Assembly: GCA_014905635.1 (NCBI GenBank)
Contig: CM026547.1
Span: 1,612,001-1,676,000 of the forward strand
Direction of reading: 5' to 3'
DNA length: 64,000 nucleotides
DNA from: Scenedesmus sp. PABB004
Lineage: Eukaryota
Part shown: piece after piece, positions 1-64,000 of the stretch
How the letters are laid out: every line of letters starts with the position of its first letter
Position numbering within the stretch: the first letter of the stretch is position 1
Notes under the pieces: model-generated
What the model saw: the letters and a program-made list of their open reading frames with translations, nothing else
Told to the model about the DNA's origin: nothing
Databases searched by the model: none
Program-made: the position numbers and the translations under genes

Positions 1-82
1 GCGTCGCGCGCCTCGCCCCTGGCCCCCGGCCCGCCCGCCCCGGCCGACGCGCCGCCCGCCCCGCGCGTGTGTGTGCTGCCAG

Positions 83-3000
83 GTTGACCTGGCCAAGGTG
101 GAGCGCTTCATCCAGCGCATCGGCGCCTACGAGGACACGATCTTCCAGAAGCGCATGCGCCTCCTCGCACGGCACGCGCGCACCCGCCACACCCGCCGCC
201 ACCGCGCGTGCCCGGGCGGGGGCCCCGCCTCGGCGCGCGCGGCCGCCCACGCGCGCCGCCGCTCGCCGCCGCCGCGCAGGCAGCGCGACCGGCTGAAGCA
301 CCAGCAGGCCGCCGACCGCGCGCGCCGCTCCAAGGCCAAGCGCAAGTACATCGGCGCCGACGGCGCGGCGCCGAGCGCGGAGGTCGCGGACCGCCTCGCG
401 CCCGCGGCGGCGGCGGCCTGATGGCGGTCAAAGACCTCGCCCGCCACAAGCTCGACTTCTCAGGTGCGGCGCCAGCCCTGCGCCGCGCGCCCGTGTGCGC
501 AGCGTGACCGCCCACGCGGGGGTGCCCTGGGGCGGCGCCAGCCCCACCGCGCGGCGCGAGCCCCGCCCACCGTGCGCCGCGCGCTGCGCTCGCGCCGCAC
601 AGGCTCCAAGGGCCCGCACGCGCCGGGCCACCTGCGCTTCACGGACGAGGGCCAGGCCGTCGCCGGCAGCATCGGCGGCGTCGGCGCGGCGCCGCCGGGG
701 CTGCGGCCCTCGGCCGCCGCGAGCAACAAGTCGGCCGCGCAGCTCCTGCGCGAGCGACTCAAGGGCGGCGGCAGCGGCACCGCTGGCGCCGCCGGCGGCG
801 ACGCCAAGCCCGCCGCCGACGGCCCGGAGGTCAAGCAGGAGCCGGCCGACGGCGGCGACGGGGCGGCGCCGCCCGCGGCGCGGCGGCGGTCAAGCCCGAG
901 CCCGGCGCCGCCGCCGAGAACGGCGGCGGCGGCGCGGCCAACGGCGCCGCCGCCGGCGCGGGCTCCGGGTCGGACGACGCCGCCACGCCCGGTGAGCCGC
1001 TGCCCAAGCGCGCCAAGGTCGACACGCCGCCGCCGGCGGACGCGGCCGACCGCGAGATGGCCACCCCCGGCGCCGAGGCGGACGCCGCGGCGGCGGGCGC
1101 GGCCGACATCGCCGCCGCCGGCGGCGGGAGGCCGGCGCGGGCGTGTCCGACGCGGAGGTGCTGGCGGTCGTGGCCGGCGGCGACCTGGTCGACGGCGAGG
1201 AGGAGGAGGCGGAGGAGGAGGACGAGGCGGACGACGACGACGACGACGAGGAGCCGCCCGTGGCCGACGCGGCGGCGCTGAAGCGCGTCGGGGCGCCGCC
1301 GCTGCCGCTCGGGCCCGGCGGCGCGCCGCTCGCGGCGGCGGACGCCGAGGCGATGGCCGAGTTCAAGGAGCACATTGAGGACCTGCTTAAGGGCCGCAGC
1401 GACCGGCTGGAGGAGAGCGCAGAGGCGGAGCAGAAGATCCGGCTCGGCGAGGCCGGCTGGAAGGCGCGGTGAGGGCCCAGGGGCGGGGCCGACCGGAGTG
1501 TGGCGGCGCCGGCGGCTGCCGCAAGCTCTCCCCTCCCCCCCTTCCACCCTCTGCACTCACCCACCCACCCACCCACCCACCCACCCACCCACCCACCCAC
1601 CCACCCACCCACGCAGGTACTACCAGGAGAAGATGGGCGCCGCGCCGGAGGAGCAGGGCCCCATCATCGCGGCTATCGTGCGCGCGTACGTGGAGGGGCT
1701 GTGCTGGGTCATGGCCTACTACTACGAGGGCGTCGCGAGCTGGGAGTGGTGCGCGGCCGGCCGCCGCCGCGCCCCCGCGCCGCGCCGCGCACTCGGCGGC
1801 CGCGCGCGACGCCGCTCGCCAGCCGCACTCGCACCCTTCAAACCCTCGCAAGCCTCTCAACCCCTAAACCTGAACCCTGACCCCCCACCTAAAACCTGCC
1901 GCCGCCGCCAGGTTTTACCCCTACCACTACGCCCCCTTTGCGAGCGACCTGACCGGCCTCGCCTCGCTCGACATCAAGTTCTCCATCGGGCGGCCCTTCA
2001 GCCCCTTCAACCAGCTCATGGGCGTGCTGCCCGCCGCGAGCAAGCACGCGCTGCCAAAGCCCTTCCAGTGCGCGCGCCGCCCGCGCGCCGCCGCCGCCCC
2101 CGCGCGCTCACAGAGCGAGCAAGCCCTCAACGCGCTGCTCCCCGTGCCTCCCGCCCTCCCTGCTGCCCTCCCGCGCTCCCCCTCTGCAGGTGGCTGTTTG
2201 ACGACCCCACCAGCCCCATCCTCGACTTTTACCCCAAGAAGTTCCTCGTGGACATGAACGGCAAGCGCTTTGCCTGGCAGGGCGTCGCGCTGCTGCCCTT
2301 CATCGACCAGGACCGCCTGCTCGACGCGACAAACGCGCTGCTCGACCAGCTCAGCGACGAGGAAAAGTTCATGTGCGCCGCGCACAGAGCCCGCCGCCAC
2401 CGCCGCCGCCGCCGCCGTGTGCTGCTGCGCCGCCGCGCGGCCGCTGTGCGCGCGCGCGCGCGCCGGCGCCCGCGTGCACAGCACGGCCGCCGCCGCCCAC
2501 GCGCCGCCCGCCGCTGCGCCGCGTGCCGCGCCACAGGAACAGCCACCGCACCGAGGTGCTGTACGTGCACAACAGCCACCCGCTCGCGGCCACGATCGGC
2601 GCGCTCGCGGCGCGCTGCGCGGAGCTGTCGCCGGGCAGCCGCGCGGCCGCGCCGGGCGAGCCGCTGGACGCCGAGGCGTCGCGCGGCGTGTCGGGGCTGC
2701 TGCTCGCGCTGGAGGAGACCTGCCCGCCCGTCGCACGCGCGCCGTTTGGGCTGGGCGCCGACGTGACGGACAACGCCGTCCTCGCCGCGACCTACAAGCT
2801 CCCGCCGCACCGGCAGCACCAGTGCCGCCTGCTCGAGGGCACGTGCCTGCCCGACCCGAGCGTGCGCATGGAGGACCTGCCGCCCGAAAAGACGCTCTGG
2901 CACGAGGAGGGCGGCCGCGGCGGCGGGCGCGGCGGCGGCCGCGGCGGCGGCCGCGGCGGCGGCCGCGGCGGGCGCGGCGACTACGCGCACGGCGGCAGCC

Positions 3001-3625
3001 CCGGCTACGGGGCGCAGGACTACGGCAGCGGCAGGGGCGGCTCGCCCGGCGGCTGGCCCGGCGGCGGCGGCTGCGGCGGCGGGCCCGGCGGGCCCATGCC
3101 CGGCGCGCCGGGCGGCTACGGCGCGCCGCCCGGCGGCCAGCAGCCGTGGCAGCGCGTGCTCGGCCACCACCTGCCGCAGCACGGCGGCGGCGGTGGCTGG
3201 CAGGCGCCCGGCGGCGGCGCGCCGGCGGTGGTGCAGGTGCCGGTCGGCGGCTACGGCGGCTACGGCGCGCCCGCGCCGCTCGGCATGCAGCCGGGCGTGC
3301 GGCCGATGATGGCGGGCCAGTACGGCTGGGCGCCGCTGCCCGGCGGCTACGGCGGGGCGCCGCCCGGCCGCGGCGGAGGGTCGTTCTACGACTCCATGCG
3401 CGGCGGGGCGCCGCCGATGCAGGGGCCGCCGCCGATGCAGTACGGCGGGCAGCCCCAGGTGGTCATCGGCTACGGCGGCCTGCCGCCGATGGGCGGCGGC
3501 GGCCCGCAGTTCCAGCACCCCCACCAGCAGTTCCAGCAGCTGCAGCTGCAGCCGCAGGGCTACGTGGCGGCGCCAGGCGGCGGGCCCGCGCTCGCGCCGC
3601 GGCCCTGGATGCAGCCGGGCGCGGC

Positions 3626-3657
<32 letters not shown>

Positions 3658-3725
3658 CGCCGCCGGGCAATCGCTACGCGCCGCTCCAGCGCGACCCGCG
3701 CGCCGGGCGGGGGCGGGGCTACTGA
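83..3725 (+). CDS. XRN2: 5'-3' exoribonuclease, XRN2/Rat1 family (plant XRN3/XRN4-like); 3' part of a multi-exon gene whose 5' end lies outside the window
   Basis: Spliced exons give [118 protein letters not shown], which are hallmark XRN motifs. Stop at 3723-3725. There are three apparent 1-nt frameshifts in the poorly conserved insert (~410, ~875, ~1130). Confidence 0.93.
1555..1611. repeat. (CCAC)n microsatellite in an XRN intron
   Basis: Directly visible tetranucleotide run just before the acceptor at ~1616. Confidence 0.95.
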
Positions 3726-3957
3726 GCGGGGACGGACGGGAGGAGGGGGGGGGGGGGGGCAGCAACGGCGTGACGCGAGAGAGGGGGCCGGGGGCGGGGG
3801 GGGGGGGCGTCACTTGATCGTCGGCTGCCGCCACTGCGCGGGCTCCCAGGCCCGCGGCGCGAGCTCCCAGGCCCGCCCGACCGCAGCGCGCCGAGGTGTA
3901 ACGAACCCTCGCCTTGCGCGGTCTCGTTTACCGAAACGTCGGACCCCGCGCGCGCGC

Positions 3958-5869
3958 TCACGCGCGCTGCAGCGCGGCGACCGTCCCGGCGCGCTCGAGC
4001 GTCCACGCCCGCCGCAGCTGGGCCGCGAGCGCGCCGTAGCCGCGCGCCTGGAGCAGCGCGAAGAGCTCCGCGTTGTGGGGCTCGAAGAAGGCCGCCAGGT
4101 CCTGGAACAGCGCGGGCGGCAGCGAGCCGGTCGGGTAGGAGCGCTCGTGGAGCTTCTTGAAGCCGCCGTCGTCGGGCTTGGTCAGCGCGGGGTCCAGGCC
4201 CAGCCAGGCCACCAGCTGCGGCACGGGCGCGGGGGGTCGCGCACGGCGGCTGCCGCCAGCACGTCGCGCGCGCGCGCGCGCGCGGGCGGCGCGCGCGCGC
4301 GCCCCGCGCCGCACCTGCTCCATGTGCTCGCGCGGCCGCTCCTCAAACGCGTTGGACGACTGCGCGGACGGGCGGCCGGAGGGCGGCGGGCGGCGCGCGT
4401 GAGCGCTGCGGCGCGGCACGCGCCCGCGCGGCACCGCTGCGCTGCGGCGCCTCACCCAGAGCAGCAGCTGCTCCGCCGGGAAGTGTGCCAGCCAGCGCGC
4501 CAGGTGCACGGCGTACAGGCCGACGTGTATGTGCAGCACCCTGCAGGCGAAGCAGCGGGGCACGCGGCGCGTGAGCGAGTGAACTCAGCGCGGGGCGCCG
4601 GCGGGCCCGTCCCCGCGAGCGCGCGGCACGGGCTCACCCCTGCAGCGTGCCGGTCGGGCTGAACACGCACTGGTCAACCTGCTCGTGCATCGGCCGCCCC
4701 GGATCGACCTGGGCGAAGCACGCGCGCAGCGTGCGCAGCTGCCTGCGGCGGCAGAGGCGGCAGAGGCGGCGGCGGCGGCGGCGGCGGGGCTCGCGGCGAG
4801 GCCGCGGTGCGGCGCCGCCGGGGGCGCGCGCAGCGGGGCCTGCACACAGCACCCCCCCCCCCCCCCGCGCGCGCGCGCACCCCGTGAGCTCGCGCATGAC
4901 GTAGGCCTGCCACGCGGCGTTGTACTCGGGCGTGCCCTCCACGAGCGCCGCGTGCGCGGGCGCGCGCTGGAAGAGCATGTTGACGCTGCTCAGCGCGCGG
5001 CTCACGGGCTCGCGCAGCAGCGCCACCAGGCGCGCCTGCGGCAGCAGCGCCCTGACGTTGCCCGCCGCGTTGGGGTGGGCGAGGTACATCGCCGTCGCCT
5101 CCATGCGCACGAGGCCGGGGCGGCTCGCCGCCGTGAGCCCCGCCGCGGCGGGCCAGCTGCAGCGCCCCTGGAGCGGGCTGTCGGCGGTCGCGTTGACGCC
5201 CGGGAAGCTGGCAAAGTAGGTGCGCTGCTGCTGCGGGTTGCGCACGTGCGCGGGCTGCTTGTCAAAAAAGTGCAGCTCCTTGGTCACGTGCGCGCCGATG
5301 ATGGCCGGGTGGAACCTGCGACACGATGCGACGGTGGCGGCGGGGGTGCTCCCAGCTGCTGCGTGCGGGCTCTGGCGCAGCTTGCCGCGCGCCGGCTGCG
5401 AGCAGCTGTGCGGTGCCAGCCAGCGCTGGCCGCGGCGCCCGCACCGCGGGGTGAAGTCGACGTGCGACTTGGTGCCGTTGGCGTAGTGCACGGCTGGCTG
5501 TGAGCCGTTGAGGTAGTGGAAGAGCGCCGTGGTGCCGCCCTTCATCACGCCGATGACCAGCAGCTGGGGCACGCACGCGAGCGGGTCGAGCGACGGCGCG
5601 GCGCCGACCAGCGCCGGCGGCAGCCACTCGCCGCCGCCGCCGCCAGCTGCGTCCGGCGTCCCCGGGCCAAGCCGGCGGCCGCCCGCGAGACCCCCGCCGC
5701 TCGCTGGCCAGCGCGCGGGCAGCAGCAGACTGCCGTAGCCCGCCACCAGCAGCGCGCAGGCGATGAGCGCGTTCCGCAGGCGAGGGCTGATCCCCAGAGC
5801 AGCTCGACGCTCCCAGTGTCGCAGGCGAGCGCCCCAGGAGCCCCCGTCCTTGCTGGCCCGCGGCGCCAT
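3958..5869 (-). CDS. Membrane-anchored sulfotransferase, heparan-sulfate 3-O-sulfotransferase-like (multi-exon)
   Basis: N-terminal TM (ALIACALLVAGYGSLLL), 5'-PSB motif PQLLVIGVMKGGTTAL, KELHFFD, EATAMYL, 3'-PB motif LLREPVSRALS, GLYAVHLARWLAHFP, and C-terminal LAAFFEPHNAELFALL. Confidence 0.85.
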
Positions 5870-6280
5870 CGAGCACGCGGCAAACGCGCGGCGAGCTAGT
5901 GCGCGCGGAGCTGCCGGCAGCTCGCCATCACGCTCTGCGAGCTCAGAGCCACCTCCGGGGCAGCTGGACGGGCTGCTTGGAAGAGCGTGGATTGGAGGGG
6001 GCTGGCTGTTTGCGGGCGGCGGGCGGCGGCGGGCACACGGAGGCGCTCTCTCTCGCGGTCGGCTCGTTGCACAGGTCGATGTACAGGCACGACAATCGCC
6101 CAGCCAGCCCGGGGAGCCAGCCCGCGGCGGCGCGCGCACCGTGACGCCAACCGCGGCGCGTCTCAACCGCAACCGCCGCGGCGCTCGCGGGCCGAGTTGA
6201 TGTACACACACAGACGCCGCCCACACGTGGTCTCGCCAACCAGCCGTCGCGTTGCAGCGACGCCCCCTCGCCCGTGGGCG

Positions 6281-8432
6281 TCACGACACGCCGGGCCCCG
6301 GCACGCCGCTGCTGCTGCCGCCGCCGCCGCCGGCGCGGTGCGCCCGCCGGCTGCTCGCTGCGCCGCCCGCGCCGCCCGCGCCGCCCGCGCCAGCAGCAGC
6401 TGCGCTGAGCCCGTGCTCCGACGGCAGCAGCGCGCGCGTGTGCTCCACCTCGTCCGGGTCTGACGTCGGCAGCGGCGCGTGCCGGCTCCTGCGCCGCGCA
6501 GCGCGCGCGGTGCGGCGCGTCGGGCGGCGGCGGGGCGTCTCCAGGGCGCCTGCAGCCGGCCAGGCGCGTCGGCCCGCGCTGGCTGGGCGCGGGGCAGCCG
6601 CCGCAGCGCGGCGCGCGCGCGCGCGCGCCAGCGCACCCGCCCGCGCCGCCGCCCGCGCCCAGCATCTGGAACAGCGTGCCGGGCGTCTGCACCAGCCCCT
6701 GCGCCGTCTTGACCAGCGCCGCCTTGCCCGTCTCCGCCGTCGACTGGAGGTGCTCCTCCAGCACGCCTGCAGCGCGCGCGGCGGGCGCGGCGGGCTCGGC
6801 ACGCTCGGCGGGCGCTGCGCGCTCGGCGGCGCGCGCCCGGGCGCGGGCGGCCCGCCTCGCCGCCGCGCGGCGCCGCACCCTGCACGTCCACCACGACGTC
6901 GCGCAGGTCAAACATGTAGCGCACGTTGGTGAAGAAGCCCTTGGTGGGGATGTTGGGGTCGATGTAGTCCTGCAAGCGGCGCGCCGCGGGCGCAGGGCGC
7001 GCGCGTTGGTGCACAGCCGACGGGGGGCGGGGGGCTCGCGCGGCGCGCGCGGGGCAGGGCACGGGCGCCGCAGCGGCAGCGCCGGCGGCGGCGCCGGCGG
7101 CGGCGCGGCAGCGCGGGCAGCACGGCGGCGGCGCGTCGCACCCGTGGCGGGAATGCGTACGCGTGCGCGAGGGCGGCAAGGAACATTTCGATGCAGATGA
7201 GGAAGTCCTGCAGGCCCTCGGCCACGTCGGTGGCGGTGTAGGTGGTGAACTGCTCGTTCACCTGCGCGCGGGGGCGCGGGGCGCGGGGCGCGGGGCGCGG
7301 GGGCGCGGGGCCGCGGGTCAGGGCGGGCGCAGGGCGCGCGCCCTAGCAGGGCGCGCCGCCGCGCGCAGCAGGGCGCCGTTGCCGCGCGCGCCGCCGCCGG
7401 GCGTGCGTCCGCGCGCCGCGCGCCCCGGCGCGCCTTGATGGCGCCGACCGCGACGAGTATGTTGAGCGCGAGCCCCTGCCAGAAGGTGAGGAAGACGACG
7501 GCCTTGATGCAGAGGAACTTTGCGAGCGGGCGGATGGGCGCGAGCTCGTCCTTGAAGGCGTGGTAAAACATTATGAGGCAGTACAGCGCCCACATCTGGC
7601 AGGGGGGCAGCGGGTGGGCGTGGGGGTGCGGGCGGCGGCGGGGCAGCGGAGGGCCGGAGGAAGGCAGGGGAGGCCAGGCGAGGGCGGCGGCGGGCGGGCG
7701 CGGGCGGGTGGCGCGCGGGTGGCGCGCCTGCGAGACGTTGGTGGCCATGGTGAGGTAGGGGTAGGCCTTGCGCGGCGACCAGTCGCCCTCCGCGTACGCG
7801 CCAAACGGGCTCGTCACGAGCGCGAGCGCCGTGCACAGCGGGCGCATGATCACGTAGCTCGTCACGCCCTGCGACCGAGGTGTGCGCGGCACGCACGCGC
7901 GTTCGGCGCGCGCCGCGCCCACCCCGTCCCGCCCCGCCCCGCCGCGCGCCCCGCGCCGCCGCGCCGCCGCCCCCCGCACGCCCGGCTGCCCCACGCGCCC
8001 CCGCCGCGCCGCGCCCGGCCGCCCTGCCTTCTTGGTCTCCCAGATGTACTCCTGGCCCATGCGCCAGGGCGGCAGGCAGCGGTCAAAGGGCGGGAGGTGC
8101 TTGATGGGCGCCTTGGCCTCGAGGTGCTCCGCGACGAGGCCGAGCTCGTCCTCGAGGTAGTTGGTGAGGTAGGTGTAAAAGTTGTAGATCACATACGCCT
8201 CGTAGATCTCACGCACCGGGTCGAGGTACGCGCGCGCGTCCTTGAACCGCAGCGCGAGCCACGCGTCGACGCTGTAGATGGGGACCATCCACAGGATGCG
8301 GATGACGTGGCGCTGCAGCCGCGGGCGCGTGTAGTACTCGGTGTGCATCGCGACCTGGCGCGGCGCGCGGCGCGTCGGCTCGAGCGCGGGCAGCGGCGCG
8401 CAGCCTGCCGCGCCTGCGCCTGCGCCTGCTCG

Positions 8433-8473
<41 letters not shown>

Positions 8474-8914
8474 TTGTGGGAGCGGGCTGCCGCCGCCGCC
8501 GGCGCCGCCGCAGCGCCCGCCGCCGACAGCGGGGACAGCGGGCGCGCCGCTGTCGGCGCCGCGCCGCGCTGCTGGCGTGCCGGCCCGCTGCCGCGGCGCG
8601 TGTGCGGGCGTGGGGCGCCTCCCTGGCGCTCCCTGAGCCCCGCCAGCGGCGCGCGCACCTCGTAGACGGCGATCGGGATGGTGAGCACGACGAACAGGCC
8701 CGCGATGAACCATGCTGCGGCGCGGGCGGCCGCGCTGGCTCGCCCAGGCGTGCAGCGCGGCGCAAGGGGCAGCTCAGCGGTGCGCCGCACCCTGGTAGTG
8801 CGGGGAGAAGCCTTGGTTCTTGAACTCCCAGAAGATAAGCGGCAGCGCGCACAGGGTGGCCGTGGTGAGCACCCACCAGAACACCCGGAACACCCGCCGG
8901 AACGGCCACGCCAT
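6281..8914 (-). CDS. TMEM184: TMEM184 / OST-alpha / LAZ1-family transmembrane protein (about 9 exons)
   Basis: AWFIAGLFV, IRILWMVPIYSVDAW, REIYEAYVIYNF, SQ|MWALYCL, KFLCIKAVVFLTFWQG, GLQDFLICIEMFLAALAHAYAF. ATG at 8914 (MAWPFRRVF). Confidence 0.92.
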
Positions 8915-9147
8915 GGCAGGCTAGCTGGCGGCCGGGCACATGCGCGCCCGGCGCGCGCGCGGCAGCAGCAGCGGCGGCGCTCGGCGTGGCTGGGGGCAGC
9001 GGCGAGGCGGCCTGCCGATCCCGGCGCAGGGGTGGGCGCTGTACGGGGCTCGCCACCAGCGGCGGGCCGGCTGATGGGCGCGTGCGCACGTGTCGTGACG
9101 CCCTGCGCCGGGGTTCAACCACGCTCGCTCACCATCAGCCGCACAGA

Positions 9148-9226
9148 GACGTCGTGGCCGAGCGGTCCAAGGCGCTGGAGTAAGGTTCCAGTCCGAAAGG
9201 GCTTGGATCAAATCCCGTCGACGTCA
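9148..9226 (+). pseudogene. tRNA-Leu(AAG) copy with a damaged T-arm (probable pseudogene)
   Basis: GACGTCGTGGCCGAGCGGTCCAAGGCGCTGGAGTAAGGTTCCAGTCCGAAAGGGCTTGGATCAAATCCCGTCGACGTCA. Acceptor, D and anticodon arms are intact (AAG at 9182-9184). The T-arm reads TTGGATCAAATCCCG versus GCGGGTTCAAATCCCG in the sister copy, so the B-box is broken. Confidence 0.7.
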
Positions 9227-9263
9227 CGATCACAATAACAGCCACCCCGTACGGCGGAGTACG

Positions 9264-9268
9264 TTTTT
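9264..9268 (+). terminator. Pol III T-tract terminator of the left tRNA copy (mirror AAAAA at 11136-11140 for the right copy)
   Basis: TTTTT about 40 nt after the tRNA 3' end in otherwise very GC-rich DNA. Confidence 0.6.
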
Positions 9269-10934
9269 GTGGGCGCTGGGTGGGTGTGGAGGTGGAGGCG
9301 CTTCACCTGCACGCAGCCGGTGGGCCTGGAGACACGGACCCTGCATTTACACCACGTTACATGCGACACCGGTCGACAGTCGGCCCCGTCGCGCGCCACG
9401 CCCGTGGGGCGGCGGCAGCTCGGTCAACGTGCGGGCGCCGTTGATCTGCGGCAGCCGCGCGCGCCGCGCCCCGCCCTCGCCGCTGCGCCGCGCCGCGCCC
9501 CGCGCCGCGCCGCGTCGGCTCGCCTCCCTTGGGTCGCCTCGCCTCGCCCCCCCCCTCGCGCACGGGGTGCCCGCGGCAACGTGGGCGTTGCCCACGACCA
9601 CGTTGCAGCCGCCGGGGCGCGGGCTCACAAAGAACGCGTGACGACCCTGCCGTGCTGAGGGTTCAGCCGTGCTGGGTGCAAACTGGGTTGGGGCCTGGTG
9701 GGTGGGAGGGAGGGGGCGGGGGGCCGCAGCACGCAGCAAACAGCGCGCGCGCGCGTGCGGCAGTTGCGCAGCGCGCGCCCGCGCACGCGGCCGCTGACCA
9801 GCAGGCCGGAGTCGAGCATGTATGACCTGATGATCAGCGGCCGGGTGCGCGAGCGCGCGCCGCGCATGCGGTGCGCAGCGCCGCAGGCAGGCGGATGTCG
9901 GCCAGCACGCCGTGCAGCCCGCTGCGCCACGCGCCCTGCGCCCACAACGTGGCCGCCCACGCGGCGCGCCGCGCAGGCGGGCAGCCCCCCTCCGCGCACG
10001 TGGTGCGCCTCCGCCGGCGGAGGCGCGGCGGCGCCGCCGCGCTCAGAGCGTCCGCGCCGGCGTCGTCCCGGGCGGCCGCCGTGCAGCATTGATCGCGCCG
10101 CAGACCCGCTAAGTCAAGCACGGTCGACCCCAGCGGCGCCCAGCGCACCAAGCTGCGCCTAGATGACCGGCACGCGCGACGTCATCGTCATCGCGCCGTG
10201 CTGAGCCGCTGACCGACGCGAGGACGCGGGCGGCGGCGCACCCGCGGCTGCTTTCGCGCCTGCGCCTGAACGTCCCGCCCCCGGCACGCGCATCACCTTG
10301 CGGCGCCGCGCGCCCGACGGCGTGCACGGACGACGGCGCGGGTGTGGGTGCGGCGCGGCACGCGGGCAGCGGTGGTGCGGCCCGGGGGGTGAGCCTGGGT
10401 GCGTCGTTTGTGCGCGTCCAGCAGCGCGCGCGCGGGCGGGAAGCGGGCGGTCAGAAACGAGGGCGCGCCCCTGCAAGGCGTGGAGCCGGCGCCCGCGTCG
10501 GCGTCGTGCCGCGCGGCCGGGCACAGCATGACGCGACGTTCGCGAGGGCGGGCGACGCGTTGTCCGGCACGCGCCGCGACGCCGCCGCGCCGCGCGCACC
10601 TGCCGGCCGGTCGGGCGTCGGGCGTCGGGATAGGCCCGACCGGCCAGCAGGGCGTGGACGCGATCGCGGCCGGCCTGGCCGAGCCGCTGCGCGCGACCAC
10701 CCCCGCGGCGCGCAGGGGCCGGCGGTGCTCCCCGCGCTGCGCGGCGCCGACGCCGAGTGCCAGGTGCGGGGGCGTGGGGGCTGGTGGTGTTGTTGCGAGG
10801 CGCGGCGGGGGGAGTGAGGGAGTAGGGGAGCGGCGCGGCGGCGCGGGGCGCAGCGCGCAGCGCGGCGCGGGGCGCGGCGCGGCGGTCAGCAGCGCGGCGC
10901 GGCGCAGCTGCGAGGGCGGGGCAGGGCGGGGCGA

Positions 10935-11293
10935 GCGCGGCGCGCGCGGCTGCCGCAGATCAACGGCGCCCGCACGTTGACCGAGCTGCCGCCGCCCCAC
11001 GGGCGTGGCGCGCGACGGGGCCGACTGTCGACCGGTGTCGCATGTAACGTGGTGTAAATGCAGGGTCCGTGTCTCCAGGCCCACCGGCTGCGTGCAGGTG
11101 AAGCGCCTCCACCTCCACACCCACCCAGCGCCCACAAAAACGTACTCCGCCGTACGGGGTGGCTGTTATTGTGGTTTTAGATTGAATGACGTCGACGGGA
11201 TTTGAACCCGCGCCCTTTCGGACTGGAACCTTACTCCAGCGCCTTGGACCGCTCGGCCACGACGTCTTCCCGTCTGTGCGGCTGATGGTGAGC
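10935..11293 (-). repeat. Right arm of the inverted duplication (partner 9127-9469)
   Basis: Reverse-complement match to the left arm, with small indels immediately 5' and 3' of the tRNA. Confidence 0.93.
11187..11266 (-). tRNA. trnL-AAG: tRNA-Leu(AAG)
   Basis: Reverse complement GACGTCGTGGCCGAGCGGTCCAAGGCGCTGGAGTAAGGTTCCAGTCCGAAAGGGCGCGGGTTCAAATCCCGTCGACGTCA. It has a perfect 7-bp acceptor stem, anticodon stem CTGGA/TCCAG with AAG, a class II variable arm, a GGTTCAAATCC B-box, discriminator A, and an AT-rich TATA-like 5' flank (11307-11317). Confidence 0.92.
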
Positions 11294-12574
11294 AAGCGTG
11301 ATTAGGTAAATATAAAACACCATTCTCAAAACCCGGTGCATTCTGGGGCCCGATGGCCGCCAAACTGTAACCCCAGAACCGGGCCGAGCCGGGGACCCCA
11401 AATCCGCAGCCAAAAGCCCGTTTTAAGCGCGAATTTTACGCGATTTGTAGCCTTTTATACCTCAACAGCGCAAGGGCGCCGCATGGGCCGGCGGCAGCAG
11501 CGGCGCGGCAGCAGCAGCGGCAGCAGCAGCGGCTGGAGCAGCCGCCGGCGGCCGCCGTGAGTTAGCTCACCACAACAGCGGCCGCGCCGGCGCAGCCGCG
11601 GCCCGCGCCGTGGCGGCCGAGCCGGCGCTGAGGCTGCTGGAGCCGTGCGGCCGCTGCCGCTGTGCTCGCAGCGGTGCGCACGGCACTGCGCGGATGCTCG
11701 GCGCCACCGCCGGCCGCCCGGGCGCGGCCACCGAGTGGCGCCCCCCCCCCCCCCCCCTGCGCCGCGCGCACGGCCGGCTCATGCTCGCGCCGCCTCCATT
11801 GGCGCAGCGGCGGCGCGGCTGCACTCGGGCGTGTGGCGCGCAATGTGTGCCTGGCCGCACTCGGGCGCCGCCTCGGGTGTAGCGCTCAGGCGTGCGCTGC
11901 CTGCTGTCTGGTCCCGGCGGCAGCCGCCGCCGCCGCCGCAGGCTGGCCCCCTGCGTGCGCGTCTGCGCCGCCGGCGCTTGCCGACCCACGCGTGCGCACC
12001 GCGCGGCCGGCGGCGAGGCGCCTAGGACGGCGGACGGCGCAGCAGCAGCACCCACGCAGTGGCGTGCCTGTGTCGGCTGCGTGGGGCCAGGGCGCGCCGC
12101 GCCGCGCCGCGCCTCGCCGCGCCGCCGCAGCGCGGCACGGCGGGAAAGAAGATGGACCCGCCGCGCCGCCGTGGGCGCGCGGCCGCGCCTGCTCGCGCGC
12201 GAGTGGCTGTGGGGGGACCTGAGATGCACCGTGGGCGCGCGTCGTGGGCGCCTGGGCTGCCGTCAGCCGGGGCGCTGAGCCCGAGCTGCCGCGTGCACAC
12301 GGTCGGGCGCGCTGTGTCACGCGGTGGCCGCGCTGCCCTGGAGCAGCGCTTTGCGCCTACTACAGACTCGTATCACGCGAACGCAGCCGTCGCACCGCCC
12401 TCGACGCGCTCGCACGGCCTGCGCGGCCAGGTCCCGCCCGCCGAGGCCGGGAGCTGCTGGCGCGCCACCGCGGCGCTGCGACAGCACGCTCATCGCTTTG
12501 ATATCCACCTTGAGACCCCGTTTGGAGCTGCGCCGCGCAGCCGCGGCCCCGTGGCGGAGCTGCCAGCGGCAGCA

Positions 12575-14401
12575 ATGGCGGGGCGCCCGGCTGCATCAGC
12601 TGGGCGCGCGGGCAGCTGGCGCGGGCGCAGCGCGTCGGTGCTGTGCGCGCTGGCGCTGCTTACGTGCGTCGCCTGCGCCGCCGCGGCGGACTGCTCGGCG
12701 CGGCTGCAGGGCTGCGCGGCGTGCACGGAGCAGCAGCCGCTGGCGGCGGTGCAGCGCCTGCCGCCGGGCTACCGGCTCCACCCCGCCGCGCTGCTGCGGC
12801 CTCCCGGGCAGGCGGGCAGCGGCCACGCCGCCGGCGGCGGCAGCGCGGCGGCGGGCGCGGCCGCGCCGAGCGGCCGCCACCTGCTGCAGGCGCCGGCCGG
12901 CGGGCAGCAGCAGGCCCTGGTCGGCTCGGCGTTCGTGGGCGCCGCGCGGCCCGCCGAGGCGGCGCTGTCCGGCGTCGCGGCGCAGGAGCTGCCGCCGGGC
13001 GCGGCCGCGCCCGCGCCCGCGGCCGCCGCGTGGCCGGCCGGCCTCGGCGCCGCCGGCGGCGGCGACCGCCTCGTGCACGCCGCCGCCGCGGGCGTGCCGC
13101 TCGCGGCGGCGGCGGGCGGCGGCGGCGGCGCGGCGTGGCCCGCCGCCGCCGCGGGCGTGCCGCTCGTGGCCGCGGCGCCGCCGGCGGCGGCGGCGCCCGG
13201 CGGCGGCGTGCCGCTCGCGTACGTGCCGGCGCAGCCGCAGGTGCTGAGCATTCTGACGTCCGACCCGCGCGCGAGCGGGCCGCACCCGTGGGACGTGCTG
13301 CTGTTCCAGACGGACCAGTTCAACACCAGCCGCCCCGCGTACCACCTCGGCGGGCTGGGGCTGATGCTCATGACCGACTTCAACAAGAGCCAGCCCCTCA
13401 CCGACTGGCACGTCCAGCCGGGCGGACCCGCCGGCGGCGGCGCCGGCCCGCAGGCGGCCGCGCTGCAGCAGGGCTGGGGCGGCGTCGGCGGCGCCGGCGG
13501 CGGTCCCGGCGGGCCCGGCGGCGGCGCCGCCGGCCTGCTCGCGGCGGCTGCCAAGGGCCTGGGCAGTCTGTTCGGCCTCAAGGGCAAGCAGCAGCAGCAG
13601 CAGCAGGTGCCAGCCGGCGGCGTGGCCGTGGCGAGCATGCTGCCGAGCTCGCACGGCGGCGCGCCGGGGGCGGCGCCCGCCGGCGCGCGGCTCGCGGCAG
13701 GCGCAACAGCGCCGGTGTTTTCGCCGCTGATCCAGCAGGCGATGGCCGCGCTGCGCCTGGCCAGGCCGGCGGCGGCCACGGTGCAGGAGGCCGGCCCGGC
13801 GCGGCCGGCGGCCCCCGCCGTGGCGCCCGTCGGCGGCGCCGGCGAGGGCGGCGACGCCGCGCGGCTGTGGTGCACCGCCTGCCAGGCTCCGGCGTACGTT
13901 CTCAACGCGTTTGGCTTCTGCGGTGAGCAACGGCAGCCCCCGGCAACGACCCGGCCCGCGCGGGCGGGCCGCCGGGCGCGCAGCTGACTGACAGCGCCGC
14001 GCTCCGCCCCCGACGCGCGCCGCCACGCCCCCAACGCGCGCCGCCGCAGAGTGCGCGCCCGGGCACGGGCGCGTCATCGACTCCAAGACGCCCTACGCCT
14101 GCGCGCGCTGCCCGCCGGGGCAGGTGCCCGCCGCCTCGGCCGTGACGGACCCGCCCGGCGCGGCGGGCCCGCAGCCCATCCGCCTGGAGCCGCCCGGCGG
14201 CGCCGCCGGCGCAGCGCCCGACCGCACGGTGCTGGCGGTGTGCCAGGCCTGCGGGGCGGGGACCGCGGCAAACGCGGAGCAGACCGCATGCGGTGCGCGC
14301 GCCTGCTGCGGCCGGCCGCCAGCTTGCTGCTGGCACGACCGCAGCCTCACCCGCACCGCCCGCCACGCTGTCGCCGCCGCTGCCCCGCAGTCGCGCCCTG
14401 A
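12575..14401 (+). CDS. Secreted Cys-rich (furin-like/GCC-type repeat) protein with a long Ala/Gly/Pro insert; 3 exons
   Basis: Hydrophobic signal (VLCALALLTCVACAAAA), CSARLQGCAAC, RHLLQ site, CTACQAPAYVLNAFGFC|ECAPGHG..CARCPPG..CQACGAGTAANAEQTAC|VAP*. GT-AG introns at 13923-14049 and ~14293-14390. Confidence 0.7.
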
Positions 14402-14939
14402 GCTCTCTCGGCGCCAGACACCAGGCCCTCCAGCCCTCGGGGCGGAGCGGCGGGCAGGCGGGGCGGGGCCGCGGCGGCGACGGCAGGCCTGCTGGCACCG
14501 TGATCGGCTCCTGCCTGCGGTGTTACACGCGCGCGCGCCGAGCGCGCACCACCAACAACAGACCTGTGATGCGGTCAGCAGCAGGCGCACATGTACAGCC
14601 CCCGCGCCCGCGGCGCGCGCCCGCGGCGGCACCGCCGCGAGGCGTTGCCGCCTGCTCCCTCCTTGGAGAGGTGTGTGGTCCTTGGAGTCGCCGTGTGTGG
14701 CAGTCTGGAAAACGCCCGCCGCCGCCCGACCAAGGGGCCGGGTGCCGGCGGGGCGACGTGCCGCGCGCCGCGCGCGGTGTCGCGTGTCGCAGCGACCCCC
14801 CGGCGCGCAGGCCCGCCCGCCCCCTCGTGTGTGCATGCCGTGCCGCTGCGGTCAGGTCGCTCAAAACGAATGCAGTCGGGACGCTCTCCACACGCCCATG
14901 CGTTAGCGATGATCGCGCGGCACAAACCGACCAGCCCCG

Positions 14940-17232
14940 TCAGCAGGCGACGGGCAGCTCCATGCTGCCCACCGACCCGCCGCCCAGCAGCCCGCAGCTC
15001 CTGCTGCCGGGAAGCGCGATGCTCAGCGAGCGGTGCAGCGCGCCCGCCAGCTCGCCGCCGCCGGCCGCGTCGGGCGCAGGCGCGCTGCCCGCTGCCCGCG
15101 CCAGCAGCCCGGTCGCGTTGCCCGAGGGCACTGCAGGGCCACCGCCGCCGCCACCGTCGCCGCCGCCTCCGGCAAAGGGCGAGCACAGCACGAGGTCGGG
15201 CGACGGCGGCGTGGGGTGGCGCCCGGCGGCGCCAGCTGCGGCGCCAGCAGCGGGCGCGGCGCACAGATGCTGCTGCGCGCCGCCGCAGCCGCCGGGCGCC
15301 GGGCTCGCGGATGGCTGCACGAACAGCCCCCCGCTGAAGGGCGAGCGCCGCGCCGCGGCCGCCAGCCACGGGCCGGCTGCTGCCAGTCCGGCGGCGGCGG
15401 CCCCTCCAGCTGCTGGCACGGGCCGCCGGCGCCGAGCGGCGCCGCCGCCGCGGCGCCCGCCGCCGCCGCGCCCGCGCCCGCCCACCGGGGGCGGCTGCTG
15501 GGCCGCGCCGCGCCGGGGCTGCCGGTCGCGTCGCCGAGCAGCGGGCCGGCGCTGGCGCTGCCGGGGAGGCTGGCGCCGCGCGCCGCCAGGGGCGGGCGCG
15601 GCGCGAGCGAGCTGGTGCTGTGATCGCCGGGCGCGCGCGCGCAGGCGCAGGGCGTCTGCAGGTTGACCAGAAGCACCGTGATGTCGTCGCGGCTGCCGCG
15701 CTGCCGGCGCGCGCAGTGCGCGAGCGCGCGCGCGGCGACGCCCGCCGCCTGGCACGCGGCGCACACGCCGCTGCCGCCGGGCGCGCCGCCGCGCTGCTGC
15801 ACGCGCGCGAGCGTCTTGCGGGCAAACTCATACACCTCCTGCGGCGCGCGGCGCAACGCGGCGCGGGCGGTGAGCCGGGCCCTGCGGCGGCGGCGGCGGC
15901 GCCGCGCGGCGGCGCGCGGCGCGGGCCGGCCGCTGGCGCTGCCCGGCAGCGGGGCGCCGCACCTCGCTGCGCATCACGTCCCACAGCCCGTCCGAGGCGA
16001 GCACCAGGAACTCCTGCTGCGCGCCGTCGACGCCGTCGCGGGCGAGCGCGAGCGAGTCTGGCGTGGGGATGACGCCGTAGCTGCGCAGGTCGTGGTCGCC
16101 CAGCGCGCGTGTCGTCGCGAGCACGCCCATCACGCGCAGCCCGCTGTTGCGCAGCACGCGCCCGCCCGCCGCGACGACGCGCTCCTGCTCGTCCTCGCGG
16201 TCGGCGCGGTGCTCGCGCGTGTGCGCCAGCACCCGCCCGCCCCCCAGCACCACGCCGCGCGAGTCGCCTGCGCGTGCGTCGGCGGGCGCGCGTCGGCGCG
16301 CGTCGGCGCGCGTCGGCGCGCATGCATGCGGGCGCGCAGCTGCGACGCATGGCGGCCGCCGCGACGGCCGCGCCCGCAGCCCCCCACCGGCCGCGCTGCA
16401 GGCCCGCGCAGCCCCGCCGCCGGCCCGCTCGCGCCGCCGCCCGCTCACCGACCCAGGCGAGGTGGATCGTCCGCGCCGTGAGCACCGCGACCGTGGCGGT
16501 GCTGCCCGCGCTGCTGAGCAGCGGCTGCTGGCGCAGGCCGTCGTCGGTGGCCTCAAACGCCGCCGCGAGCGCGGCGGGCATGCGCGCGTCGAGCGCGCCG
16601 GCGGCCGCGCCGGCGAGCAGCTGCTCGCGCAGGTGCACGTGCAGGCTCGCGGCCGCGTGCGCGCTCGCCGCCGCGCTGCCGTGGCCGTCGTAGACGGCGA
16701 AGAGCGCGACCGGCGGCTCGCCCGCGCCGCCCGCGCCCGCGAGCAGGTCGCGCCGCGCCTCCCAGTGGTCCTCGCCCGCGCCGCGCTCGCGCGGCAGCGC
16801 GTACCGCCCATGCGCCGGCGCCGCCAGCGGGGCGCGCCCAGCGCCAGCCGGCGCCGACCGCGTCGGCCCGGGCGGGCCGCCGCCGGGGGCGCCGCCATCG
16901 CCTGCTCCGCCATCGGCCGCAGCAGGCTGGCAGGTAGAGCCGGGAGCGGCGGCGGCGGCGGCGGCCAGAGCTGGCGCCGGCTGCGTGCAGCTGCTGTCGA
17001 ACGTCGTCCTCATCAGCGGCGCCTGCTGCGCGCCGCGCGGCCGTCCGCCCAGGCCGCCCGGGCCCCCGAGCTCCGGTGCCGCGCCGGCTGGGCCGGGGGC
17101 GGCGCTGGGCGGCTGCGCGACAGCGCCATCGCCCGCGGCGCCGTCGCGGGCCTCCGTCCCCGCCTTGCGCTTCAGGCGCCCACCGGGCGCCTGGCCGCTC
17201 GTGCTGCTCCCGGGGCGCGGCTCCGGCCGCAT
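14940..17232 (-). CDS. Protein phosphatase 2C (PPM family)
   Basis: FAVYDGHG, AGSTATVAV, AWV|GDSRGV, EHRADREDEQERV..AGGRV, GVLATTRALGD, FLVLASDGLWDV, GSRDDITVLLV. The 3' end is uncertain (stop at 15023 or, with a 1-nt shift, 14940) and so is the start ATG. Confidence 0.88.
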
Positions 17233-17713
17233 GCCCGCGGCGGGCGGGCCGCGCGCGGCGTCTACTCCTGCCGAGAGCTGCTCCGCTTTGATTGGTCTGC
17301 GTGCGTGGGGGCGTCCCTGGTGTCGCGGAGGGTCGCGGAAATGGCGGGGCGGGGGCGCGGGGGCGGGCAGGAGGAGCGAGCCGTCGTCGTCGCTCCGCGC
17401 CAAGGTTGAGCGGCGGCCGTGTGACGGTGCGGGAGGCTGTGCTGCGCGCTGGCCTGCCCGCAGGGCAACTCGACTGCCGCGTCCCCGAGCGCCGCCGCCG
17501 CTGGCGGCGCTCCGCCCCGGCCCCGCAGCGCGCCCGGCGCGTGCGCACGACGCGCAGTGGGCCGTTTACAGGGCTCTCTACAGGCACACGCAGGCGCGAC
17601 GGACAGCATCGAGCGCGCACCCTGCAGGCGGCTGCACGGCGCGGCGCGCGCGCGGCGCGCGGCGCGGGCGACTCGAGAAAACCGGCGCGCCGCCTCGCCC
17701 CGCGTCGCCGGTC

Positions 17714-20700
17714 TCAGGCCATGACCTCCTTGGCGGCCTTGACCACGTTGTCGACGGTGATGCCAAACTTGGCGTACAGGATGTCGGCGGGCGCGGACGC
17801 GCCAAAGTCGTCGATGCCCACAAACTTGCCGCTGCTCGTGGTGTAGCGCTCCCAGCCAAAGCTGCTGCCCGCCTCGACCGCGACGCGCGCGGTCACGGCC
17901 TTGGGCAGCACGCTCTCCTTGTACTCGGCGCTCTGCTCGGCAAACAGCTCCCAGCAGGGCATGGACACCACGCGCACCTGCGGCGGCGGCCGGGCGGCGC
18001 GTGAGCGCGGCGCGCTGGTGCGGCGGGCGCCGGGCAGCGGGCGCCACGCGGCCCGCGCCCCCGCGCCGCCCCAGCCCGCGCGCGCCGCCCCGCGCCCCGC
18101 GCCGCCCCAGCCCGCGCCGCCCCAGCCCGCGCCGCGCGGCGCACCTTCTTGCCGTCGGCCTCGAGCTTCTTGGCCGCCTCGACGGCCATGGGCAGCTCGC
18201 TGCCGGTGCCGATGAGGATGACGTCGGGCGTGGCGTCGCCGCCGTGGATGACGTACGCGCCCTTCTCGGTGCCCTCCACGCTGCAGCCGGGCAGGTTGGG
18301 CATGCCCTGGCGCGAGAGCGCGATGGTCGTCGGGCGCTTGCGGTTGCCGACCGCGACCTTGTACGCGCCCGCGGTCTCGTTGCCGCCGCACGGGCGCATC
18401 ATGAGCATGTTGGGCATCGCGCGGAAGCTCGCGAGGTGCTCGATCGGCTGGTGCGTCGGGCCGTCCTCGCCGAGGCCGATGGAGTCGTGCGTCATCACGT
18501 ACAGCACGCCGACCTGCGCCCCGGCGCGGCGGCGGGCAGCACGCGGTCAGCGCGCGGCGCGGCGGCAGAGCGGGCCGCGCGGCGCGCGCGCGTGCGCGGC
18601 GGCAGGGCAGGCCACGCGGCGCGCGCGCGCGTGCGCGGCGCGGGGGCGGGCCGTCACCTCGCTGAGCGCGCTCATGCGCATGGCGGAGCGCATGTAGTCG
18701 GTGAAGATGTAGAACGTCGCGCAGTAGGGGATGAGCCCGCTGTTGTGCAGCGCGACGCCGTTGACGATCGCGCCCATCGCGTGCTCGCGCACGCCAAAGC
18801 TGCGCGGCGGGGCCGGGGCGGCGCGGGCGGCGTGGTGAGGGCGCGCGAAAGGCCTCGCAGCCCCAGCCGCCGCCGCCGCCCCAGCCCGCCGCCGCGCCGC
18901 GCCCGCCGCCGGCCCAGCCCGCTGCCGCGGCGCGCGCGCGGGCGCACCGCATGTTGCGCTCGGCGTAGCTGCCCTTCTGGAAGTCGCCAAACATCTTCAT
19001 CAGCGTGAGGTTGGAGGGCGCGAGGTCGGCGCTGCCGCCGATGAGGCCGGGCAGCACGGGCGCGAGCGCGTTGAGCATGATCTGGCTGTACTGCCGCGTC
19101 GCGAGGCCCTTGTCCTCGGGCGTGTAGCTCGGCAGCGCCTTCTCCCAGCCCGCGGGCAGCTTGCCGCTGCGCAGGGGGCGCGCGCGCGAGACAGGGGCGG
19201 GGTCAGCGGGGGCGCGCGAGGGCGCGAGGGCGGCAGCGCGCGCGGCGCGGCCGGGCGGCGCGGCCGGGCGGCGCGGCCGGGCGGCGCGGCCGGCGCGCGC
19301 GGCCGCCGTGCGCGCACCTGAGCAGGCCCTCCAGCTCCTCCGCCTCCTTGGGGTGCTTGGCCTTGTACGAGGCCATCGCGGCCTTCCACTCCTCCTCGGC
19401 CGCCGCGCCCTTGGTGACGGCGGAGCGCATGACGTCGTAGACCTCCTGGGGCACCTCAAACTCGCCGTACGGCCACTTGAGGTTCTCGCGCGTCGCCGCC
19501 GTCTCCTCGGGGCCCAGGGGCGCGCCGTGCACGTCGTGCGTGTCGGCCTTGTTGGGCGAGCCGTAGCCGATGAGGGTCGAGACCTTGATCAGGCTGGGCT
19601 TGTCGGTCACCGCCTTGGCGTTGGCGATGGCCTGCGCGCACGGGCGGCGGCGCGGCGGGGGCGCGCGTCGGCGGCGGCGCGGGCCAGCGGCGCGCGCACC
19701 CGCGCTGCCGCTGCTGCTGCGGCTCCGCGGCGCCGCGCCGCGTGCGGCGGGCGGCGGCGCTGGGCGGCGCTGGGCGCCGCGCGCGCGCGCGCGCCTTGCG
19801 CAGGCCGTCAAAGTCGGTGTTGCCGTCCTTGACGTGCTGCACGTGCCAGCCGAGCGCCTCGAAGCGCGCCGACACGTCCTCGGTGAAGCTGATCTCGGTG
19901 TGGCCGTCGATGGAGATGTTGTTGTCGTCGTACAGCGCGATGAGCTTGCCCAGGCCCCAGTGGCCCGCGAGGGAGCAGGCCTCGTTGGAGATGCCCTCCA
20001 TCATGCAGCCGTCGCCGAGGATGCAGTAGCTGCGCGGCGCGCGGGCGGGCGCGTGGGCGGGCGGGCGTGTGGGCGGGCGCGCGGGCGCGCGCGGCGCGCG
20101 CGGGCGGCAGGCGGCGCGGGCTGGCGGGGCGCTCAGGCGTGCGCGCGCGGGGCGCTGCCGCTGCCGCTGCCGCTGCCGCTGCCGCTGCCGCTGCCGCTGC
20201 CGCTGCCGCTGCCGCTGCCGCTGCCGCTGCCGCTGCCGCTGCCGCTGCCGCTGCCGCTGCCGCTGCCGCTGCCGCTGCCGCTGCCGCTGCTCCCCCCCTG
20301 CACGCGCCGCTGGCAGCCCCCCTGGCGCCGCAGCGCGCGCGCCCGCGACGGCCGCCGCGCCGGCCCCCGCCCACCCCCGTGGCGGCGCTCACGTGTAGTG
20401 GTCCACCACCTTGGCGTCCGGCTTGTTGAAGCGCGCCGCCAGGTGCGCCTCAGCGGCGGCGAGGCCGACGGCGTTGCAGATGCCCTGGCCGAGCGGGCCT
20501 GCGGCGCGGCGCGGCGCGCGCAGCGCGGCGGTCGGCGCGGCGGCGCGGCGGCGCGGCGGCGCGGCGGCGCGGCGGCGCGGCGGCGCGGCCGCCCCCCGCC
20601 GGCCGGCGCGCGGGGCGCGCAGGCGGTGCGCTCGTGGGGCCGTGCGCGCGGGCCCGGCGGCGGCTGCGGCGCGCACCGGTCGTGACCTCCACGCCGGTGG

Positions 20701-21351
20701 TGAGGAAGTTCTCGGGGTGGCCCGGCGTGCGAGAGTCCCACTGGCGGAAGGACTTGAGGTCGTCCATCTGCGCGCCGCGCGTCGGGGCGTCGCGGTGAGG
20801 CGCCGCGGCGCGCGGCGCGCGGCGCGCGCGGGCCGGGCGGGCGGGCGGATCACCTGCACGCTCTCGTAGCCGACGAGGTGCATAAGCGCGTACTGGAGCA
20901 TGGAGCCGTGGCCCGCGGAGAGCACGAAGCGGTCGCGGTTGAACCAGGCGGGGTTCTTGGGGTTGAAGGTCATGGCCTCGTTGAAGAGGACGTACGCCAT
21001 GGGCGCGGCGCCCATCGGCAGCCCCGGGTGGCCCGACTTGGCCTTGTTCACGCCGTCGATGGCCAGGAAGCGGATGGCGTTGACGCACTTCTCCACGGTC
21101 TCCTTGGACACCGGCGCCTGCACCGCCGCGGCGGCCCTGCGAGCAGCAGCGCGGCCGGGCGCCCGAATTCAGCCCCCCGGCGCGCCCATTGGGCCCCGCC
21201 GCGCGCCCACGGCCGCCGGCGACCCGCCCGGCACCCACCGGGGCACGCACGCACGGCGCGCGGCGCGCAGGGAGGGGCGGGCGGGCGCGGGCGCCGCGCG
21301 GGCGCTGGCGCCGGGCGCCCTCAGGCTGCGCTGCTGCATGGTGGCCTGCAT
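17714..21351 (-). CDS. TKL: Transketolase, plastid-targeted (multi-exon)
   Basis: Transit-peptide-like N-terminus, then [90 protein letters not shown]. Confidence 0.97.
20154..20290. repeat. (CTGCCG)n hexanucleotide microsatellite, ~22 units, in a transketolase intron
   Basis: Directly visible perfect run. Confidence 0.97.
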
Positions 21352-21888
21352 GGTGACGGGCCGGGATGCGGTGCTGGGACGCTCGCGCAGGAAAGGTGCG
21401 GGGCCGCCGCGCCGCGCCGGCACATGCAGGCGCGGCGCCCGGCGATGCTGTCACAGGGTTCGCGGCCCCTGTCATCAGCGCCGCTCGCCCCACGTGCGCG
21501 GGATGAGGACCACATCCCCACCTCCACGCTGGCGGGGAGGGGCAGCCGCGCCCGCAGCGCGCGGCGGGAGGCGTTATGGATCCATCACGCCCTCTGCAGC
21601 AGGCGCGCGCAGCAGGGCCGGCCCGGGCGCGCGCGCTGGCTCGGCGTGCGCGGGGCGGCCGTGGAGCCGAGCGTGGGCAATTGAGCGGCTGCGGCGCAGC
21701 GAGGCGGCAGCCACGCGGCGCAGCGCGGCGCGCTGCGCGCTGCCAGGGGCGCCGGCGGCCGGGCGTCGTCAAGTTGCAATTCCACGCGCCCGGCGCACCA
21801 TGCGTGGTGGGGCCGGCGGCCCGCGCCCGGCCGCACAGAGGGCGCGGCCGCGCCGCAGGCGCGCCGCCGCCAGGCGTCGCGCCCTCGC

Positions 21889-22952
21889 TCAGTGCACCAT
21901 GTCCGCCGGCCCCGCGCTGCGCAGCCGCGGGCCGTTGTCCGGCCGCCCCATGCCCGCCGCGACCTCGGCGTCGACCTGGTTGTGCGGCTTGGCCGAGCTC
22001 AGCAGCATCTTGACGCTGCGGGCGGCGGCGCGCGGCCGCGGCATGTGGGCGCGTGCCCCAGCTTGGAGAGCGCGGCTGCCGCTGTCGGGGGCGCGCGCGC
22101 GCGCGCCGGCACGCACGTGCGCTTGTGCGGCTTGGTGCCCTCGTGGTCGACGAGCGCGGTCGCGGTCTGGAAGTAGCGCCTGCCGGCGTGCGCGCGGGCG
22201 GGCGGGCGCGCGTCGGCGCCGGGGCGCCGCAGACGCGCGGCCGCCCTGCGCCCTGCGCTGCCGCGCCGCGCCGCGCCGCGCCGCGCCGCGCCGCGCCGCG
22301 CGCGCGCGCACGCGCAGGGGATGCAGTAGTGCTGCCCGTGGCCGGGCAGGTCCGCGTCGAGCTCCGCCCTGTGCGGCGGCGGCGGTCGACGTCAGCGCTG
22401 CTGCCGCCGCTGGTGCAGCTGTTGCCGCAGCTGCCGCTGGTGCTGCTGGAGCTGCCGCTGGTGCCGCTGGTGCTGCCGCTGGCGCCGCTGCGGCCCGCCC
22501 GCGCGGCGCCGCCGGCCCGCGCAGCGGCAGCCAGCGCGCCGGCGCTGCGCACTTGGCGGTCGTGCCCAGCGGGCCGCTCTTGCCGTTGTGCACCAGCTGC
22601 GGCGGCTTGCGGATGTCCTCCCACACCTGGTCCACGTGGCGCTCCTCAAACTTGCCTGCGCGGCCGGCGGCGCGCGTCGGCGCCGGCGCCGGCTGCGGCG
22701 CTCGCCGCTGCTCGCCGCTGCGAGCTCGCTTCACGCCCGGTGGCGCCGTGGCGCCGTCAGCACGCTGCACGCCTCGCCGGCCGGCCACCGCGCCGCCCCG
22801 GCCGCGCCGGCGGGGCCCGCCCGCGCGGGGGCGGCCCGATGCGGGCCCGCATCCCCGCGCCCCGGCGCCCCGGCCGCACCGCGCAGCAGCTGCTTGTGCC
22901 ACTTGCGCGTCTTGCTGTTGCCCCCGACCTTGCGCTTGCCCGGCGCGCCCAT
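21889..22952 (-). CDS. BUD20: BUD20/ZNF593 C2H2 zinc-finger ribosome biogenesis protein
   Basis: Spliced exons: MGAPGKRK..|[12 protein letters not shown]..|[60 protein letters not shown]. Confidence 0.9.
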
Positions 22953-23530
22953 GGCGGCTGCCGCGCCGGCGCGGCGGGCGGCGTGCGGCGGCCGCTGCCG
23001 GCGGCGGCGGCGCCGGCGGCGGCGCGTGGCCCGGGCTTCCGGCCTGTCACCGGGCGGGCTGGAGCTGGCGCGGGCGCGGGTCGCGCGAGCTGGCGGCGCT
23101 TGCTGGCGGCGGCGGCGCCGGCGGGCGTCGGCGGGCGGCGCGCGGCGGGCGGCTGTGGCTGTGGTGCGACGGTGGCGGCCGTCACGCCGAGCGACTGGCG
23201 CGCGAGAGAGAGCGCAAGAGGCGTTGTGCCCCGGGCCCTGCACCACGCGAGGCCGCCCAGCCCGCTCCCGTCGCCACCCGGCGCCCCCGCGGGCCGTCCA
23301 GACGCTGCCCGCGACCGCCCCCGCTGCGCTCAGACCCCGCCCGCCGCGCCTGCCGCCCGCCAGCGTCCGGGAGAGCGGTTGCTGCTGCTCTCTCCTCTGC
23401 CCCTCTGCCTGCCCCGGCCCGATCCCGGCACGCCACCGCGCCCGGGCGGTGCAGCGCGTCCCAGGGCCGTCGGTCCCGGGCCAGCAGCGCCCCAGGCGCC
23501 CGCCCCGGCGGCGCAGCGGCGGCGCCGATC

Positions 23531-25809
23531 ATGGTGGCCGCGAGCGACGCGCCGTCCCTGCAGGCGCAGGCGGCGGCGCTGCACCAGACCGTCTTTGGCG
23601 ACTCCGCGGCCGATGTGGAGGCGGTGAAGCGCAAGGAGGAGGCCATCGGCGGCCTCGCAGACACGTACGTGAAGCTCGGCGACGCTAAGGCGCTCACTGA
23701 GCTGCTGTCGGCGCTGCGCCCCTTCTTCGCGCTCATCCCCAAGGCCAAGACCGCCAAGCTGGTGCGCAACATCATCGACGCCATCGCCAAGATCCCCGAC
23801 TCAACTGACATCCAGGCGCGGCCGCGCCCGCGCCCGGCAGCGCGGCGGCGGCGTGGCGGTTGCGGCGGTTGGCGCGCGCGCCCGCCCACAGCGCGCGTGC
23901 GGAGCGCCGACAGACCGGCCCGCCGGCCCCGCCCCGCTCGCGCGCCGCGCAGGTGGAGGTGTGCAAGCAGCAGGTGGAGTGGGCGGTCGCCGAGAAGCGC
24001 ACGTTCCTGCGGCAGCGCATCCAGCTGCGCCTCGCCAGCCTCTACCTCGACACCGCGGAGTACCAGGAGTCGCTCAAGATCGTGGCCACGTGCGCCCCCG
24101 CCGCCGCCGCCGCCGCCGCCACCGCCGCCGCGGCGGCAGCGCCGCGGCACGGCAGCGCCGCGGCTCGGCAGCGCCGGCTGGCGGCGCCGCGGCGGCGGCT
24201 GCGCTCTGCCGCCCACCGACGGCGCCGCCGCCGCCGCCGCCGGCGACGCGCGCAGGCTGCTGACGGAGGTGAAGAAGCTGGACGACAAGCTGCTGCTGGT
24301 CGACATCCACCTCCTGGAGTCGCGGGGTGCGCGGCGCCTGCGCGCGCGCGGGCGCAGGCCGCGCAGTTGACAGCGCGGCGCGCCTCGGCGGCGCGGCCGC
24401 CGGCGGCGGCGCCGACGCGCGCGCCGCCCGCCGCCCGCCGCGCGCCGCGCCGCAGTGCACCACGCGCTGCGCAACCAGCCCAAGAGCCGCGCGTCGCTCA
24501 CGGCGGCGCGCACGGCGGCGAACGCCATCTACGTGCCCATCGCGCTGCAGGCCGAGGTGCGCGCCGCGCGCCGCGCACGCGCACGCGCGCGCGCCGCTGC
24601 CTCGCTCCCTCCCCCGCGCCCGCCACCCGCCCCGGGCCCGCGCCCACCCTCCTCCCGCGCCGCGCCGCGCCGCGCCGCGCCGCGCCGCCAGATTGACACG
24701 CAGAGCGGCATCCTTCACGCGGACGAGAAGGACTACAAGACCGCGTACTCGTACTTCTTCGAGGCCTTTGAGCAGTTTGCCGCGCTCGACGACCCGCAGG
24801 CCATGGCGGTGCTCAAGTACATGCTGCTCTGCAAGGTCATGCTCAACGACGCCGGTGCGACGCAGCGCAGCGCAACGCAGCGCAGCGCAGCGCAGCGCAG
24901 CGCAGCGCAGCGCAGCGCAGCTGTCGGCTGCGGGGCTGCGGCGCCTGCCGACCCGCCGCCGCCGCTGCGGCGCGCAGGCGACGTGCCGTCGATCATCAGC
25001 AGCAAGGCGGGGCTCAAGTACGTGGGGCCCGACGTGGACGCGATGCGCGCGGTGGCCAAGGCCTACCAGGACCGCAGCCTCAAGGAGTTCCAGGCGCGCC
25101 CGCGGCGGCGACGCGCTGACGGGGGCTGCGGGGGGCGGCGGCGGCGGCGCGGCGCGCGGGTGCGCTGCTGCCGCGCGGCCGAGCGCGCGCCGCCGCGGGG
25201 GGCGCCGCGCGTCGCCGCGCAGAGCGTGCTGGACAGCTACAAGCCGCAGCTGGAGGGCGACGCGATCGTGCACACGCACCTCACCGCCCTCTACGGTGCG
25301 CCGCGCGCGCCGCGCGCCGCCGCCCCGCCCGCGGCGCCAACGCGGGCCGCTGCTCACGCGCGCGTCTCGGCCGCCGCGGCGCGGCGCGGCGCAGGCACGC
25401 TGCTGGAGCAGAACCTGGTGCGCCTGATCGAGCCGTACAGCCGCGTGGAGATCTCACACATCGCGGGGCTCATCGAGCTGCCCGTCGCGGCGGTGGAGCA
25501 GAAGCTCAGCCAGGCGCGCGCGCCCCCGCGCCCGCGCCCGCCGCGCCGGCCCGCCGCGGCGCCGCCAGCGTCGCCCGGCGCCGGCCCCTGCCAGCGCTCA
25601 CCGCGCGCCGCGCGCCGCGCATCCCCGCGCAGATGATTCTGGACAGGAAGTTCAGCGGCACGCTCGACCAGGGCGCGGGGTGCCTGGAGGTCTTTGACGG
25701 CCCGCCGCGCACCGCCGTCTACGACGACGCGCTGAGCATCATGGACACGCTCTCCAGCGTCGTCGACACGCTCTTCGCGCGCAGCCAAAACGTGGTCGCC
25801 TCGGTCTGA
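23531..25809 (+). CDS. RPN6: 26S proteasome regulatory subunit RPN6 (PSMD11); 9 exons
   Basis: IPKAKTAKLVRNIID, EKRTFLRQRIQLRLA, EVKKLDDKLLLVDIHLLES, SRASLTAARTAANAIY, DYKTAYSYFFEAFE, LLEQNLVRLIEPYSRVEI, KLSQ|MILDRKFSGTLDQG. Confidence 0.97.
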
Positions 25810-25889
25810 CCAGCCGGGCGGCGCGCCACGGGAGCGCGCGCGCGGCCTGGGCCGGCGCGGCTGCAGCGGCAGTCGCGGGGCGCGGGCGT

Positions 25890-25912
25890 GCGCTGTAACA
25901 AGTTTACAGCGC
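25890..25912. promoter_or_regulatory. Back-to-back TGTAA polyadenylation signals (both strands) in a palindrome
   Basis: GCGCTGTAA-CAAGT-TTACAGCGC lies between the convergent RPN6 and lipase stops. TGTAA is the established chlorophyte poly(A) signal. Confidence 0.7.
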
Positions 25913-26104
25913 GCGCCACATTTCGGCGGCCCACATTCTGGCAGCCGCTGCGCCGACCGCCGCCACTGCTGCGCCGTTCTGGGCAGAGGCTCAAGTTCTC
26001 AGGGCAGCCCCACACATCAAAGCAATGGGTAAAGAACGCGCTGTCTCAGCGCGGCCAGCCCGCGCGGGCCCGTGTCGCAGGGCCCCGCCGCCGCAGGCGC
26101 TGGC

Positions 26105-26187
26105 CTAGAACGTCCCGGGCGCATAGCGGAACATGACGTCCACCATGTCGGCCGCGTACAGCGCGTTGCGGTCCCACACAAAGTCCT

Positions 26188-26224
<37 letters not shown>

Positions 26225-28418
26225 GGGGCACAGGGTTAAGGGGTTGGAGGGCGCGTTGCCGCGCCGGCCGCTCGGCTCCACGACCCCCTCACTGCCCTGC
26301 CCGCACACACTCAGCGCGCGCACACGCACCATGTGGCTGTAGCGCGGGTACAGGTACTGCACCACCGGCACGTCGGGCGCGAAGCGGCGCTGCTGCTCCG
26401 CGACGTCCTCGGGCGTGGACATGATGTCGATGGACCCTGGGCCACGCGGCGCCGCGCGCGGGAGGTCGGCGGCGGCGGGCGGGCGCGCAGACGGGCGGCC
26501 GCCGGGCGCGGGCGGCGCGGCGCAGCGCGCGGCGCAGCGCGCGCGCGGCGCGCGCGCACCGAGAAAGAAGGCCTGCGGCGCGGTGATGCGCGTGAGGTTG
26601 TACTCGGGCGGCACGGTGGCGCCGTAGGCGGCCATGTTGCAGCTCTCGTGGTAGCTGCGCGGCCAGGCCGCGCCGAGGATGAGGTTGGTGCAGTCGTTGC
26701 CGTAGTCATACTTCTGCAGCCGCAGCACGCCGTCGCGGTCCATCTGCGCCGCCGCACCCCCCGGCGGCGGCGGCGGCGCGCGTGGGCGCGCGGCGCCGAG
26801 GGGCGCGCGGCGCGGCGCCGCGCGACGCGGCCGCCCGCGCGCCGCGGGCGCGCGGGTGCCGGCGCGCCTGGCTCCAGTGCTCCAGGTTGCGCGTCGCCAC
26901 GGTGCTGGGCCAGGTGGTGCCGACGAGCAGGTAGTCGCTGGGGGGGACGAAGACGCTGGGGCCGTAGAACATGCCGTTGAGCTGCTGCGTGCACCACTCG
27001 TTGAACGTCGAGTTGTGCTTGCAGAAGGGCATCACAAAGGGCGAGAGGTCGCGGTTGGCCAGGAACTCGCCGAGCGGCGCGTTCTTCAGCCACTGCGGCG
27101 GTTCCCGGCGCGCGGCGGCGGCGCGGTCGGCGGCCGGCGGCCGCCGCCGGCGCGCGCGCTGCGCTGTGCTGCGCGGCGCGGTGGGCGGTGCGGGGCGCGT
27201 GGGGGGCCGCGCCTGGTCGGACTTGACCTTGGGCTGCGCCTTGAGGAAGGGCGCGCGTATGAACTCAATGAACGCGACGGGCCCGACGTGCAGCACGACG
27301 CTGACCTTGTCGTTGTACTCGGGCTTGTCCGAGAGCAGCATGTAGATGAGCGTGCAGCCCTGGCTGTGCCCCACGTACGCGAGCTTGGACGCGCCGCTCG
27401 TCTTGAGCGCGTAGTCGATCTGCGCGGGAATGTCCACGAGCGCGAGGTCGTCCATGGACCAGCGCCAGTATTTCTGGCCCCACTGGTTGAGGAAGACGTG
27501 CCCCCGGCTGTACGTGTTGCCGCGGCTGTTGGAGAGCCAGACGTCAAAGCCTGGCCCGCGGCGCGCCGGGGCGCGCGCAGCGCGGGGCGGCCGCCGTCGT
27601 GGAGCCCCGGCCGGCGGCGGCGGGCGGGCGGCCTGCGCACGCGCCCCGCGCGCGCGCCGCGCCCCCGCCGGCGCGCACCCGCGTCCGCGAGGATGTAGGC
27701 CATGCTCTCGTTGGCGTTGAGCAGCGTGAAGCTGTTGCTCGCGAGCGTCACGCCGTGCTGCAGCATGACCACGGGCTTGCGCCCGCGCTCCGTGTGCCGC
27801 GACGCGCCCGCGGGGATGCGGTACATGTTGAGGATGAAGCCGTCCACAGTCACGACCTTGTGGTTCTCAAGCGGGTACCCCGCGGCGGGGACGAGGTCTG
27901 CGGTGACGCAGCGCGGCGCGCAGTGGCGCGGTGGTGCGGTGGCGCAGTGCGGCGCGCGGTGCGGCCCGCGGCCGCGACGCCGAGCCCTGCCGGCTGTCTG
28001 CCAGCCCCCTGCCAGCCCTCTCTGCCAGCCCGCTCTGCCGCCGCGCGCGCTCGCGGCGCGCGCGCGCGCTCGCGCTGCGCGCACCCTCCATCTTGGCGGC
28101 CCAGCGCTCGCTGAACACGTCGATCGACGGCGCGTCCTTGCTCCCCAGGAACGGCAGGCTGGGGATGGGCGCGGGCCCGGCGCGGCCGAAGATGCCCTCG
28201 GGGATGATGTGGTCGCGCGGCTGCGCGGCGCCAGAGCCGGCGGCGCTGCCGCCGTCGTCGCCCGCGAGCGCGCGGCGCGGCGCGCGCAGCCCCGTCTCGG
28301 CCTGCAGCCGCTCCAGCAGCGCGGCCTGCGCGTCGGTCATCTCCACGGCGCCCGCCAGCGCCGCGCAGGCGCAGAGCAGGGCGAGGCCGAGGCCCGCCAG
28401 CCTGCTCGCGGCCCTCAT
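26105..28418 (-). CDS. Secreted/lysosomal acid triacylglycerol lipase (alpha/beta-hydrolase, LIPA-like)
   Basis: Signal peptide MRAASRLAGLGLALLCACAALA, GYPLENHKVVTVDGFILNMYRIP, LQHG, YILADAG|FDVWLSNSRGNTYS, catalytic YVGHSQG, YDYG, PPEYNL, YSHM|DFVW. Confidence 0.93.
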
Positions 28419-29055
28419 CTGCCTACGCTGCACCAGGCGCGCGCTGCAGGCACTGAAGGGCGCGTCCGACTCGCGCTGTCTCCCGCGACCGGCCTGGCAC
28501 GCCGCTGCGTGCCGATCGCCCGCGGCGCGCCGCGGCCAGCCGAGCCGAGCGCGGGAAGTGGGCCGTCCTGGCCCTGTGCGTCGGCGCGGGGTCCTCTCTG
28601 CTCGCGACACCCTCGTCTGTGCACCAACAGTGCTAGTGAGCAGCTGCGCGGGCCCGAGCGCGCTCCGCGGTCGGCAGGCCCGCGCCCGCCGGCCGGCGGG
28701 CTGCCCGCCCGGCTGCTGCTCGTGCAGCGCAGCGCTCACCACCGGAGGTCCCAGAGCCCAAGGTGCATGCGTCGAGAAGCTGCGAGCAGCTCGGCTGCCC
28801 GCTGCGGCGCGCCGGCCGCTGCCGTGCGAGCGCGCTGCGCCGGCGCTGGCCTGCGCTGCGTTCACAGGCCGCGCGAAGAGCGCCTGCCTGGCCTCCGTTG
28901 GGTTACAGAGTTGATTTCGCCAGCTGCTCGACCGCCCAGAAGAAAGCGCATCCCAGCCGCCGCCCCCCGTTTCGGGAGGACACGCGCGCTGCAATCCCAC
29001 CCGCACCCAAGCCATGCCCCTCGCCCCGCGTGCCCGCGCGCGCGGCACCCCCGCG

Positions 29056-29543
29056 CTACAGCAGCGCCGCGCCCGACGGCGGCTGCAGCGCGGGCACGTG
29101 CAGCGCGCCCGCGGGGCCCGGCTTGGGCGCGGGCGCGGCGCCGCCGCCGCTGGGCGCGGCGCCGAGGTGGTGGTGCGCCGGGCGCAGCAGCCCCTGGCGC
29201 AGCGCGGGGTCGGACGTGCTGCGCCGCCGCTGCATCCAGGCCGACGCGCGCAGCCGCGCGAGCAGGCGCAGCGCGAGCGTGCTGCCGAGCTCCGCGAGCC
29301 CCGCGGCCGCGGCGTTGACCGCCATGATGGCCAGCAGGCCCGCGCGGAACGCCGCCGGCAGGCCGTCGGGCGGGCCCCGCCCGACGAGCGTCTGCACGCG
29401 CGTCGTGAACGCGTCGACGCTGAACAGGCTGTAGACCAGGAACGCCACCTGGGCCACCATCGCCGCGAGCAGGCCCCAGTTGGTCCACAGCGGCTGCCTG
29501 CGCGCGCGTGGCGGCGGGGAGGCGGAGGGCTCGGGCGCGGCGC

Positions 29544-29579
<36 letters not shown>

Positions 29580-32500
29580 GGGCGCCGCCCCGGCGCGGCG
29601 CGCTGCGGCCCACACGCGGCGCTGTGCCGCACCGGTGGGGGTATCCCTTGTTGAACACGGCGGCGAGGATGACAAACTGTGAGAGGCAGACGAGGTAGAT
29701 GACGCTCGTCTCGGGCGCGACGTACGTGCGCAGGTCGGACGACCCCACGGTCGGGACGTACCAGGGAATGCGGTACAGCGCACGCAGCGCCACCAGCTGC
29801 GCGCCGGGCGGGCGCGGCCGGGCGCGGGCGGGCGTGGGCGCGGGGCGCGGGCGGGCGTGGGCGCGGGGCGCGGGCGGGCACAGCGGGCACAGCGCGCGCG
29901 GCGCGGCGGCGCGCAGCGCGCGCGGCGGCGGCGCGCCTGGAACACGATGACGACCGCGATCTGCAGCAGCAGGGAGAGCACGAGCGGCAGCGAGAGCACG
30001 CGGCCGACGGGCTTGTCGCGCGCGAGCGCCGCGCGCGGGCGCGTGTAGCCCATGAGCGCGGCGAGGATGGTGATGTAGAAGAGGTCCTGTATGAGGTACT
30101 GGTAGTTGCCCATCTGCAGCGCGTGCGTGTACATGAGGTTGGTCGCAAACGCCTGCGCCATCGCGTAGCCGACGATGAACTGGAAGATCTGGTACGTCGC
30201 GAGCAGCGCGCAGCGCCCCTCCGCCACGACCGCGATCATGCTTGTGATGCTCTGCTGCCGGCTCGTCATCGGCGCCGCGACGCTCGCCTCGGCCTCGCAC
30301 AGGCTCACGCCGACGTGCGCCGCCTTGAGCGCGCCGCAGTCGTTCGCGCCGTCGCCGCAGAAGCCGACGTGCAGCCCGAGGTGCGGGCAGCCGTGCGGCG
30401 CGCCCTGCAGGCCGTGGCCGAGCAGCTCCATGAGGTCGCGCTTGTTGTCGGGCGACATGCGCGCAAACACGGCGCCGCGGCGCAGCAGCGGCTGCAGCAG
30501 CTCGTGGTCGTACGGCGGGACCAGCAGCGCGTCAAAGCCCTTGCCCGTCACCGCGCACTCGAGGTCGCCCATCATCACCTGGCGCGCGGGCGGCGACGGC
30601 GCGCCGCGCGCGCAGGTGGGCGGCCGCGCCGCCGCGCGACGCGGGCGAGCGCGGCGCGCGCGTGGGCGCCGCCCGGCCCGGCGCGGCCCCGCCGCGGCGC
30701 GCCGCACCTGGGGCAGCACCGTGGCGCGCGAGACGGTGTGGTTGACGCTGCCGTCGGCGTAGAGCACGCTCAGCGCGACGCCGCTCGCCGCGCGGGCGCC
30801 CGCGTGCGGCGCGTCCATGAGCAGCACGGGCCGCCCCGGCGGCAGGATGTTGCACTGGTGCGCCACCGAGACCGCGGTGCGCACGTGGTCGCCGGTGACC
30901 ATGGCGGTGCGGATCTGCGCCTTCTGCAGCGCGTCGATCGCGCCCGCCGTGTCGGCGCGGAGCGGGTTGGCGAGCACGGCGAGGCCGACGAGCTCCAGCG
31001 GCACCGCGCCCTCGAGCTGCGCCTGGCTGTACCGCCCCAGCGCGCCGTCGGGGAGCAGGCCCGGCGTGACGAAGCCGCGCGCGAGCGCGAGCACGCGCAG
31101 GCCCTCGCGCGTGTACTCGCCCAGCACGGCGTCAAAGTCGGGCGGCACCGAGCTCGGCGCCACGAGGCCCTTGATCATCTCGGGGCTGCCCTTGACGTAC
31201 AGCACGTGGCTCGCGCCGCCGCCGCCGCCGAGCGACGCGCGCGACGCGTGCGCGTGCGCGTGCACGCCACCGCCCGGCGCGCCGCCGCCCGAGAAGCTCA
31301 GCAGGTCGGCAACGCCGCCCGCCGGCGCGCTGGCGCTGCCCTGCAGCGCGGCGCCCGCGAGGCCGGCGCCCGGCAGCTCCACGACCACCAGGTTGCGCTG
31401 CAACGCGCTGCTGAACTCGAAGCGCCGCACGATCGCGGCGCCGCCGCCGGGCTGGCCTGGCGGGTGCACGCGCGCGAGCGTCTGCATCGCGCCGCCGCTG
31501 CTGCTGCTGCGCACCGCCGCCGCCGCCGCCTGCGGGTGCACGTGGTCCTCGCAGTCGATCATCGACCAGCCGCTCGCGGCAAAGAGCTTTTGGTCCAGCG
31601 GGTCGCCGACGAGCGTGTCGCCCAGCCACGCGAGGCCGTGGCAGCTCGCCAGCAGCTGCGGCACGTCGGGCGGCAGCTGCGCCATGTCGGTGCCCGACGG
31701 CTCAAAGCGCCCGTTGTTCACGGGCGCGATGCTCTGCAGCTCCAGGCCCTGCACCGTCAGCGTGCCTGCGGCGGCGGCGGCGCCAGCGGCGCGCGCGCGC
31801 GCGTGACGCGGGCGCGCCGGCGCAACGCCGCGGGCCGACGATGCGGCGGCGCTCGCCCGGGGCCACCACCGCCGCGGCTGCCGCCGCCGCGGCCGCCGCG
31901 CGCGCGCACCGGTCTTGTCGAAGCACACGATGTCCAGCTGGCCCGCGAGCGTGATGGTGTGGGGGCCGGTGACGTAGATGCCGACGCGGCGCAGCCGGCC
32001 GATGCTGAACACGGTCGCGATGGTGAGGCACGCCGGCAGCGCGGGCGGCACGGCGATGGTGATCATGTCAAAGAACCGCACCGCGATGCGCCCCGGCTGC
32101 GCGCCGATGTGCGCCAGCACGACCGCCGCCCACACAAAGATGCCCATGCACGCGACCTGGCGGCGGCGGCGCCGGGAAGGCGCGCGCGTCGGCGGGCGCG
32201 CTCGTCGGCGGGTGCGGCGCGGGGCGGCGCGGCGCGGCGGCCAGCGGCGGCCGCGGGCGCGCACGAGCATGACGGCGATGAACTTGAGGCTGTCGCTGAT
32301 GAACGCCTCGCTGGTGCCGCGCGGGAAGAGGATGGAGCGCAGCAGCTGGCCCTTGGCGCTGTAGAAGCGCGTGCGCACGACCATGGCCAGCGACGCGCCG
32401 CCCGCGCTCGCGGCGGGGCTGAGCCCCAGCCCCGCGAACGCCTCGGCGCCGCCGCCGCCGGGCGCGCGCGCCTGCGCGACCTGCGTGCCGCCGTAGAGCG

Positions 32501-33588
32501 TGCAGGCGGCGTGCTTGTCGGGGCTGTACGCTGCGCCCTCCACGCTGGGGCTGTACGCCACCTTGCGCACGGGCACAGACTCGCCTGCCGGCGGCGGCGG
32601 GCGCGGCGGCGGCTGAGCGGCCGCGGCGCGCGAGCGGCGCCGGGCTGCGATGCCGCTCTGGCAGCGGTCGCCGCCGCGGCCGCATGCGCGCGCGGGGCGC
32701 ACCCGTGAGCATGTTTTCGTCCACGATGCACTCGCCGCTCAGCAGCACCGCGTCGGCTGGCAATGTGCCCGGCACGACCGCGATGATGTCCCCTGGCACC
32801 AGGCTCTGCGACGGCAGCGTCCGGAACGCGCCCCCGCGCAGCACCTCCACCTGCGCGGGCGGCGGCGGCGGGCGTCGCCCCCCGCCCCAGCGCCGCGCCT
32901 GCCGCGGGGCGCCGCGCCGCGGGTGCGTGTGCCGCGGGTGCGCGTGCCGTGCTCGCGCACCATGCACGAGAAGTGCGCGATGTCTGCGAGGCGGCGCATG
33001 TTTTGGTGCGTCTCGACCGCGCTGGTGAGGATTGAGAACCAGGTGATGACAAAGATGCAGACCGCGTACGTGTAGTACGCGTCCCCGGCGACCCACACGA
33101 TGATGCTAAAGTACTGGAACACGTAAAAGGGGTGCCACATCTCGTCGCCCACGATCGCCGCGACGCTCTTGACCGGGATGGCCATCTCGTTCGCGCCGTA
33201 GCGCTGCTGCCGGTCGCCCAGCGCCCACGCGCGCTCCTCCAGGCACCTGCGGCGGCGCGGCGCGCTGCGCGCTGCGCGCTGCGCGCTGCGCGCTGCGCGC
33301 TGCGCACGGCTGCTGCGCGCCGCGCCGCCCCCCAGGGACGCGCGCCTGGGGTCCTGCGTCGCCGCGAGCTGCGTCGCGCTGGCCTGCAGCTGCGCGTTGA
33401 AGGTCTTGGGCACGTCCGGGACCGGCAGGAATGTGTCGGCCGCCTCCACATAAAAGTAGCGCCCGCAGCGGTACTCCAGCAGCCGCTCCTGCACCGGGAA
33501 GCCCTGCGCACACGGGCGCGCGGCGGCGGCGCGTGCGTCGGGCGGGCGCGGGCCGCCGCTGCTGCTGCTGCTGCTGCTGCTGGGGCCG

Positions 33589-33626
<38 letters not shown>

Positions 33627-34942
33627 GCAAGCTGCTGCTGCGCCGTCTGCTGCTGCACCAGGTGCTGCGCCGCCGCCGCTGCTCACCGCCTGCGCCAGCA
33701 GGTCCGGGTGCTGCGCCGGCGAGAGGTAAGGGTGCGACGCCGCGGGCGCCGGCTGCAGCACCAGCACCTCGTGCAGGCTGACGCGGCCGTCGTGCAGCTG
33801 CGGTGCGCGGCGTGGGGTGGCGGGTCGGCGCGGCGGCGCGCGCGGCCAGCCGCCGCGGCCTGGCGGCGCCCGCGTCCGCGCCCGCGCCTGAGCGGCGGCG
33901 CCCCCCGCGCGCTCACCGTGACGCGCACAAACTTGGCCTGCTTCAGCGGGCAGCGGCTGAGCCGCAGCGCGGTGCGTACGCGCAGCGACCACTTGGCGAC
34001 CAGGAAGAGCACCCCGAAGCTGCACACGCCGAGCACCGCGAACAGGAGCTGCTTGTGCCATGGCGAGTCGAAGCCCTCGAAGGACAGGATCTCCTGCGGG
34101 GCGAACCAGGGGAGAGGGTGAGGGGGCGCGGGCGGGGGTTGGCGCCGGCGCTGCTGCGCCAACCGTCGCGCCGCCGCGGGCTGGCGGCTGCCCCGGCGCT
34201 CGAGGCGCTGCGCCCGGGCGACGTCGTGCGACGTCCTGGTCCGTCCCCGCGGCCGGTCGCGGCCCCACGGCCCCGGGCGGCGGCGCTGGCGGGCTGGCGC
34301 CGCGATGGCGCGCTACCTTGTCGGCGCCGCTGAACGCGTCCGGCGCCGGCCGCGCCGGGCGGCCGGGCCGGGCCTTGACGCTGCTGCTGAGCGGCTGCTC
34401 GAGCTCGAACGCGGCCACGGGCGCGGCGCCCTTGCCCGAGCCGCGCTCGAGCTCGTCCTCGAGCACGAATTGGCTGCCCATGGCGCTGACGCGCGCGTCA
34501 GGCGCGTGCTCAGGGGCCGCGCCCGCGCGCTGCGGCCACGCTGGCGCGCTGCCCGGTCGACGACGCTGCTGGCCGCGCCATGCGAGCTGGTGCGCGGGCC
34601 GGGACTGCTCGGGCGCTGGACTGACGCACACACAGCCGGGTGCAGCAGCTGACCGCGCCGCGCCGCGCGCCCTGAGCCCCGCCGCCGCGCGCCAGTCGCG
34701 CGACCGGCGCGCGCGCAGCCGGGCCCGTGCACGGCAGCGCCCGCCGCGCCGCCGCCGCGCACCTTGCTGTGAGCCTCCTCGTCACCGCCGGGACCGCTGG
34801 GGAGGAGGAACGCGATGGGCACGTGCTGGTGGTGGGACGCGCCGGCGGCGCCGGCGTCGCCCTCGAGGGAGGTCCGGCGCGAAGACCCGCCGCTCAGCAG
34901 GGGCTCGTGAAGCAGCCCACCACCTCCGCCACCGGCTCCCAT
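29056..34942 (-). CDS. P5B-type ATPase (ATP13A2/Ypk9-like, putative polyamine transporter)
   Basis: HPFYVFQYFS, LVPGD, VDENMLT|GES, TIAVPPALPA (P5B motif), CFDKTG|TLT, VGDPLD, KGSPE, MVTGD, FARMSPDNK, FCGDGANDCGALKAAHVGVSL. The start could alternatively be 34481 (MGSQF). Confidence 0.92.
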
Positions 34943-35579
34943 GGGCACGCGGGCCGCGCCGCGGGCCGCCGTCGACCGCCGAGCGGCGTGCGCAGCTGTT
35001 GCTGCTGCGGGTGCTCGGGCGCGGGTCCCGGCGAGTCGCTGAGCTTTCCGGGAGCTGTCTGGTGTGAGTTCGCTGGCCCGCGGACCGCGGCCGCCCTGGC
35101 CGCGGCCGAGCTGGCGAGTCTCCGGGCTGGCCGTGCCTGGCCCGTGTGAGCCCGCCACGCGTCTGGCTGGCCGACGCGAACGGCGACGACCGTGGGAGCG
35201 CTCGCGAAGCTGCCGCTGCCCCTGCACGCCGGCACCGCCGCCGCTGCTCGCTAGCCGCCGCGGGCCGCGGTCGCGGTCAGGGCCCTCTCCTCCACGCCTT
35301 CCTGCGTAACAGAGTGCCCCCCAGCCCGACCACGACCCGAGCCATTTCCCTGGCTCCAAGTGCAAACCCTAGCGAGCGGTTGTCCGCGCCGACCGTTCGA
35401 GCGCCCGCCGGTCATGCGGGCGGTGCACCATCACCCTCAGCGCCGAGGTCAGGTTGGTCAGGGTTTGTCACGCTCTGCGACAGATGGCCCAGTCTTGACA
35501 AGCCACGTCGTCGACGACGGCCGCGTCGCGCGCGCCGCCGCCGCTGGGCGACGCCGCCGCCACGCGCCGCAGCGGTTGG

Positions 35580-37108
35580 TCAGTCGTCGCCCCACACCTC
35601 CTTCTGCTGTTGCTGCCGCTGCTGCTTGTCCTGCTTGTTGGCGCGCCGCAGCGCCGCGAGCTCCCGCTCGGCGCCGCGGTCGCGCACCTGGCCCGAGGCG
35701 CGCGCAGGGGGCGCAGGTGAGACAGAGAAGGGGGGGGGGGGGGCCGCGTGCCGCCGCCCACACACGCACCTCCTTGTTGCCCAGTGCGTTGCTGATGAGG
35801 CGCCGCGCGACGGCGGTGGTGGTCTTCGGCCGTGCCGACCGCGGCGGCAGCAGGTCTGCCGGCGGGGCGCGCGAGCGGCGGCGGGTGAGCGCCGGGCCGG
35901 CCGCTCGGCCGCCGCGACGCCCCCCGCCCCGCCCACCCACACCCGCGCCCGCGGTCGCGCCGCCGCACCCTCCGCTGCGACGGCGTGCGCCGCGCTGCTC
36001 GCGCGCGCGTAGGGCCGCACGGCGTAGGTCGCCTGCGTCGAGTCGAGCAGCGCCTGCGCCGCGGCGGCGCAGGGGAAGACCGCGAGCGCGTGGCTGTCGT
36101 CCAGCCAGCGCACGTTTGGCGACGTGCCGCCCCACATGAAGCCGAGCAGAAACTCCTCGAGGTGCCCCGTGCGCACGCCGCGGTTCAGGCCGTGCAGCTC
36201 GACCACGTGCGGCGCCGCGGGCGCTGCGCGGCGACGCGCGCGTGCAGGCGTGCGTGAGCGGCGGGCGCGGCGCGGCGCGGCGCGGCGCGGCGCGGCGCGG
36301 CGCGGCGCGGCGCGGCGCGGCGGCCCCGCTGCCCGCCGAGCCCCGCCCCGGCACGCGCACCGAGCGAGTCCCACCCGCCGTCCGAGCCGTCCGACGCGGC
36401 GCCGCACTTGGACTCGCCGCGCCCGCGCGGCCGCGAGCCCGCCTGCCGCGCGCTGCCGCTGCTGCTGGGCCGCGCCGCCGGCCGCCCGCCGGCGGGGGCG
36501 CTGCCGGGCCGTTCCCGCAGCGGGCCCGGCTGCCGCGCGGCCTCCTCCACCGCCGCCTGCTGCTGCTGCTGCTGCTGCGCCTGCTGCTGCTGCTGCTCAA
36601 AGCTGCTCGCCGTGCGCAGCGTCGACAGGTCGGGCTCCCAGTCGTCCGACCTGTCCCAACCGCTGCCGCTGCTGCTCTCCCGCGCGCCGCCCGGCGGCGA
36701 CAGCCCGTCCGCCGCCGACGGCGTCGCCGGCGCGCCGCTGCCGCCGGTGGCGCCGCCGGCGTCGCCTGCGGCGCGGCGTGGCGGCGGCGAGCGTCGCCGC
36801 CGGCCGGCCGCGGCCCGCGCCCGCGGCGCCGCGCGGCGCCCACCTGCTCCTGCGGGCGGCGGCGCGTCGCCGCCGCCCATCTCCGCGGTGCGCAGCCGGT
36901 AGGCCTGCTGCAGCAGGCTCCGCGCGCCCTCCGCGTCGCCCTGCGGCGCGGCGCGGCGCCGTGACTGCCGCCGCCGCCGGCGCCGGCCGTGCCGCAGGCT
37001 GCGCCGGCGCCTCACCTCGGCGAGCTTGAGGTCGGCCAGCTCCGCCAGCAGCGCGGCGCGCGTGGCGTCGTCCCCGGCCTGCTCGCGGCGCGCCGCGTCG
37101 CCCGCCAT
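35580..37108 (-). CDS. R3HCC1/R3HCC1L-like coiled-coil protein with a C-terminal RRM-like domain
   Basis: HVVELHGL..TGHLEEFL, VRWLDDSHALAVF, RPKTTTAVARRLISNALG, and a C-terminal coiled coil ending in VWGDD*. Confidence 0.75.
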
Positions 37109-37527
37109 GCCGGGGCGGCCCCCCGGGCGCGGGGCGGTGCTGGGTGATCGATGCCGGACTGTCGAGAGCCGCCGCCGCAGGGACAGGCCGGCAGAGCAAA
37201 AGTAACCTGCTGGGCCCAGGCTGCAGGCAACCGCGCGCTCCGCCTGTCCCATTGGCGCCCCTCCGCCGCAGCCGGGCCACACCACCGCGTCCGCGCGCCC
37301 GCGCCCGCGACACGGCACGCCAGGCGCCCAGGGCGGGCCGATCCTCGGCAGCAGCAGCCGAGCCGGGCGCAGGGCCCCGCCCCAGCCCGGCCACGCCCGC
37401 GCAGGCGGTCCGGGAGTCCCGGTCCTTCCAGTGACCGGCGCTTGGCGCGCGTGCGGCGCGCGCAGCCCCGGGCGCGGCGGCGCAGCAGCGGCGCCGCGGC
37501 GGCCGCGGCGGCTGCGGGCGGCGCGCG

Positions 37528-40500
37528 ATGGCGGGCTCCGAGTCGGGCTCCAGCGAGACCAGCGTCCACACCGAGCCGTCGGCGGGGGACGCGTACCGCG
37601 ATGCGTACGAGCCGTACCGCACCGCGGCGGGGCGGCCCGAGGTCGGCGCGTTCCGGCGCTGGTGGCTGCGCAACCCGCTCAACGCGCTCTGGCCGGTCAA
37701 GCCCAACCAGTGGGACACCTTCCAGAAGGTCGCCGCGGGCGTGCCCCACGCCGAGGCGGTCAAGGGCGGCGCCAACGTGCGGCTGCAGGACATTACGGCG
37801 CGCGGGCCCACGCCCGCAGAGGTGCTCGCGGGCGGCGGCTTCGACGTCGAGGCGCTGCCCAGCGACGAGGCGTGGTTTGGCACGCCCGACCCCGCCATCT
37901 ACGCGGCCGGCACCAACAGCCTGACCAAGGCGCAGCTCGCCGAGGAGGCGGCCAAGGGCAGCGTGGTCACGCTGCGCCAGCTCAAGCAGCACCTCGCGGC
38001 CGCCAGCGACGAGGAGCTCGAGGTGCGTGCGGCGCGCGGGGCACGCGGGGCGGCGGGGCGCGCGGGGCGGCGGGGCACGCGGGGCGGCGGGGCGCGCGGG
38101 GCGGCCGACAGCCGCGCGCGCGGGCGGCGGCGCCCGCGGCGGGCGCGCTCACGCCGCCGGCGCCGCCGCGCGGGGCGCGCGCGCGCAGCTCTGGCGCAAG
38201 GTGCTGATGGTGCAGCGGCTGCGCGACGAGGCGTTTGTGGAGCTGCCGGGCGGCGCGGGGCGCGTGAGCGTGTGGGACCTGTGGACCTACATCAAGGGCA
38301 ACCCTGAGCTCAAGGCCCTCGCGGAGCGCAACCCAAACCTGGTCGCGCCGTCGCAGGGCATGACCCGGTGCGGCGCACGGGCCGGCGCGGCGGCGCGCGC
38401 GCCCAGCGGCGGCGGCAGCGGCGCGCGCGCGCCGCGGCCCGCGCGCGCCGCGACGCGCGCCGCGCCCGCCGCGCCGCCGCAGCGAGGAGCGGATCAAGGC
38501 CCTGCAGCACGTGGCGCCGTGGAAGCTGTGCGCCAACGAGCGCCACATGGTGCTGCCGCCCGACGTGGCCGACAAGCTCGAGTGGGGGCTGCTGGCGGGC
38601 GGGAGCTGGTACAGCCGCCGGCCGACGCGCTGGCTCAAGGTGCGCCGCGCCCGCCGTCGCGGCGCGGCCGGCCGCGCCTGCCCGCCGCCGACGACGCGCG
38701 GGGCGCCCGCCGACGCGCCGCCGCGCCCCGGCGCGCAGGGCCTGGACGGCGTGAAGGACTTTGACTTTGGGCTGTACGTGCACGAGGCGGCGGCGCGCGA
38801 GGCGCTGGCGGGCACGTGGGCGGGGCGCGCGCCCGGCGAGGTGCTCGCGAGCCCCGCCTTTTACGGCGACGCGCTGCGCGCCGCGCCGGCCATGGGCATG
38901 AGCCTGCTGGCGGTGGCCAGCCGGCCGCTGCCGCTGGAGGAGGTCACGCGGTGCGCGGGGCGCGCGCGGCGGCGCGTGGGCTGGCGCGCGCGGGGCGGCG
39001 CCGGCGCGCCCGCTGGCGCCGCTCACGAGCCTGCACCGCCGCCGCCCCCGCCGCCGCCGCCGCGCAGGGCGTGGGAGCAGCGCATGCGGCAGCAGATTGA
39101 CAGGCTCGAGCCGCCGGGCGGCAGCGCGCCCAGGGTGCTGCTCTCCACCTCTGCGGCTACGGGCACCGGCTCGGCCAGCGAGACCGGCACGGCCTCATCA
39201 TCCGAGGAGGAGAGCGGCAGCAGCAGCGAGGCGGCAGCCCGCCCGCCGCCGTCTCCCGCGGCGCGGCCTGCTGCGCCTCTGCCGGCAGCGCGGCCCGCGG
39301 GCAGCCCGCAGGCAGCAGCGGCGGTCGCGCCGCCGCTGCCGCCACCGGCGCCCAGGCCGGCGCCAGTGCAGCAGCAGCTGCAGCAGGCCGTTGTGCAGCC
39401 GCTGCCGTCGCCGCCGTTGCAGCAGCAGCAGGCGCAGCCGCAGCAGGCGCAGCAGCAGCAGGCGGAGCAGCAGCAGCAGGCGCAGGCGCAGCAGGCCGCG
39501 CCGGCGCGCGTGCGCGAGGTCGAGCCTCGCTACCGCGGCCTCGCGCAGCTGGCCGGCCTGTTTGACCGAGAGCGCCTCGCGGGGACCACCGAGCTGCTGG
39601 ACATACGCGGCCGGCAGCTGCGGGAGGGCGCGACGATCATGTTCTCTGCGCACCCGAGCGGCGCGCTGCTGGTGCAGGGTGCGGCGCGCGGCGCGGGCGG
39701 CCGAGGGAGGGGGCGAGCGCGCGAGCGCGCGCGCCGCGCCGCCCGCGGCGCGCGCCCACGCCGCCGCGCCGCCGCGCCGCCGCGCCGCCGCGCCGCCGCC
39801 GCGCAGCGATCTCGCCCGGCCTGGTCAAGGAGCAGCGCAGCTACCTGCTGGGCGCCGTGGCCGACCCGCTGCTCACGTCGGCGCTGCTGAGCATGTTCAT
39901 CGACCCGGCCGCCAGCCTGGACCCGGAGTTCACCGCCGCCGCCGGCGCCACGCTGCTGGCGGTGACGAACGGCTACCGCACCGGCCTGCGCCAGCGCAGT
40001 GCCGCGCCGGCGCCGCCCGGGGGCACGCCCGACGCGCTGCGGCGCCAGCTCACGCGGCACGCCAAGTGGGGCCTGCCGGACGTGGGCAAGGCGCCGGCGG
40101 CGCAGCCGCTGCTGAAGGGCGTGCGGCGCGAGGTCACGTACCAGCAGGTGGGCAGCACGGGCGCGGCGGCGCCGGCGCGGCGCGGGCGCGCCGTCGCGCC
40201 CCGCAGCCCGCCGCCGCGCCCCCAGAGACCGACCGCTGCCGGCCCGCCCGCCGCAGATCGAGCAGGCGTTTGAGGGCGCGCTGCGCGCGGCGGCCGCGGT
40301 CGACGCGCCGGACGGGCTGGACCTGGGCGAGCCGGGCGCGCGGCGCGCGCTCGCGGCGGCGCGCCGCGCGGCGGCCGAGGCGGAGCTCAAGCAGCGGCTG
40401 GGGCGTCTGGGGCTGGACGTGTCGGGCCTGGCGCTCGGCGCGGACGACACGCCGGCCGACCTGCTCTCGCTCGCGCGCCCGCTCACGCTGGCGGCGGGCG

Positions 40501-40529
40501 CAGCGGCCGCCGGCGTGGCGGGGAGGTGA
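37528..40529 (+). CDS. Hypothetical protein (~7 exons, family not recognised)
   Basis: Coding-like exons joined in frame by GT-AG introns (donors near 38023, 38640, 38951, 39679, 40148). There is a central Pro/Gln-rich linker and the stop is at 40527-40529. Confidence 0.7.
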
Positions 40530-41369
40530 GGCGCCGCCTGGCGCCGATCGGCGCCGGCACGCGGGGTGGGCGTTTGCGTGGCGGCGGCGGCAGTCGAGGC
40601 GGTGGCGGCGCGGAGGCGCCGAAACCGTCCTGGTGCGTGGCTTGCCCGCGGCCGCGCCGACAGATCCGCGCCTAACTCGGCAGGCCACTCGCGCCCCGCG
40701 GTCGGGCGCGCGGCCCCGGCGGGCATGGCGGGCGCGGGCATCCCGCGCGCGCATCCCGGCAGCTCCGCGCCCGGCCGCCTGTGCGCCCCCGAGGCCCGCG
40801 TTTCGTGATCGTTGTGAAAACAGGCACTCTTTGGACCAGTCTTCAGCCCAAAATTCGCGCACGTTGGAGGGGAGCGGGACGGTCGGGCGGCTCGCGAGTG
40901 ACAACTGGCGCGCTCGGAGGCCTTGATAGCCCGCGTGCCCCGCCAACGACCTCCCCACACCCACACCGACCTGGCCTGTCGCCCTGCAACACGCTCCCCG
41001 CGCATCTACACGCGCACAAGCCACCGCCCGCCAAGCCCGAGCAGGTGCGCCCGCCAGCTCGCCCCGCGCGCCGCGCGCCGCGCAGACCCCAGCGGGCGCA
41101 CGCTTTTGCGCCGTGCTTTTGATGCCAGGCCAGCGCGCCAGCTGCAGGCGCGCGGCCAGGCGGGGCGGGGCAGTCCACATCAGCTCAGCTCGCCAGCTCG
41201 CGGGCAGCTCAGCGCGGGCCCGCGCCCGCGTGGCGCGGCGCCCGGAGCATTGAAGCTTATTCAATATGCCACCGCGACCGCCCAGCCGAGCTCACGCGCC
41301 CCACCTGCGCCGCTGACCCCGCCCCCGCATGCGCCCGCTCTCCCTCCCCGCCCGCAGGCAGCACACACC

Positions 41370-42070
41370 ATGGCCCGCCTCGCCGTGGTCGCCCTGGCCC
41401 TCTTCGGCCTCCTGGCCGTCGCCAGCGCAGCAGGTGAGGGCCTCTCCTGCGTCGCGCGCGCCGCGCGCTGCGCGCATCGCCGCGTTCCGCCAGCCCGCGC
41501 GCCAGCGCCCGGGGACTGCGCGGGCTGCGCCCGCGCGGGATGCTTGTGCGCAACACATCGATCTGGGCTGGCACCCGACAGTTGCCCGCGCTGCCGAGCG
41601 CGGGCAACTGCCGAGCGCCGCGACGCCCTTGGCGCCGCCTGACTGCCGCCGCCTGGCCGCCTGCGGCCGCCCGGCTTGACCCTCTGCCTGCCCCCGCCCT
41701 GCCCGCCGCGCCACGCCACGCAGACTCGCAAACCTCGCGCAAGATGCTGGGCTGGGACTGGCCGACCGCCCGCGTGACCACCCCCATCGGCAAGGTCAAC
41801 GTGCGCCCGTACAGCTGGAACGTGCAGAACCTGGTCGGCGGCAACCTCCTGTTCCCCAACTGGTGGGTGTCCGGCTTCCCCGAGGCCACCGGTGGCAGCC
41901 GCCGCCTCCAGGGCTGGGACTGGCCGACCGCCCGCGTGACCACCCCCATCGGCAAGGTCAACGTGCGCCCGTACAGCTGGAACGTGCAGAACCTGGTCGG
42001 CGGCAACCTCCTGGTCCCCAACTGGTGGGTGTCCGGCTTCCCGGAGGCCACCGGCGGCTCCAAGCACTAA
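41370..42070 (+). CDS. Secreted repeat-peptide precursor A (136 aa): signal peptide plus two Trp-rich 50-aa cores
   Basis: Exon 1 41370-41433 encodes MARLAVVALALFGLLAVASAA, intron 41434-41723 is GT..AG, and exon 2 encodes DSQTSRKML-[GWDWPTARVTTPIGKVNVRPYSWNVQNLVGGNLLFPNWWVSGFPEATGGS]-RRLQ-[same core, F>V]-KH*. The unit is 162 bp. TGTAA lies at 42136-42140. Confidence 0.88.
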
Positions 42071-42633
42071 GCCGCGGGCTGCTGGCTGCCCGCACCATCC
42101 TGGGCTGGTGCGAGGCGCGTGTGCGTGTGTGTGCGTGTAAACTTGTATCAGTGGCCGCCCGCGTGGCCGCCCCCTTGGCTTGGTGTCGCACGGCTCCGCC
42201 GCGCTCGTGCGCGGCGGGCGCGCACGTGCGCATGCGCTGCCGTATGCCAGCGCTGCTGGGCTGCCGCCGCGCGCGCCCCACAGGCGGCATACCCACAGGC
42301 GGCACGTGACCACCGCATGCACGCGGCCAGCTGGGCCGCTGCCGCCACAGCAGTTGTGGTGGGCTGCATATTTCTGCGTGAGTGTGGTGGTGCCACGGCC
42401 GCGGGTTGGTGCCGCTCTGGGTTGGTGTGTGCGGCGAGTACTCACACCAGCGGCGGTAACCCAAGCAAACCCTGATTCGCCGACCTCCAGCGCGCTGGTG
42501 GGCCTCAGCGTGCAGCAGCCCGCGCGAGGCCGGTCAGCCATGCCGCCGCCGCGATCGCCGCGCCAGCAGCACCAGCCGCGCCAGCAGCACCCGCCGCGCC
42601 AGCAGCACCAGCCGCGCCAGCAGCAGCGGGTGC

Positions 42634-43088
42634 CCCGCCGCGCCGCCAGCGCAGCGCAGCCCGCGCCACCAGCCCACGACAAGCAGCCGCGGTCTGCGCT
42701 CAGCCGCGGTCGCGGGGACGGGCAGCGCTGCTGCTGCTCGCCCGCCTGCAAGAGGGTGTGTGCTGGCGCCTCGGCGCAGGTGCGACGCCAGCGGCGGCGG
42801 CCGCCGCGGCCGCGGCGCCAGGCCCAGGGGTGTCGCCGCCGGGTGCTGAGCGCTGGGCGGGGGCAGCGCGATCGGGCAGCCGCGCTCGCGCTGAGTGTTA
42901 CTTGGCGGTCATTTGAGTTGGCCGCGGCGCGGCCCGCTCCCAGGCATGCTGCCGCAGCACCGCCGGCAGCGGCGCGCACACGGCGCAGGCTCGCAGCGTG
43001 CACCTGCCTCCCCGCACCGGGATCCTGCGGCGCGGGTCAACTGCTTGCTGGCTGCCGCCCGGCGTCCGGGGCGCACGCTGCGGACGCG
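42634..43088 (+). repeat. ~455-bp direct repeat, copy 1 (copy 2 at 47162-47616)
   Basis: Constant 4528-bp offset (ORFs 42895/47423 and 42998/47526 start identically). I saw only two substitutions by eye. Confidence 0.93.
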
Positions 43089-44151
43089 CGGCACGCCGCG
43101 CCGCCGACCGCCCTCCCCGCCGGGCGTCCGCCGGCGCGGCGCCGGCCGCGCGCCGGCTGCAGCAGCCTGCTGTGCGGATGGTGGTGGGTCTGCCGTCACT
43201 GCCCGCGCACCAGCCCAGCCGCGCACGGCTGCGGGCGCCGCCGGGCGGCCGCCGCGCGTGCCCTGTCGCCGGCCCGCCGGGCGCGCCGCGCCGCCGCTTG
43301 CTGGGCGGCCGGCGAAGCGTGCAGCGCTCACCCGGCTGCCTGATGCCGCTGAGGGCCAGGACGAAGCCCGCCCCCGCCGCAGTTGGCGGCCGCCGCCGCG
43401 CCGGCAGCGCAGCGCTGGCGACGGCCGGCGCTGGCGCCCGCGGCCGCCGCGAGCACGCAGTCGATGGAGAGGCCCTTAAAGGAGAGCCGGGCCGCTGGCC
43501 AGGCGCCGCGCAGGGCCAGGCGCGCGCGGGGCGGGCGCCAAAGCAGCGCGCCCGCCAGCGGTCGCACCTCCTCGGGGGCCTCGGAGGCCCCGGTATTTAG
43601 TTCAGACTAATATCGAGCTGCCCCGCCGGCGCTTCAGGCGCGTGGATCGTTGGTCAACCGATCGCCTGGTGGACTTCCGGCGCCCCGCGCGCCATATGCC
43701 CGCCCCCCGCCCTCCGCGGCCACTCTGCGCCCCTCCTCCGCGCTGCAGCCACATTCACGGCGCTCCCTGGCCAGCCACGCCTGCTGACTCCGGCCAGCGC
43801 TGTGCTGTGCGCTGCTGCGGGCCCGGCGCGCCCTCCCCATCCCGGTGAGCGCGCCAGACCGCGCGCGCGATTGTCAATTGCACCTCCACGCAGCGCCGCG
43901 GCGCGCGGCGCGACAGCGCGCTCGGGGCGGGCGGCGCATCTCGCCGATGCGCGCACCTCCCTGGCCGGGCGCTGCGGCGTGCCCAGCAGCCCGCCGGCAC
44001 GCCGATCGTGACCTCCAATAAGCCACCAAATTGACGCGCTCACTCGCGCCCCGCGCCGCCCTGCCCCGCGCCCGCCACGCCCGACGCCCGTCATGCGCCA
44101 GGTCGCCGACCCCTCGCCACGCCCGCCGCGACCGGCAACCGACGCCGCGCA

Positions 44152-46203
44152 ATGAAGACGTCAAAGGTCATCGCGGCCCTGCTCATCGCCGGCCTGGCTG
44201 TGTCCGCGGCTGCCTCGCACGGTGGGTGGCGCCGCCGCGGCAGGGCGGCCGGGCGCCCCGCAACCAGCCAGCGCGCGCCGCGAGCCGCGAGCGCCGGTGG
44301 GGGCCGGGGGCGGCAGGAGAGTCGCAGGCGCGGTTCAGCTGAACGATAGCAGCTCGGGCAGCGCAGGGCGCGTGCGTTGCGGTGGCAGACCAGCACGCTG
44401 GCCGTGGGCGCGCGGCGCACAGCGAGCGCCACCGCTCCACCGCCGCCAGTTCTGGTGAAACTCCGACTCACATTCCCCTGCCGCCCTGCTGCCTGCCCCT
44501 GCTGCTTGCCCCCGCTTGCAGGCCGTGAGCTGAGCCAGGCCGCTGCTGCGAAGGACGCCAAGGCCGCCGACGCCAAGGCCGCCGACGCCGCGGAGGAGGC
44601 GCCCGCCAACCCCTACGGCGACGGCCTGCCGACCGTGACCGTGTCTGGCCCCTCGAGTATCCCCAGCTTTGCCGCCCCCACCTTCAAGTACGCGTACAAG
44701 GACGGCGTGGGCGCGTTCCAGGCCTGGAACGGTGGCATCGAGCTCCCCAAGGTCATCGACCTCGGCGGCGTGCGCGTGACCCGCCCCGGCCTGCGCGGCC
44801 GCCGCCTGAGCCAGGCTGCTGCGGCTGCCAAGGACGCCAAGGCCGCTGACGCCAAGGCCGCTGACGCCGAGGAGGAGGCGCCCGCCAACCCCTACGGCGA
44901 TGGCCTGCCGACCGTGACCGTGTCCGGCCCCTCGAGCATCCCCAGCTTTGCCGCCCCCACCTTCAAGTACGCGTACAAGGACGGCGTGGGCGCGTTCCAG
45001 GCCTGGAACGGCGGCATCGAGCTCCCCAAGGTCATCGACCTCGGCGGCGTGCGCGTGACCCGCCCCGGCCTGCGCGGCCGCCGCCTGAGCCAGGCTGCTG
45101 CGGCTGCCAAGGACGCCAAGGCCGCTGACGCCAAGGCCGCTGACGCCGAGGAGGAGGCGCCCGCCAACCCCTACGGCGATGGCCTGCCGACCGTGACCGT
45201 GTCCGGCCCCTCGAGCATCCCCAGCTTTGCCGCCCCCACCTTCAAGTACGCGTACAAGGACGGCGTGGGCGCGTTCCAGGCCTGGAACGGCGGCATCGAG
45301 CTCCCCAAGGTCATCGACCTCGGCGGCGTGCGCGTGACCCGCCCCGGCCTGCGCGGCCGCCGCCTGAGCCAGGCTGCTGCGGCTGCCAAGGACGCCAAGG
45401 CCGCTGACGCCAAGGCCGCTGACGCCGAGGAGGAGGCGCCCGCCAACCCCTACGGCGATGGCCTGCCGACCGTGACCGTGTCCGGCCCCTCGAGCATCCC
45501 CAGCTTTGCCGCCCCCACCTTCAAGTACGCGTACAAGGACGGCGTGGGCGCGTTCCAGGCCTGGAACGGCGGCATCGAGCTCCCCAAGGTCATCGACCTC
45601 GGCGGCGTGCGCGTGACCCGCCCCGGCCTGCGCGGCCGCCGCCTGAGCCAGGCTGCTGCGGCTGCCAAGGACGCCAAGGCCGCTGACGCCAAGGCCGCTG
45701 ACGCCGAGGAGGAGGCGCCCGCCAACCCCTACGGCGATGGCCTGCCGACCGTGACCGTGTCCGGCCCCTCGAGCATCCCCAGCTTTGCCGCCCCCACCTT
45801 CAAGTACGCGTACAAGGACGGCGTGGGCGCGTTCCAGGCCTGGAACGGCGGCATCGAGCTCCCCAAGGTCATCGACCTCGGCGGCGTGCGCGTGACCCGC
45901 CCCGGCCTGCGCGGCCGCCGCCTGAGCCAGGCTGCTGCGGCTGCCAAGGACGCCAAGGCCGCTGACGCCAAGGCCGCTGACGCCGAGGAGGAGGCGCCCG
46001 CCAACCCCTACGGCGATGGCCTGCCGACCGTGACCGTGTCCGGCCCCTCGAGCATCCCCAGCTTTGCCGCCCCCACCTTCAAGTACGCGTACAAGGACGG
46101 CGTGGGCGCGTTCCAGGCCTGGAACGGCGGCATCGAGCTCCCCAAGGTCATCGACCTCGGCGGCGTGCGCGTGACCCGCCCCGGCCTGCGCGGCAAGCAC
46201 TAG
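44152..46203 (+). CDS. Secreted repeat-peptide precursor B (583 aa): signal peptide plus six ~93-aa units
   Basis: Exon 1 44152-44221 encodes MKTSKVIAALLIAGLAVSAAASH, intron 44222-44521, and exon 2 begins GRELSQ followed by units RRLSQAAAAAKDAKAADAKAADAEEEAPANPYGDGLPTVTVSGPSSIPSFAAPTFKYAYKDGVGAFQAWNGGIELPKVIDLGGVRVTRPGLRG. It ends GKH*. Third positions are strongly C/G-biased. Confidence 0.9.
44524..46194 (+). repeat. Coding tandem array, six units of 279 bp (first unit one codon shorter)
   Basis: Antisense ORFs recur at 44613, 44892, 45171, 45450, 45729 and 46008 (period 279). Confidence 0.97.
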
Positions 46204-47161
46204 GCTGCCTGCGAAGCAGCAGATGCGTGCGAGTATCGTGTGTACATCGCCAGCAGTGCTGCTGCCGTGCTGGCTGCCGCGCCTGCAGCGCCACGCAGCC
46301 GGCGGCGCGCGCTGTGTGTGTGTGTTTGGGTGCGTACCTGCCTGGTGTGTGCGTGCCGGCCGCGCGGCCGTCAACCCTGATCGCAGCATTTGCTTTAGCG
46401 CAGGTCAGACTCTTGAGTGCGGGCTCCCGCAAGCTGGGGCGCGGCGCTGGCCCCGGCTGGCCCGCAGCGGCGCTGGGGCGCCCTGCGCGCCCGGCCCGCA
46501 GCGTGGCAGCCGGGGAGGGCGCCGGGGTGGTCTGGGCTGCACGCTGTTGCTGTGGGGGCCCTTGGCCCTTGGCACGCAGCGCGCGCCAGTGCTTGGTGTG
46601 TCGGGCCGCTGCGGCCTGCAGCAGGCGGCGTGCACGCGCGCCACCAACCAGCGCCACGCGTCTGAGCAGTAGGTAGTGTGACGACGTGTGTTTGCGTACG
46701 GCGGCGGCCCCAAACGATGCATCATGCATTGCCCGCGGACCCGCGCCCCGCCCCTGCCGGGCCGCAGCAGTGCGGCCGGCTGCCATCCACACACGCCATG
46801 GATGGCACATACGGCAGGGCGCGGGCGCTGCGTGGCAGGGCAGGGCAGGCAGGGCGCCCTCCGCGCGAGCGAAGCGGCGGGCGGGCTGCGCCGCGGCGGT
46901 GGGGCGCGTACTGCCAAGCGTGTTGCAGCGGTAACACGCAAAAGCAGACACGGCGTGGGGCGGCGTCGAGCTGCGCGCTGGCCGCCCCGACAGCCGGCCG
47001 CGCGCTGACCGCCGCGCCCCGACGCCGGACAAAGCCGGCAGGCCGCCGCGCCATCGGCTAGTTCACACGCACCTCAGCGCGCAGCCGCGCCTGCTGGCGC
47101 TGCCGGCGGCGCCAGCGGCCGCCCGTGCGCAGCGCCTTCGCGCAGCGCCGCCAGCGCAGCG

Positions 47162-47616
47162 CCCGCCGCGCCGCCAGCGCAGCGCAGCCCGCGCCACCAG
47201 CCCACGACAAGCAGCCGCGGTCTGCGCTCAGCCGCGGTCGCGGGGACGGGCAGCGCTGCTGCTGCTCGCCCGCCTGCAAGAGCGTGTGTGCTGGCGCCTC
47301 GGCGCAGGTGCGACGCCAGCGGCGGCGGCCGCCGCGGCCGCGGCGCCAGGCCCAGGGGTGTCGCCGCCGGGTGCTGAGCGCTGGGCGGGGGCAGCGCGAT
47401 CGGGCAGCCGCGCTCGCGCTGAGTGTTACTTGGCGGTCATTTGAGTTGGCCGCGGCGCGGCCCGCTCCCAGGCATGCTGCCGCAGCACCGCCGGCAGCGG
47501 CGCGCACACGGCGCAGGCTCGCAGCGTGCACCTGCCTCCCCGCACCGGGATCCTGCGGCGCGGGTCAACTGCTTGCTGGCTGCCGCCCGGCGTCGGGGGC
47601 GCACGCTGCGGACGCG
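47162..47616 (+). repeat. ~455-bp direct repeat, copy 2
   Basis: Matches 42634-43088 and ends about 195 bp upstream of the SCAPER ATG. Confidence 0.93.
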
Positions 47617-47810
47617 TGCCGCGCCGCCGATCGCCCGCGAGAGACCGGCATCGCGTGCCGCCGATCGGCGGCGCCCGCCTCCCGCCAGGCAGCGCGGACT
47701 TGCCATCGGGGGCGCCAAGGCGCAGCCCTCCACATGCGCGGGCCCCTGGCCCAGGGCACCCCGCGGGCGCAACCAGGGCCCGCGTAGCCCGGCATGGCCG
47801 ACGCGGCGGC

Positions 47811-50800
47811 ATGGCCGCCGCGGCCGGCACAGGTGCGAGCGGCGACGCCGCGCGCCGGCGCTGCTGCGCGCGGCGCCGGGCCCTGCTCAGCCGGCGGGGG
47901 CGCACGCCGCAGGACGGATGGCTGATGGACCAGGTCCGGCGCCACACGGGGCAGCAGCACGCATGGACGCGCCTGCAGCGCGACCTGGCGAGGTGGGGCG
48001 CGGGGCGCCGCGCCGCGCGCGCTGCCGGCGGCGGGGACTGGCGCCGACCGAGCGCGCGCTCGCCGCCGCGGCCGCCGCGCGCCGGCGCAGGACGCTGGGA
48101 AGCATGTACAGCCTGTGCGAGGCGGACGGCCGCGCCGGCCTGGTGGAGGCGGCGGTGGCGGACCTCGAGGAGTTGGCGGCCGGCCTGCGCCAGCTGCAGC
48201 CGGGCCGCTGCTGCGGCTGCGACGCTGCCGGCGCGCGTGACGGCGGCTGCCAGCAGGCGGCGCCGTGCGCGCGGCAGCCGGGGCAGCACAGGGCTGGCGG
48301 CGGCGGCGGCAGCGGCGCGCTCGGGCGCAGCTTGCCAGGCCCGCATGCCAGCCGGCTGTCCGTCAGCAGCTCTGCGCAGCCGCCGCCGCCGCCGCCGCGA
48401 CCGCGACCGCCGCCCGGCGTGGAGCTGGCGGGCGCTGCCGTGGCGGAGCTGCCGGCGCACCAGCACAGCGACGACGGCAGCGACGATGCTGGCAGGGGCG
48501 GCGACACCTGCAGCAGCTGCAGCAGCACCAGCACATTCTCGAGCAGCGCCAGCAAGGGCAGCAGCGCCAGCAGCCTCAGCCCGGGGCTGGCGTGGCGCCG
48601 CGTGTTTGACGCCAGCGCGCTGGCCGACCCGGGCGCTGTGCCCGGCCTGCACCACAAGCTGTCGTCGCCCGACAGGTGGGGGGGGGGGCCCGCGCTGCGC
48701 TGCGCGGCGCCGCGCGCCTGCGACAGGGAGCCCCGGCTGCCTGGGGCCCCGGCGGCTGGCCTGGCGCGCCCACGTGCGCCCACGTGCGCCCGACCGCCGC
48801 TGCGCAGGCTGCGCAAGACGCCCAGCGAGACCAAGGCCGCCGCCGAGGAGCGCCAGGCGCGCGCCGAGCGCCTGCGCGCCGCCCTGGCGGAGGAGCGCCT
48901 CACCAAGCTGAAGCAGGAGCAGCTCACAAAGCAGCAGCGGCGCGCCGCGGGCAAGGTGCGCAGGGCTGACGCGCCGGCACCGTCCACCGCGGGGGCGTGG
49001 CGCGGCGCGGCGCGGCGCAGCGCTCCCGCCTGCAGCACACGTGGCCCAGCACCTGTCGCGCGTGCCGCTCGCCGCGCCGCAGGACGACGCGGGCGGCGCG
49101 AGCGCCGCGGCGGCGCGCAGCGCGGACAAGCACCAGCGCAGCGAGGCGCTGCGCGCGGCGCACATCGGTCGCATCAAGGCCAAGGCGGGGGACGAGGCGC
49201 GCAAGGTGGAGGAGGTGACCTTCATCAACACGCTCAACACGGAGGGCAAGAAGGCGGACCTGCAGCAGAGGCTGGAGGACGGTGCGCGCCGCGCGCCGCC
49301 GGCTGCGCACGTGGCGTGCGCGGGCGACGCGCGCACGCGCGCCCGCTCGCAGCGCGACGCGCCCCGCTGACCGGGCCGCGCCGCGCTGCCCCGTGCGGCC
49401 CCTGCCCGCCCCGCGCAGGCGAGGCTCGCCGCGCTGAGGCGTTGGCCGCCATCCTCGCGAAGCAGCACGGCGCGGCGCTGAGCGTGCGCGAGGCGGCCGA
49501 GCGGCGGCGCGCGGCCGAGGCGGAGCGGCTGGCGGCGCTGGCGGAGAGGCAGCGGCGCAAGCAGGAGGCGCAGGCCAAGATCGAGCTGGAGCGGCGCGCG
49601 GCGGCGGCGGCGCGCGAGGCAGCCAAGGCGGCGGCGCGCGACACCGCGCTGCAGCGCGAAGCCGCGCGGCAGCAGCAGGCGGCGTGGCTGAGCGGCCGAA
49701 CCAGCGCGCGCCTCAAGGAGGCCGCCCAGCGCAGGTGCGCTGCGCCATGCCCTGTCGGCCTTTGCCGCCGGCCCGGCCGGCCATGTCCCTCACGCGCACC
49801 ACGCTGCTGCCGCGTTTGCAGGCTGCGCCACCTCAGCATGATCCGGGAGCGCGCGGCGCTGGGCAAGGACTTTGAGCGGCGCGACAGCTTCACTGGCTCG
49901 CCGGCAGCCCGCTGGCCCTCGGCTGCGGCGCTGCCGGCCGCCAGGCCTGCTGCCGGCGGCGCCACAGCCGCTGGAGTGGCGGCGGAGCAGGAGCGCCAGC
50001 AGCCGCGGCTGCACGAGGGCAGGCCGCCGGTGGCACCCGCCGGCGGCGGTGGCGGCACAAGCCAGAGCCTGGCGGCCAGCCTGCTGGGCGGGCCAGCGCC
50101 GGTGAGCACGGTGCCGCCGCGGCCGTCCAAGCTCAACGCGGCGGCGCCCTGCTTCTTGCCGACGGCGGCGGGCAGCTGTCCCGCGCCCGGCGCGCCCTCG
50201 CCTGGAGCCGGCGGCCCGGGCAGCGCCGGTGCAGATGCCAGCCTCGCCGTCGGCCGGCCGCCGTCGGGCCAGCTGTCGCGGCCGCACACGCCCGCGGGCA
50301 GCAGCCCCGCGGCGACGCCGGGGGGCAGCCGCGGCGCCTCGCCCGCGCCCGTCAGCCCCGCCGCCGCGCCGCTGCCGGGCGAGGTGCTGGCGCAGCTGCA
50401 AGGCCACAGCCAGAGCATCGCCGAGGCGGGCATCACGCCTGCCAGCAGCCTGAAGAGCAGCATCAAGGGCGCGCGCCGGCGCATGGCCAAGGCACGGCGC
50501 AAGCTGCTGGAGCAGGGGTGAGGCGCAGCGCGGCGCGGGACCTGCGGCGGCGCACGCACGCGGGGCCGCGCGCGCCGCATCGCGCTGCGCGCCCACCGCG
50601 CGCCGCCCTGCCTCTCCCTCCGCGCCCACCCGTCCGCCCGCCAGGGGCTGCTTCTCGGAGCCCGACGACGTGATGGCCCTCAGCTGCTCGGCAGAGGCGC
50701 AGCAGCTGCTGGCCGCCTGGGCGCCGCACCTGGCGCTGCTCAACGTGCAGCCGCCGCAGCTGCGCTACCCGCAGGCCGCGGCCGCGGCGGGGGCGACCGC

Positions 50801-51771
50801 CGCCGTCGCGGCCGCGCTGCACCACGGCACGCTGGCGCAGCAGGCCTGCTGCGCTGACGGCGCCGACGCCGGCAGCCCTGCGCTCAGCGGGCGCAGCACC
50901 AGCAACGCCAGCAGCGGCTGCGCCGGCTGCAGCCCCGGCAAGCAGCCGGGCGCGCGGCTCGCCGGGAGCAGCCCCTGCCACAGCCGGTGCAGCAGCTGCG
51001 CCGGGTGCGGCGGGCAGCGCTCGGGGCCGCACAGCCCGCTGTCGGGCGGCTCCAGCCCCTTCTTCTCCGGTGGCGGCAGCACGCCCTTTGGCCGCACCCA
51101 GCAGGCCGAGCGCCGCGACGCGCTGGCGGCGCTCGTCAACAGCGCCCGCGCGGCGCTGGGCAGGCAGCCGCTGCTGGTGTGCCACCTCGCGCGCCAGACG
51201 GGCCTGCTGCACCTGGTGTGCAAGGAGGCGCTGGCCGCGACGGGCAGCAGCGTGCCCGGCGCCGCTAGCGCCGCCGCGCCGGCAGACGCCAGGGCCGCCG
51301 CGGCCGCGGAGGCCAAGGCGCGGCAGGCGCGGCTGCTCGAGGTGCGCCCGTCGGGGCCGCGGCGCTCCCCGCGCCTGCGCGCCCGCGCTGCCGCGAGCGC
51401 CGCGCCGCGCGCGCCCACGCTCGCGCCCCGCGCGCCCCCAGGCGCGGCTGCTGGGCCTGCTGCTGCGGCTGCTGGAGCTGCCAATGAACCGGGACTACCT
51501 CCTCGCCTCGGGCCCGCTGCTGCCCGCGTTTGGGAAGGCAGCGCTCGCGGCGCTGGACCACTGCAACAGCCTGGAGGCCGACGAGCCCGCCATGGCCACC
51601 GGCGGCGAGGCGGCCGCGCGGCTCAGCATGCTGCTGCAGGTGGGCACAGCGCGGCACTCGGGGGCGGCTGCTGGCGGCGGCGGGCGCGCAGCACCCCGTC
51701 CGCCTGCGCGGTGCTGCCTGGGGGGCCTGCGGATGAGCCCGCGTCACCGCCGCCGCCGCCGCCGCCGCCGC

Positions 51772-51803
<32 letters not shown>

Positions 51804-52056
51804 TGCACAGGTGGTGGTGTCGGTGCTGGAGCACGACGCGCCCAGCGCCGACCTCGTGGCGATGCAGGAGGAGCTGGTGGGCTTCATGGTTGCCGCGGGC
51901 ACCATCCGGCGGCTGGCCAACGTGTTCAGCCTCTTCGACCAGCCCGTGAAGGACGCGGCGCGCGCCGTGCCGCCCCACGTGCTGCAGGCACGCGCGGCGG
52001 CCGCCCGCCCGCCCCGGCAGCCAGCCGCCGCCGGCCCGTCGCGGCCGCCCGACTCA

Positions 52057-52096
<40 letters not shown>

Positions 52097-52815
52097 AGAG
52101 CCTGCGCCTGCTGCGCGGCCTGACCGCGGTGCGGGACCCGCCCGCGGAGCTGCTGGTGGACAAGCGCTGGCCGGCCGTGAGCCCCAACGCGGCCGCCATC
52201 GTGATGGACCTGCAGGCCACGGCGATGGTGCGGCGGCGCGCGGCGGGGGCTGCGCGTGGCCCGCAACGCGGCCCCGGCCCCGGCCGCTGACCGGCCCCGC
52301 CGCCGCTCCCCCCCCCACCCCACCACCACCACCACACTCAGGCGGGCGTGCTCTCGCTGCTGACCGCGGTCCTGCTCAACGCCGCACCGACCTGCACACC
52401 CGCCGAGGCCTCCAGCAAGGCGCTGCCGCCCAACTTTGTCGAGGCTGCGCACCTGGTGATGGCGGTGCTCACCAACGTCTGCGCCCTCGACCTGCTCGCC
52501 GCGCAGCACATGCTCTCGTGCGCGCACAACCGGCTGGAGCTGTGGCACCTGCTCAGCTTCCTGCTGAGCTACGCCACCAGCCGCTGGCCCGCGGCCGCGC
52601 CGCGCGGCGCGGCCGCGGGGCTGGCGCCCGCGCGCGAGCAGGCGGCGGCGCCAGGGCAGGCGGGCCAGGCGCGCTCTGGCGCCGCGCCGCTGCAGGAGCA
52701 GCAGGGGCAGCAGGGGCAGCAGCAGCAGCAGGAGCAGCAGCAGGGGCAGCAGCAGGGGCAGCAGCAGCAGCAGGCGCTGCCGTCCCAGCAGCAGGGCGCA
52801 GGCGCGCCGGCCGCT

Positions 52816-52846
<31 letters not shown>

Positions 52847-53493
52847 GCCTACGAGCCGACTCGGCGCCCGGCGCGGGCCTGGGCGCCGGCCCGGGCGGCG
52901 GCGCGCCGTGCTGTGCGGCGTCCGCGGGCGCGCACCACCCCATCGCGCTGCTGCTGAACGAGGTCCTGCTGCTGGTGGGCTCCTTCTGTGTGCTGCACCC
53001 GAGCAACCAGGCGATGCTGCAGTGGGGCCGCAGCCCTGGCAGCATCCTGCAGCGCCTGTGCGCCGTGCCGGCGCCCTACTTTGACGCGCCCGCGCTCAGG
53101 GCGATCGCGCTGCCGACGCTGCTGGCGGTGGCGTTCCGCGCCGAGCGCACGTGCGACATCCTGACCCAGCACTGCAGCCCGGGGCTGCTGGACTTTGTGC
53201 GGGAGGCGCGGCGCGGCGCGGCGGCGCAGCCGGCTGCGCCGGCGCCGGCGCCGGCAGCAGGGACGGCGGCAGCAGGGGCGGCGGCGGGCGACGCGGCGGT
53301 GGGGCGGCAGCAGGCGCAGCAGCCGGCGGGCGCGGACGCCGCTGGGCGGCCGCGCGAGCGCAGCGGCGACGGCGGCAGCCGGGCGCCGCCCGTGCCACCC
53401 CGGTTTGCGCTCGCGCGGCGCTTCCCCCTGGCGCTGCTGGACGAGGCGGAGGAGTTTTTTGAGCGCCACGCGCGCGCGGGCGGCGGCGTGTGA
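47811..53493 (+). CDS. SCAPER: SCAPER (S-phase cyclin A-associated protein in the ER) homologue
   Basis: LHHKLSSPDR|LRKTPSE, coiled coil with KAGDEARKVEEVTFINTLN..K..LQQRL, and C-terminal LLNEVLLLVGSFCVLHPSNQ..LQWGRSP.ILQRLC.VP..YF..PTLL and LARRFP. The start is approximate. Confidence 0.85.
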
Positions 53494-54129
53494 GCGCGGC
53501 GCGGGTCGGTGTGTTTGACCATCAGGTCTCAACTCGCCTGTTACTGGCAACTGGCGACCGCCAACTCCATCGGCTCCCGCCGACTGCGCAGCAGCTCCCC
53601 AACCACTACCAGCGACGCGCGCGGCCGCAGCATGGCCGCTCGTTCGTGCGGCGGTCCTGCCCACCGCGCGCGCCGCCGAAACACTCAGTTCTTGCGCGCG
53701 CCGCGCGCGCTTGTGCAGCGCAGCCGGCCCGCTCTGAGCGGGCGCCCCCGAGGGAGGGGGGGCGCTGCTTATGCACGGCGGCGCACGCTGGCCGCGACAG
53801 GTGCCCGGGTCTGAGAGCATGCGCGCCGCATTCTTCGGGGCAGCAGCAGAGCCGCCAGGGCGCGATCTGCCCCGCCCGCAACGCACGTGCGTCGGCCGCC
53901 AGGGGGCGGCTTATTCGCAGCCGCCGTGCGCCGCCGAGGAGGCTAGGGGCACAGGGAGTGGGGCAAAAAGCTCTAGCTCGCAGCGCCAGCTACTCTGAGC
54001 GCGCGGCGCCAACTCAACCTCAACGCGCAGAGAGTTTGGGCCTTCCCCAGCTCCGCCCCACACGTTCCCCCTGCCCGCCCGCCGCCGCGCGCTCGAGCGC
54101 GCGCGGGCGGCCCCCGCACCCGCCCCCGC

Positions 54130-57100
54130 TCACGCCTCGGCGCAGGGCTGCGCGGGCACGCCGCGCCAGACCGTGCCGGGCGGCACGACCTCGCCCTTCA
54201 TCACAAGGCTCACGTCGCCCACGACCGCGCCGTTGCTGATGGTGACGCCCGGCAGCACGCACGACCCGCACCCGATCGTGCACCGGCTGCCGATCACCAC
54301 GTCTGTGCGGCGGGTGGTGGCGTGTGCGCGTGAGCGTGCGGCGCGGCGCGTCTGCAGCGCGCCGCGGCCGTCGCGTGCGCGCGCACGCGCTGGCTGGCGC
54401 GGCGCGGCTGCCGGTCGCACCGTGGAACTTGAGGCGCCGGTTTTCGACGGTGTGTGCCATGACAAAGGTCATCTCGTCCACCACGCTGCCGTCGCCGATG
54501 GTGATGCAGTCGGGCTCTTGGCTGTGTGTGGGTGTGCGTGGGTGGGAGGGGGAGGGGGCTTGAGGGGCAAGCTCCAGCGGTGCGCGGCGCAGCGCGAGCG
54601 TGGCGCGAGAGCACGCGCGGTGCGGCGGCGCGCGCGCCTGTGCAGGCCGAGGAGCAGCACGTTGGCGCCGATGCGCGCGCCCATCGCGCGGTAGTACCAC
54701 ACGGCGAGCTGGCTGCCGCTCAGCGCGCGCAGCAGGCCGGCCTGCGGCGCGGCACGGTGGGCCGCGCGGGCGGGCGGTGGGCCGCCGCGGTCGTGCCGCC
54801 GCGAGCTGAGGGCCGTGCGAGCGGCCCAACGAAAACAGGACCCCTTGAGCAGCGGGGGCGCGGCTGCAGGCCAAGCCCAACAGCGAGAGGCCGCGGTCGC
54901 GCGGCCGCCCCAACAGCGAGAGGCCTCGCGGCGCGCCTGGTGGAAGTAGAGGAGGATGCCGGTGATCATCCAGGCCGTGTGCCCGCCGCTGTAAAACGGG
55001 TGCTCGCCCGCGCAGCGCGGCAGCAGCACGCTGCGGCGGCGGCGGCGCGGCGCGGCGCGCGCGGGGCGTGTGGGCGCGCGGAGCGTGGGGCGCGGCGCGC
55101 GCAGGGCGTGTGGGCGCGCGGGCGTGGGGCGCGGCGGCGGCGCAGCGCGCCCTCACCGCTTGACCAGGGCGAGCCAGGCGACCGCGAGCACGACGCCCAG
55201 CGCGTACGTGAGCGGCGCGGCGAGGAGGCCCGGCAGCAGGCCGGCGCTGAAGAGCAGGACCGCTGCGGAGGGGCGCGCGGCGCGGTGGCGTGTGCGGCGG
55301 GGCGCGCGTGGGCGCGGCGCGGGGCGCGCATGCGGGCGGCGGTGGTTGCCGCGCGCGCCCCGGGGGCGCGGCCGCGCACAGCTGAGCGCGGCGGCGGTGG
55401 CGGGCGCTCACCGCTGGCGGCGTAGAAGGGCGTGACGAGCAGCTCGCCGCTGAGCGGCACGAGCAGCAGCATGCCGGCGACGTACGTCGCGTTGAACGAC
55501 GCGTAGTGCCGCCACCCCACGCGCCGCGCGTCGGCGGGCTCGGGCGGCGCGCCGGGCGGGCGCGGCGCGCCGGGCGGCGGCTCTGCGCGGCCGGGGCGCA
55601 GCGTGAGCGGGCCCTGCGTGACGCTGTCGCGCGCGTACGTGCTGCCCGCGGCGGCGTAAGTGAAGACGCCAAGCACGGCGCCGGGCTGCACCGTGACGCC
55701 GGGGTAGAGCTGGCGCGGCGCGGCGGCGGGGCGGAGGTGGGGTTCAGCGGCGCCGAGGGCGTTCAGCAGCGCGTGGGGGCGCGGCGGCGCCGATGGCGGC
55801 GGCAGCGGCGACGACAGCGCGCACCGCGGTCTGGTTGGTGACGTCGCAGCCGGCGCGGATGCTGATCGGCGCCGCGCCGAGCGCAGCCGACGGCATCAGC
55901 GTCACGCCGCTGCCGCGACAGAGGGGCGGGGGGCAGGCGGGCGCGCGGCGCGGTCAGCGGGGGCGCGGCGCGCGCGCGCCCGCGCGCGAGCTGGGCGGGC
56001 CGTGCCGCAGCGGCGTGCGGGCGCCGCGCCGCGCCTGCAGACCGACACGCAGTCGCCGACGTCGAGCAGATCGTGCTGGTGCAGCGTGAGGTCCTGGGGG
56101 CGGCGGAGGGTTGACTGGCTCAGCAGCAGGGCGGCAGCGGCAGAGCCGCCGCCTCGCTCGCTGGCCGCGCGCCACGCCGCCTCACCTCGCCGATCCAGGC
56201 CTGGCGGCCGACGCGCGCGCCGAGGCCGCGCAGCCAGGCGTTGAAGAGCGCCGTGCCGCTCCACATGAACGCGCCCGCGCGCACCGCCGGGTGCTCGAGC
56301 AGGCAGCGCAGCACGTGCGTGCGGAAGCGGGCGCCCCAGGTCGGCGGGCGCGGCGCGCCGCCCGCGAGGCCGACGCCGCGCACGCGGCCGAGCAGCAGCC
56401 ACTTGTACGGCACCGCCAGCAGCACGAGCGCCTGGCCTGCGGGCGCGCGCGCGCGGACGGCCGCGTCGGCCGGGCGGGCCGGCGGCGCAGCGTGCGCATG
56501 CCCCCGCGACCCCGAGCCCGCCCCGCGGCGCAGGTGTGGGTGTCGTCACCCACCGAGCATGAAGGAGACCATTGGGAAGAGCAGCATGGCCTTCACGCTG
56601 GACAGCATGAGCCCGTGGCACACCGCCACCTGCGGTGCGGGCTGCGGCGTGCCGGGCCAGCGCAGCCAGCAGGCGAGCGAGTCGGCGGCGAGGCGGGTGA
56701 TGTCAGAGCGGCTGTAACCGGCCAGCCAGAGCCAGAAGGTGACGAAGCCGTCTGTGGGGTGGTCGGGTGGCGCGACGCGGCGCGGGCGGGCGGGGGCGGG
56801 CAGGGGGCGGTCAGCGCAGGAGGCGGCGCAGCGCAGGGCGCAGGCGCGCGCGCACATGAGGCGGGCGCGCTGACGGCGCTCATGAGCAGGGAGGTCAGCG
56901 GCAGCGCCAGCAGCGCCGCGCCGACGCCGAGCGGGCGGTCGACCGTGCGCACGGCCGCGAGCGCGGCGGGGCCGACTTGGCCGACCCGGACGAGGGGTTG
57001 GTCGTCGCGGAGCACGGCTCGACGACGGTGCCTGGCGGCACAGCCGAGCTGACCACCATCGCGTGCGGGCCGACGACCGCGCCGGCGCCGACGCTCGCGG

Positions 57101-60100
57101 GCGCGAGGTGCATCGTGCCGAGCGCCGCGGCGCCGCCGCCGTCGTCGTCGCCGGCCGCCGCGGCAAAGGTGACGGCGGTGACGCCACTGCTCGCGTCGAG
57201 GCAGGCGCCGTCGCCGAGGGAGATGAGGTCGAAGCCCTGCAGGTCGTTGGTGTCGATGACGACGCCCGACCCCACGCGCACGCCGAGCGCGCGGTACCAC
57301 CAGCACAGCAGCTCGGTGCGGCGGATGGCGGGCAGGAAGCTGGCTCGCGCGCCCTGCGGGGGGGGGGGGGGGGGCGCGGCGCGCGGCGCGGTGCGCAGCG
57401 CGCGTCAGCGAGGCGGCGGGAGCGGGGCGGCGCAGGCGGGGCGGCGCGCGCGGCGGGGGCGGCGGCAGCTCACGAGCGTGAGGACGTTGACGAGCCAGTG
57501 CCGCAGGAAGGCGCCGCCCCAGAGCGGCGCGGTGCCGGCCCTGTACCGCCCCACGAGCAGCCACTTGCCGCCGATGGTCCACGCCGCAAACAGCGCCATG
57601 CTCGCGAGGTCAAACGCGGGCAGCAGCGCGAGCGCGGCCCAGCCGAGCCGCGCCGTTGCGGCAAAAAAGCCGACAAACGGCGCCGCCGTGGTCACGGCCG
57701 ACAGGCCGCCCAGCAGCACGAGCGCCGCGACCTGCATGGCCGTGGCCCAGGCGACCGAGGGCGCCGCCGCGCCGGCGCCGCGCGGCGGCGGCGCGGCGCC
57801 GTCCTGCTTGGCGCCGCCGCCGCGGCCGCCGCCAGCCGCCGCGGCGGCCTTGCCGGGGCCGGGCAGCAGCCCGCCGCGCGCGCCGCCGCCGGGCGCGCCG
57901 GGCGCGACCCCGGCGCCTGCGCCGCGCAGCGCCGAGGCGGCCGCGGGGTCGGCGCCACCGCTGGCAAAGGGGCTGGAGAAGCCCGGCAGCTGCGGCGCGG
58001 CAGCGTCGAGCGCCGCCACGCCGGGCGGGCCGAGGAAGAGCCGCGCGTGCGGCAGGGCCTCGCCGCGCGAGGAGACCTCGCCGCTGGCGCTCGACGCGGC
58101 GCTCGCGGCGGGCGCGTGCGCCGCGCCGCCGGCGCCCTTGGCAAACGCCGCAAACGCCGCGCCCGCCGCGGCAAAGGCGGCCTGGTAGGCCGCGACCGCC
58201 GCGTGCGTGGGCGGCGCGCCGGTCGCGCGCGGGCCGGCGCCGCGCAGCGCGTCGTCGCCGTCGGCCCGCGCGGCGGGCGTGCCGCCGCCGAGCGCGGCCG
58301 AGACGGCCGCCGCGACGTTGGCCGCCACGCTCGCGGCGGCGGCCGAGAAGCCGTCCGTGAGGCTGCTGCCGCCGCTGGGCGCGACGGACCACGCCGAAAT
58401 GCTGCCGCCGGCGGACGGCAGCTCCCAGGCCGACGCGCTGACGCTGGAGCCGGCCCCGAGCGGCGCCTGCAGGCTGCCCGCGCTGCCGGCCCGGATGAAG
58501 CTGCCGGCGCAGCTGGGCACCGCAAAGCTGCCGGCGCCGCTGGGGCCGAAGGGGAGCGGCCCCAGGACCGACTCCTTGGAGGCCAGCGCCTTGGGCGGCG
58601 CGCCGCCGGCGGCGGCCACCGCGGCGGCAAAGGCCGCCAGCGTCGGCGCCGAGTAGATGAGCAGGCCGCTCATGGCCGGCAGCGCCAGGCCCGCGCGCAG
58701 CTGGCTGTTGACGCGGCCGGCAATCAGGCTGTTGCCGCCGAGGGCGAAAAAGTCTGACTCGGGCCCCAGCGCGCCGACCTCGACGCCCAGCGCCTCGGCC
58801 CAGGCGGCCGCGACGAGGGCCTGCAGCCGGTCGGTCGCGCATGCCGCCCCCAGGGGCTTGGCGCCGGCCAGCGCCGCTGGCGGGGACGCCGGCGGGTGCG
58901 CCTCGGCGGGGCTGGTGATGCTGGAGCTGCTGCCCGAGCGCGCGCTGAGCGCCGAGCCGCCGGCGGCGGCCACCGCGGCGGCAAAGGCTGCCAGCGTCGG
59001 CGCAGAGTAGATGAGCAGGCCGCTCATGGCTGGCAGCGCCAGGCCCGCGCGCAGCTGGCTGTTGACGCGGCCGGCAATCAGGCTGTTGCCGCCGAGGGCA
59101 AAAAAGTCTGACTCAGGCCCCAGCGCGCCGACCTCGACGCCCAGCGCCTCGGCCCAGGCGGCCGCGACGAAGGCCTGCAGCGGGTCGGCCACGCACGCCG
59201 GCGCCAGGGGCTCGGGCGAGGGGCTGCTGCCCTGGCTGCTGGCCTCCTCGCCCGCCGGCGCCGCCACGGCAGGCAGCGCGCGGCCGGCGGCGCGGCCGCC
59301 GGCGGGCCCAGCCGGCGCCGGCGCCGGCGCGGCGGCGGGTCGCGGCGGGCGCACGCCGTCGCGCGCAAAGTCGGGCGGCGGGAGCGCCTTTCGGTTGACC
59401 TTCTCGCTGGGGAGCAGGGGCAGCGCGTCGAGCAGGACCACCGCAGTGGGTATCATGTAGTCTGGCAGCGCGCCCGCGAGGCCGGCGACGAGGCCGCCGC
59501 GGTCGAGCGCCGCGGGGCTGACCCACGCGGCGAGCTGGTCCTGCCCGGTCGTGGGGTTGGCCGCGAGCGCGCACGCGACCTGCGCCACGCCCGGGAGCGC
59601 GCCCAGCACCGCCTCGACCTCCTGCGGCGGGGGCCGCCGCGGAGCGGGCGGGGGGTCGGGCCGGGCGCGCGCCGCGCGCGCGCGCGCCGTTGCGAGCTGC
59701 CGCACGCTGCCACGGGGCTGCCGCGGGGCTGCGCGCTGCCGCGCCGCGCGCCGCACGCCGCGCCGCGTCGCTGGCGCACCTGGAGCTCGATGCGCAGGCC
59801 GCGCAGCTTGACCTGGTGGTCGACGCGGCCGAGGAACTCGAGCACGCCGTCGCCGCCGGGCAGCCAGCGCACGGCGTCGCCGGTGCGGTACATGACGTGC
59901 GTGTGGCTGGCGGGGCCCTCCGCGAAGGGGTTGGGCACAAAGGTGGTCGCGTTGAGCTCGGGGCGCTTGAGGTAGCCGCCCGCGACGCTGACGCCGCTGA
60001 TGAAGAGCTGCCCGGGCACGCCGCGCGGCACCGGACGCAGCGACGCGTCGAGCACGTAGAGGCGCGCGTTGTGGATGGGCCGGCCGATGGGGATGGTCGC

Positions 60101-62958
60101 CGGCGCCTCGCGCGGCGCGCCGGGCGGCGGCGGCGTGTAGAGCCAGCTGGTGATGCCTGCGCGGCGCGGCACGCGCGCGCGCCCGGGCGGCAGGGCAGGG
60201 CGGCGGCGGGAGAGTCGGTCGGCGGCGAGGCGCGGCGCGGCGTGGCCGCGCGCGCGCGCGCATGCACACCCGCCGCGCGCGCCGCGGCGGCCGCGGCGGC
60301 CGCGCACCCACGGACGTCTCGGTGGGGCCGTAGGTGTTGTACAGCTCGGTGAACGGCAGCGCGGCGGTGATGTCGGCGGCCATGGTGCTGGTGAGCGCCT
60401 CGCCGCCCGACAGCACGCACCGCAGCGACGCGCACGGCGCGGCGCGCGCGGCGGCGGCGGGCGCGCCGTGCAGCGCGAGAACCTCGCGCGCGAGCGCGTG
60501 CAGCTGGCTGGGCACCGCGGAGGCGACCGTGACGCCGTGGGCCGAGACGAGCGACATCACGCTGTGCACGTCGCGGTGCGCCTCGGGCGGCGCCACCACG
60601 AGCGCCGCGCCCGCGGTCAGGGCCGTCCAGATCTCGTCCACGCTCGCGTCAAAGTTGGTGGGCGTCTTCTGCGCGGCGGCGGCGCGGGGCGCGCGGCGCG
60701 GCGGCCGTGGTGGGCGCGCGGCCGGCGGCGGTGCGCCCCGCGCGCGCCCCGCGCGCGCGCGCGCGCGCCTGGCGAGCACCGCGGCCCCACCCGCTCGCCG
60801 CGCGCCCGCACCTGGATGAAGACGTCGGCGGGGGTGATGCGGAAGTGCGAGCGGAACCAGGCCGTGTAGGCTGACACGCCTGCGCGGCGGCGGCGCGGCG
60901 GCGGCGGCGCGGCGGGGGCTTGAGCGGCGGCGGCGGCGGCGGCGGCGGCAGGACGGCGCCAGTGCGGGCGCGCGGGCGCGCGGGCGCGGCGCACCCTTGT
61001 GCTTGACCAGCACGCCCTTGGGCTGCCCACTGCTGCCAGAGGTGTAGATGATGTAGCAGCAGCCCTCGGGCGCGCCCAGCACGCCCAGGTCCCAGGTGCC
61101 GGGCTGCGCGCCCGCCGCGCCGAGGCAGGCCGGCGGCAGCGCCGCGGCCGGCAGGGCCGCGGGCGCGGCGGCCGCGCCCGGCGGCGGCGCGGGCGGCACT
61201 GGCGCCGCGTCGGGGTGCAGCAGCAGCGTGTGCACGCCCGCGGCCGCGAGGTCGGGCGGCAGCTTGTGCACCAGGTCGGGCTGCACCAGCACCGCCTGCG
61301 CGCGGCGCGGCGCGGCGCGGCGCGGCGCGGCGCGGCGCGGCGCGGCACGCGCGGCGGGGCGGGACGGGGCGGGGCGGTGAGGGAGGTGTGCGGAGGGCCC
61401 GGCGGCGCGCGGCGCGCGGCGCATGGGACGCCGCGTGTGCGCCGTGGCGCGCCTGTGCGTCGGCGTCGCTGAGCATGAAGGCGATGCGCGCCCCGGGGTG
61501 GTGGTGGTCCAGGGGGAGGTACGCCGCGCCCGCGCGCAGCACGCCCAGCAGGGCGGGCACCATGACGGGGCTGCGCAGCAGCAGCACGCCCACGACGGCG
61601 CCCGGGCGCACGCCGGCGGCGGCGCGCAGGTGCCGCGCGACGCGGTTGGCCGCGGCGTCGACCTGGCGGCGCGGCGGCGGCGGCGCGCGCGCGCGCGGCG
61701 CGGCGCACGGGTGAGCGGGCGCGCGCCGCGGCGCCGGCGGCGCGGCGCGTGCCGCAGGCCCGCGGCGCTGCGCCCCCACCCCACCTCGGCGAACGAGAAC
61801 GACGCGCCGCCAAACACCACGCACGGCGCGCCCGGCGTCGCGGCCGCGCGCGCGGCGACGCGCGCGTGCGTGAGCGAGGCATCGTAGGGCACGTCGGTGG
61901 CGGTGAACGTGCGCAGCAGCAGCGCGCGCTCCTCGTCGTCCATCAGCGCGGCCGACAGCAGGGGCCCGCCGTGCACGGCGTCGGCCACGAAGACCTGCGC
62001 GGCGCGGCGGGCGGCGGGCGGCGGGCGGCCGGCGGTGGTGCTCAGGGGCGCGCGTGGCGATGCGCGCGCGCAGCACGCAGAGCGCGCGCGCGCGCGCCTC
62101 GAAGTGCCGCGCGAGCAGCGCCGCGCCGGCGTCGGTGAAGAGCGCGGTGTTGAACAGCAGGCACGCGCGCAGTGCCGCCGGCGGCGCGCCGCGCGGCGCG
62201 GGGCTGAGCAGCAGGGCGACGTCGAGCGCCGCGGCGGCGGCCGCCGCGGCGGCGCCGTCGGCGCCCCACGCCACGCCCGCCTGGAAGAGCGGGTGGGCCA
62301 TGGAGCTCTCGGGCGACAGGCCCGCGGCGGCGCAGATGTCTGCCACGCTCATGCGCGCGTGCGGCGCCACGGCGAGCAGGCGCGCGTGCAGCGCGTGCGC
62401 GTGGCCGGCGAGCGCGTCGCCGCCGCCCAGCGGCGGGCAGCACAGCGGCACGAGCGGCTCGTCGCCGCCGGCCGCGAGCAGCGCGGCCGCGCGGGGCATG
62501 AGCAGCGCTGAGGGCTGCGCGCCGAGCGTGATGACCTCTTGGCCGCTCACGCGCACCAGGTAGGCCTGCGCGTGAGCGCGCGCGCGTGCGGGAGGGGGAG
62601 AGGAAGGCGGGCGGGGCGGGCGGCGCGTGGGCGAGAGAGAACGAGGGAGCGAGCGCCGCGCGGGCGCGGGCCGCGTGCGCGCACGTGAAACGCCGCCAGC
62701 AGCGCGACGCCCGCGGTCGTGCCGGCGGCGTCGGGCAGATCCAGCCAGAGCGCGTCGGGCAGGCGGCCCAGCGCGACGCGGCCGCGGCGCGCGGTGAGCG
62801 AGGCCTGCGTGCGCGCCTGCGGGGCAGCGTGGTCAATGCGCGCGCGCTGTGCGGTGCCGCGGCGCCGCCCCCGCCCGGCGGTGCCGCCGCCGCACCTTAT
62901 CGAGCACGAGGTCGAGCGCCTGGGGCGCGCCCGCGAGGTGCTCCTCCCAGAACACCAT
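54130..62958 (-). CDS. NRPS-like synthetase: partial condensation domain - adenylation - 2x carrier (T) - Pls-type membrane terminal domain (multi-exon)
   Basis: C-half: FWEEHLAGAPQALDL, HPLFQ, FNTALF. A domain: YIIYTSGSSGQPKGV, FDASVDEIW, SGGEAL, NTYGPTE, GQLFISG..GYL, MYRTGD, GRVDHQVKLRGLRIEL|EVE, LPDYMIP, EKVNRKALP. T x2: DFFALGGNSL. Terminal repeats: KWLLVGRY..WYRALGVRVG..DLISLGDG; KWLLLGR..SGTALFNAWLRGLGARVG; YYRAMGARIG..EPDCITIGD..AHTVENR..VMKGE..WRGVPA. Confidence 0.9.
58603..59181 (-). repeat. Recently duplicated carrier-protein (T) domain, two ~225-bp copies 354 bp apart
   Basis: 58603-58827 and 58957-59181 encode nearly identical LQA.VAAAWAEALGVEVGALGPESDFFALGGNSLIAGRVNSQLRAGL..PTLAAFAAAV. 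Confidence 0.93.
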
Positions 62959-63223
62959 CGCGCGCGGCCCTGCGGTCGGCGCGGGCGGCGGAGCGGGACC
63001 GGTCCCGCTCGCGCGCCGCGCCCGGCGGCCGCCCCGCAGACGGCCCTGGGTGGCGCGACCGCTCAAAACGCGGCACCTCGACCCCTCGCGAGCCGCACCT
63101 GGGCCTCGCGGCGCGAGGGGAGGGCAGGGGCGGGGCGGCAAACGGCGGCGCCGATCCCGGCTCGGCAGGGGCGCGCTGCCGCTCGGCGAGCGCGGAGAGG
63201 GTGAGGCGGAGGTGCGCGCGCGG

Positions 63224-63230
63224 CTTTATA
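63224..63230 (-). promoter_or_regulatory. Putative TATA box of the NRPS-like gene
   Basis: TATAAAG on the minus strand, about 270 bp upstream of the ATG at 62958, in very GC-rich context. Confidence 0.55.
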
Positions 63231-63358
63231 GGCCGGGCCGCGCGCGGGCTCAGCGCCCTGACACACACCGCGATGACGCCGCGGCGGCTCGCGCAGTACC
63301 GGCGCCCAGCTCGATCACCAGCGCCTGCGGGGTTGCCACGACGGCTCTCACGCGGTTC

Positions 63359-64000
63359 TCACTCGCCCTCGCGCCAGCCCACGGCGGCGGCGGTCGCCGC
63401 CCACAGGTCCGCCGCGAGCCGCTCGTCCAGCGCGAGCCGCTGGGCGCGGCGTGGCGCGGCGCGGCGAGGCAGCAGCACGCCAGGTCAGGTCGCACGCGGG
63501 GCGGCGCCAGCTGCGGCGCCTGCTGCCGCCGCCTGCTCGCACCCCGCCGCAGCGCGCGCCCGCCGCGCGGCGCACCGGCGGCGCCATGGGCTTGCAGTCG
63601 TGCAGCATCAGCGGCACGGGCGCGTCGGGGCTGAGCTCGGGGCTCGTGGCCGCCCACACCACCACCTGTGCGCCCTGCGCCGGCGTCCTGCCGAGCACCG
63701 GCGCGATGGCCTGAAACAGCCACGCGAACAACGGCGGCACCGACCTGCGGCGAGGCGCGCGAGCGAGGCGCTCGCACCCGCCGCGGGCGGCGGCGACGCG
63801 CGGCGCGGCCGTGCGGCGCGCGGCCGTGCGGCGCGGCGGGCGCGCCTGAAGATGGTGGTGTTGACAAAGCCGGGGCTGCAGCTCGTGGCGATGATGCCGC
63901 GGCCCGCGAGCCGCCGCTGCAGCTCCGCAGAAAACAGCACGTTGGCGAGCTTGGAGTCCGCATACGGCGCGGACCACCAGCGACCCCCCCGCACGCGGCT
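63359..64000 (-). CDS. Short-chain dehydrogenase/reductase (retinol-dehydrogenase-like), 3' exons only
   Basis: Catalytic YADSKLANVLFSAELQRRL, SPGFVNTTIFR, TPAQGAQVVVWAATSPEL, LDERLAADLWAAT..GE*. Confidence 0.88.

Follow-up and report, generated by a model that had tools for sequence, protein, structure and literature searches.

Two neighbouring tandem-repeat genes of Scenedesmus suggest secreted multi-copy precursors in green algae

Two neighbouring genes on the + strand of the nuclear genome of Scenedesmus sp. PABB004, a very GC-rich chlorophycean, encode real, conserved polyproteins that are probably processed. Gene 1 (41370-42070) and gene 2 (44152-46203) lie in the window, which is the whole stretch of 64,000 nucleotides that we analysed. 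Each carries an export signal and 2 or 6 near-identical units, and every unit follows Arg-x-Leu-x. Judged from sequence, this arrangement suggests a precursor that cleavage would turn into multiple copies of a single secreted polypeptide. The families of genes 1 and 2, laid out as secreted multi-copy precursors, appear not to have been described in green algae before. The unit motifs retrieved no paper, and topical searches of the literature, covering titles and abstract openings, yielded no description of either family, in line with what an initial annotation of this DNA had supposed.

Structure of the gene pair

The two genes are built on one layout (Table 1), consisting of a signal-peptide exon, an intron of phase 1 with GT..AG borders, a short putative pro-piece that closes with R-x-[L/M]-x, tandem units, and K-H followed by a stop codon. 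The initial annotation had claimed a common architecture for two adjacent same-strand genes, and the exons, the phase-1 introns of 290 and 300 bp and their GT..AG borders were all found. The R-x-(x)-L sites that it placed after the signal are there as well (SRKML just after the signal peptide of gene 1, GRELS in gene 2), and RRL parts the tandem cores at 1/1 internal boundary of gene 1 and 5/5 of gene 2. The shared terminal sequence is CAAGCACTA, at 42061-42069 and 46194-46202, where both genes read K-H and then stop. The cores had been called dissimilar, and profile-profile comparison with hhalign indeed found them unrelated (probability 0.3%).

Table 1. Positions of the features of genes 1 and 2 and of their surroundings in the window
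Feature	Position	Strand	Remarks
Upstream neighbour gene	37777..40150	+	no Pfam family; syntenic with Hariotina; matches fused Hariotina model P0024
AT-rich 12-mer CAATATGCCACC	41262..41273	+	108 bp upstream of gene 1 ATG
Gene 1 exon 1, predicted signal peptide	41370..41433	+	64 nt = 21 codons plus 1 base; ATG 41370
Gene 1 intron	41434..41723	+	290 bp, GT..AG, phase 1
Gene 1 exon 2	41724-42070	+	
Gene 1 putative pro-piece	41724..41749	+	ends in first site R-K-M-L (41738-41749)
Gene 1 unit 1	41750..41899	+	50-residue Trp-rich core, starting GWDWP
Gene 1 inter-unit site R-R-L-Q	41900..41911	+	R and L of the linker invariant in 8/8 aligned proteins
Gene 1 unit 2	41912..42061	+	core differs from unit 1 by 3 bases, 1 non-synonymous
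Gene 1 tail K-H and stop TAA	42062..42070	+	same ending in the P0004 cluster, including Hariotina P0024
TGTAA, candidate polyadenylation signal of gene 1	42136..42140	+	
AT-rich 12-mer CAATAAGCCACC	44016..44027	+	136 bp upstream of gene 2 ATG
Gene 2 exon 1, predicted signal peptide	44152..44221	+	70 nt = 23 codons plus 1 base; ATG 44152
Gene 2 intron	44222..44521	+	300 bp, GT..AG, phase 1
Gene 2 exon 2	44522-46203	+	
Gene 2 first site G-R-E-L-S	44522..44535	+	just after the signal peptide
Gene 2 six units	44536..46194	+	each Gln...Gly, 88 or 89 residues
Gene 2 R-R-L-S separators	44800-44811, 45079-45090, 45358-45369, 45637-45648, 45916-45927	+	
Gene 2 tail K-H and stop TAG	46195..46203	+	

In-frame GC3 was 0.98 and 0.925 in genes 1 and 2, against GC2 values of 0.54 and 0.57. 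This high GC3, together with family members in other named Scenedesmaceae, indicates that both genes are real. Orthologues match exon 1 as well as exon 2 of both genes. The gene 1 leader shares 62-77% identity with the leaders of orthologues (e.g. P0002, P0005, P0020, P0028), and the leader of P0041 from T. obliquus aligns starting at window base 44152. In family-1 models from long genomic contigs (P0001, P0004, P0017, P0026) the leader is lost at the gene 1 intron point, and in P0042, from a 502-kb contig, it is lost at that of gene 2. By a heuristic assessment, each exon-1 peptide starts with a basic end, continues with a hydrophobic stretch of 12 residues (Kyte-Doolittle 2.97) and has small residues ahead of the predicted cleavage point, A-S-A in gene 1.

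Tandem Repeats Finder detected 162 bp x 1.9 copies (97% identity, 41749-42058) in gene 1 and 279 bp x 6.0 copies (99%, 44530-46194) in gene 2. In residues, the units measure 2 x 54, joined by RRLQ, and 6 x 93, joined by RRLS. Units 2 to 5 of gene 2 do not differ at a single base. Unit 1 differs from unit 2 by 9 synonymous and 2 non-synonymous changes, which points to purifying selection on the unit.

The AT-rich 12-mers upstream of the two genes are a possible shared promoter element. The pattern CAATAWGCCACC occurs in the 64 kb only at 41262 and 44016, with 0.09 occurrences expected for a pattern that was chosen post hoc from these very sites. TGTAA beyond the stop codon of gene 1 is a candidate polyadenylation signal, TGTAA being the sequence that has this role in chlorophyceans. 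The fused Hariotina model P0024 has a family-1 protein as its C-terminal end, and its residues 11-417 match the upstream neighbour gene in five pieces (E 4e-39 to 6e-13). Among the ORF pieces of the window, 136 in all, no domain of a subtilase, an amidating enzyme, a glutaminyl cyclase or a carboxypeptidase was detected.

Two families with a variable number of units

Each gene belongs to a small uncharacterised family, with 7 clusters in family 1 and 7 representatives in family 2, where a profile search gathered 20 proteins. All named members are Scenedesmaceae, namely Tetradesmus obliquus, Scenedesmus sp. NREL 46B-D3 and Hariotina reticulata. In T. obliquus the locus tags of the family-1 and family-2 genes (OEZ86_011169 and OEZ86_011171) are two apart, on contigs equal in recorded length. 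The relatives have 1, 2, 3, 4 or 6 units with exact module boundaries; gene 1 and all its relatives have at most two, and P0045 and P0011 have a single one. Units share 73-90% identity with those of relatives in other genera in family 1, and up to about 70% in the core of family 2.

The initial annotation had proposed a family of multicopy secreted peptides. Secreted-type repeat genes of one layout were found, but their units are polypeptides of 50-89 residues and not short peptides. They are rich in Trp, Gly, Val and Pro, and contain no Cys, N-x-S/T sequons, Ser-Pro or Pro-rich wall motifs. Profile comparison gave neither a Pfam nor a PDB match for the units, which agrees with the earlier view that they are not a known folded repeat domain. 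AlphaFold placed strands in each unit at low confidence (mean pLDDT 38 and 45) and gave no confident fold.

The boundary motif

Unit boundaries were compared in 32 family-1 and 31 family-2 relatives. For family 1 we counted GWDWP units with at least four upstream residues in 33 proteins from 8 lineages, a set in which many members are alike at 90% or more, and R-x-[L/M]-[L/Q] precedes 52/52 units. In family 2, R-x-[L/M]-x-Q was found at 50 of the 52 assessable units, 10 further units being not assessable. Since many boundaries come from near-identical cluster members, these counts amount to an independent sample of about 8 lineages per family. Orthologues of other genera show both the motif and the basic/His tail again, that is, beyond chance. 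Met replaces Leu in 10/52 family-1 sites, all of them first sites, and those 10 also read R-x-x-L.

Arg and the residue after it do not form a dibasic pair at 17/52 sites of family 1 and 18/50 of family 2. Non-dibasic sites ahead of first units are RELQ (9), RQLQ (2) and RDLL (1) in family 1, and RDLK (10), RELQ (4), RELS (2) and RELN (2) in family 2; three RSLL sites of family 1 have basic residues just upstream. Inter-unit sites are all dibasic in family 2 (R-K or R-R) and mostly so in family 1, and R-H stands there in the P0004 cluster, which includes Hariotina P0024. It is R-x-[L/M]-x that the relatives conserve at the boundaries, rather than two adjacent basic residues. With about one third of the sites non-dibasic, S1P/SBT6.1-type or diatom "RXL" processing would fit better than Kex2. 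Among the analogies drawn in the initial annotation, those to Kex2, KEP and prohormone precursors are therefore weaker than the one to S1P/SBT6.1 RxL sites.

The motif also stands ahead of the first unit, where an inter-domain linker is not needed; read in this way, it marks the starts of units and not joints alone. P0011 has no pro-piece, and its signal peptide directly abuts the Gln that elsewhere follows R-x-L-x, which would place the mature N-terminus after R-x-L-x. The unit cores of the window contain no internal R-x-[LIVM]-x.

Unit ends and tails

Every family-2 unit opens with Gln and closes with Gly, after which comes a basic/His tail or the stop. Gly directly precedes Arg at 28/30 inter-unit sites, and the other two read G-R-R-R-L-S. 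The 30 tails scored were none (8), H (6), KH (5, the window included), RKH (3), RKMK (3), RRRAQ (3), KKL (1) and one read-through, and every intact tail follows Gly. Such ends are compatible with a pyroglutamate start and an amidated terminus. In family 1, S, A, D or N lies between Gly and the basic residues, so that amidation is not suggested for that family.

Proposed processing and its alternatives

We suggest, at somewhat less than an even chance, that both precursors are processed into unit copies in the Golgi by an S1P/SBT6.1-like enzyme. The signal peptide would be removed first. A Golgi endoprotease of S1P/SBT6.1-like specificity (R-x-[L/M/I/V]-x) would then cut after the fourth residue at every R-x-L-x, the first cut freeing a pro-piece of about 7-10 residues and the others parting the units. 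Gene 1 would thus give 2 copies of a 50-residue Trp-rich polypeptide, and gene 2 would give 6 copies of an 88/89-residue polypeptide. Carboxypeptidases would trim R-x-L-x from the internal units and the vestigial K-H from the last, so that all copies end alike, and the family-2 products might be finished with a pyroglutamyl start and an amidated C-terminus.

The proposal draws on the match between the boundary motif and the published S1P specificity, given as R-X-(L/V/I)-X in one account (PMC7162652) and as RXXL/RXLX in another, in which SBT6.1 cuts after RRLR and RRRAL in vitro (PMC4983112). Both place cleavage by S1P (SKI-1) of plants and animals and by Arabidopsis SBT6.1 in the secretory pathway, at the early Golgi, and an S1P-like subtilase, Cre14.g628800, is reported from Chlamydomonas (PMC6313938). 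The unit boundaries of family 1 (52/52) and family 2 (50/52) resemble such substrates in their R-x-(L/V/I)-x or R-x-x-L pattern; the RALF23 and GLV1/CLEL6 pro-peptides, as these sources present them, differ in that each carries a single peptide and has one or two sites, where the algal precursors repeat identical units in tandem. Several observations speak against the proposal, among them the dibasic inter-unit sites, the outcome for enzyme domains in the window and the family-1 unit ends. Cutting after R-x-L-x would also leave a four-residue remnant on every internal unit, and its removal requires extra trimming. Moreover, the units are long (50-89 residues), highly conserved and predicted to be rich in strands, and might be small domains that are never separated.

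The latter point leads to an uncleaved modular secreted or wall protein, which we hold unlikely, yet worth serious weight. Small beta-rich domains would remain linked, the signal peptide alone would be removed, and R-x-L-x would act as a conserved linker or a sorting/quality-control motif. The units exceed typical released peptides in length, and their identity across genera and the low-confidence strands would suit such domains; homogenised repeats, like units 2-5 of gene 2, are known in structural repeat proteins too. However, the motif is present before the first unit, and in P0011 the signal-peptide cut itself takes its place. Single-unit members occur, the last unit retains just a short basic/His stub, and the units lack Cys, sequons and wall motifs as well as Pfam or PDB matches and a well-supported model. 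Proteolysis by a Kex2/furin-type, prohormone-convertase-like enzyme seems less probable again. Cutting after R-R or R-K would expose the family-2 Gly directly, with two leftover N-terminal residues removed and carboxypeptidase-B-like trimming. R-R at all 6 internal window sites and R-K or R-R at every family-2 inter-unit site would serve such an enzyme, G-R-R and G-R-K are classical amidation-plus-cleavage signals, and Chlamydomonas is reported to have subtilisin-like convertases, carboxypeptidases and an active amidating enzyme (PMC6313938; PMC6919629). This reading is at odds with the often non-dibasic first-unit sites of both families, with R-H in the P0004 cluster and P0024, and with P0011, whose N-terminus falls at Gln and not two residues earlier; moreover, Leu is kept two places after Arg, though a dibasic enzyme has no need of it.

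Least probable, in our estimation, is an aspartic protease of the plasmepsin V/ASP5 kind, cutting after Leu by the logic of PEXEL (R-x-L-x-E/Q/D) or TEXEL (R-R-L-x-x). PEXEL is described as cut after Leu (PMC4764566), and R-x-L-x-Q at the 50/52 family-2 units has the PEXEL pattern, as R-R-L at the internal window sites has the TEXEL core. But the fifth place is Gly in family 1, where Met also substitutes for Leu in 10/52, the first sites read R-E-L or R-K-M instead of R-R-L, and P0011 indicates a terminus one residue further on. The source describes these enzymes and motifs for Plasmodium and Toxoplasma (PMC4764566).

Comparison with known systems and possible role

By analogy of layout, the closest algal precedent is silaffin-type RXL processing in diatoms, which was absent from the initial annotation. 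In biosilica precursors, as reported in PMC4557024, one RXL stands behind the signal peptide and another closes each repeat as R-R-x-L, mature silaffins lack RRIL/RRNL, and the endopeptidase is unidentified; the set includes silaffin Sil1p (repeats R1-R7), frustulins, cingulins and silacidins. The Scenedesmus precursors likewise have a signal peptide followed by RXL, and tandem repeats that end in RXL sites. They differ in belonging to green algae and in their Trp/Gly/Val-rich units of 50-89 residues, which have neither the Lys/Ser-rich silica-forming nor the acidic silica-associated character. The sequences are unrelated, and a link to silica is not known.

With fungal KEPs and yeast alpha-factor (PMC6339444, as far as its account goes) the genes share a heuristically predicted signal peptide, near-identical cores in tandem with a basic motif at each joint, and a core number that varies. 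The KEP pipeline of that source takes cuts at KR/RR/KK and requires at least 3 repeats, a rule that gene 2 with six units satisfies and gene 1 with two does not. Unlike KEPs, our families conserve R-x-L-x, with about a third of sites non-dibasic, in a host that is not a fungus, and their units are far longer than alpha pheromones of 9-24 residues. The Chlamydomonas prepropeptides Cre03.g204500 (GATI-amide), Cre12.g487700 and Cre17.g722300 are also green-algal secreted precursors. Amidated products there are reported to derive from C-termini of the -Gly-basic type, in one instance once -Arg and -His have been taken off (PMC6919629), and the family-2 tails G-K-H, G-H and G-R-K-H resemble these ends. 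There is no sequence relation, and the units here are multi-copy, whereas C. reinhardtii prepropeptides are stated in that report to be without multiple copies of one peptide.

As to role, we lean towards an abundant vegetative product, which may be matrix- or wall-associated or a conserved ligand, over a fast-evolving pheromone or defence peptide, because unit identity between these genes and relatives from other genera is as high as 73-90%.

Gene structure and repeat anatomy

The window has a G+C content of about 74-82% all along its length and carries ordinary eukaryotic nuclear genes with introns, among them those for an XRN exonuclease, PP2C, transketolase, RPN6, a P5-type ATPase and an AMP-binding/PP-binding enzyme. 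A microsatellite was seen in the transketolase gene region and a tandem duplication inside the minus-strand AMP-binding/PP-binding gene, which has two PP-binding stretches. Gene 1 and gene 2 share a layout in which exon 1 encodes a signal-type peptide only and exon 2 the rest. The signal-type peptides (21 residues in gene 1, 23 in gene 2) have a 12-residue hydrophobic core (Kyte-Doolittle 2.97), with small residues just upstream of the predicted cut, and the GT..AG phase-1 introns are of 290 and 300 bp, as the initial annotation had described them. Predicted-frame GC3 is 0.98 (gene 1) and 0.925 (gene 2) against GC2 of 0.54 and 0.57, which is the coding signature expected in such a genome.

Features of the window and their positions
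Feature	Position	Strand	Description
Gene 1	41370-42070	+	signal exon, intron, exon with all else
Gene 2	44152-46203	+	signal exon, intron, exon with all else
Upstream neighbour gene	37777-40150	+	no Pfam family
CAAGCACTA, gene 1	42061-42069		end of reading frame
CAAGCACTA, gene 2	46194-46202		end of reading frame
CAATAWGCCACC, gene 1	41262-41273		108 bp upstream of start codon
CAATAWGCCACC, gene 2	44016-44027		136 bp upstream of start codon
18-bp tandem repeat	42557-42625		3.8 copies, 96%; gene 1-gene 2 spacer
354-bp tandem duplication	58602-59336		2.1 copies, 84%
Microsatellite	20153-20290		perfect (CGCTGC)23

Gene 1 encodes a pro-piece ending in R-K-M-L, a 50-residue Trp-rich GWDWP unit, R-R-L-Q, a second copy of the unit and K-H-stop. 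Gene 2 encodes G-R-E-L-S, six Gln...Gly units of 88/89 residues joined by R-R-L-S, and K-H-stop. The traits that had drawn attention to the pair, namely an R-x-(x)-L site just after the signal, RRL between the cores and a common KH-stop, were all recovered, and the same nine bases, CAAGCACTA, close both reading frames. By Tandem Repeats Finder, gene 1 has a 162-bp period in 1.9 copies (97%) and gene 2 one of 279 bp in 6.0 copies (99%). No base distinguishes units 2-5 of gene 2 from one another. Between units 1 and 2 there are one codon indel, 9 synonymous changes and 2 non-synonymous ones, of which one alters residue 2 of the site motif. The noted dissimilarity of the two cores was borne out by an hhalign probability of 0.3%, on which a common origin for them was rejected. 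No further paralogue of either gene was detected by tblastn in the 64-kb window.

Relatives and copy number

Relatives of gene 1 (family 1) form 7 clusters at 61-89% identity, including Tetradesmus obliquus A0A383VTE7 / OEZ86_011169 and a Hariotina reticulata model, and all have at most two units. A whole-protein search with gene 2 (307-979 residues) gave no match among 8000 candidates scored; its relatives (family 2), which are shorter than gene 2, came from a search of 1.84 billion representatives with two units as the query (7 proteins) and from a profile search (20 proteins). Among them are the 3-unit T. obliquus OEZ86_011171 and a 4-unit protein of Scenedesmus sp. NREL 46B-D3, and unit numbers in the family are 1, 2, 3 and 4, with 6 in the window. 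Whole-unit differences occur inside clusters of at least 90% identity (P0053 versus P0056, 1 and 2 units; P0044 versus P0057, 2 and 3), reflecting either copy-number polymorphism or repeat collapse in assembly. The name 'aconitase B', attached in a source to the family-2 proteins P0008 and P0058, is a mis-annotation with no support in the sequence.

Models of relatives from long genomic contigs lose the leader exactly at the position of the window's intron, and relatives from 0.9-1.2-kb contigs have leader and units in a single frame. Because the short contigs join these parts in frame, they appear to be spliced transcripts, an indirect indication that the orthologues are expressed. Gene 1 and gene 2 are real and conserved. 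Two family-2 proteins from genomic contigs, P0010 and P0046, continue into unrelated sequence after R-K-L-A-Q, and P0046 has a Leu-rich stretch ahead of its unit. They suggest that Tetradesmus-like genomes have a phase-1 intron after each site, with one unit corresponding to about one exon; the six units of gene 2 in the window share a single exon. The leader and pro-piece of the divergent family-2 pair P0053/P0056 (MAR..., A-E-S-Q before the site) resemble the leader of the family-1 protein P0002 (14/43 identical by BLASTP, E 0.001 in a single comparison), a hint that the two families may share an ancestral leader exon despite their unrelated cores.

A boundary motif precedes the units

R-x-[L/M]-[L/Q] stands before 52/52 family-1 units having enough upstream sequence (RRLL 13, RKML 10, RKLL 9, RELQ 9, RRLQ 3, RSLL 3, RHLL 2, RQLQ 2, RDLL 1), and R-x-[L/M]-x-Q before 50 of the 52 assessable family-2 units (10 more are cut off), many of the counted rows being near-identical cluster members, so that only about eight lineages per family are independent. 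The two exceptions are P0011, in which the signal peptide abuts the same Gln directly, and P0046, whose model begins within an exon. Four observations favour a role as a cut site over one as a linker: the motif also stands ahead of the first unit, a signal-peptidase site can take its place, it is kept in single-unit genes, and the unit cores of the window contain no internal R-x-[LIVM]-x.

The suggestion that S1P/SBT6.1 cleaves such sites agrees with the specificities stated in passages of published work, R-X-(L/V/I)-X for S1P (PMC7162652) and RXXL/RXLX for SBT6.1, which cuts after RRLR and RRRAL (PMC4983112); the family motif matches both. An S1P-like subtilase is encoded in Chlamydomonas, according to a passage of PMC6313938. 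No processing-enzyme gene was found in the window among 136 ORF pieces (E <= 1e-5), these being 146 stop-to-stop ORFs picked by GC3 contrast minus 10 in the gene 1/gene 2 region. Cleavage of some kind is probable for the products of both genes, and S1P-type processing at R-x-L-x is a candidate mechanism whose chances we put slightly below even.

A Kex2-type cut, to which the layout had been likened, is possible at the inter-unit sites, which in family 2 always read R-K or R-R and in family 1 are dibasic or have basic residues upstream. The exception is the P0004 cluster, a family-1 group including the Hariotina member (P0024), where the site is R-H. The analogy is weaker than that with S1P/SBT6.1: conservation in the motif lies in the Arg and the Leu/Met, and at 17/52 family-1 and 18/50 family-2 sites, mostly those of first units, the Arg is followed by an acidic residue, Gln, His or Ser. 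An aspartic PEXEL/TEXEL-type cut, as outlined in part of PMC4764566, fits family 2 on paper, its sites reading R-x-L-x-Q, but does not fit the sites of family 1. The motif also follows the pattern of diatom silaffins, in which RXL comes after the signal and closes each repeat; passages of PMC4557024 describe mature peptides without RRIL/RRNL and the RXL protease as still unidentified. Literature matches to silacidin 'RRL' were an author's initials only.

Nature of the units and their ends

Pfam gave nothing significant for a single unit of either family, PDB profile searches found no relative (best E 0.81 and 0.53), and the ESM Atlas had no usable match; in these searches the units match no known folded repeat domain. 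Matches of the six-unit protein to DUF6725 and Ribosomal_60s were rejected as weak scores summed over low-complexity repeats. AlphaFold2 models were strand-rich but unreliable, and at a mean pLDDT of 38.3 (family 1, 21 sequences) and 45.4 (family 2, 8 sequences) they did not qualify for a fold search. The units contain no Cys, N-glycosylation sequon or Pro-rich wall motif. That they are highly conserved from genus to genus speaks against a rapidly evolving pheromone or defence peptide, and the amplified copies argue for a product needed in quantity. We lean weakly towards a matrix or wall-associated polypeptide or a conserved ligand.

Since the relatives end in a basic or His-containing stub within a few residues of the last unit, K-H-stop is best read as a conserved, truncated copy of the spacer. 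Family-1 tails are SKH, ARRHQ, ARRRSQ, DKRRMQ, KGN, KSGRKL and similar; the 30 family-2 tails scored are none after Gly (8), H (6), KH (5), RKH (3), RKMK (3), RRRAQ (3), KKL (1) and one read-through. Every family-2 unit begins with Gln, and Gly directly precedes the first basic residue at 28/30 inter-unit sites of this family, the other 2 reading G-R-R-R-L-S. Passages of PMC6919629 report that amidated products of Chlamydomonas arise from C-terminal -Gly-basic ends, that in one of them -Arg and -His are removed first, and that His removal is ascribed to carboxypeptidase-B-like enzymes. Given this precedent, family-2 units may by analogy be pyroglutamyl and amidated at their ends, an idea that does not fit family 1.

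Gene neighbourhood and spacer

In T. obliquus the locus tags of family 1 and family 2 are two apart, the longest contig recorded for both being 11,144,458 bp; for one further genome, both families are listed with 502,343 bp as the longest contig. The N-terminal 417 residues of P0024, a public Hariotina reticulata model that wrongly fuses two genes, are orthologous to the gene upstream of gene 1, and local gene order is therefore conserved. Such conservation by itself is no proof of a functional link between the families, because general microsynteny is also conserved. On metagenome contigs, a family-1 alignment search matched 65 pattern stretches with 0 confirmed, and a degenerate DNA pattern gave 41 loci with one match each. 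Against these loci, tblastn of 39 proteins returned 3 weak matches (20-44 residues, E about 5e-4); they were rejected as chance, and so no synteny is readable from metagenome DNA.

The 2-kb spacer that separates gene 1 from gene 2 has ORFs with no Pfam family and an 18-bp tandem repeat. It may contain a small gene, since T. obliquus tag 011170 falls between those of the two families. Upstream of each start codon lies CAATAWGCCACC, an AT-rich island amid DNA of about 78% GC, present in only two copies in 64 kb, a count that is no test because the pattern was chosen post hoc. It may be a shared core-promoter element.

Discussion

It is well established that animals, fungi and diatoms make secreted precursors with many copies of one product. 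The layout itself has precedents in diatoms and fungi, and plant pro-peptides have S1P-type sites; the novelty lies in the two families, their host lineage, the length of the units and the conserved stub. In line with the initial annotation, which did not recognise the system as described in green algae, topical searches found no description of these families, and four unit motifs occur in no paper of the literature searched, supplements of the cited papers apart. In passages of one systematic green-algal study, the authors state that Chlamydomonas prepropeptides hold no multiple copies (PMC6919629), and the plant S1P substrates described in parts of PMC7162652 and PMC4983112 carry single peptides.

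The most specific reading of the two genes is as Scenedesmaceae-type multi-copy pro-hormone-like precursors, which would yield up to six identical polypeptides per gene by S1P-type release at R-x-L-x, those of family 2 bearing pyroglutamyl and ...Arg-NH2 ends after removal of K-H, H or R-K-H. We consider this full reading unlikely. If true, it would be the first case known to us in the green lineage of amidated secreted peptides made in multiple copies, and a second family of Trp-rich units, unrelated to these, would accompany it in a conserved neighbourhood.

Algae of the host type are known for colony formation and are used in biotechnology. If the precursors are cut as proposed, multi-copy secreted polypeptides would exist in chlorophycean algae, the R-x-L-type processing logic seen with plant S1P and the diatom RXL protease would reach a third algal setting, and two conserved, abundant-looking extracellular products would be open to study.

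Follow-up and report, generated by a model that had tools for sequence, protein, structure and literature searches.

The recognition motif of site-1 protease (S1P) and of the subtilases SBT6.1 and SBT3.5 is RxLx or RxxL, and the cuts listed for them include AARRLR↓S, INRRIL↓A and TGRRLM↓G (PMC13082318; here and below the arrow marks the cut). The arenavirus S1P consensus is given as R-(R/K/H)-L-(A/L/S/T/F) (PMC2685025), and Cre14.g628800 of Chlamydomonas is reported to have a catalytic core most like that of human SKI-1/S1P (PMC6313938). C-terminal amidation is a second route by which secretory precursors are matured. In a green alga, amidation is documented for C-terminal G(K/R)n and for tails of Arg and His; the Chlamydomonas products described derive from ends in -GRRR and -GR and from one that needs the removal of Arg and His (PMC6919629). 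A third class consists of the fungal KEX2-processed repeat proteins, defined as having three or more repeated motifs, with KR, RR or KK between them, that make up more than 15% of the protein (PMC6339444). What is known so far of peptide signalling in green algae rests on a small number of large proproteins of Chlamydomonas, with amidation at just one C-terminus.

Below, we describe two neighbouring genes of Scenedesmus sp. PABB004, A and B, which lie in a window of 64,000 nucleotides (the whole stretch of DNA analysed; contig CM026547.1, positions 1,612,001 to 1,676,000). It is proposed, with a probability of about 0.5, that gene B encodes a secreted polyprotein from which a site-1-protease-like subtilase, cutting at R-x-L-x↓Q, would release mini-proteins that start with Gln. 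To judge from its sequence, the gene probably yields many copies of one small protein. The features are as follows, with positions counted from the start of the window.

41370..41433, + strand: gene A exon 1, signal peptide (sequence read, spliced model)
41724..42069, + strand: gene A exon 2, two 54-aa units with the core GWDW...EATGGS, unrelated to the gene B core
42634..43099, no strand: copy 1 of a 466-bp direct repeat, downstream of gene A (blastn, 98.9% identity over 466 nt)
44152..44221, + strand: gene B exon 1, start codon and signal peptide (sequence read, spliced-model translation)
44222..44521, + strand: predicted gene B intron, phase 1, GT...AG (donor and acceptor strings)
44522..46203, + strand: gene B exon 2, with six units in tandem followed by KH and the TAG stop (translation, open frame)
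44524..44799, + strand: gene B unit 1, 92 aa, with junction RELSQ, a spacer one Ala shorter, and core
44800..46194, + strand: gene B units 2-6, 5 x 279 bp, starting at 44800, 45079, 45358, 45637 and 45916
46195..46203, + strand: gene B C-terminal tail Lys-His and stop codon TAG (translation)
47162..47627, no strand: copy 2 of the 466-bp direct repeat, downstream of gene B (blastn against copy 1)

Structure of gene B

Gene B is predicted from the sequence to have two exons, giving a spliced model of 583 aa. MKTSK, a hydrophobic stretch and SAAASH are encoded by exon 1, which also supplies the first base of a Gly codon; with its basic start, hydrophobic core and small residues, this segment was judged by eye to be a signal peptide. 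The intron donor, GTGGGT, begins at 44222. The initial annotation had placed the start of the precursor at 44524, which is indeed the first full codon of exon 2, the signal-peptide exon lying further 5'. The GC content at codon positions 1, 2 and 3 of the open frame is 0.71, 0.58 and 0.91, and that of the window 0.74-0.82. The + frame is taken to be the coding one because the relatives described below match it, with E-values down to 8.5e-74. An antisense reading frame is likewise open.

From 44524 to 46203 (+) the frame translates into six units of 92 or 93 aa, six copies having been proposed from a first reading of the DNA. Units 2-6 (93 aa) each consist of RRLSQ, the 24-aa spacer AAAAAKDAKAADAKAADAEEEAPA, which is made up of Ala, Lys, Asp and Glu, and a 64-aa core ending RPGLRG. 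Unit 1 consists of RELSQ, AAAAKDAKAADAKAADAAEEAPA and the core; RRLSQ, previously assigned to each unit start, is thus found at the starts of units 2-6 only. The assignment of a Gly before RR, or before KH and the stop, to the end of every unit holds throughout (6/6). Tandem Repeats Finder reports a period of 279 and 6.0 copies with 99% matches (44530-46194). There are no DNA differences among units 2-6, and the copy number is that of the assembly, in which five identical 279-bp units are open to miscounting. Units 1 and 2 differ by 9 synonymous and 2 non-synonymous changes and by one Ala-codon indel. To judge from the core alone, in which the same two units show 4 synonymous and 0 non-synonymous changes, and from its identity of ~70-76% to the cores of relatives, the core is under purifying selection.

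There is roughly an even chance that gene B encodes a secreted pre-pro-polyprotein of a small, Cys-free, strand-rich domain. Apart from DUF6725, no Pfam family was found for the core or the relatives, and the DUF6725 score of gene B (28.9 bits, against a cut-off of 27) is the sum of a 17-residue partial match in each of the six copies, with no single stretch passing by itself; relative P0012 scores 18.2 bits, below the cut-off. A PDB sequence profile search with the core gave 0 matches at E<=1. Both AlphaFold2 models have low confidence, with mean pLDDT values of 55.2 and 62.6. Foldseek against the PDB with a low-confidence model gave 0 matches at E<=0.001, and the best Z in a wide VIA-align search was 2.2 (model mean pLDDT 62.6). 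In the ESM Atlas, the best score for a gene B unit was 0.79, to bacterial hypothetical clusters and below the usable level, and gene A had no usable match. The lack of a structural match for the gene B core does not show that it is a new fold.

Relatives and the junction motif

Twenty-six relatives of gene B were recovered, with one to four core motifs each, some of the sequences being fragments. The named relatives are two, from Scenedesmus and Tetradesmus (Sphaeropleales, Scenedesmaceae). Within one relative protein the units are identical or nearly so, and there are single-unit genes (P0005, P0020 and P0022); for both reasons the unit is considered to be the functional entity. Two long repeat proteins among the nine phmmer matches, P0007 and P0008 (E 1.2e-08 and 3.0e-06, over 14 and 8 stretches), were set aside as compositional or repeat-summed, by judgement and without alignment. 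No matches came from a full-length homology search among proteins of similar length or from a search by profile among longer ones; both searches are word-based, and the result is weak as evidence. Metagenome DNA loci of the relatives were sought by pattern, and of 129 matches for alignment A3 and 201 for P0011, 0 were confirmed. Literature searches found no paper with the core motifs or the two locus tags and none on the relatives, and the supplements of PMC12638912 contained no matching peptide.

The most conserved element across the family is R-x-L-x-Q, which occurs at 34/34 junction instances in the relatives (13 first sites and 21 internal). Internal junctions read Gly and then R-[K/R]-L-x-Q in all 14 relatives that have one, and in gene B. 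The first site, after the signal peptide, reads R-[E/D]-L-x-Q in 12 of the 13 relatives that show the region and in gene B (13/14), the odd relative carrying RRLQQ; the residue ahead of the motif is Gly in 9/14 and Ala in 4/14. Position 2 of the motif is thus always basic at internal junctions and acidic at 13/14 first sites. This contrast could mean that the basic pair is itself functional, and could equally reflect charge constraints beside the signal peptide. A reading of RRLS as a kinase site was rejected, since relatives have Q, A, K or N in place of the Ser.

Two observations bear on where the cut would fall. Single-unit relatives also keep R-[E/D]-L-x-Q after the signal peptide, with neither an upstream unit nor a basic pair. 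As R-x-L-x-Q recurs there without a basic pair, the cut would be set by R(-4) and L(-2) and not by the pair. In P0005, the signal peptide runs straight into the conserved Gln (...VVCA↓QAPKV), which places the mature N-terminus at Gln. The C-termini point the same way in two distant subfamilies. Their last units end GRKMK or GRRRAQ, mimicking the tail that an internal unit would retain after a cut before Gln, and their internal junctions are GRKL[KQ]↓Q and GRRRLS↓Q.

Lying 2.1 kb upstream of gene B, gene A has the same build. SRKML precedes its first unit, RRLQ joins the two units and GGSKH stands before the stop, so that both unit starts have Arg at -4 and Met or Leu at -2 (RKML↓GWDW, RRLQ↓GWDW) and the gene ends in KH as gene B does. 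Arg at P4 with a hydrophobic P2 is therefore found at the putative cut positions of both genes (RELS↓Q and RRLS↓Q in gene B, RKML↓G and RRLQ↓G in gene A).

Proposed maturation of the gene B product

The gene structure with its repeat, the family and the way in which junctions and tails are conserved are shown above; from them we infer the following course, including its enzyme class. The signal peptide would be removed first. Each [G/A]-R-x-L-x↓Q junction would then be cleaved in the secretory pathway, at a point set by Arg at -4 and Leu at -2, in keeping with the specificity of site-1 protease and plant SBT6.1-type subtilases. Six near-identical products would be released, each beginning with a Gln that could cyclise to pyroglutamate and each consisting of the Ala/Lys/Asp/Glu segment and the 64-aa core, 89 aa or ~9.0 kDa from Gln to Gly. 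The tails (RRLS internally, KH on the last unit) would probably be trimmed by carboxypeptidases back to the invariant Gly, and the Gly so exposed could then be amidated, which would give ...Pro-Gly-Leu-Arg-NH2 in gene B and ...Pro-Ile-Leu-Arg-NH2 in relatives. The product may act in signalling outside the cell, in defence, or as a self-assembling peptide associated with the wall; these candidate roles are not ranked here.

Some points stand against parts of this scheme. Gln, Lys or Asn at P1 and the invariant Gln at P1' are not among the S1P preferences documented in the cited literature. As for amidation, a cut before Gln leaves G-R-R-L-S, from which Ser, Leu and two Arg need to be removed, and this is not the classical route. 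The Gly may instead be part of the recognition motif and not an amide donor, since Gly or Ala also precedes the first site, where there is nothing to amidate.

Alternative readings

The alternative that survives best is that there is no processing at all and that the product of gene B is a repeat protein of several domains, secreted or bound to the wall, in which RRLSQ and the Ala-rich, helix-prone segment form a linker and KH has no processing role. Tandem repetition of identical domains is frequent among extracellular structural proteins, the first structure model gives the spacer, with low confidence, as helical (residues 7-24), and Ala-rich low-complexity insertions are to be expected at 74-82% GC. 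The junction motifs would also be passed on through unit duplication, and an uncleaved multi-domain protein would inherit identical junctions in this way. We nevertheless consider this reading unlikely, because it leaves four things unexplained, namely R-[E/D]-L-x-Q after the signal peptide in single-unit genes, the signal peptide of P0005 that ends right at Gln, the short basic tail after Gly on the last unit, and the R(-4)/L(-2) spacing and KH end common to the unrelated gene A.

The reading favoured in the initial annotation followed the classical prohormone route. An enzyme of the Kex2 or prohormone-convertase type would cut after RR, one of the carboxypeptidase B type would remove RR or KH, and PAM would produce ...Pro-Gly-Leu-Arg-amide, while a dipeptidyl aminopeptidase would trim LSQ and the acidic spacer. 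Evidence for this includes the Gly followed by R-[K/R] at internal junctions in 14/14 relatives having one, the constantly basic position 2 there, and the Gly with a short tail that ends 19/26 relatives (GH in 6, GKH in 6, GRKH in 2, GRKMK in 2 and GRRRAQ in 3, so that a KH-like tail, GH, GKH or GRKH, is found in 14/26), although the ends of the database relatives, stop codons included, are predictions. PAM or PHM is reported to be present in chlorophyte green algae in a review (PMC6529398). Literature searches found no paper joining peptidylglycine with Sphaeropleales genus names, and no match to PAM, convertase or carboxypeptidase families was seen among the 24 window ORFs scanned.

The difficulty for this route lies in the first site, which keeps R, L and Q without a basic pair, single-unit genes included. 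Paired basic residues do not flank every copy in gene B, the five internal junctions being RR and the site before unit 1 RE, and a cut after RR would give unit 1 an N-terminus unlike those of the other five. In gene A, Ser stands between Gly and RR or KH, and the logic common to the two genes is consequently not Gly-basic-basic. The spacer presents a further problem. It is absent from 26/26 relatives, in which Gln joins the core directly, and is thus a lineage-specific insertion. The X-Ala register, which the initial annotation had already cautioned was partial, runs from Gln as QA, AA and AA and is broken by the fourth dipeptide, KD; when the reading begins at Leu or Ser, not even the first dipeptide is X-Ala or X-Pro. 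Trimming by a dipeptidyl aminopeptidase in the manner of alpha-factor and promelittin, as had been suggested, is therefore no mechanism of the family and fails here on sequence grounds. The route as a whole is decidedly unlikely. What stands of it is the conserved Gly-basic end of the units, which would suit an amidation-type tail; C-terminal trimming and amidation may still take place. The accompanying caveat, that a cut after RRL rather than RR would rule out simple amidation, was well placed, as R-x-L-x-Q is what the family conserves.

The PEXEL motif is RxLxE/Q/D. An ER or Golgi aspartic protease that cuts after Leu (R-x-L↓x-Q) in a PEXEL/TEXEL-like way, as in apicomplexan export, would fit those letters but is scarcely credible, given that repeated internal sites are foreign to a system known to us only from apicomplexans and that P0005 begins at Gln and not one residue before.

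Significance

If the products are uncleaved wall domains, gene B is an ordinary lineage-specific repeat protein. The multi-copy family, with its conserved and precisely placed junction motif, offers a cheap and direct test of site choice by algal secretory convertases, since the N- and C-termini predicted for it correspond to exact masses. As the adjacent genes A and B carry different cargo with the same junction rule and KH end, a general processing grammar is suggested, and such a grammar could be used to mine algal genomes for more secreted peptides. The wider proposal, of an undescribed green-algal precursor system in which an S1P-type R-x-L-x↓Q site replaces the dibasic site and gives mini-proteins with a pyroglutamate start and an amide end in two or more unrelated cargo families (genes A and B), is speculative and on present evidence improbable. 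Were it to hold, no multi-copy precursors known in Viridiplantae would be more neuropeptide-like, and extracellular signalling by peptides in Sphaeropleales would be implied.

Comparison with known systems

The fungal KEX2-processed repeat proteins, such as alpha-factor and the Ustilago Rep1 repellents, are secreted, with many copies per transcript and a varying copy number, as in the gene B family. Gene B, with six repeats, five RR junctions and near-whole coverage of the protein, matches the definition of the class, but formally only, the class being fungal. It comes from another kingdom, has no sequence relation to these proteins, carries R-x-L-x-Q and not a bare basic pair, and, unlike the fungal system, has no in-register STE13-type XA/XP run.

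Amidated multi-copy precursors and the Chlamydomonas proGATI Cre03.g204500, Cre12.g487700 and Cre17.g722300 share with gene B a signal peptide, repeated copies and Gly-basic ends. They carry short peptides, whereas the gene B units are domain-sized (58-64 aa core) and the first site is without a basic pair; there is no sequence relation to the Chlamydomonas amidated precursors, since a phmmer search of 1.84 billion representatives picked out only the relatives described above.

The substrates of S1P, SBT6.1 and SBT3.5 (RALF23, CLEL6/GLV1 and PROSCOOP12) are, like the predicted gene B product, secretory precursors with R-x-L-x or R-x-x-L sites. They release one C-terminal peptide from an N-terminal prodomain, whereas in the gene B family the putative site recurs between up to six identical units of 58-89 aa. 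The family is further set apart by the invariant Gln at P1' and by its occurrence in a chlorophycean alga. The likeness is closest at the site itself, where AARRLR↓S, INRRIL↓A and TGRRLM↓G, among the cuts listed in PMC13082318, resemble RGRRLS↓Q of gene B and GGSRRLQ↓G of gene A.

Structure of gene B

The forward-strand stretch 44524–46203 is part of exon 2 of a two-exon gene, here gene B, laid out as follows:

44152–44221, + strand: exon 1, signal peptide (MKTSK, a hydrophobic stretch, SAAASH)
44222–44521, + strand: intron, phase 1, GT...AG
44522–46203, + strand: exon 2, six tandem units, then Lys-His and TAG

The spliced product has 583 residues, and the part encoded by exon 1 looks like a typical signal peptide. 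Tandem Repeats Finder gives a period of 279, 6.0 copies and 99% matches; the initial annotation described the units correctly overall, except that unit 1 starts with RELSQ, not RRLSQ. Units 2–6 are identical in DNA. Between units 1 and 2 there are nine synonymous and two non-synonymous changes (E instead of R as the second residue of the junction, and A instead of E in the spacer, the Ala/Lys/Asp/Glu segment between the junction Gln and the 64-residue core) and an indel of one Ala codon; four synonymous changes and no non-synonymous ones fall within the core. At 44800–46194 five 279-bp units are base-identical, yet unit 1 carries 11 substitutions and an indel. The pattern of changes indicates a very recent expansion or homogenisation that would not have reached unit 1, and the number of copies may reflect an estimate made during assembly. 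The antisense frame of exon 2 is likewise open, as is usual at a GC content of 0.74–0.82, the range found in the window; relatives match the + frame, with E as low as 8.5e-74 (phmmer).

From Gln to Gly, a unit comprises 89 residues (computed 8,959 Da, pI 5.2) and the core alone 64 (computed 6,621 Da, pI 9.3). The core lacks Cys, and a strand-rich structure is predicted for it; its AlphaFold2 model is of low confidence (mean pLDDT 62.6; 22 aligned sequences), and Foldseek and VIA-align found no fold match with this low-confidence model as query.

Relatives of gene B

The gene B family is real, conserved and undescribed; its general architecture is known, and its junction is unusual and sharply defined. 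With a single unit as query, phmmer returned nine proteins at E<=0.001 from 1.84 billion representatives, seven of them clear relatives; two long repeat proteins were left out because their matches were weak and spread over multiple stretches. A profile search gave 24 proteins and, with cluster members, 26 relatives. Among them are a four-unit hypothetical protein from Scenedesmus sp. NREL 46B-D3 and a three-unit one from Tetradesmus obliquus, both species of Scenedesmaceae, Sphaeropleales. No Pfam family passed by an individual domain in the gene B product, a PDB sequence search with the core gave zero matches, and a search of the available literature found no paper with the core motifs or the relatives' locus tags. 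The locus-tag number of the Scenedesmus relative is present in a co-expression module table (PMC7955037, supplement file 4) which, according to that paper, drew on 7,028 genes passing an expression filter; this homologue is transcribed if the tag number is, as assumed, the JGI protein id.

In two relatives, P0003 and P0019, the predicted protein continues past RKLAQ into unrelated sequence with Val as its first residue, apparently because an intron right behind the junction Gln codon was read through; if so, every unit may correspond to a separate exon in some species.

Gene A and the surrounding window

The window is eukaryotic nuclear DNA. Fragments among the 24 candidate ORFs scanned match XRN exonuclease, transketolase, a PCI-domain protein, P5-type ATPase and TFIIA; none matched PAM, subtilase or carboxypeptidase. 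The features are:

2–3722, + strand: XRN-type exonuclease exon fragments
17896–21168, − strand: transketolase exon fragments
27870–34312, − strand: P5-type ATPase exon fragments
41370–41433, + strand: gene A exon 1, signal peptide
41724–42069, + strand: gene A exon 2, two 54-residue units
42634–43099: 466-bp direct repeat, copy 1, 565 nt after the gene A stop
47162–47627: 466-bp direct repeat, copy 2, 959 nt after the gene B stop

The first three belong to ordinary housekeeping genes of a nuclear genome with 74–82% GC. Gene A, a small secreted repeat-protein gene (135 residues) 2.1 kb upstream of gene B, is built in the same way, with a signal-peptide exon, a phase-1 intron and repeat units. 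Its core is unrelated to that of gene B, consisting of two Trp-rich 54-residue units (GWDW...EATGGS); SRKML precedes the first unit, RRLQ joins the two, and the protein ends in GGSKH. A Pfam scan of gene A gave nothing above cut-off and the ESM Atlas no usable match. In a six-frame scan, a Gly/basic/His end before a stop occurs only in genes A and B and in one unrelated minus-strand ORF. TGTAA lies 67 nt past the gene A stop (42136), and none follows gene B. The copies of the 466-bp repeat are 98.9% identical; they could have arisen by segmental duplication of the 3' flanking region or could belong to a dispersed element. A further tandem repeat lies at 58602–59336 (period 354, 2.1 copies, 84% matches).

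Junctions and proposed cleavage

Every unit in the gene B family ends in Gly. At internal junctions this is followed by R-[K/R]-L-x-Q, in gene B and in all 14 relatives having such a junction (21 junctions in the relatives: RKLQQ 8, RKLAQ 7, RRLQQ 2, RRLSQ 2, RKLKQ 1, RKLNQ 1). The first site, directly after the signal peptide, reads R-[E/D]-L-x-Q in gene B and in 12 of the 13 relatives showing the region, the exception being RRLQQ in one distant member. The motif is also present in the single-unit relatives P0020 and P0022; another, P0005, is without it, its signal peptide directly adjoining the conserved Gln. Constant at every site are Arg at −4 and Leu at −2 of the unit start (Met in gene A), kept even without an upstream unit or basic pair and common to two genes with unrelated cargo; the gene B family adds Gln at the unit start. 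The relatives' predicted ends are GH (6), GKH (6, and gene B), GRKH (2), GRKMK (2) and GRRRAQ (3); in four others Gly itself is the last residue, and the remaining three are truncated or continue further, probably into an intron in two cases.

Judged from these sequences, our preferred reading of the product is a polyprotein cut at R-x-L-x|Q, to which we give about an even chance. This proposed cleavage is favoured by the RxLx-type spacing, by uniform product starts, since a cut before Gln would make all six gene B products start alike, and by the start of P0005, which agrees with it. RxLx is reported as the specificity of site-1 protease (S1P), plant SBT6.1 and SBT3.5 (PMC13082318, PMC2685025), and the cuts listed there, AARRLR|S, INRRIL|A and TGRRLM|G (PMC13082318), look much like RGRRLS|Q in gene B and GGSRRLQ|G in gene A. 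In Chlamydomonas, a subtilase whose catalytic core resembles that of S1P has been reported (PMC6313938). It is unlikely that the product is instead a plain multi-domain extracellular protein that stays uncleaved: this would account for the repeat and for a helix-prone linker in the low-confidence structure prediction, but it leaves unexplained the first-site motif of single-unit genes, the start of P0005, the basic tails and the parallel with gene A.

Possible amidation and the spacer

The initial annotation proposed a dibasic cut, trimming of the spacer by a dipeptidyl aminopeptidase and PAM amidation to ...GLR-amide. This proposal finds partial support. The Gly-plus-basic pattern at unit ends is indeed real and conserved, and there is precedent in a green alga: Chlamydomonas is reported to amidate proteins with -GRRR and -GR ends, one amidated protein needing removal of Arg and His (PMC6919629, PMC9351486). 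Simple amidation nevertheless meets difficulties, in that the internal tail after a cut before Gln would be G-R-R-L-S, the motif at the first site likewise has Gly or Ala in front of it with nothing to amidate there, and Ser separates Gly from the basic residues in gene A. We consider amidation of the unit ends improbable on these patterns. The full scheme is less probable still, as its trimming step fails on the sequence: the X-Ala register from Gln is lost at the fourth dipeptide, and the spacer is not conserved. It is absent from all 26 relatives, in which the core directly follows the junction Gln, so that it is a lineage-specific low-complexity insertion; it holds a 15-nt duplication (DAKAA twice).

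Comparison with known systems

The gene B family would be of high significance if peptidomics showed the predicted termini. In architecture it comes closest to three groups: peptide precursors processed by S1P in plants, multi-copy prohormones that are amidated, and repeat proteins that KEX2 processes in fungi, among them the Rep1 repellents.

Follow-up and report, generated by a model that had tools for sequence, protein, structure and literature searches.

A Scenedesmus gene that appears to represent a divergent eukaryotic branch of Pls-type synthetases

The Streptomyces synthetase Pls, which makes epsilon-poly-L-lysine, consists of an adenylation (A) domain, a thiolation (T) domain and a three-repeat, six-helix terminal domain, and it has no thioesterase. 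The polymalate synthetase of Aureobasidium melanogenum, likewise an NRPS-like enzyme of membranes, ends in a terminal domain of this kind. The overall plan of Pls recurs in PosA, the delta-poly-L-ornithine synthetase of Acinetobacter baumannii (PMC10522769; PDB 8G95-8G98). Pls homologues have also been reported in Amoebozoa, Metazoa and Alveolata (PMC10522769), and the supplement of PMC10794256 lists nine TIGR02353 clusters from the genomes of stramenopiles and Vitrella; the statement in a preliminary description of the present locus that such enzymes are known mainly from bacteria and some fungi was thus too narrow. The NAPAA clusters called by antiSMASH belong to Nannochloropsis/Microchloropsis, Hydrurus and Vitrella (PMC10794256 supplement 4), and none of the nine calls in this survey of 212 algal genomes is green-algal (PMC10794256). 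For green algae, the accessible part of a 2015 tabulation gives Chlorella variabilis an A-T-C-A-T-(LpxA-like) NRPS (CvaNRPS1) with no link to Pls, and no terminal domain is named in the Picochlorum A-T-C-A-T rows. Products are known for hardly any algal NRPS (PMC4661987). The literature searched, which was mostly non-subscription and did not include the table of PosA homologues, contained no description of a Pls-type synthetase in green algae.

In the window analysed, 64,000 nt of contig CM026547.1 of Scenedesmus sp. PABB004 (GCA_014905635.1, positions 1,612,001 to 1,676,000), the stretch 54130..62958 on the minus strand reads as a real gene. Eukaryotic Pls homologues being already known, its sequence marks it as a Pls-type variant outside the core clade. 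The hand-built model opens with the ATG at 62958 and closes with the stop codon at 54130; its product of about 2,101 aa carries an X at a single break. Exons 1 to 21 lie, in order, at 62958-62896, 62816-62685, 62565-62098, 61994-61785, 61662-61453, 61295-60995, 60879-60812, 60668-60308, 60156-59780, 59621-57474, 57353-56856, 56751-56554, 56436-56186, 56093-56035, 55909-55825, 55709-55412, 55262-55157, 55030-54937, 54741-54638, 54521-54421 and 54302-54130, all on the minus strand. The 20 introns measure 79-195 nt, every one ends in CAG, and the donor is GT in 15 and GC in five (introns 3, 5, 14, 18 and 19); across the junctions, the model aligns to homologues without gaps. Upstream on the same strand, a TATA-like box (TATAAA, 63225..63230) may serve as promoter element, no ATG occurs between it and 62958, and a 5'UTR intron is probable at 63098-62970. 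Exon 10 forms a single frame of 716 codons that holds the C-terminal subdomain of the A domain, both T domains and TIGR02353 positions 1-89 and that links the A end to the first membrane repeat, so the A-T and terminal parts share one transcript, as had been proposed. The domain order read from the sequence is half-C, A, T, T, linker and three membrane/beta-helix repeats. The A, T and terminal domains of the preliminary description are all there, but a plain A-T-terminal architecture does not hold, as half a condensation (C) domain, a tandem T-T and a linker of ~265 aa have to be added.

The amino-acid A domain (aa ~262-815; exons 4-10; 59367..61874, minus strand) is defined by profile matches, core motifs and its substrate pocket. 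PF00501 matches exons 5, 6, 8 and 9, where TIGR01733 is the top family, PF13193 and PF00550 match exon 10, and the core motifs are intact, in agreement with the A and T domains first noticed. In every A exon, NRPS A families score above acyl-CoA ligases, unlike in homologue P0389. The pocket, DADSLGTVGK, equals that of Streptomyces Pls (7WEW; DAESIGTVVK) at 7 of 10 positions and differs from the Ser-type codes of the A domains closest to it overall; it also differs from the code of PosA, DMEHNGTVSK, which our pocket-reading scheme returns as published, and PosA-type codes fall within the core clade. The alpha-amine-binding Asp (Asp235) is kept, while position 239 is Asp and not Glu; the equivalent residue of PosA, Glu221, is essential and well conserved in the family (PMC10522769). 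None of 60 other Pls-type A domains has the code DADSLGTVGK. Such a pocket makes a cationic monomer plausible. Over its whole length, the A domain has its closest counterparts among canonical Ser/Gly-type domains (best 42%), ahead of the Pls-type ones (best 38%, rank 77 of 592), but this ranking is biased because the canonical set was picked via this A domain and the Pls set via the terminal domain. In the tree, the A domain falls outside the core Pls A clade (100/99). AU tests on its origin gave p values of 0.25 and 0.45, the latter for a grouping with the A domains of P0261/P0285, which was not rejected; these tests weaken the idea of a canonical NRPS as the clear donor of the A domain.

In front of the A domain, aa 1-~257 (61887..62958, minus strand) correspond to the C-terminal lobe of a condensation domain according to blastp, motif position and ESM Atlas. 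The first 300 residues match canonical NRPSs at E 4e-25 in blastp, and the top ESM Atlas match of this lobe (0.96) belongs to a cluster in which 54% of members are annotated as Condensation. Canonical C domains carry HHxxxD 52-65 aa upstream of the residue that corresponds to aa 1 (38 of the 40 compared), and the motif is absent from aa 1-~257 of the gene; lacking it, the lobe should be non-catalytic, and the gene falls short of a canonical elongating module (C-A-T). An N-terminal half of the C domain hidden upstream was considered and rejected, since the stop of a short-chain dehydrogenase gene at 63359 leaves no room for it. Weaker C remnants score above shuffled sequences in 11 of the 13 homologue N-termini tested, core Pls/PosA members included. 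The two T domains, each with an intact carrier serine in a GGNSL motif (two PF00550 stretches), are the copies of a 226-nt duplication on the minus strand, with Ser910 in the first (58956..59181) and Ser1028 in the second (58602..58827). The copies differ at six nucleotides, and five of these six differences are synonymous, which led us to reject an assembly artefact. Still within exon 10 follows the Ala/Gly/Ser/Pro linker of ~265 aa (57777..58574, minus strand), known by its composition, with a codon-position GC pattern that looks coding (GC3 0.93-1.0).

The Pls-type terminal domain (aa ~1358-2101; 54130..57740, minus strand) comprises three repeats of a membrane helix pair and a left-handed beta-helix, judged by profiles, hydropathy and a homologue's fold. 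The expectation that this region fits TIGR02353 was borne out when 12 pieces, beginning with exon 10, were scanned (exon 14, with 19 aa, was too short): five matched, with E-values of 9.5e-10, 4.7e-9, 4.5e-5, 9.8e-5 and 3.9e-15, far beyond chance. Three of the matching pieces hit no other family, and in the last exon TIGR02353 ranks first. The hydrophobic segments reported earlier resolve into three pairs in a hydropathy scan, and the count of three repeats on these six predicted helices presupposes that exon 11 is read across its break. The motif KWLL.GR, assigned to all repeats at first, holds in repeats 1 and 2 but not in repeat 3, which reads KRVLLPR. The protein ends VMKGEVVPPGTVWRGVPAQPCAEA* after repeat 3, and none of the 21 exon pieces contains a thioesterase or reductase, as had been noted. 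Comparison with 104 other terminal domains gave 53 columns that 80% or more of them share; the model keeps 46 of these and changes 7, and the conserved E2013, D2015, H2034 and E2037 are retained. His2034 (54452..54454, minus strand), in AHTVE where core members have QxHLFE, is conserved in 96% of those 104 domains and is a candidate for the catalytic base of a beta-helix acyltransferase site, a role presumably transferable from beta-helix acyltransferases. Kito et al. reportedly showed in 2013 which residues are essential for polymerisation. Exon 11 gave a poor structure prediction (pLDDT 61), whose fold matched nothing at E<=0.001, and the Symbiodinium homologue P0344 from the same branch was therefore folded instead. 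Its prediction (pLDDT 84) has three helix-pair/beta-helix repeats, its best PDB matches are beta-helix acetyltransferases, and it agrees with the PosA model (PMC10522769), so that the gene would share with PosA a triple beta-helix seated on pairs of helices. Sequence searches, with one 99-aa piece and among the best 60 of 110 matches of another query, found no solved terminal domain, nor did a search with the P0344 fold.

Within the Pls/PosA family, the gene stands apart. A surrogate HMM built from 77 core members, which stands in for the real TIGR02353 profile, gave the spliced model 307, compared with 317 for P0359 (TIGR 195.5), 278 for P0389 (TIGR 168) and 868 for the core member P0252 (TIGR 611), far above the model; by this route, we infer a TIGR02353 score of ~190 against a cut-off of 423. 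The terminal-domain tree, made from 41 of 105 domains with long branches and no mixture model, puts the core on one side (100/97) and the model in a separate set of 16 rows (97/93). The phylogeny thus upholds a Pls-type domain but not nesting in the core Pls/PosA clade. All five named members of the gene's branch are from chytrids and dinoflagellates. In the test of the CvaNRPS1 type, a sister position of the terminal domains received 0.918 in FastTree and was an open fork in IQ-TREE. P0389, in this branch, has an acyl-CoA-ligase-type loading domain, other branch members have fused FMN-dehydrogenase or reductase domains, and two-module A-T-C-A-T forms occur in P0261 (same branch) and P0337. 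As loaders and fused domains differ, product chemistry would vary in the branch, and the terminal domain by itself implies no cationic product, since it is also joined to acyl-CoA-ligase-type loaders. Such members make the broad branch comparable with polymalate synthetase, from which the gene itself differs in that its A domain is of the amino-acid type, with the Asp that binds the alpha-amine, and is no loader of that kind. Compared with Streptomyces Pls, it has a half C in front, tandem T domains, a long linker, Asp at 239, A and terminal domains outside the core clade and an estimated TIGR02353 score below the cut-off. The NAPAA clusters are likewise algal nuclear genes with AMP-bind, PP-bind and TIGR02353, but those passed the detection rule while the gene's branch scores low. 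CvaNRPS1, as far as the accessible source describes it, is likewise a green-algal NRPS with a beta-helix repeat end, and its domain order is that of P0261; the Scenedesmus gene has neither the first module nor C's catalytic half and shows only half-C-A-T-T. The gene belongs to a divergent eukaryotic branch of Pls-type enzymes that standard gene-cluster scans appear to miss.

The intact model first described overlooked a one-base frame break in exon 11. The exon is one base short near 56968..56973 (minus strand), most simply in a GG/CCCC run, homology brackets the break to about 56965-56995, and relatives read through this region in frame. The synthetase allele in the assembly may thus be broken, and we consider an assembly error the probable cause rather than a true lesion. 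Homopolymer runs are the usual site of long-read errors, and the break, which sits at such a run, is the sole lesion in 6.3 kb of coding sequence. The rival reading takes the break as genuine, so that this copy would be a null allele or a pseudogene of very recent origin, its protein truncated after the first repeat and the lineage unaffected; it is a real possibility, if the less expected one. The as-assembled frame stops at about codon 1599, and a cryptic intron skipping the break was rejected, as relatives are colinear there and have no intron that could bypass the lesion. The neighbouring transketolase, of which nine exons were read by eye, is free of such errors, and relaxed constraint could account for the truncated N-terminus and the long linker. 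A null allele is opposed by the isolation of the break and its position at a homopolymer run, canonical ends at all 20 introns, a GC3 of 0.96 throughout the gene and the mostly synonymous differences between the T duplicates.

The explanation that we favour, at about an even chance, is that the gene product is a single-module, membrane-anchored, NRPS-like synthetase of the Pls/PosA kind that polymerises a basic diamino acid. The A domain would adenylate a lysine- or ornithine-type monomer with ATP, and either T domain, once primed by a PPTase encoded elsewhere, would take up the residue on its phosphopantetheine arm. Three beta-helices may pack as a pseudo-trimeric acyltransferase on the six-helix membrane anchor and hand the residue, bound as a thioester, over to the growing chain at its side-chain amine, yielding a cationic isopeptide oligomer released without a thioesterase. 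The half C would be a leftover without catalytic function, probably from the loss of the first module in an A-T-C-A-T-terminal ancestor; the branch does contain the two-module form (P0261), which is also tabulated for Chlorella variabilis. The second T domain would be a recent duplication that adds carrier capacity.

It is rather unlikely that the enzyme is instead a membrane aminoacyl transferase, in which loading would proceed as in a polymerase and the beta-helix would put one basic amino acid on a non-self acceptor (lipid, wall glycan, amino sugar or polyamine) and so alter the charge of the surface; two-module relatives would transfer a dipeptide. The nearest solved relatives of the terminal fold are single-transfer beta-helix O/N-acyltransferases, loading modules have been swapped many times in the branch, and the A-T-C-A-T forms P0261 and P0337 are ill-suited to a simple homopolymer. 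We also know of no green-algal homopolyamide. On the other side, the fungal polymalate synthetase is a polymerase, and a diamino-acid pocket brings its own acceptor amine. The characterised triple-domain enzymes are polymerases as well (PMC10522769, PMC8506220, PMC4668381).

Polymerisation of another monomer, such as an arginine-like residue, a hydroxy amino acid or a modified diamine, into an undescribed polyamide or polyester seems to us quite unlikely. The pocket would be enlarged by Gly at 331 and by Asp in place of Glu at 239, the A domain is nearer to the canonical Ser/Gly type, and Arg is preferred by a homologue from Bdellovibrionales whose code is deviant (PMC10522769). However, most pocket residues are those of Pls, and the similarity ranking is biased by how both A-domain sets were collected.

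Bacterial contamination or a recent, unameliorated bacterial transfer deserves almost no credence: the best named matches of the A region are bacterial, but the hypothesis is refuted by the 20 spliceosomal introns and by codon usage (RSCU correlation 0.993 with four host genes), and eukaryotic neighbours and shared intron positions also oppose it. The gene is a resident nuclear one, as its introns, GC-AG ones included, had suggested, and the neighbouring transketolase has the same intron style with a GC donor. Because the 12 relatives of exon 11 mostly share intron positions with the gene, it belongs to a conserved lineage and not to a lone recent transfer; a horizontal origin, if it happened, would be old. 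Relatives of exon 11 are not rare. The 3' end of the upstream short-chain dehydrogenase gene occupies 63359..64000 (minus strand), and further neighbours in the window are the housekeeping genes Xrn, Rpn6, PP2C and transketolase, for which reason a biosynthetic cluster was rejected (26 of the window's 106 candidate segments scanned). No PPTase was found among those 26 selected coding segments. Word-indexed protein searches returned no close full-length relative (generic NRPSs crowded the best 120 of 432 matches) and three weak bacterial Pls-type matches. A further search returned canonical NRPSs: among the best 120 of 300 matches, where multi-module proteins have inflated scores, all 120 contained PF00668 and none Hexapep. 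Metagenome and viral scans gave no confirmed match for loci of algal-type relatives, and a plasmid scan gave none.

More broadly, it is possible, though on balance doubtful, that green algae harbour conserved, vertically inherited, divergent Pls-type synthetases that are invisible to the TIGR02353/NAPAA rule and make cationic isopeptide polymers, with alternating copolymers from two-module relatives. The absence of green-algal NAPAA calls, though exon 11 relatives are not rare, points to a blind spot. Tying a green-algal NRPS with an LpxA-like tail to the polylysine/polyornithine design yields a cheap prediction for cultivable algae, namely a ladder of +128 or +114 Da. If the polymerase reading is true, this would be the first homopolyamide pathway of the green lineage, whose product might be, e.g., an antimicrobial or surface-charge polymer, and algae could become a natural source or host for cationic biopolymers. 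It would also couple a loading module derived from canonical NRPSs with a polymerase domain that chytrids and dinoflagellates have too, and the module swaps of this branch would reveal how far the beta-helix terminal domain can be re-used.

The synthetase gene of Scenedesmus sp. PABB004 joins an adenylation-carrier (A-T) module to a Pls-type terminal region. It runs on the minus strand from an ATG at 62958 to a stop at 54130, in 21 exons joined by coordinates. All 20 introns (79–195 nt) end in CAG, with GT donors in 15 and GC donors in 5, which confirms the intron-rich structure with GC-AG introns given in the preliminary description. In a domain scan of the 21 in-frame exon pieces, the A exons matched PF00501 and TIGR01733, and exon 10 matched PF13193 and, twice, PF00550. 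Of the 12 pieces covering exon 10 to the end of the gene, five matched the terminal-domain profile TIGR02353, with E values between 4e-15 and 1e-4. None of the 21 pieces matched a thioesterase or reductase. The proposed domain order and the lack of a releasing domain of either kind are thus borne out. Exon 10 is a single 716-codon frame spanning the A end, both T domains and TIGR02353 positions 1–89, so the two halves form one transcript and not separate ones, the outcome that would have spoken against the original reading. The KWLL.GR motif described for all three repeats holds in repeats 1 and 2, but repeat 3 reads KRVLLPR.

That reading did not include the half condensation (C) domain, the T duplication, the linker or the frame break in exon 11. 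Residues 1 to ~257 (minus strand) correspond to the second lobe of a C domain (E 4e-25 for aa 1–300), and the first ESM Atlas match for the N-terminal region was a Condensation cluster. Of 40 canonical C domains, 38 carry HHxxxD 52–65 residues upstream of the position matching model residue 1; the model has no such motif. The truncation is real, because a short-chain dehydrogenase gene on the same minus strand (63359–64000) ends at 63359, a TATA-like box (minus strand) lies at 63230, and no ATG occurs upstream of the start at 62958. The dehydrogenase gene ends only ~130 nt above this box. Weaker C remnants exceeded 20 shuffles each in 11 of the 13 homologue N-termini tested, core bacterial members included; therefore, the dead C relic is not confined to the Scenedesmus gene. 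The T domain is duplicated as 226-nt copies with 6 differences, 5 of them synonymous, and the low-complexity linker (~265 aa) has coding-like GC3.

As assembled, the frame meets a stop at about codon 1599, and it is open for ~2,101 aa once one unknown residue is placed at the break in exon 11 (~56968–56973, minus strand). Exon 11 residues 1–124, searched with HMMER against 1.84 billion representatives, gave 239 matches at E<=0.001, the best 150 of which are listed. Eleven short ORFs in the top 20 (P0244–P0251, P0253, P0256 and P0263) and the cluster member P0394 make up 12 relatives with 39–52% identity over the frame-restored exon; each appears to be one exon, called as an ORF on an intron-rich contig. 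A Gln directly precedes the model exon start in six, fitting an in-frame CAG acceptor; five start only at an internal Met or beyond it, and one differs. At the phase-1 donor, 10 of the 12 carry a residue that an N|GT codon permits (Gly, Arg or Cys), and the remaining two read on into sequence matching model exon 12. These junctions and the frame therefore support the splice model at both ends of exon 11, and since all 12 carry on in frame after the break, one base is missing from the exon. The relatives point to probable vertical inheritance within an intron-rich lineage, and we infer that they are green algae. That the break is genuine and the assembled copy a recent null allele is a lesser but substantial possibility: a reading by eye of nine exons of the nearby transketolase gene showed no assembly error, whereas the synthetase bears just one lesion and shows strong marks of constraint.

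The neighboring genes are eukaryotic housekeeping genes in a window of about 79% GC. In codon usage, the model and four host genes correlate at 0.993, and the intron style is that of the transketolase gene, which supports the earlier view of a resident nuclear gene. The transketolase gene has a GC-AG intron, a TGTAA signal and a long (GGCAGC)n intronic microsatellite (~20150–20290); its exon matched PDB 5ND5/5ND6 (200 bits), which we take to be from Chlamydomonas, over 1ITZ and 8CI0 (178 bits), and this points to a chlorophyte host. The phosphopantetheinyl transferase (PPTase) suggested as a check was not found, nor was a gene cluster, among the 26 segments scanned of 106 candidates in the window. 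Elsewhere in the window, two facing tRNA-Leu(AAG) genes ~2 kb apart (9148–9227, plus; 11187–11266, minus), with mirrored TGTAA sites at 9347/9357 and 11043/11053, suggest an inverted duplication. Six 279-bp tandem copies (44530–46194, 99% identity) lie within a long plus-strand open frame (44449–46167) with low-complexity Pfam matches only, which may encode a repetitive protein of the surface or wall. A 162-bp tandem duplication (41749–42058, 97%) sits in a Trp-rich frame (GWDWPTARVTTP...) without a Pfam match, and a sulfotransferase family exon (PF13469, E 4e-10) lies at 4886–5629 (minus).

The terminal domain is divergent. In an IQ-TREE analysis of 41 of the 105 terminal domains compared, a midpoint-rooted tree with long branches, without a mixture model and with groups named after a FastTree run, the core Pls/PosA-type side was supported at 100/97 and the model fell in a separate 16-row set (97/93); of the 15 further members of that set, five are named, three of them dinoflagellates and two chytrids. 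Four members of this branch score 168–196 bits against the TIGR02353 cut-off of 423, and a surrogate HMM, an indirect estimate, puts the model among the low-scoring members. Because of this score and its clade, the synthetase is not to be placed in the curated TIGR02353 family. The model retains 46 of the 53 columns conserved in >=80% of the other terminal domains, with E2013, D2015, H2034 and E2037 kept. The predicted fold of the Symbiodinium homologue P0344 from the same branch (pLDDT 84, 30-sequence alignment) has three helix-pair/beta-helix repeats, in agreement with the PosA model (PMC10522769). Its best PDB matches were beta-helix acetyltransferases, and the PDB fold search matched no Pls-type terminal domain. 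It is unlikely that the synthetase, instead of building a polymer, moves one aminoacyl group onto a lipid, glycan or amine.

Within the branch, N-terminal modules vary from two-module A-T-C-A-T (P0261) to acyl-CoA-ligase type (P0389). Fusions include an FMN-dependent dehydrogenase (P0295, and the relative P0353) and an NAD-binding reductase (chytrid P0281); further terminal-domain relatives carry a PPTase (P0272), acyl-CoA dehydrogenases (P0372) or a flavin amine oxidase (P0334). P0261 and P0337, a Pseudomonadota MAG protein of the neighboring group, share the A-T-C-A-T order with a full-length C domain and a Pls-type domain at the end (pockets DVHHCMGVV/DPADLGTVV and DAFWIGATF/DAQNIGVID, respectively), and are candidates for copolymer or dipeptide-unit synthesis. 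The cluster of P0354, on a branch shared with acyl-CoA-ligase-type members, has 93 members, among them a Tara Oceans entry, and is apparently an abundant marine form.

The substrate pocket resembles that of Pls. Among 40 of 121 A domains, the 17 core Pls A domains formed a 100/99 clade excluding the model; AU tests rejected neither a sister position to this clade (p 0.25) nor grouping with the homologues P0261/P0285 (p 0.45). At positions chosen to reproduce the published PosA code DMEHNGTVSK (PMC10522769), the model reads DADSLGTVGK, identical at 7 of 10 positions to Pls 7WEW (DAESIGTVV plus the conserved Lys), differing where Asp replaces Glu, Leu replaces Ile and Gly replaces Val. Ser-type codes (DVWH...) predominate among the A domains of highest overall similarity, and the model does not share them. 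Its pocket is best read as selecting a basic side chain, although the Glu essential in PosA (PMC10522769) is Asp here and the exact code is unmatched among the 60 further Pls-type A domains. Use of another monomer is improbable. With a basic substrate, the A domain would activate a diamino acid, either T domain would be loaded, and the pseudo-trimer of beta-helices would pass the residue onto the side-chain amine of the chain being extended; His2034 is a candidate base. We regard this scheme as the leading one, at about even odds.

The literature searched did not yield a description of any green-algal Pls-type synthetase; polymalate synthetase is presumably linked to a Pls-type terminal domain. 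Pls-type genes have already been recorded in eukaryotes, algae among them. A fungal Pls is shown in PMC7179176, and PMC10794256 gives 9 NAPAA clusters (the antiSMASH class) in 212 algal genomes, stramenopile or Vitrella throughout, and a 7.7-kb Picochlorum A-T-C-A-T NRPS; its main text does not use the term "NAPAA". What is new is the predicted half-C-A-T-T arrangement on a divergent eukaryotic terminal domain. By architecture and pocket, this synthetase would work like Pls and PosA, and it appears to belong to a conserved algal lineage, tabulated once and unrecognized. The gene offers a way to test directly for the product of an algal NRPS.
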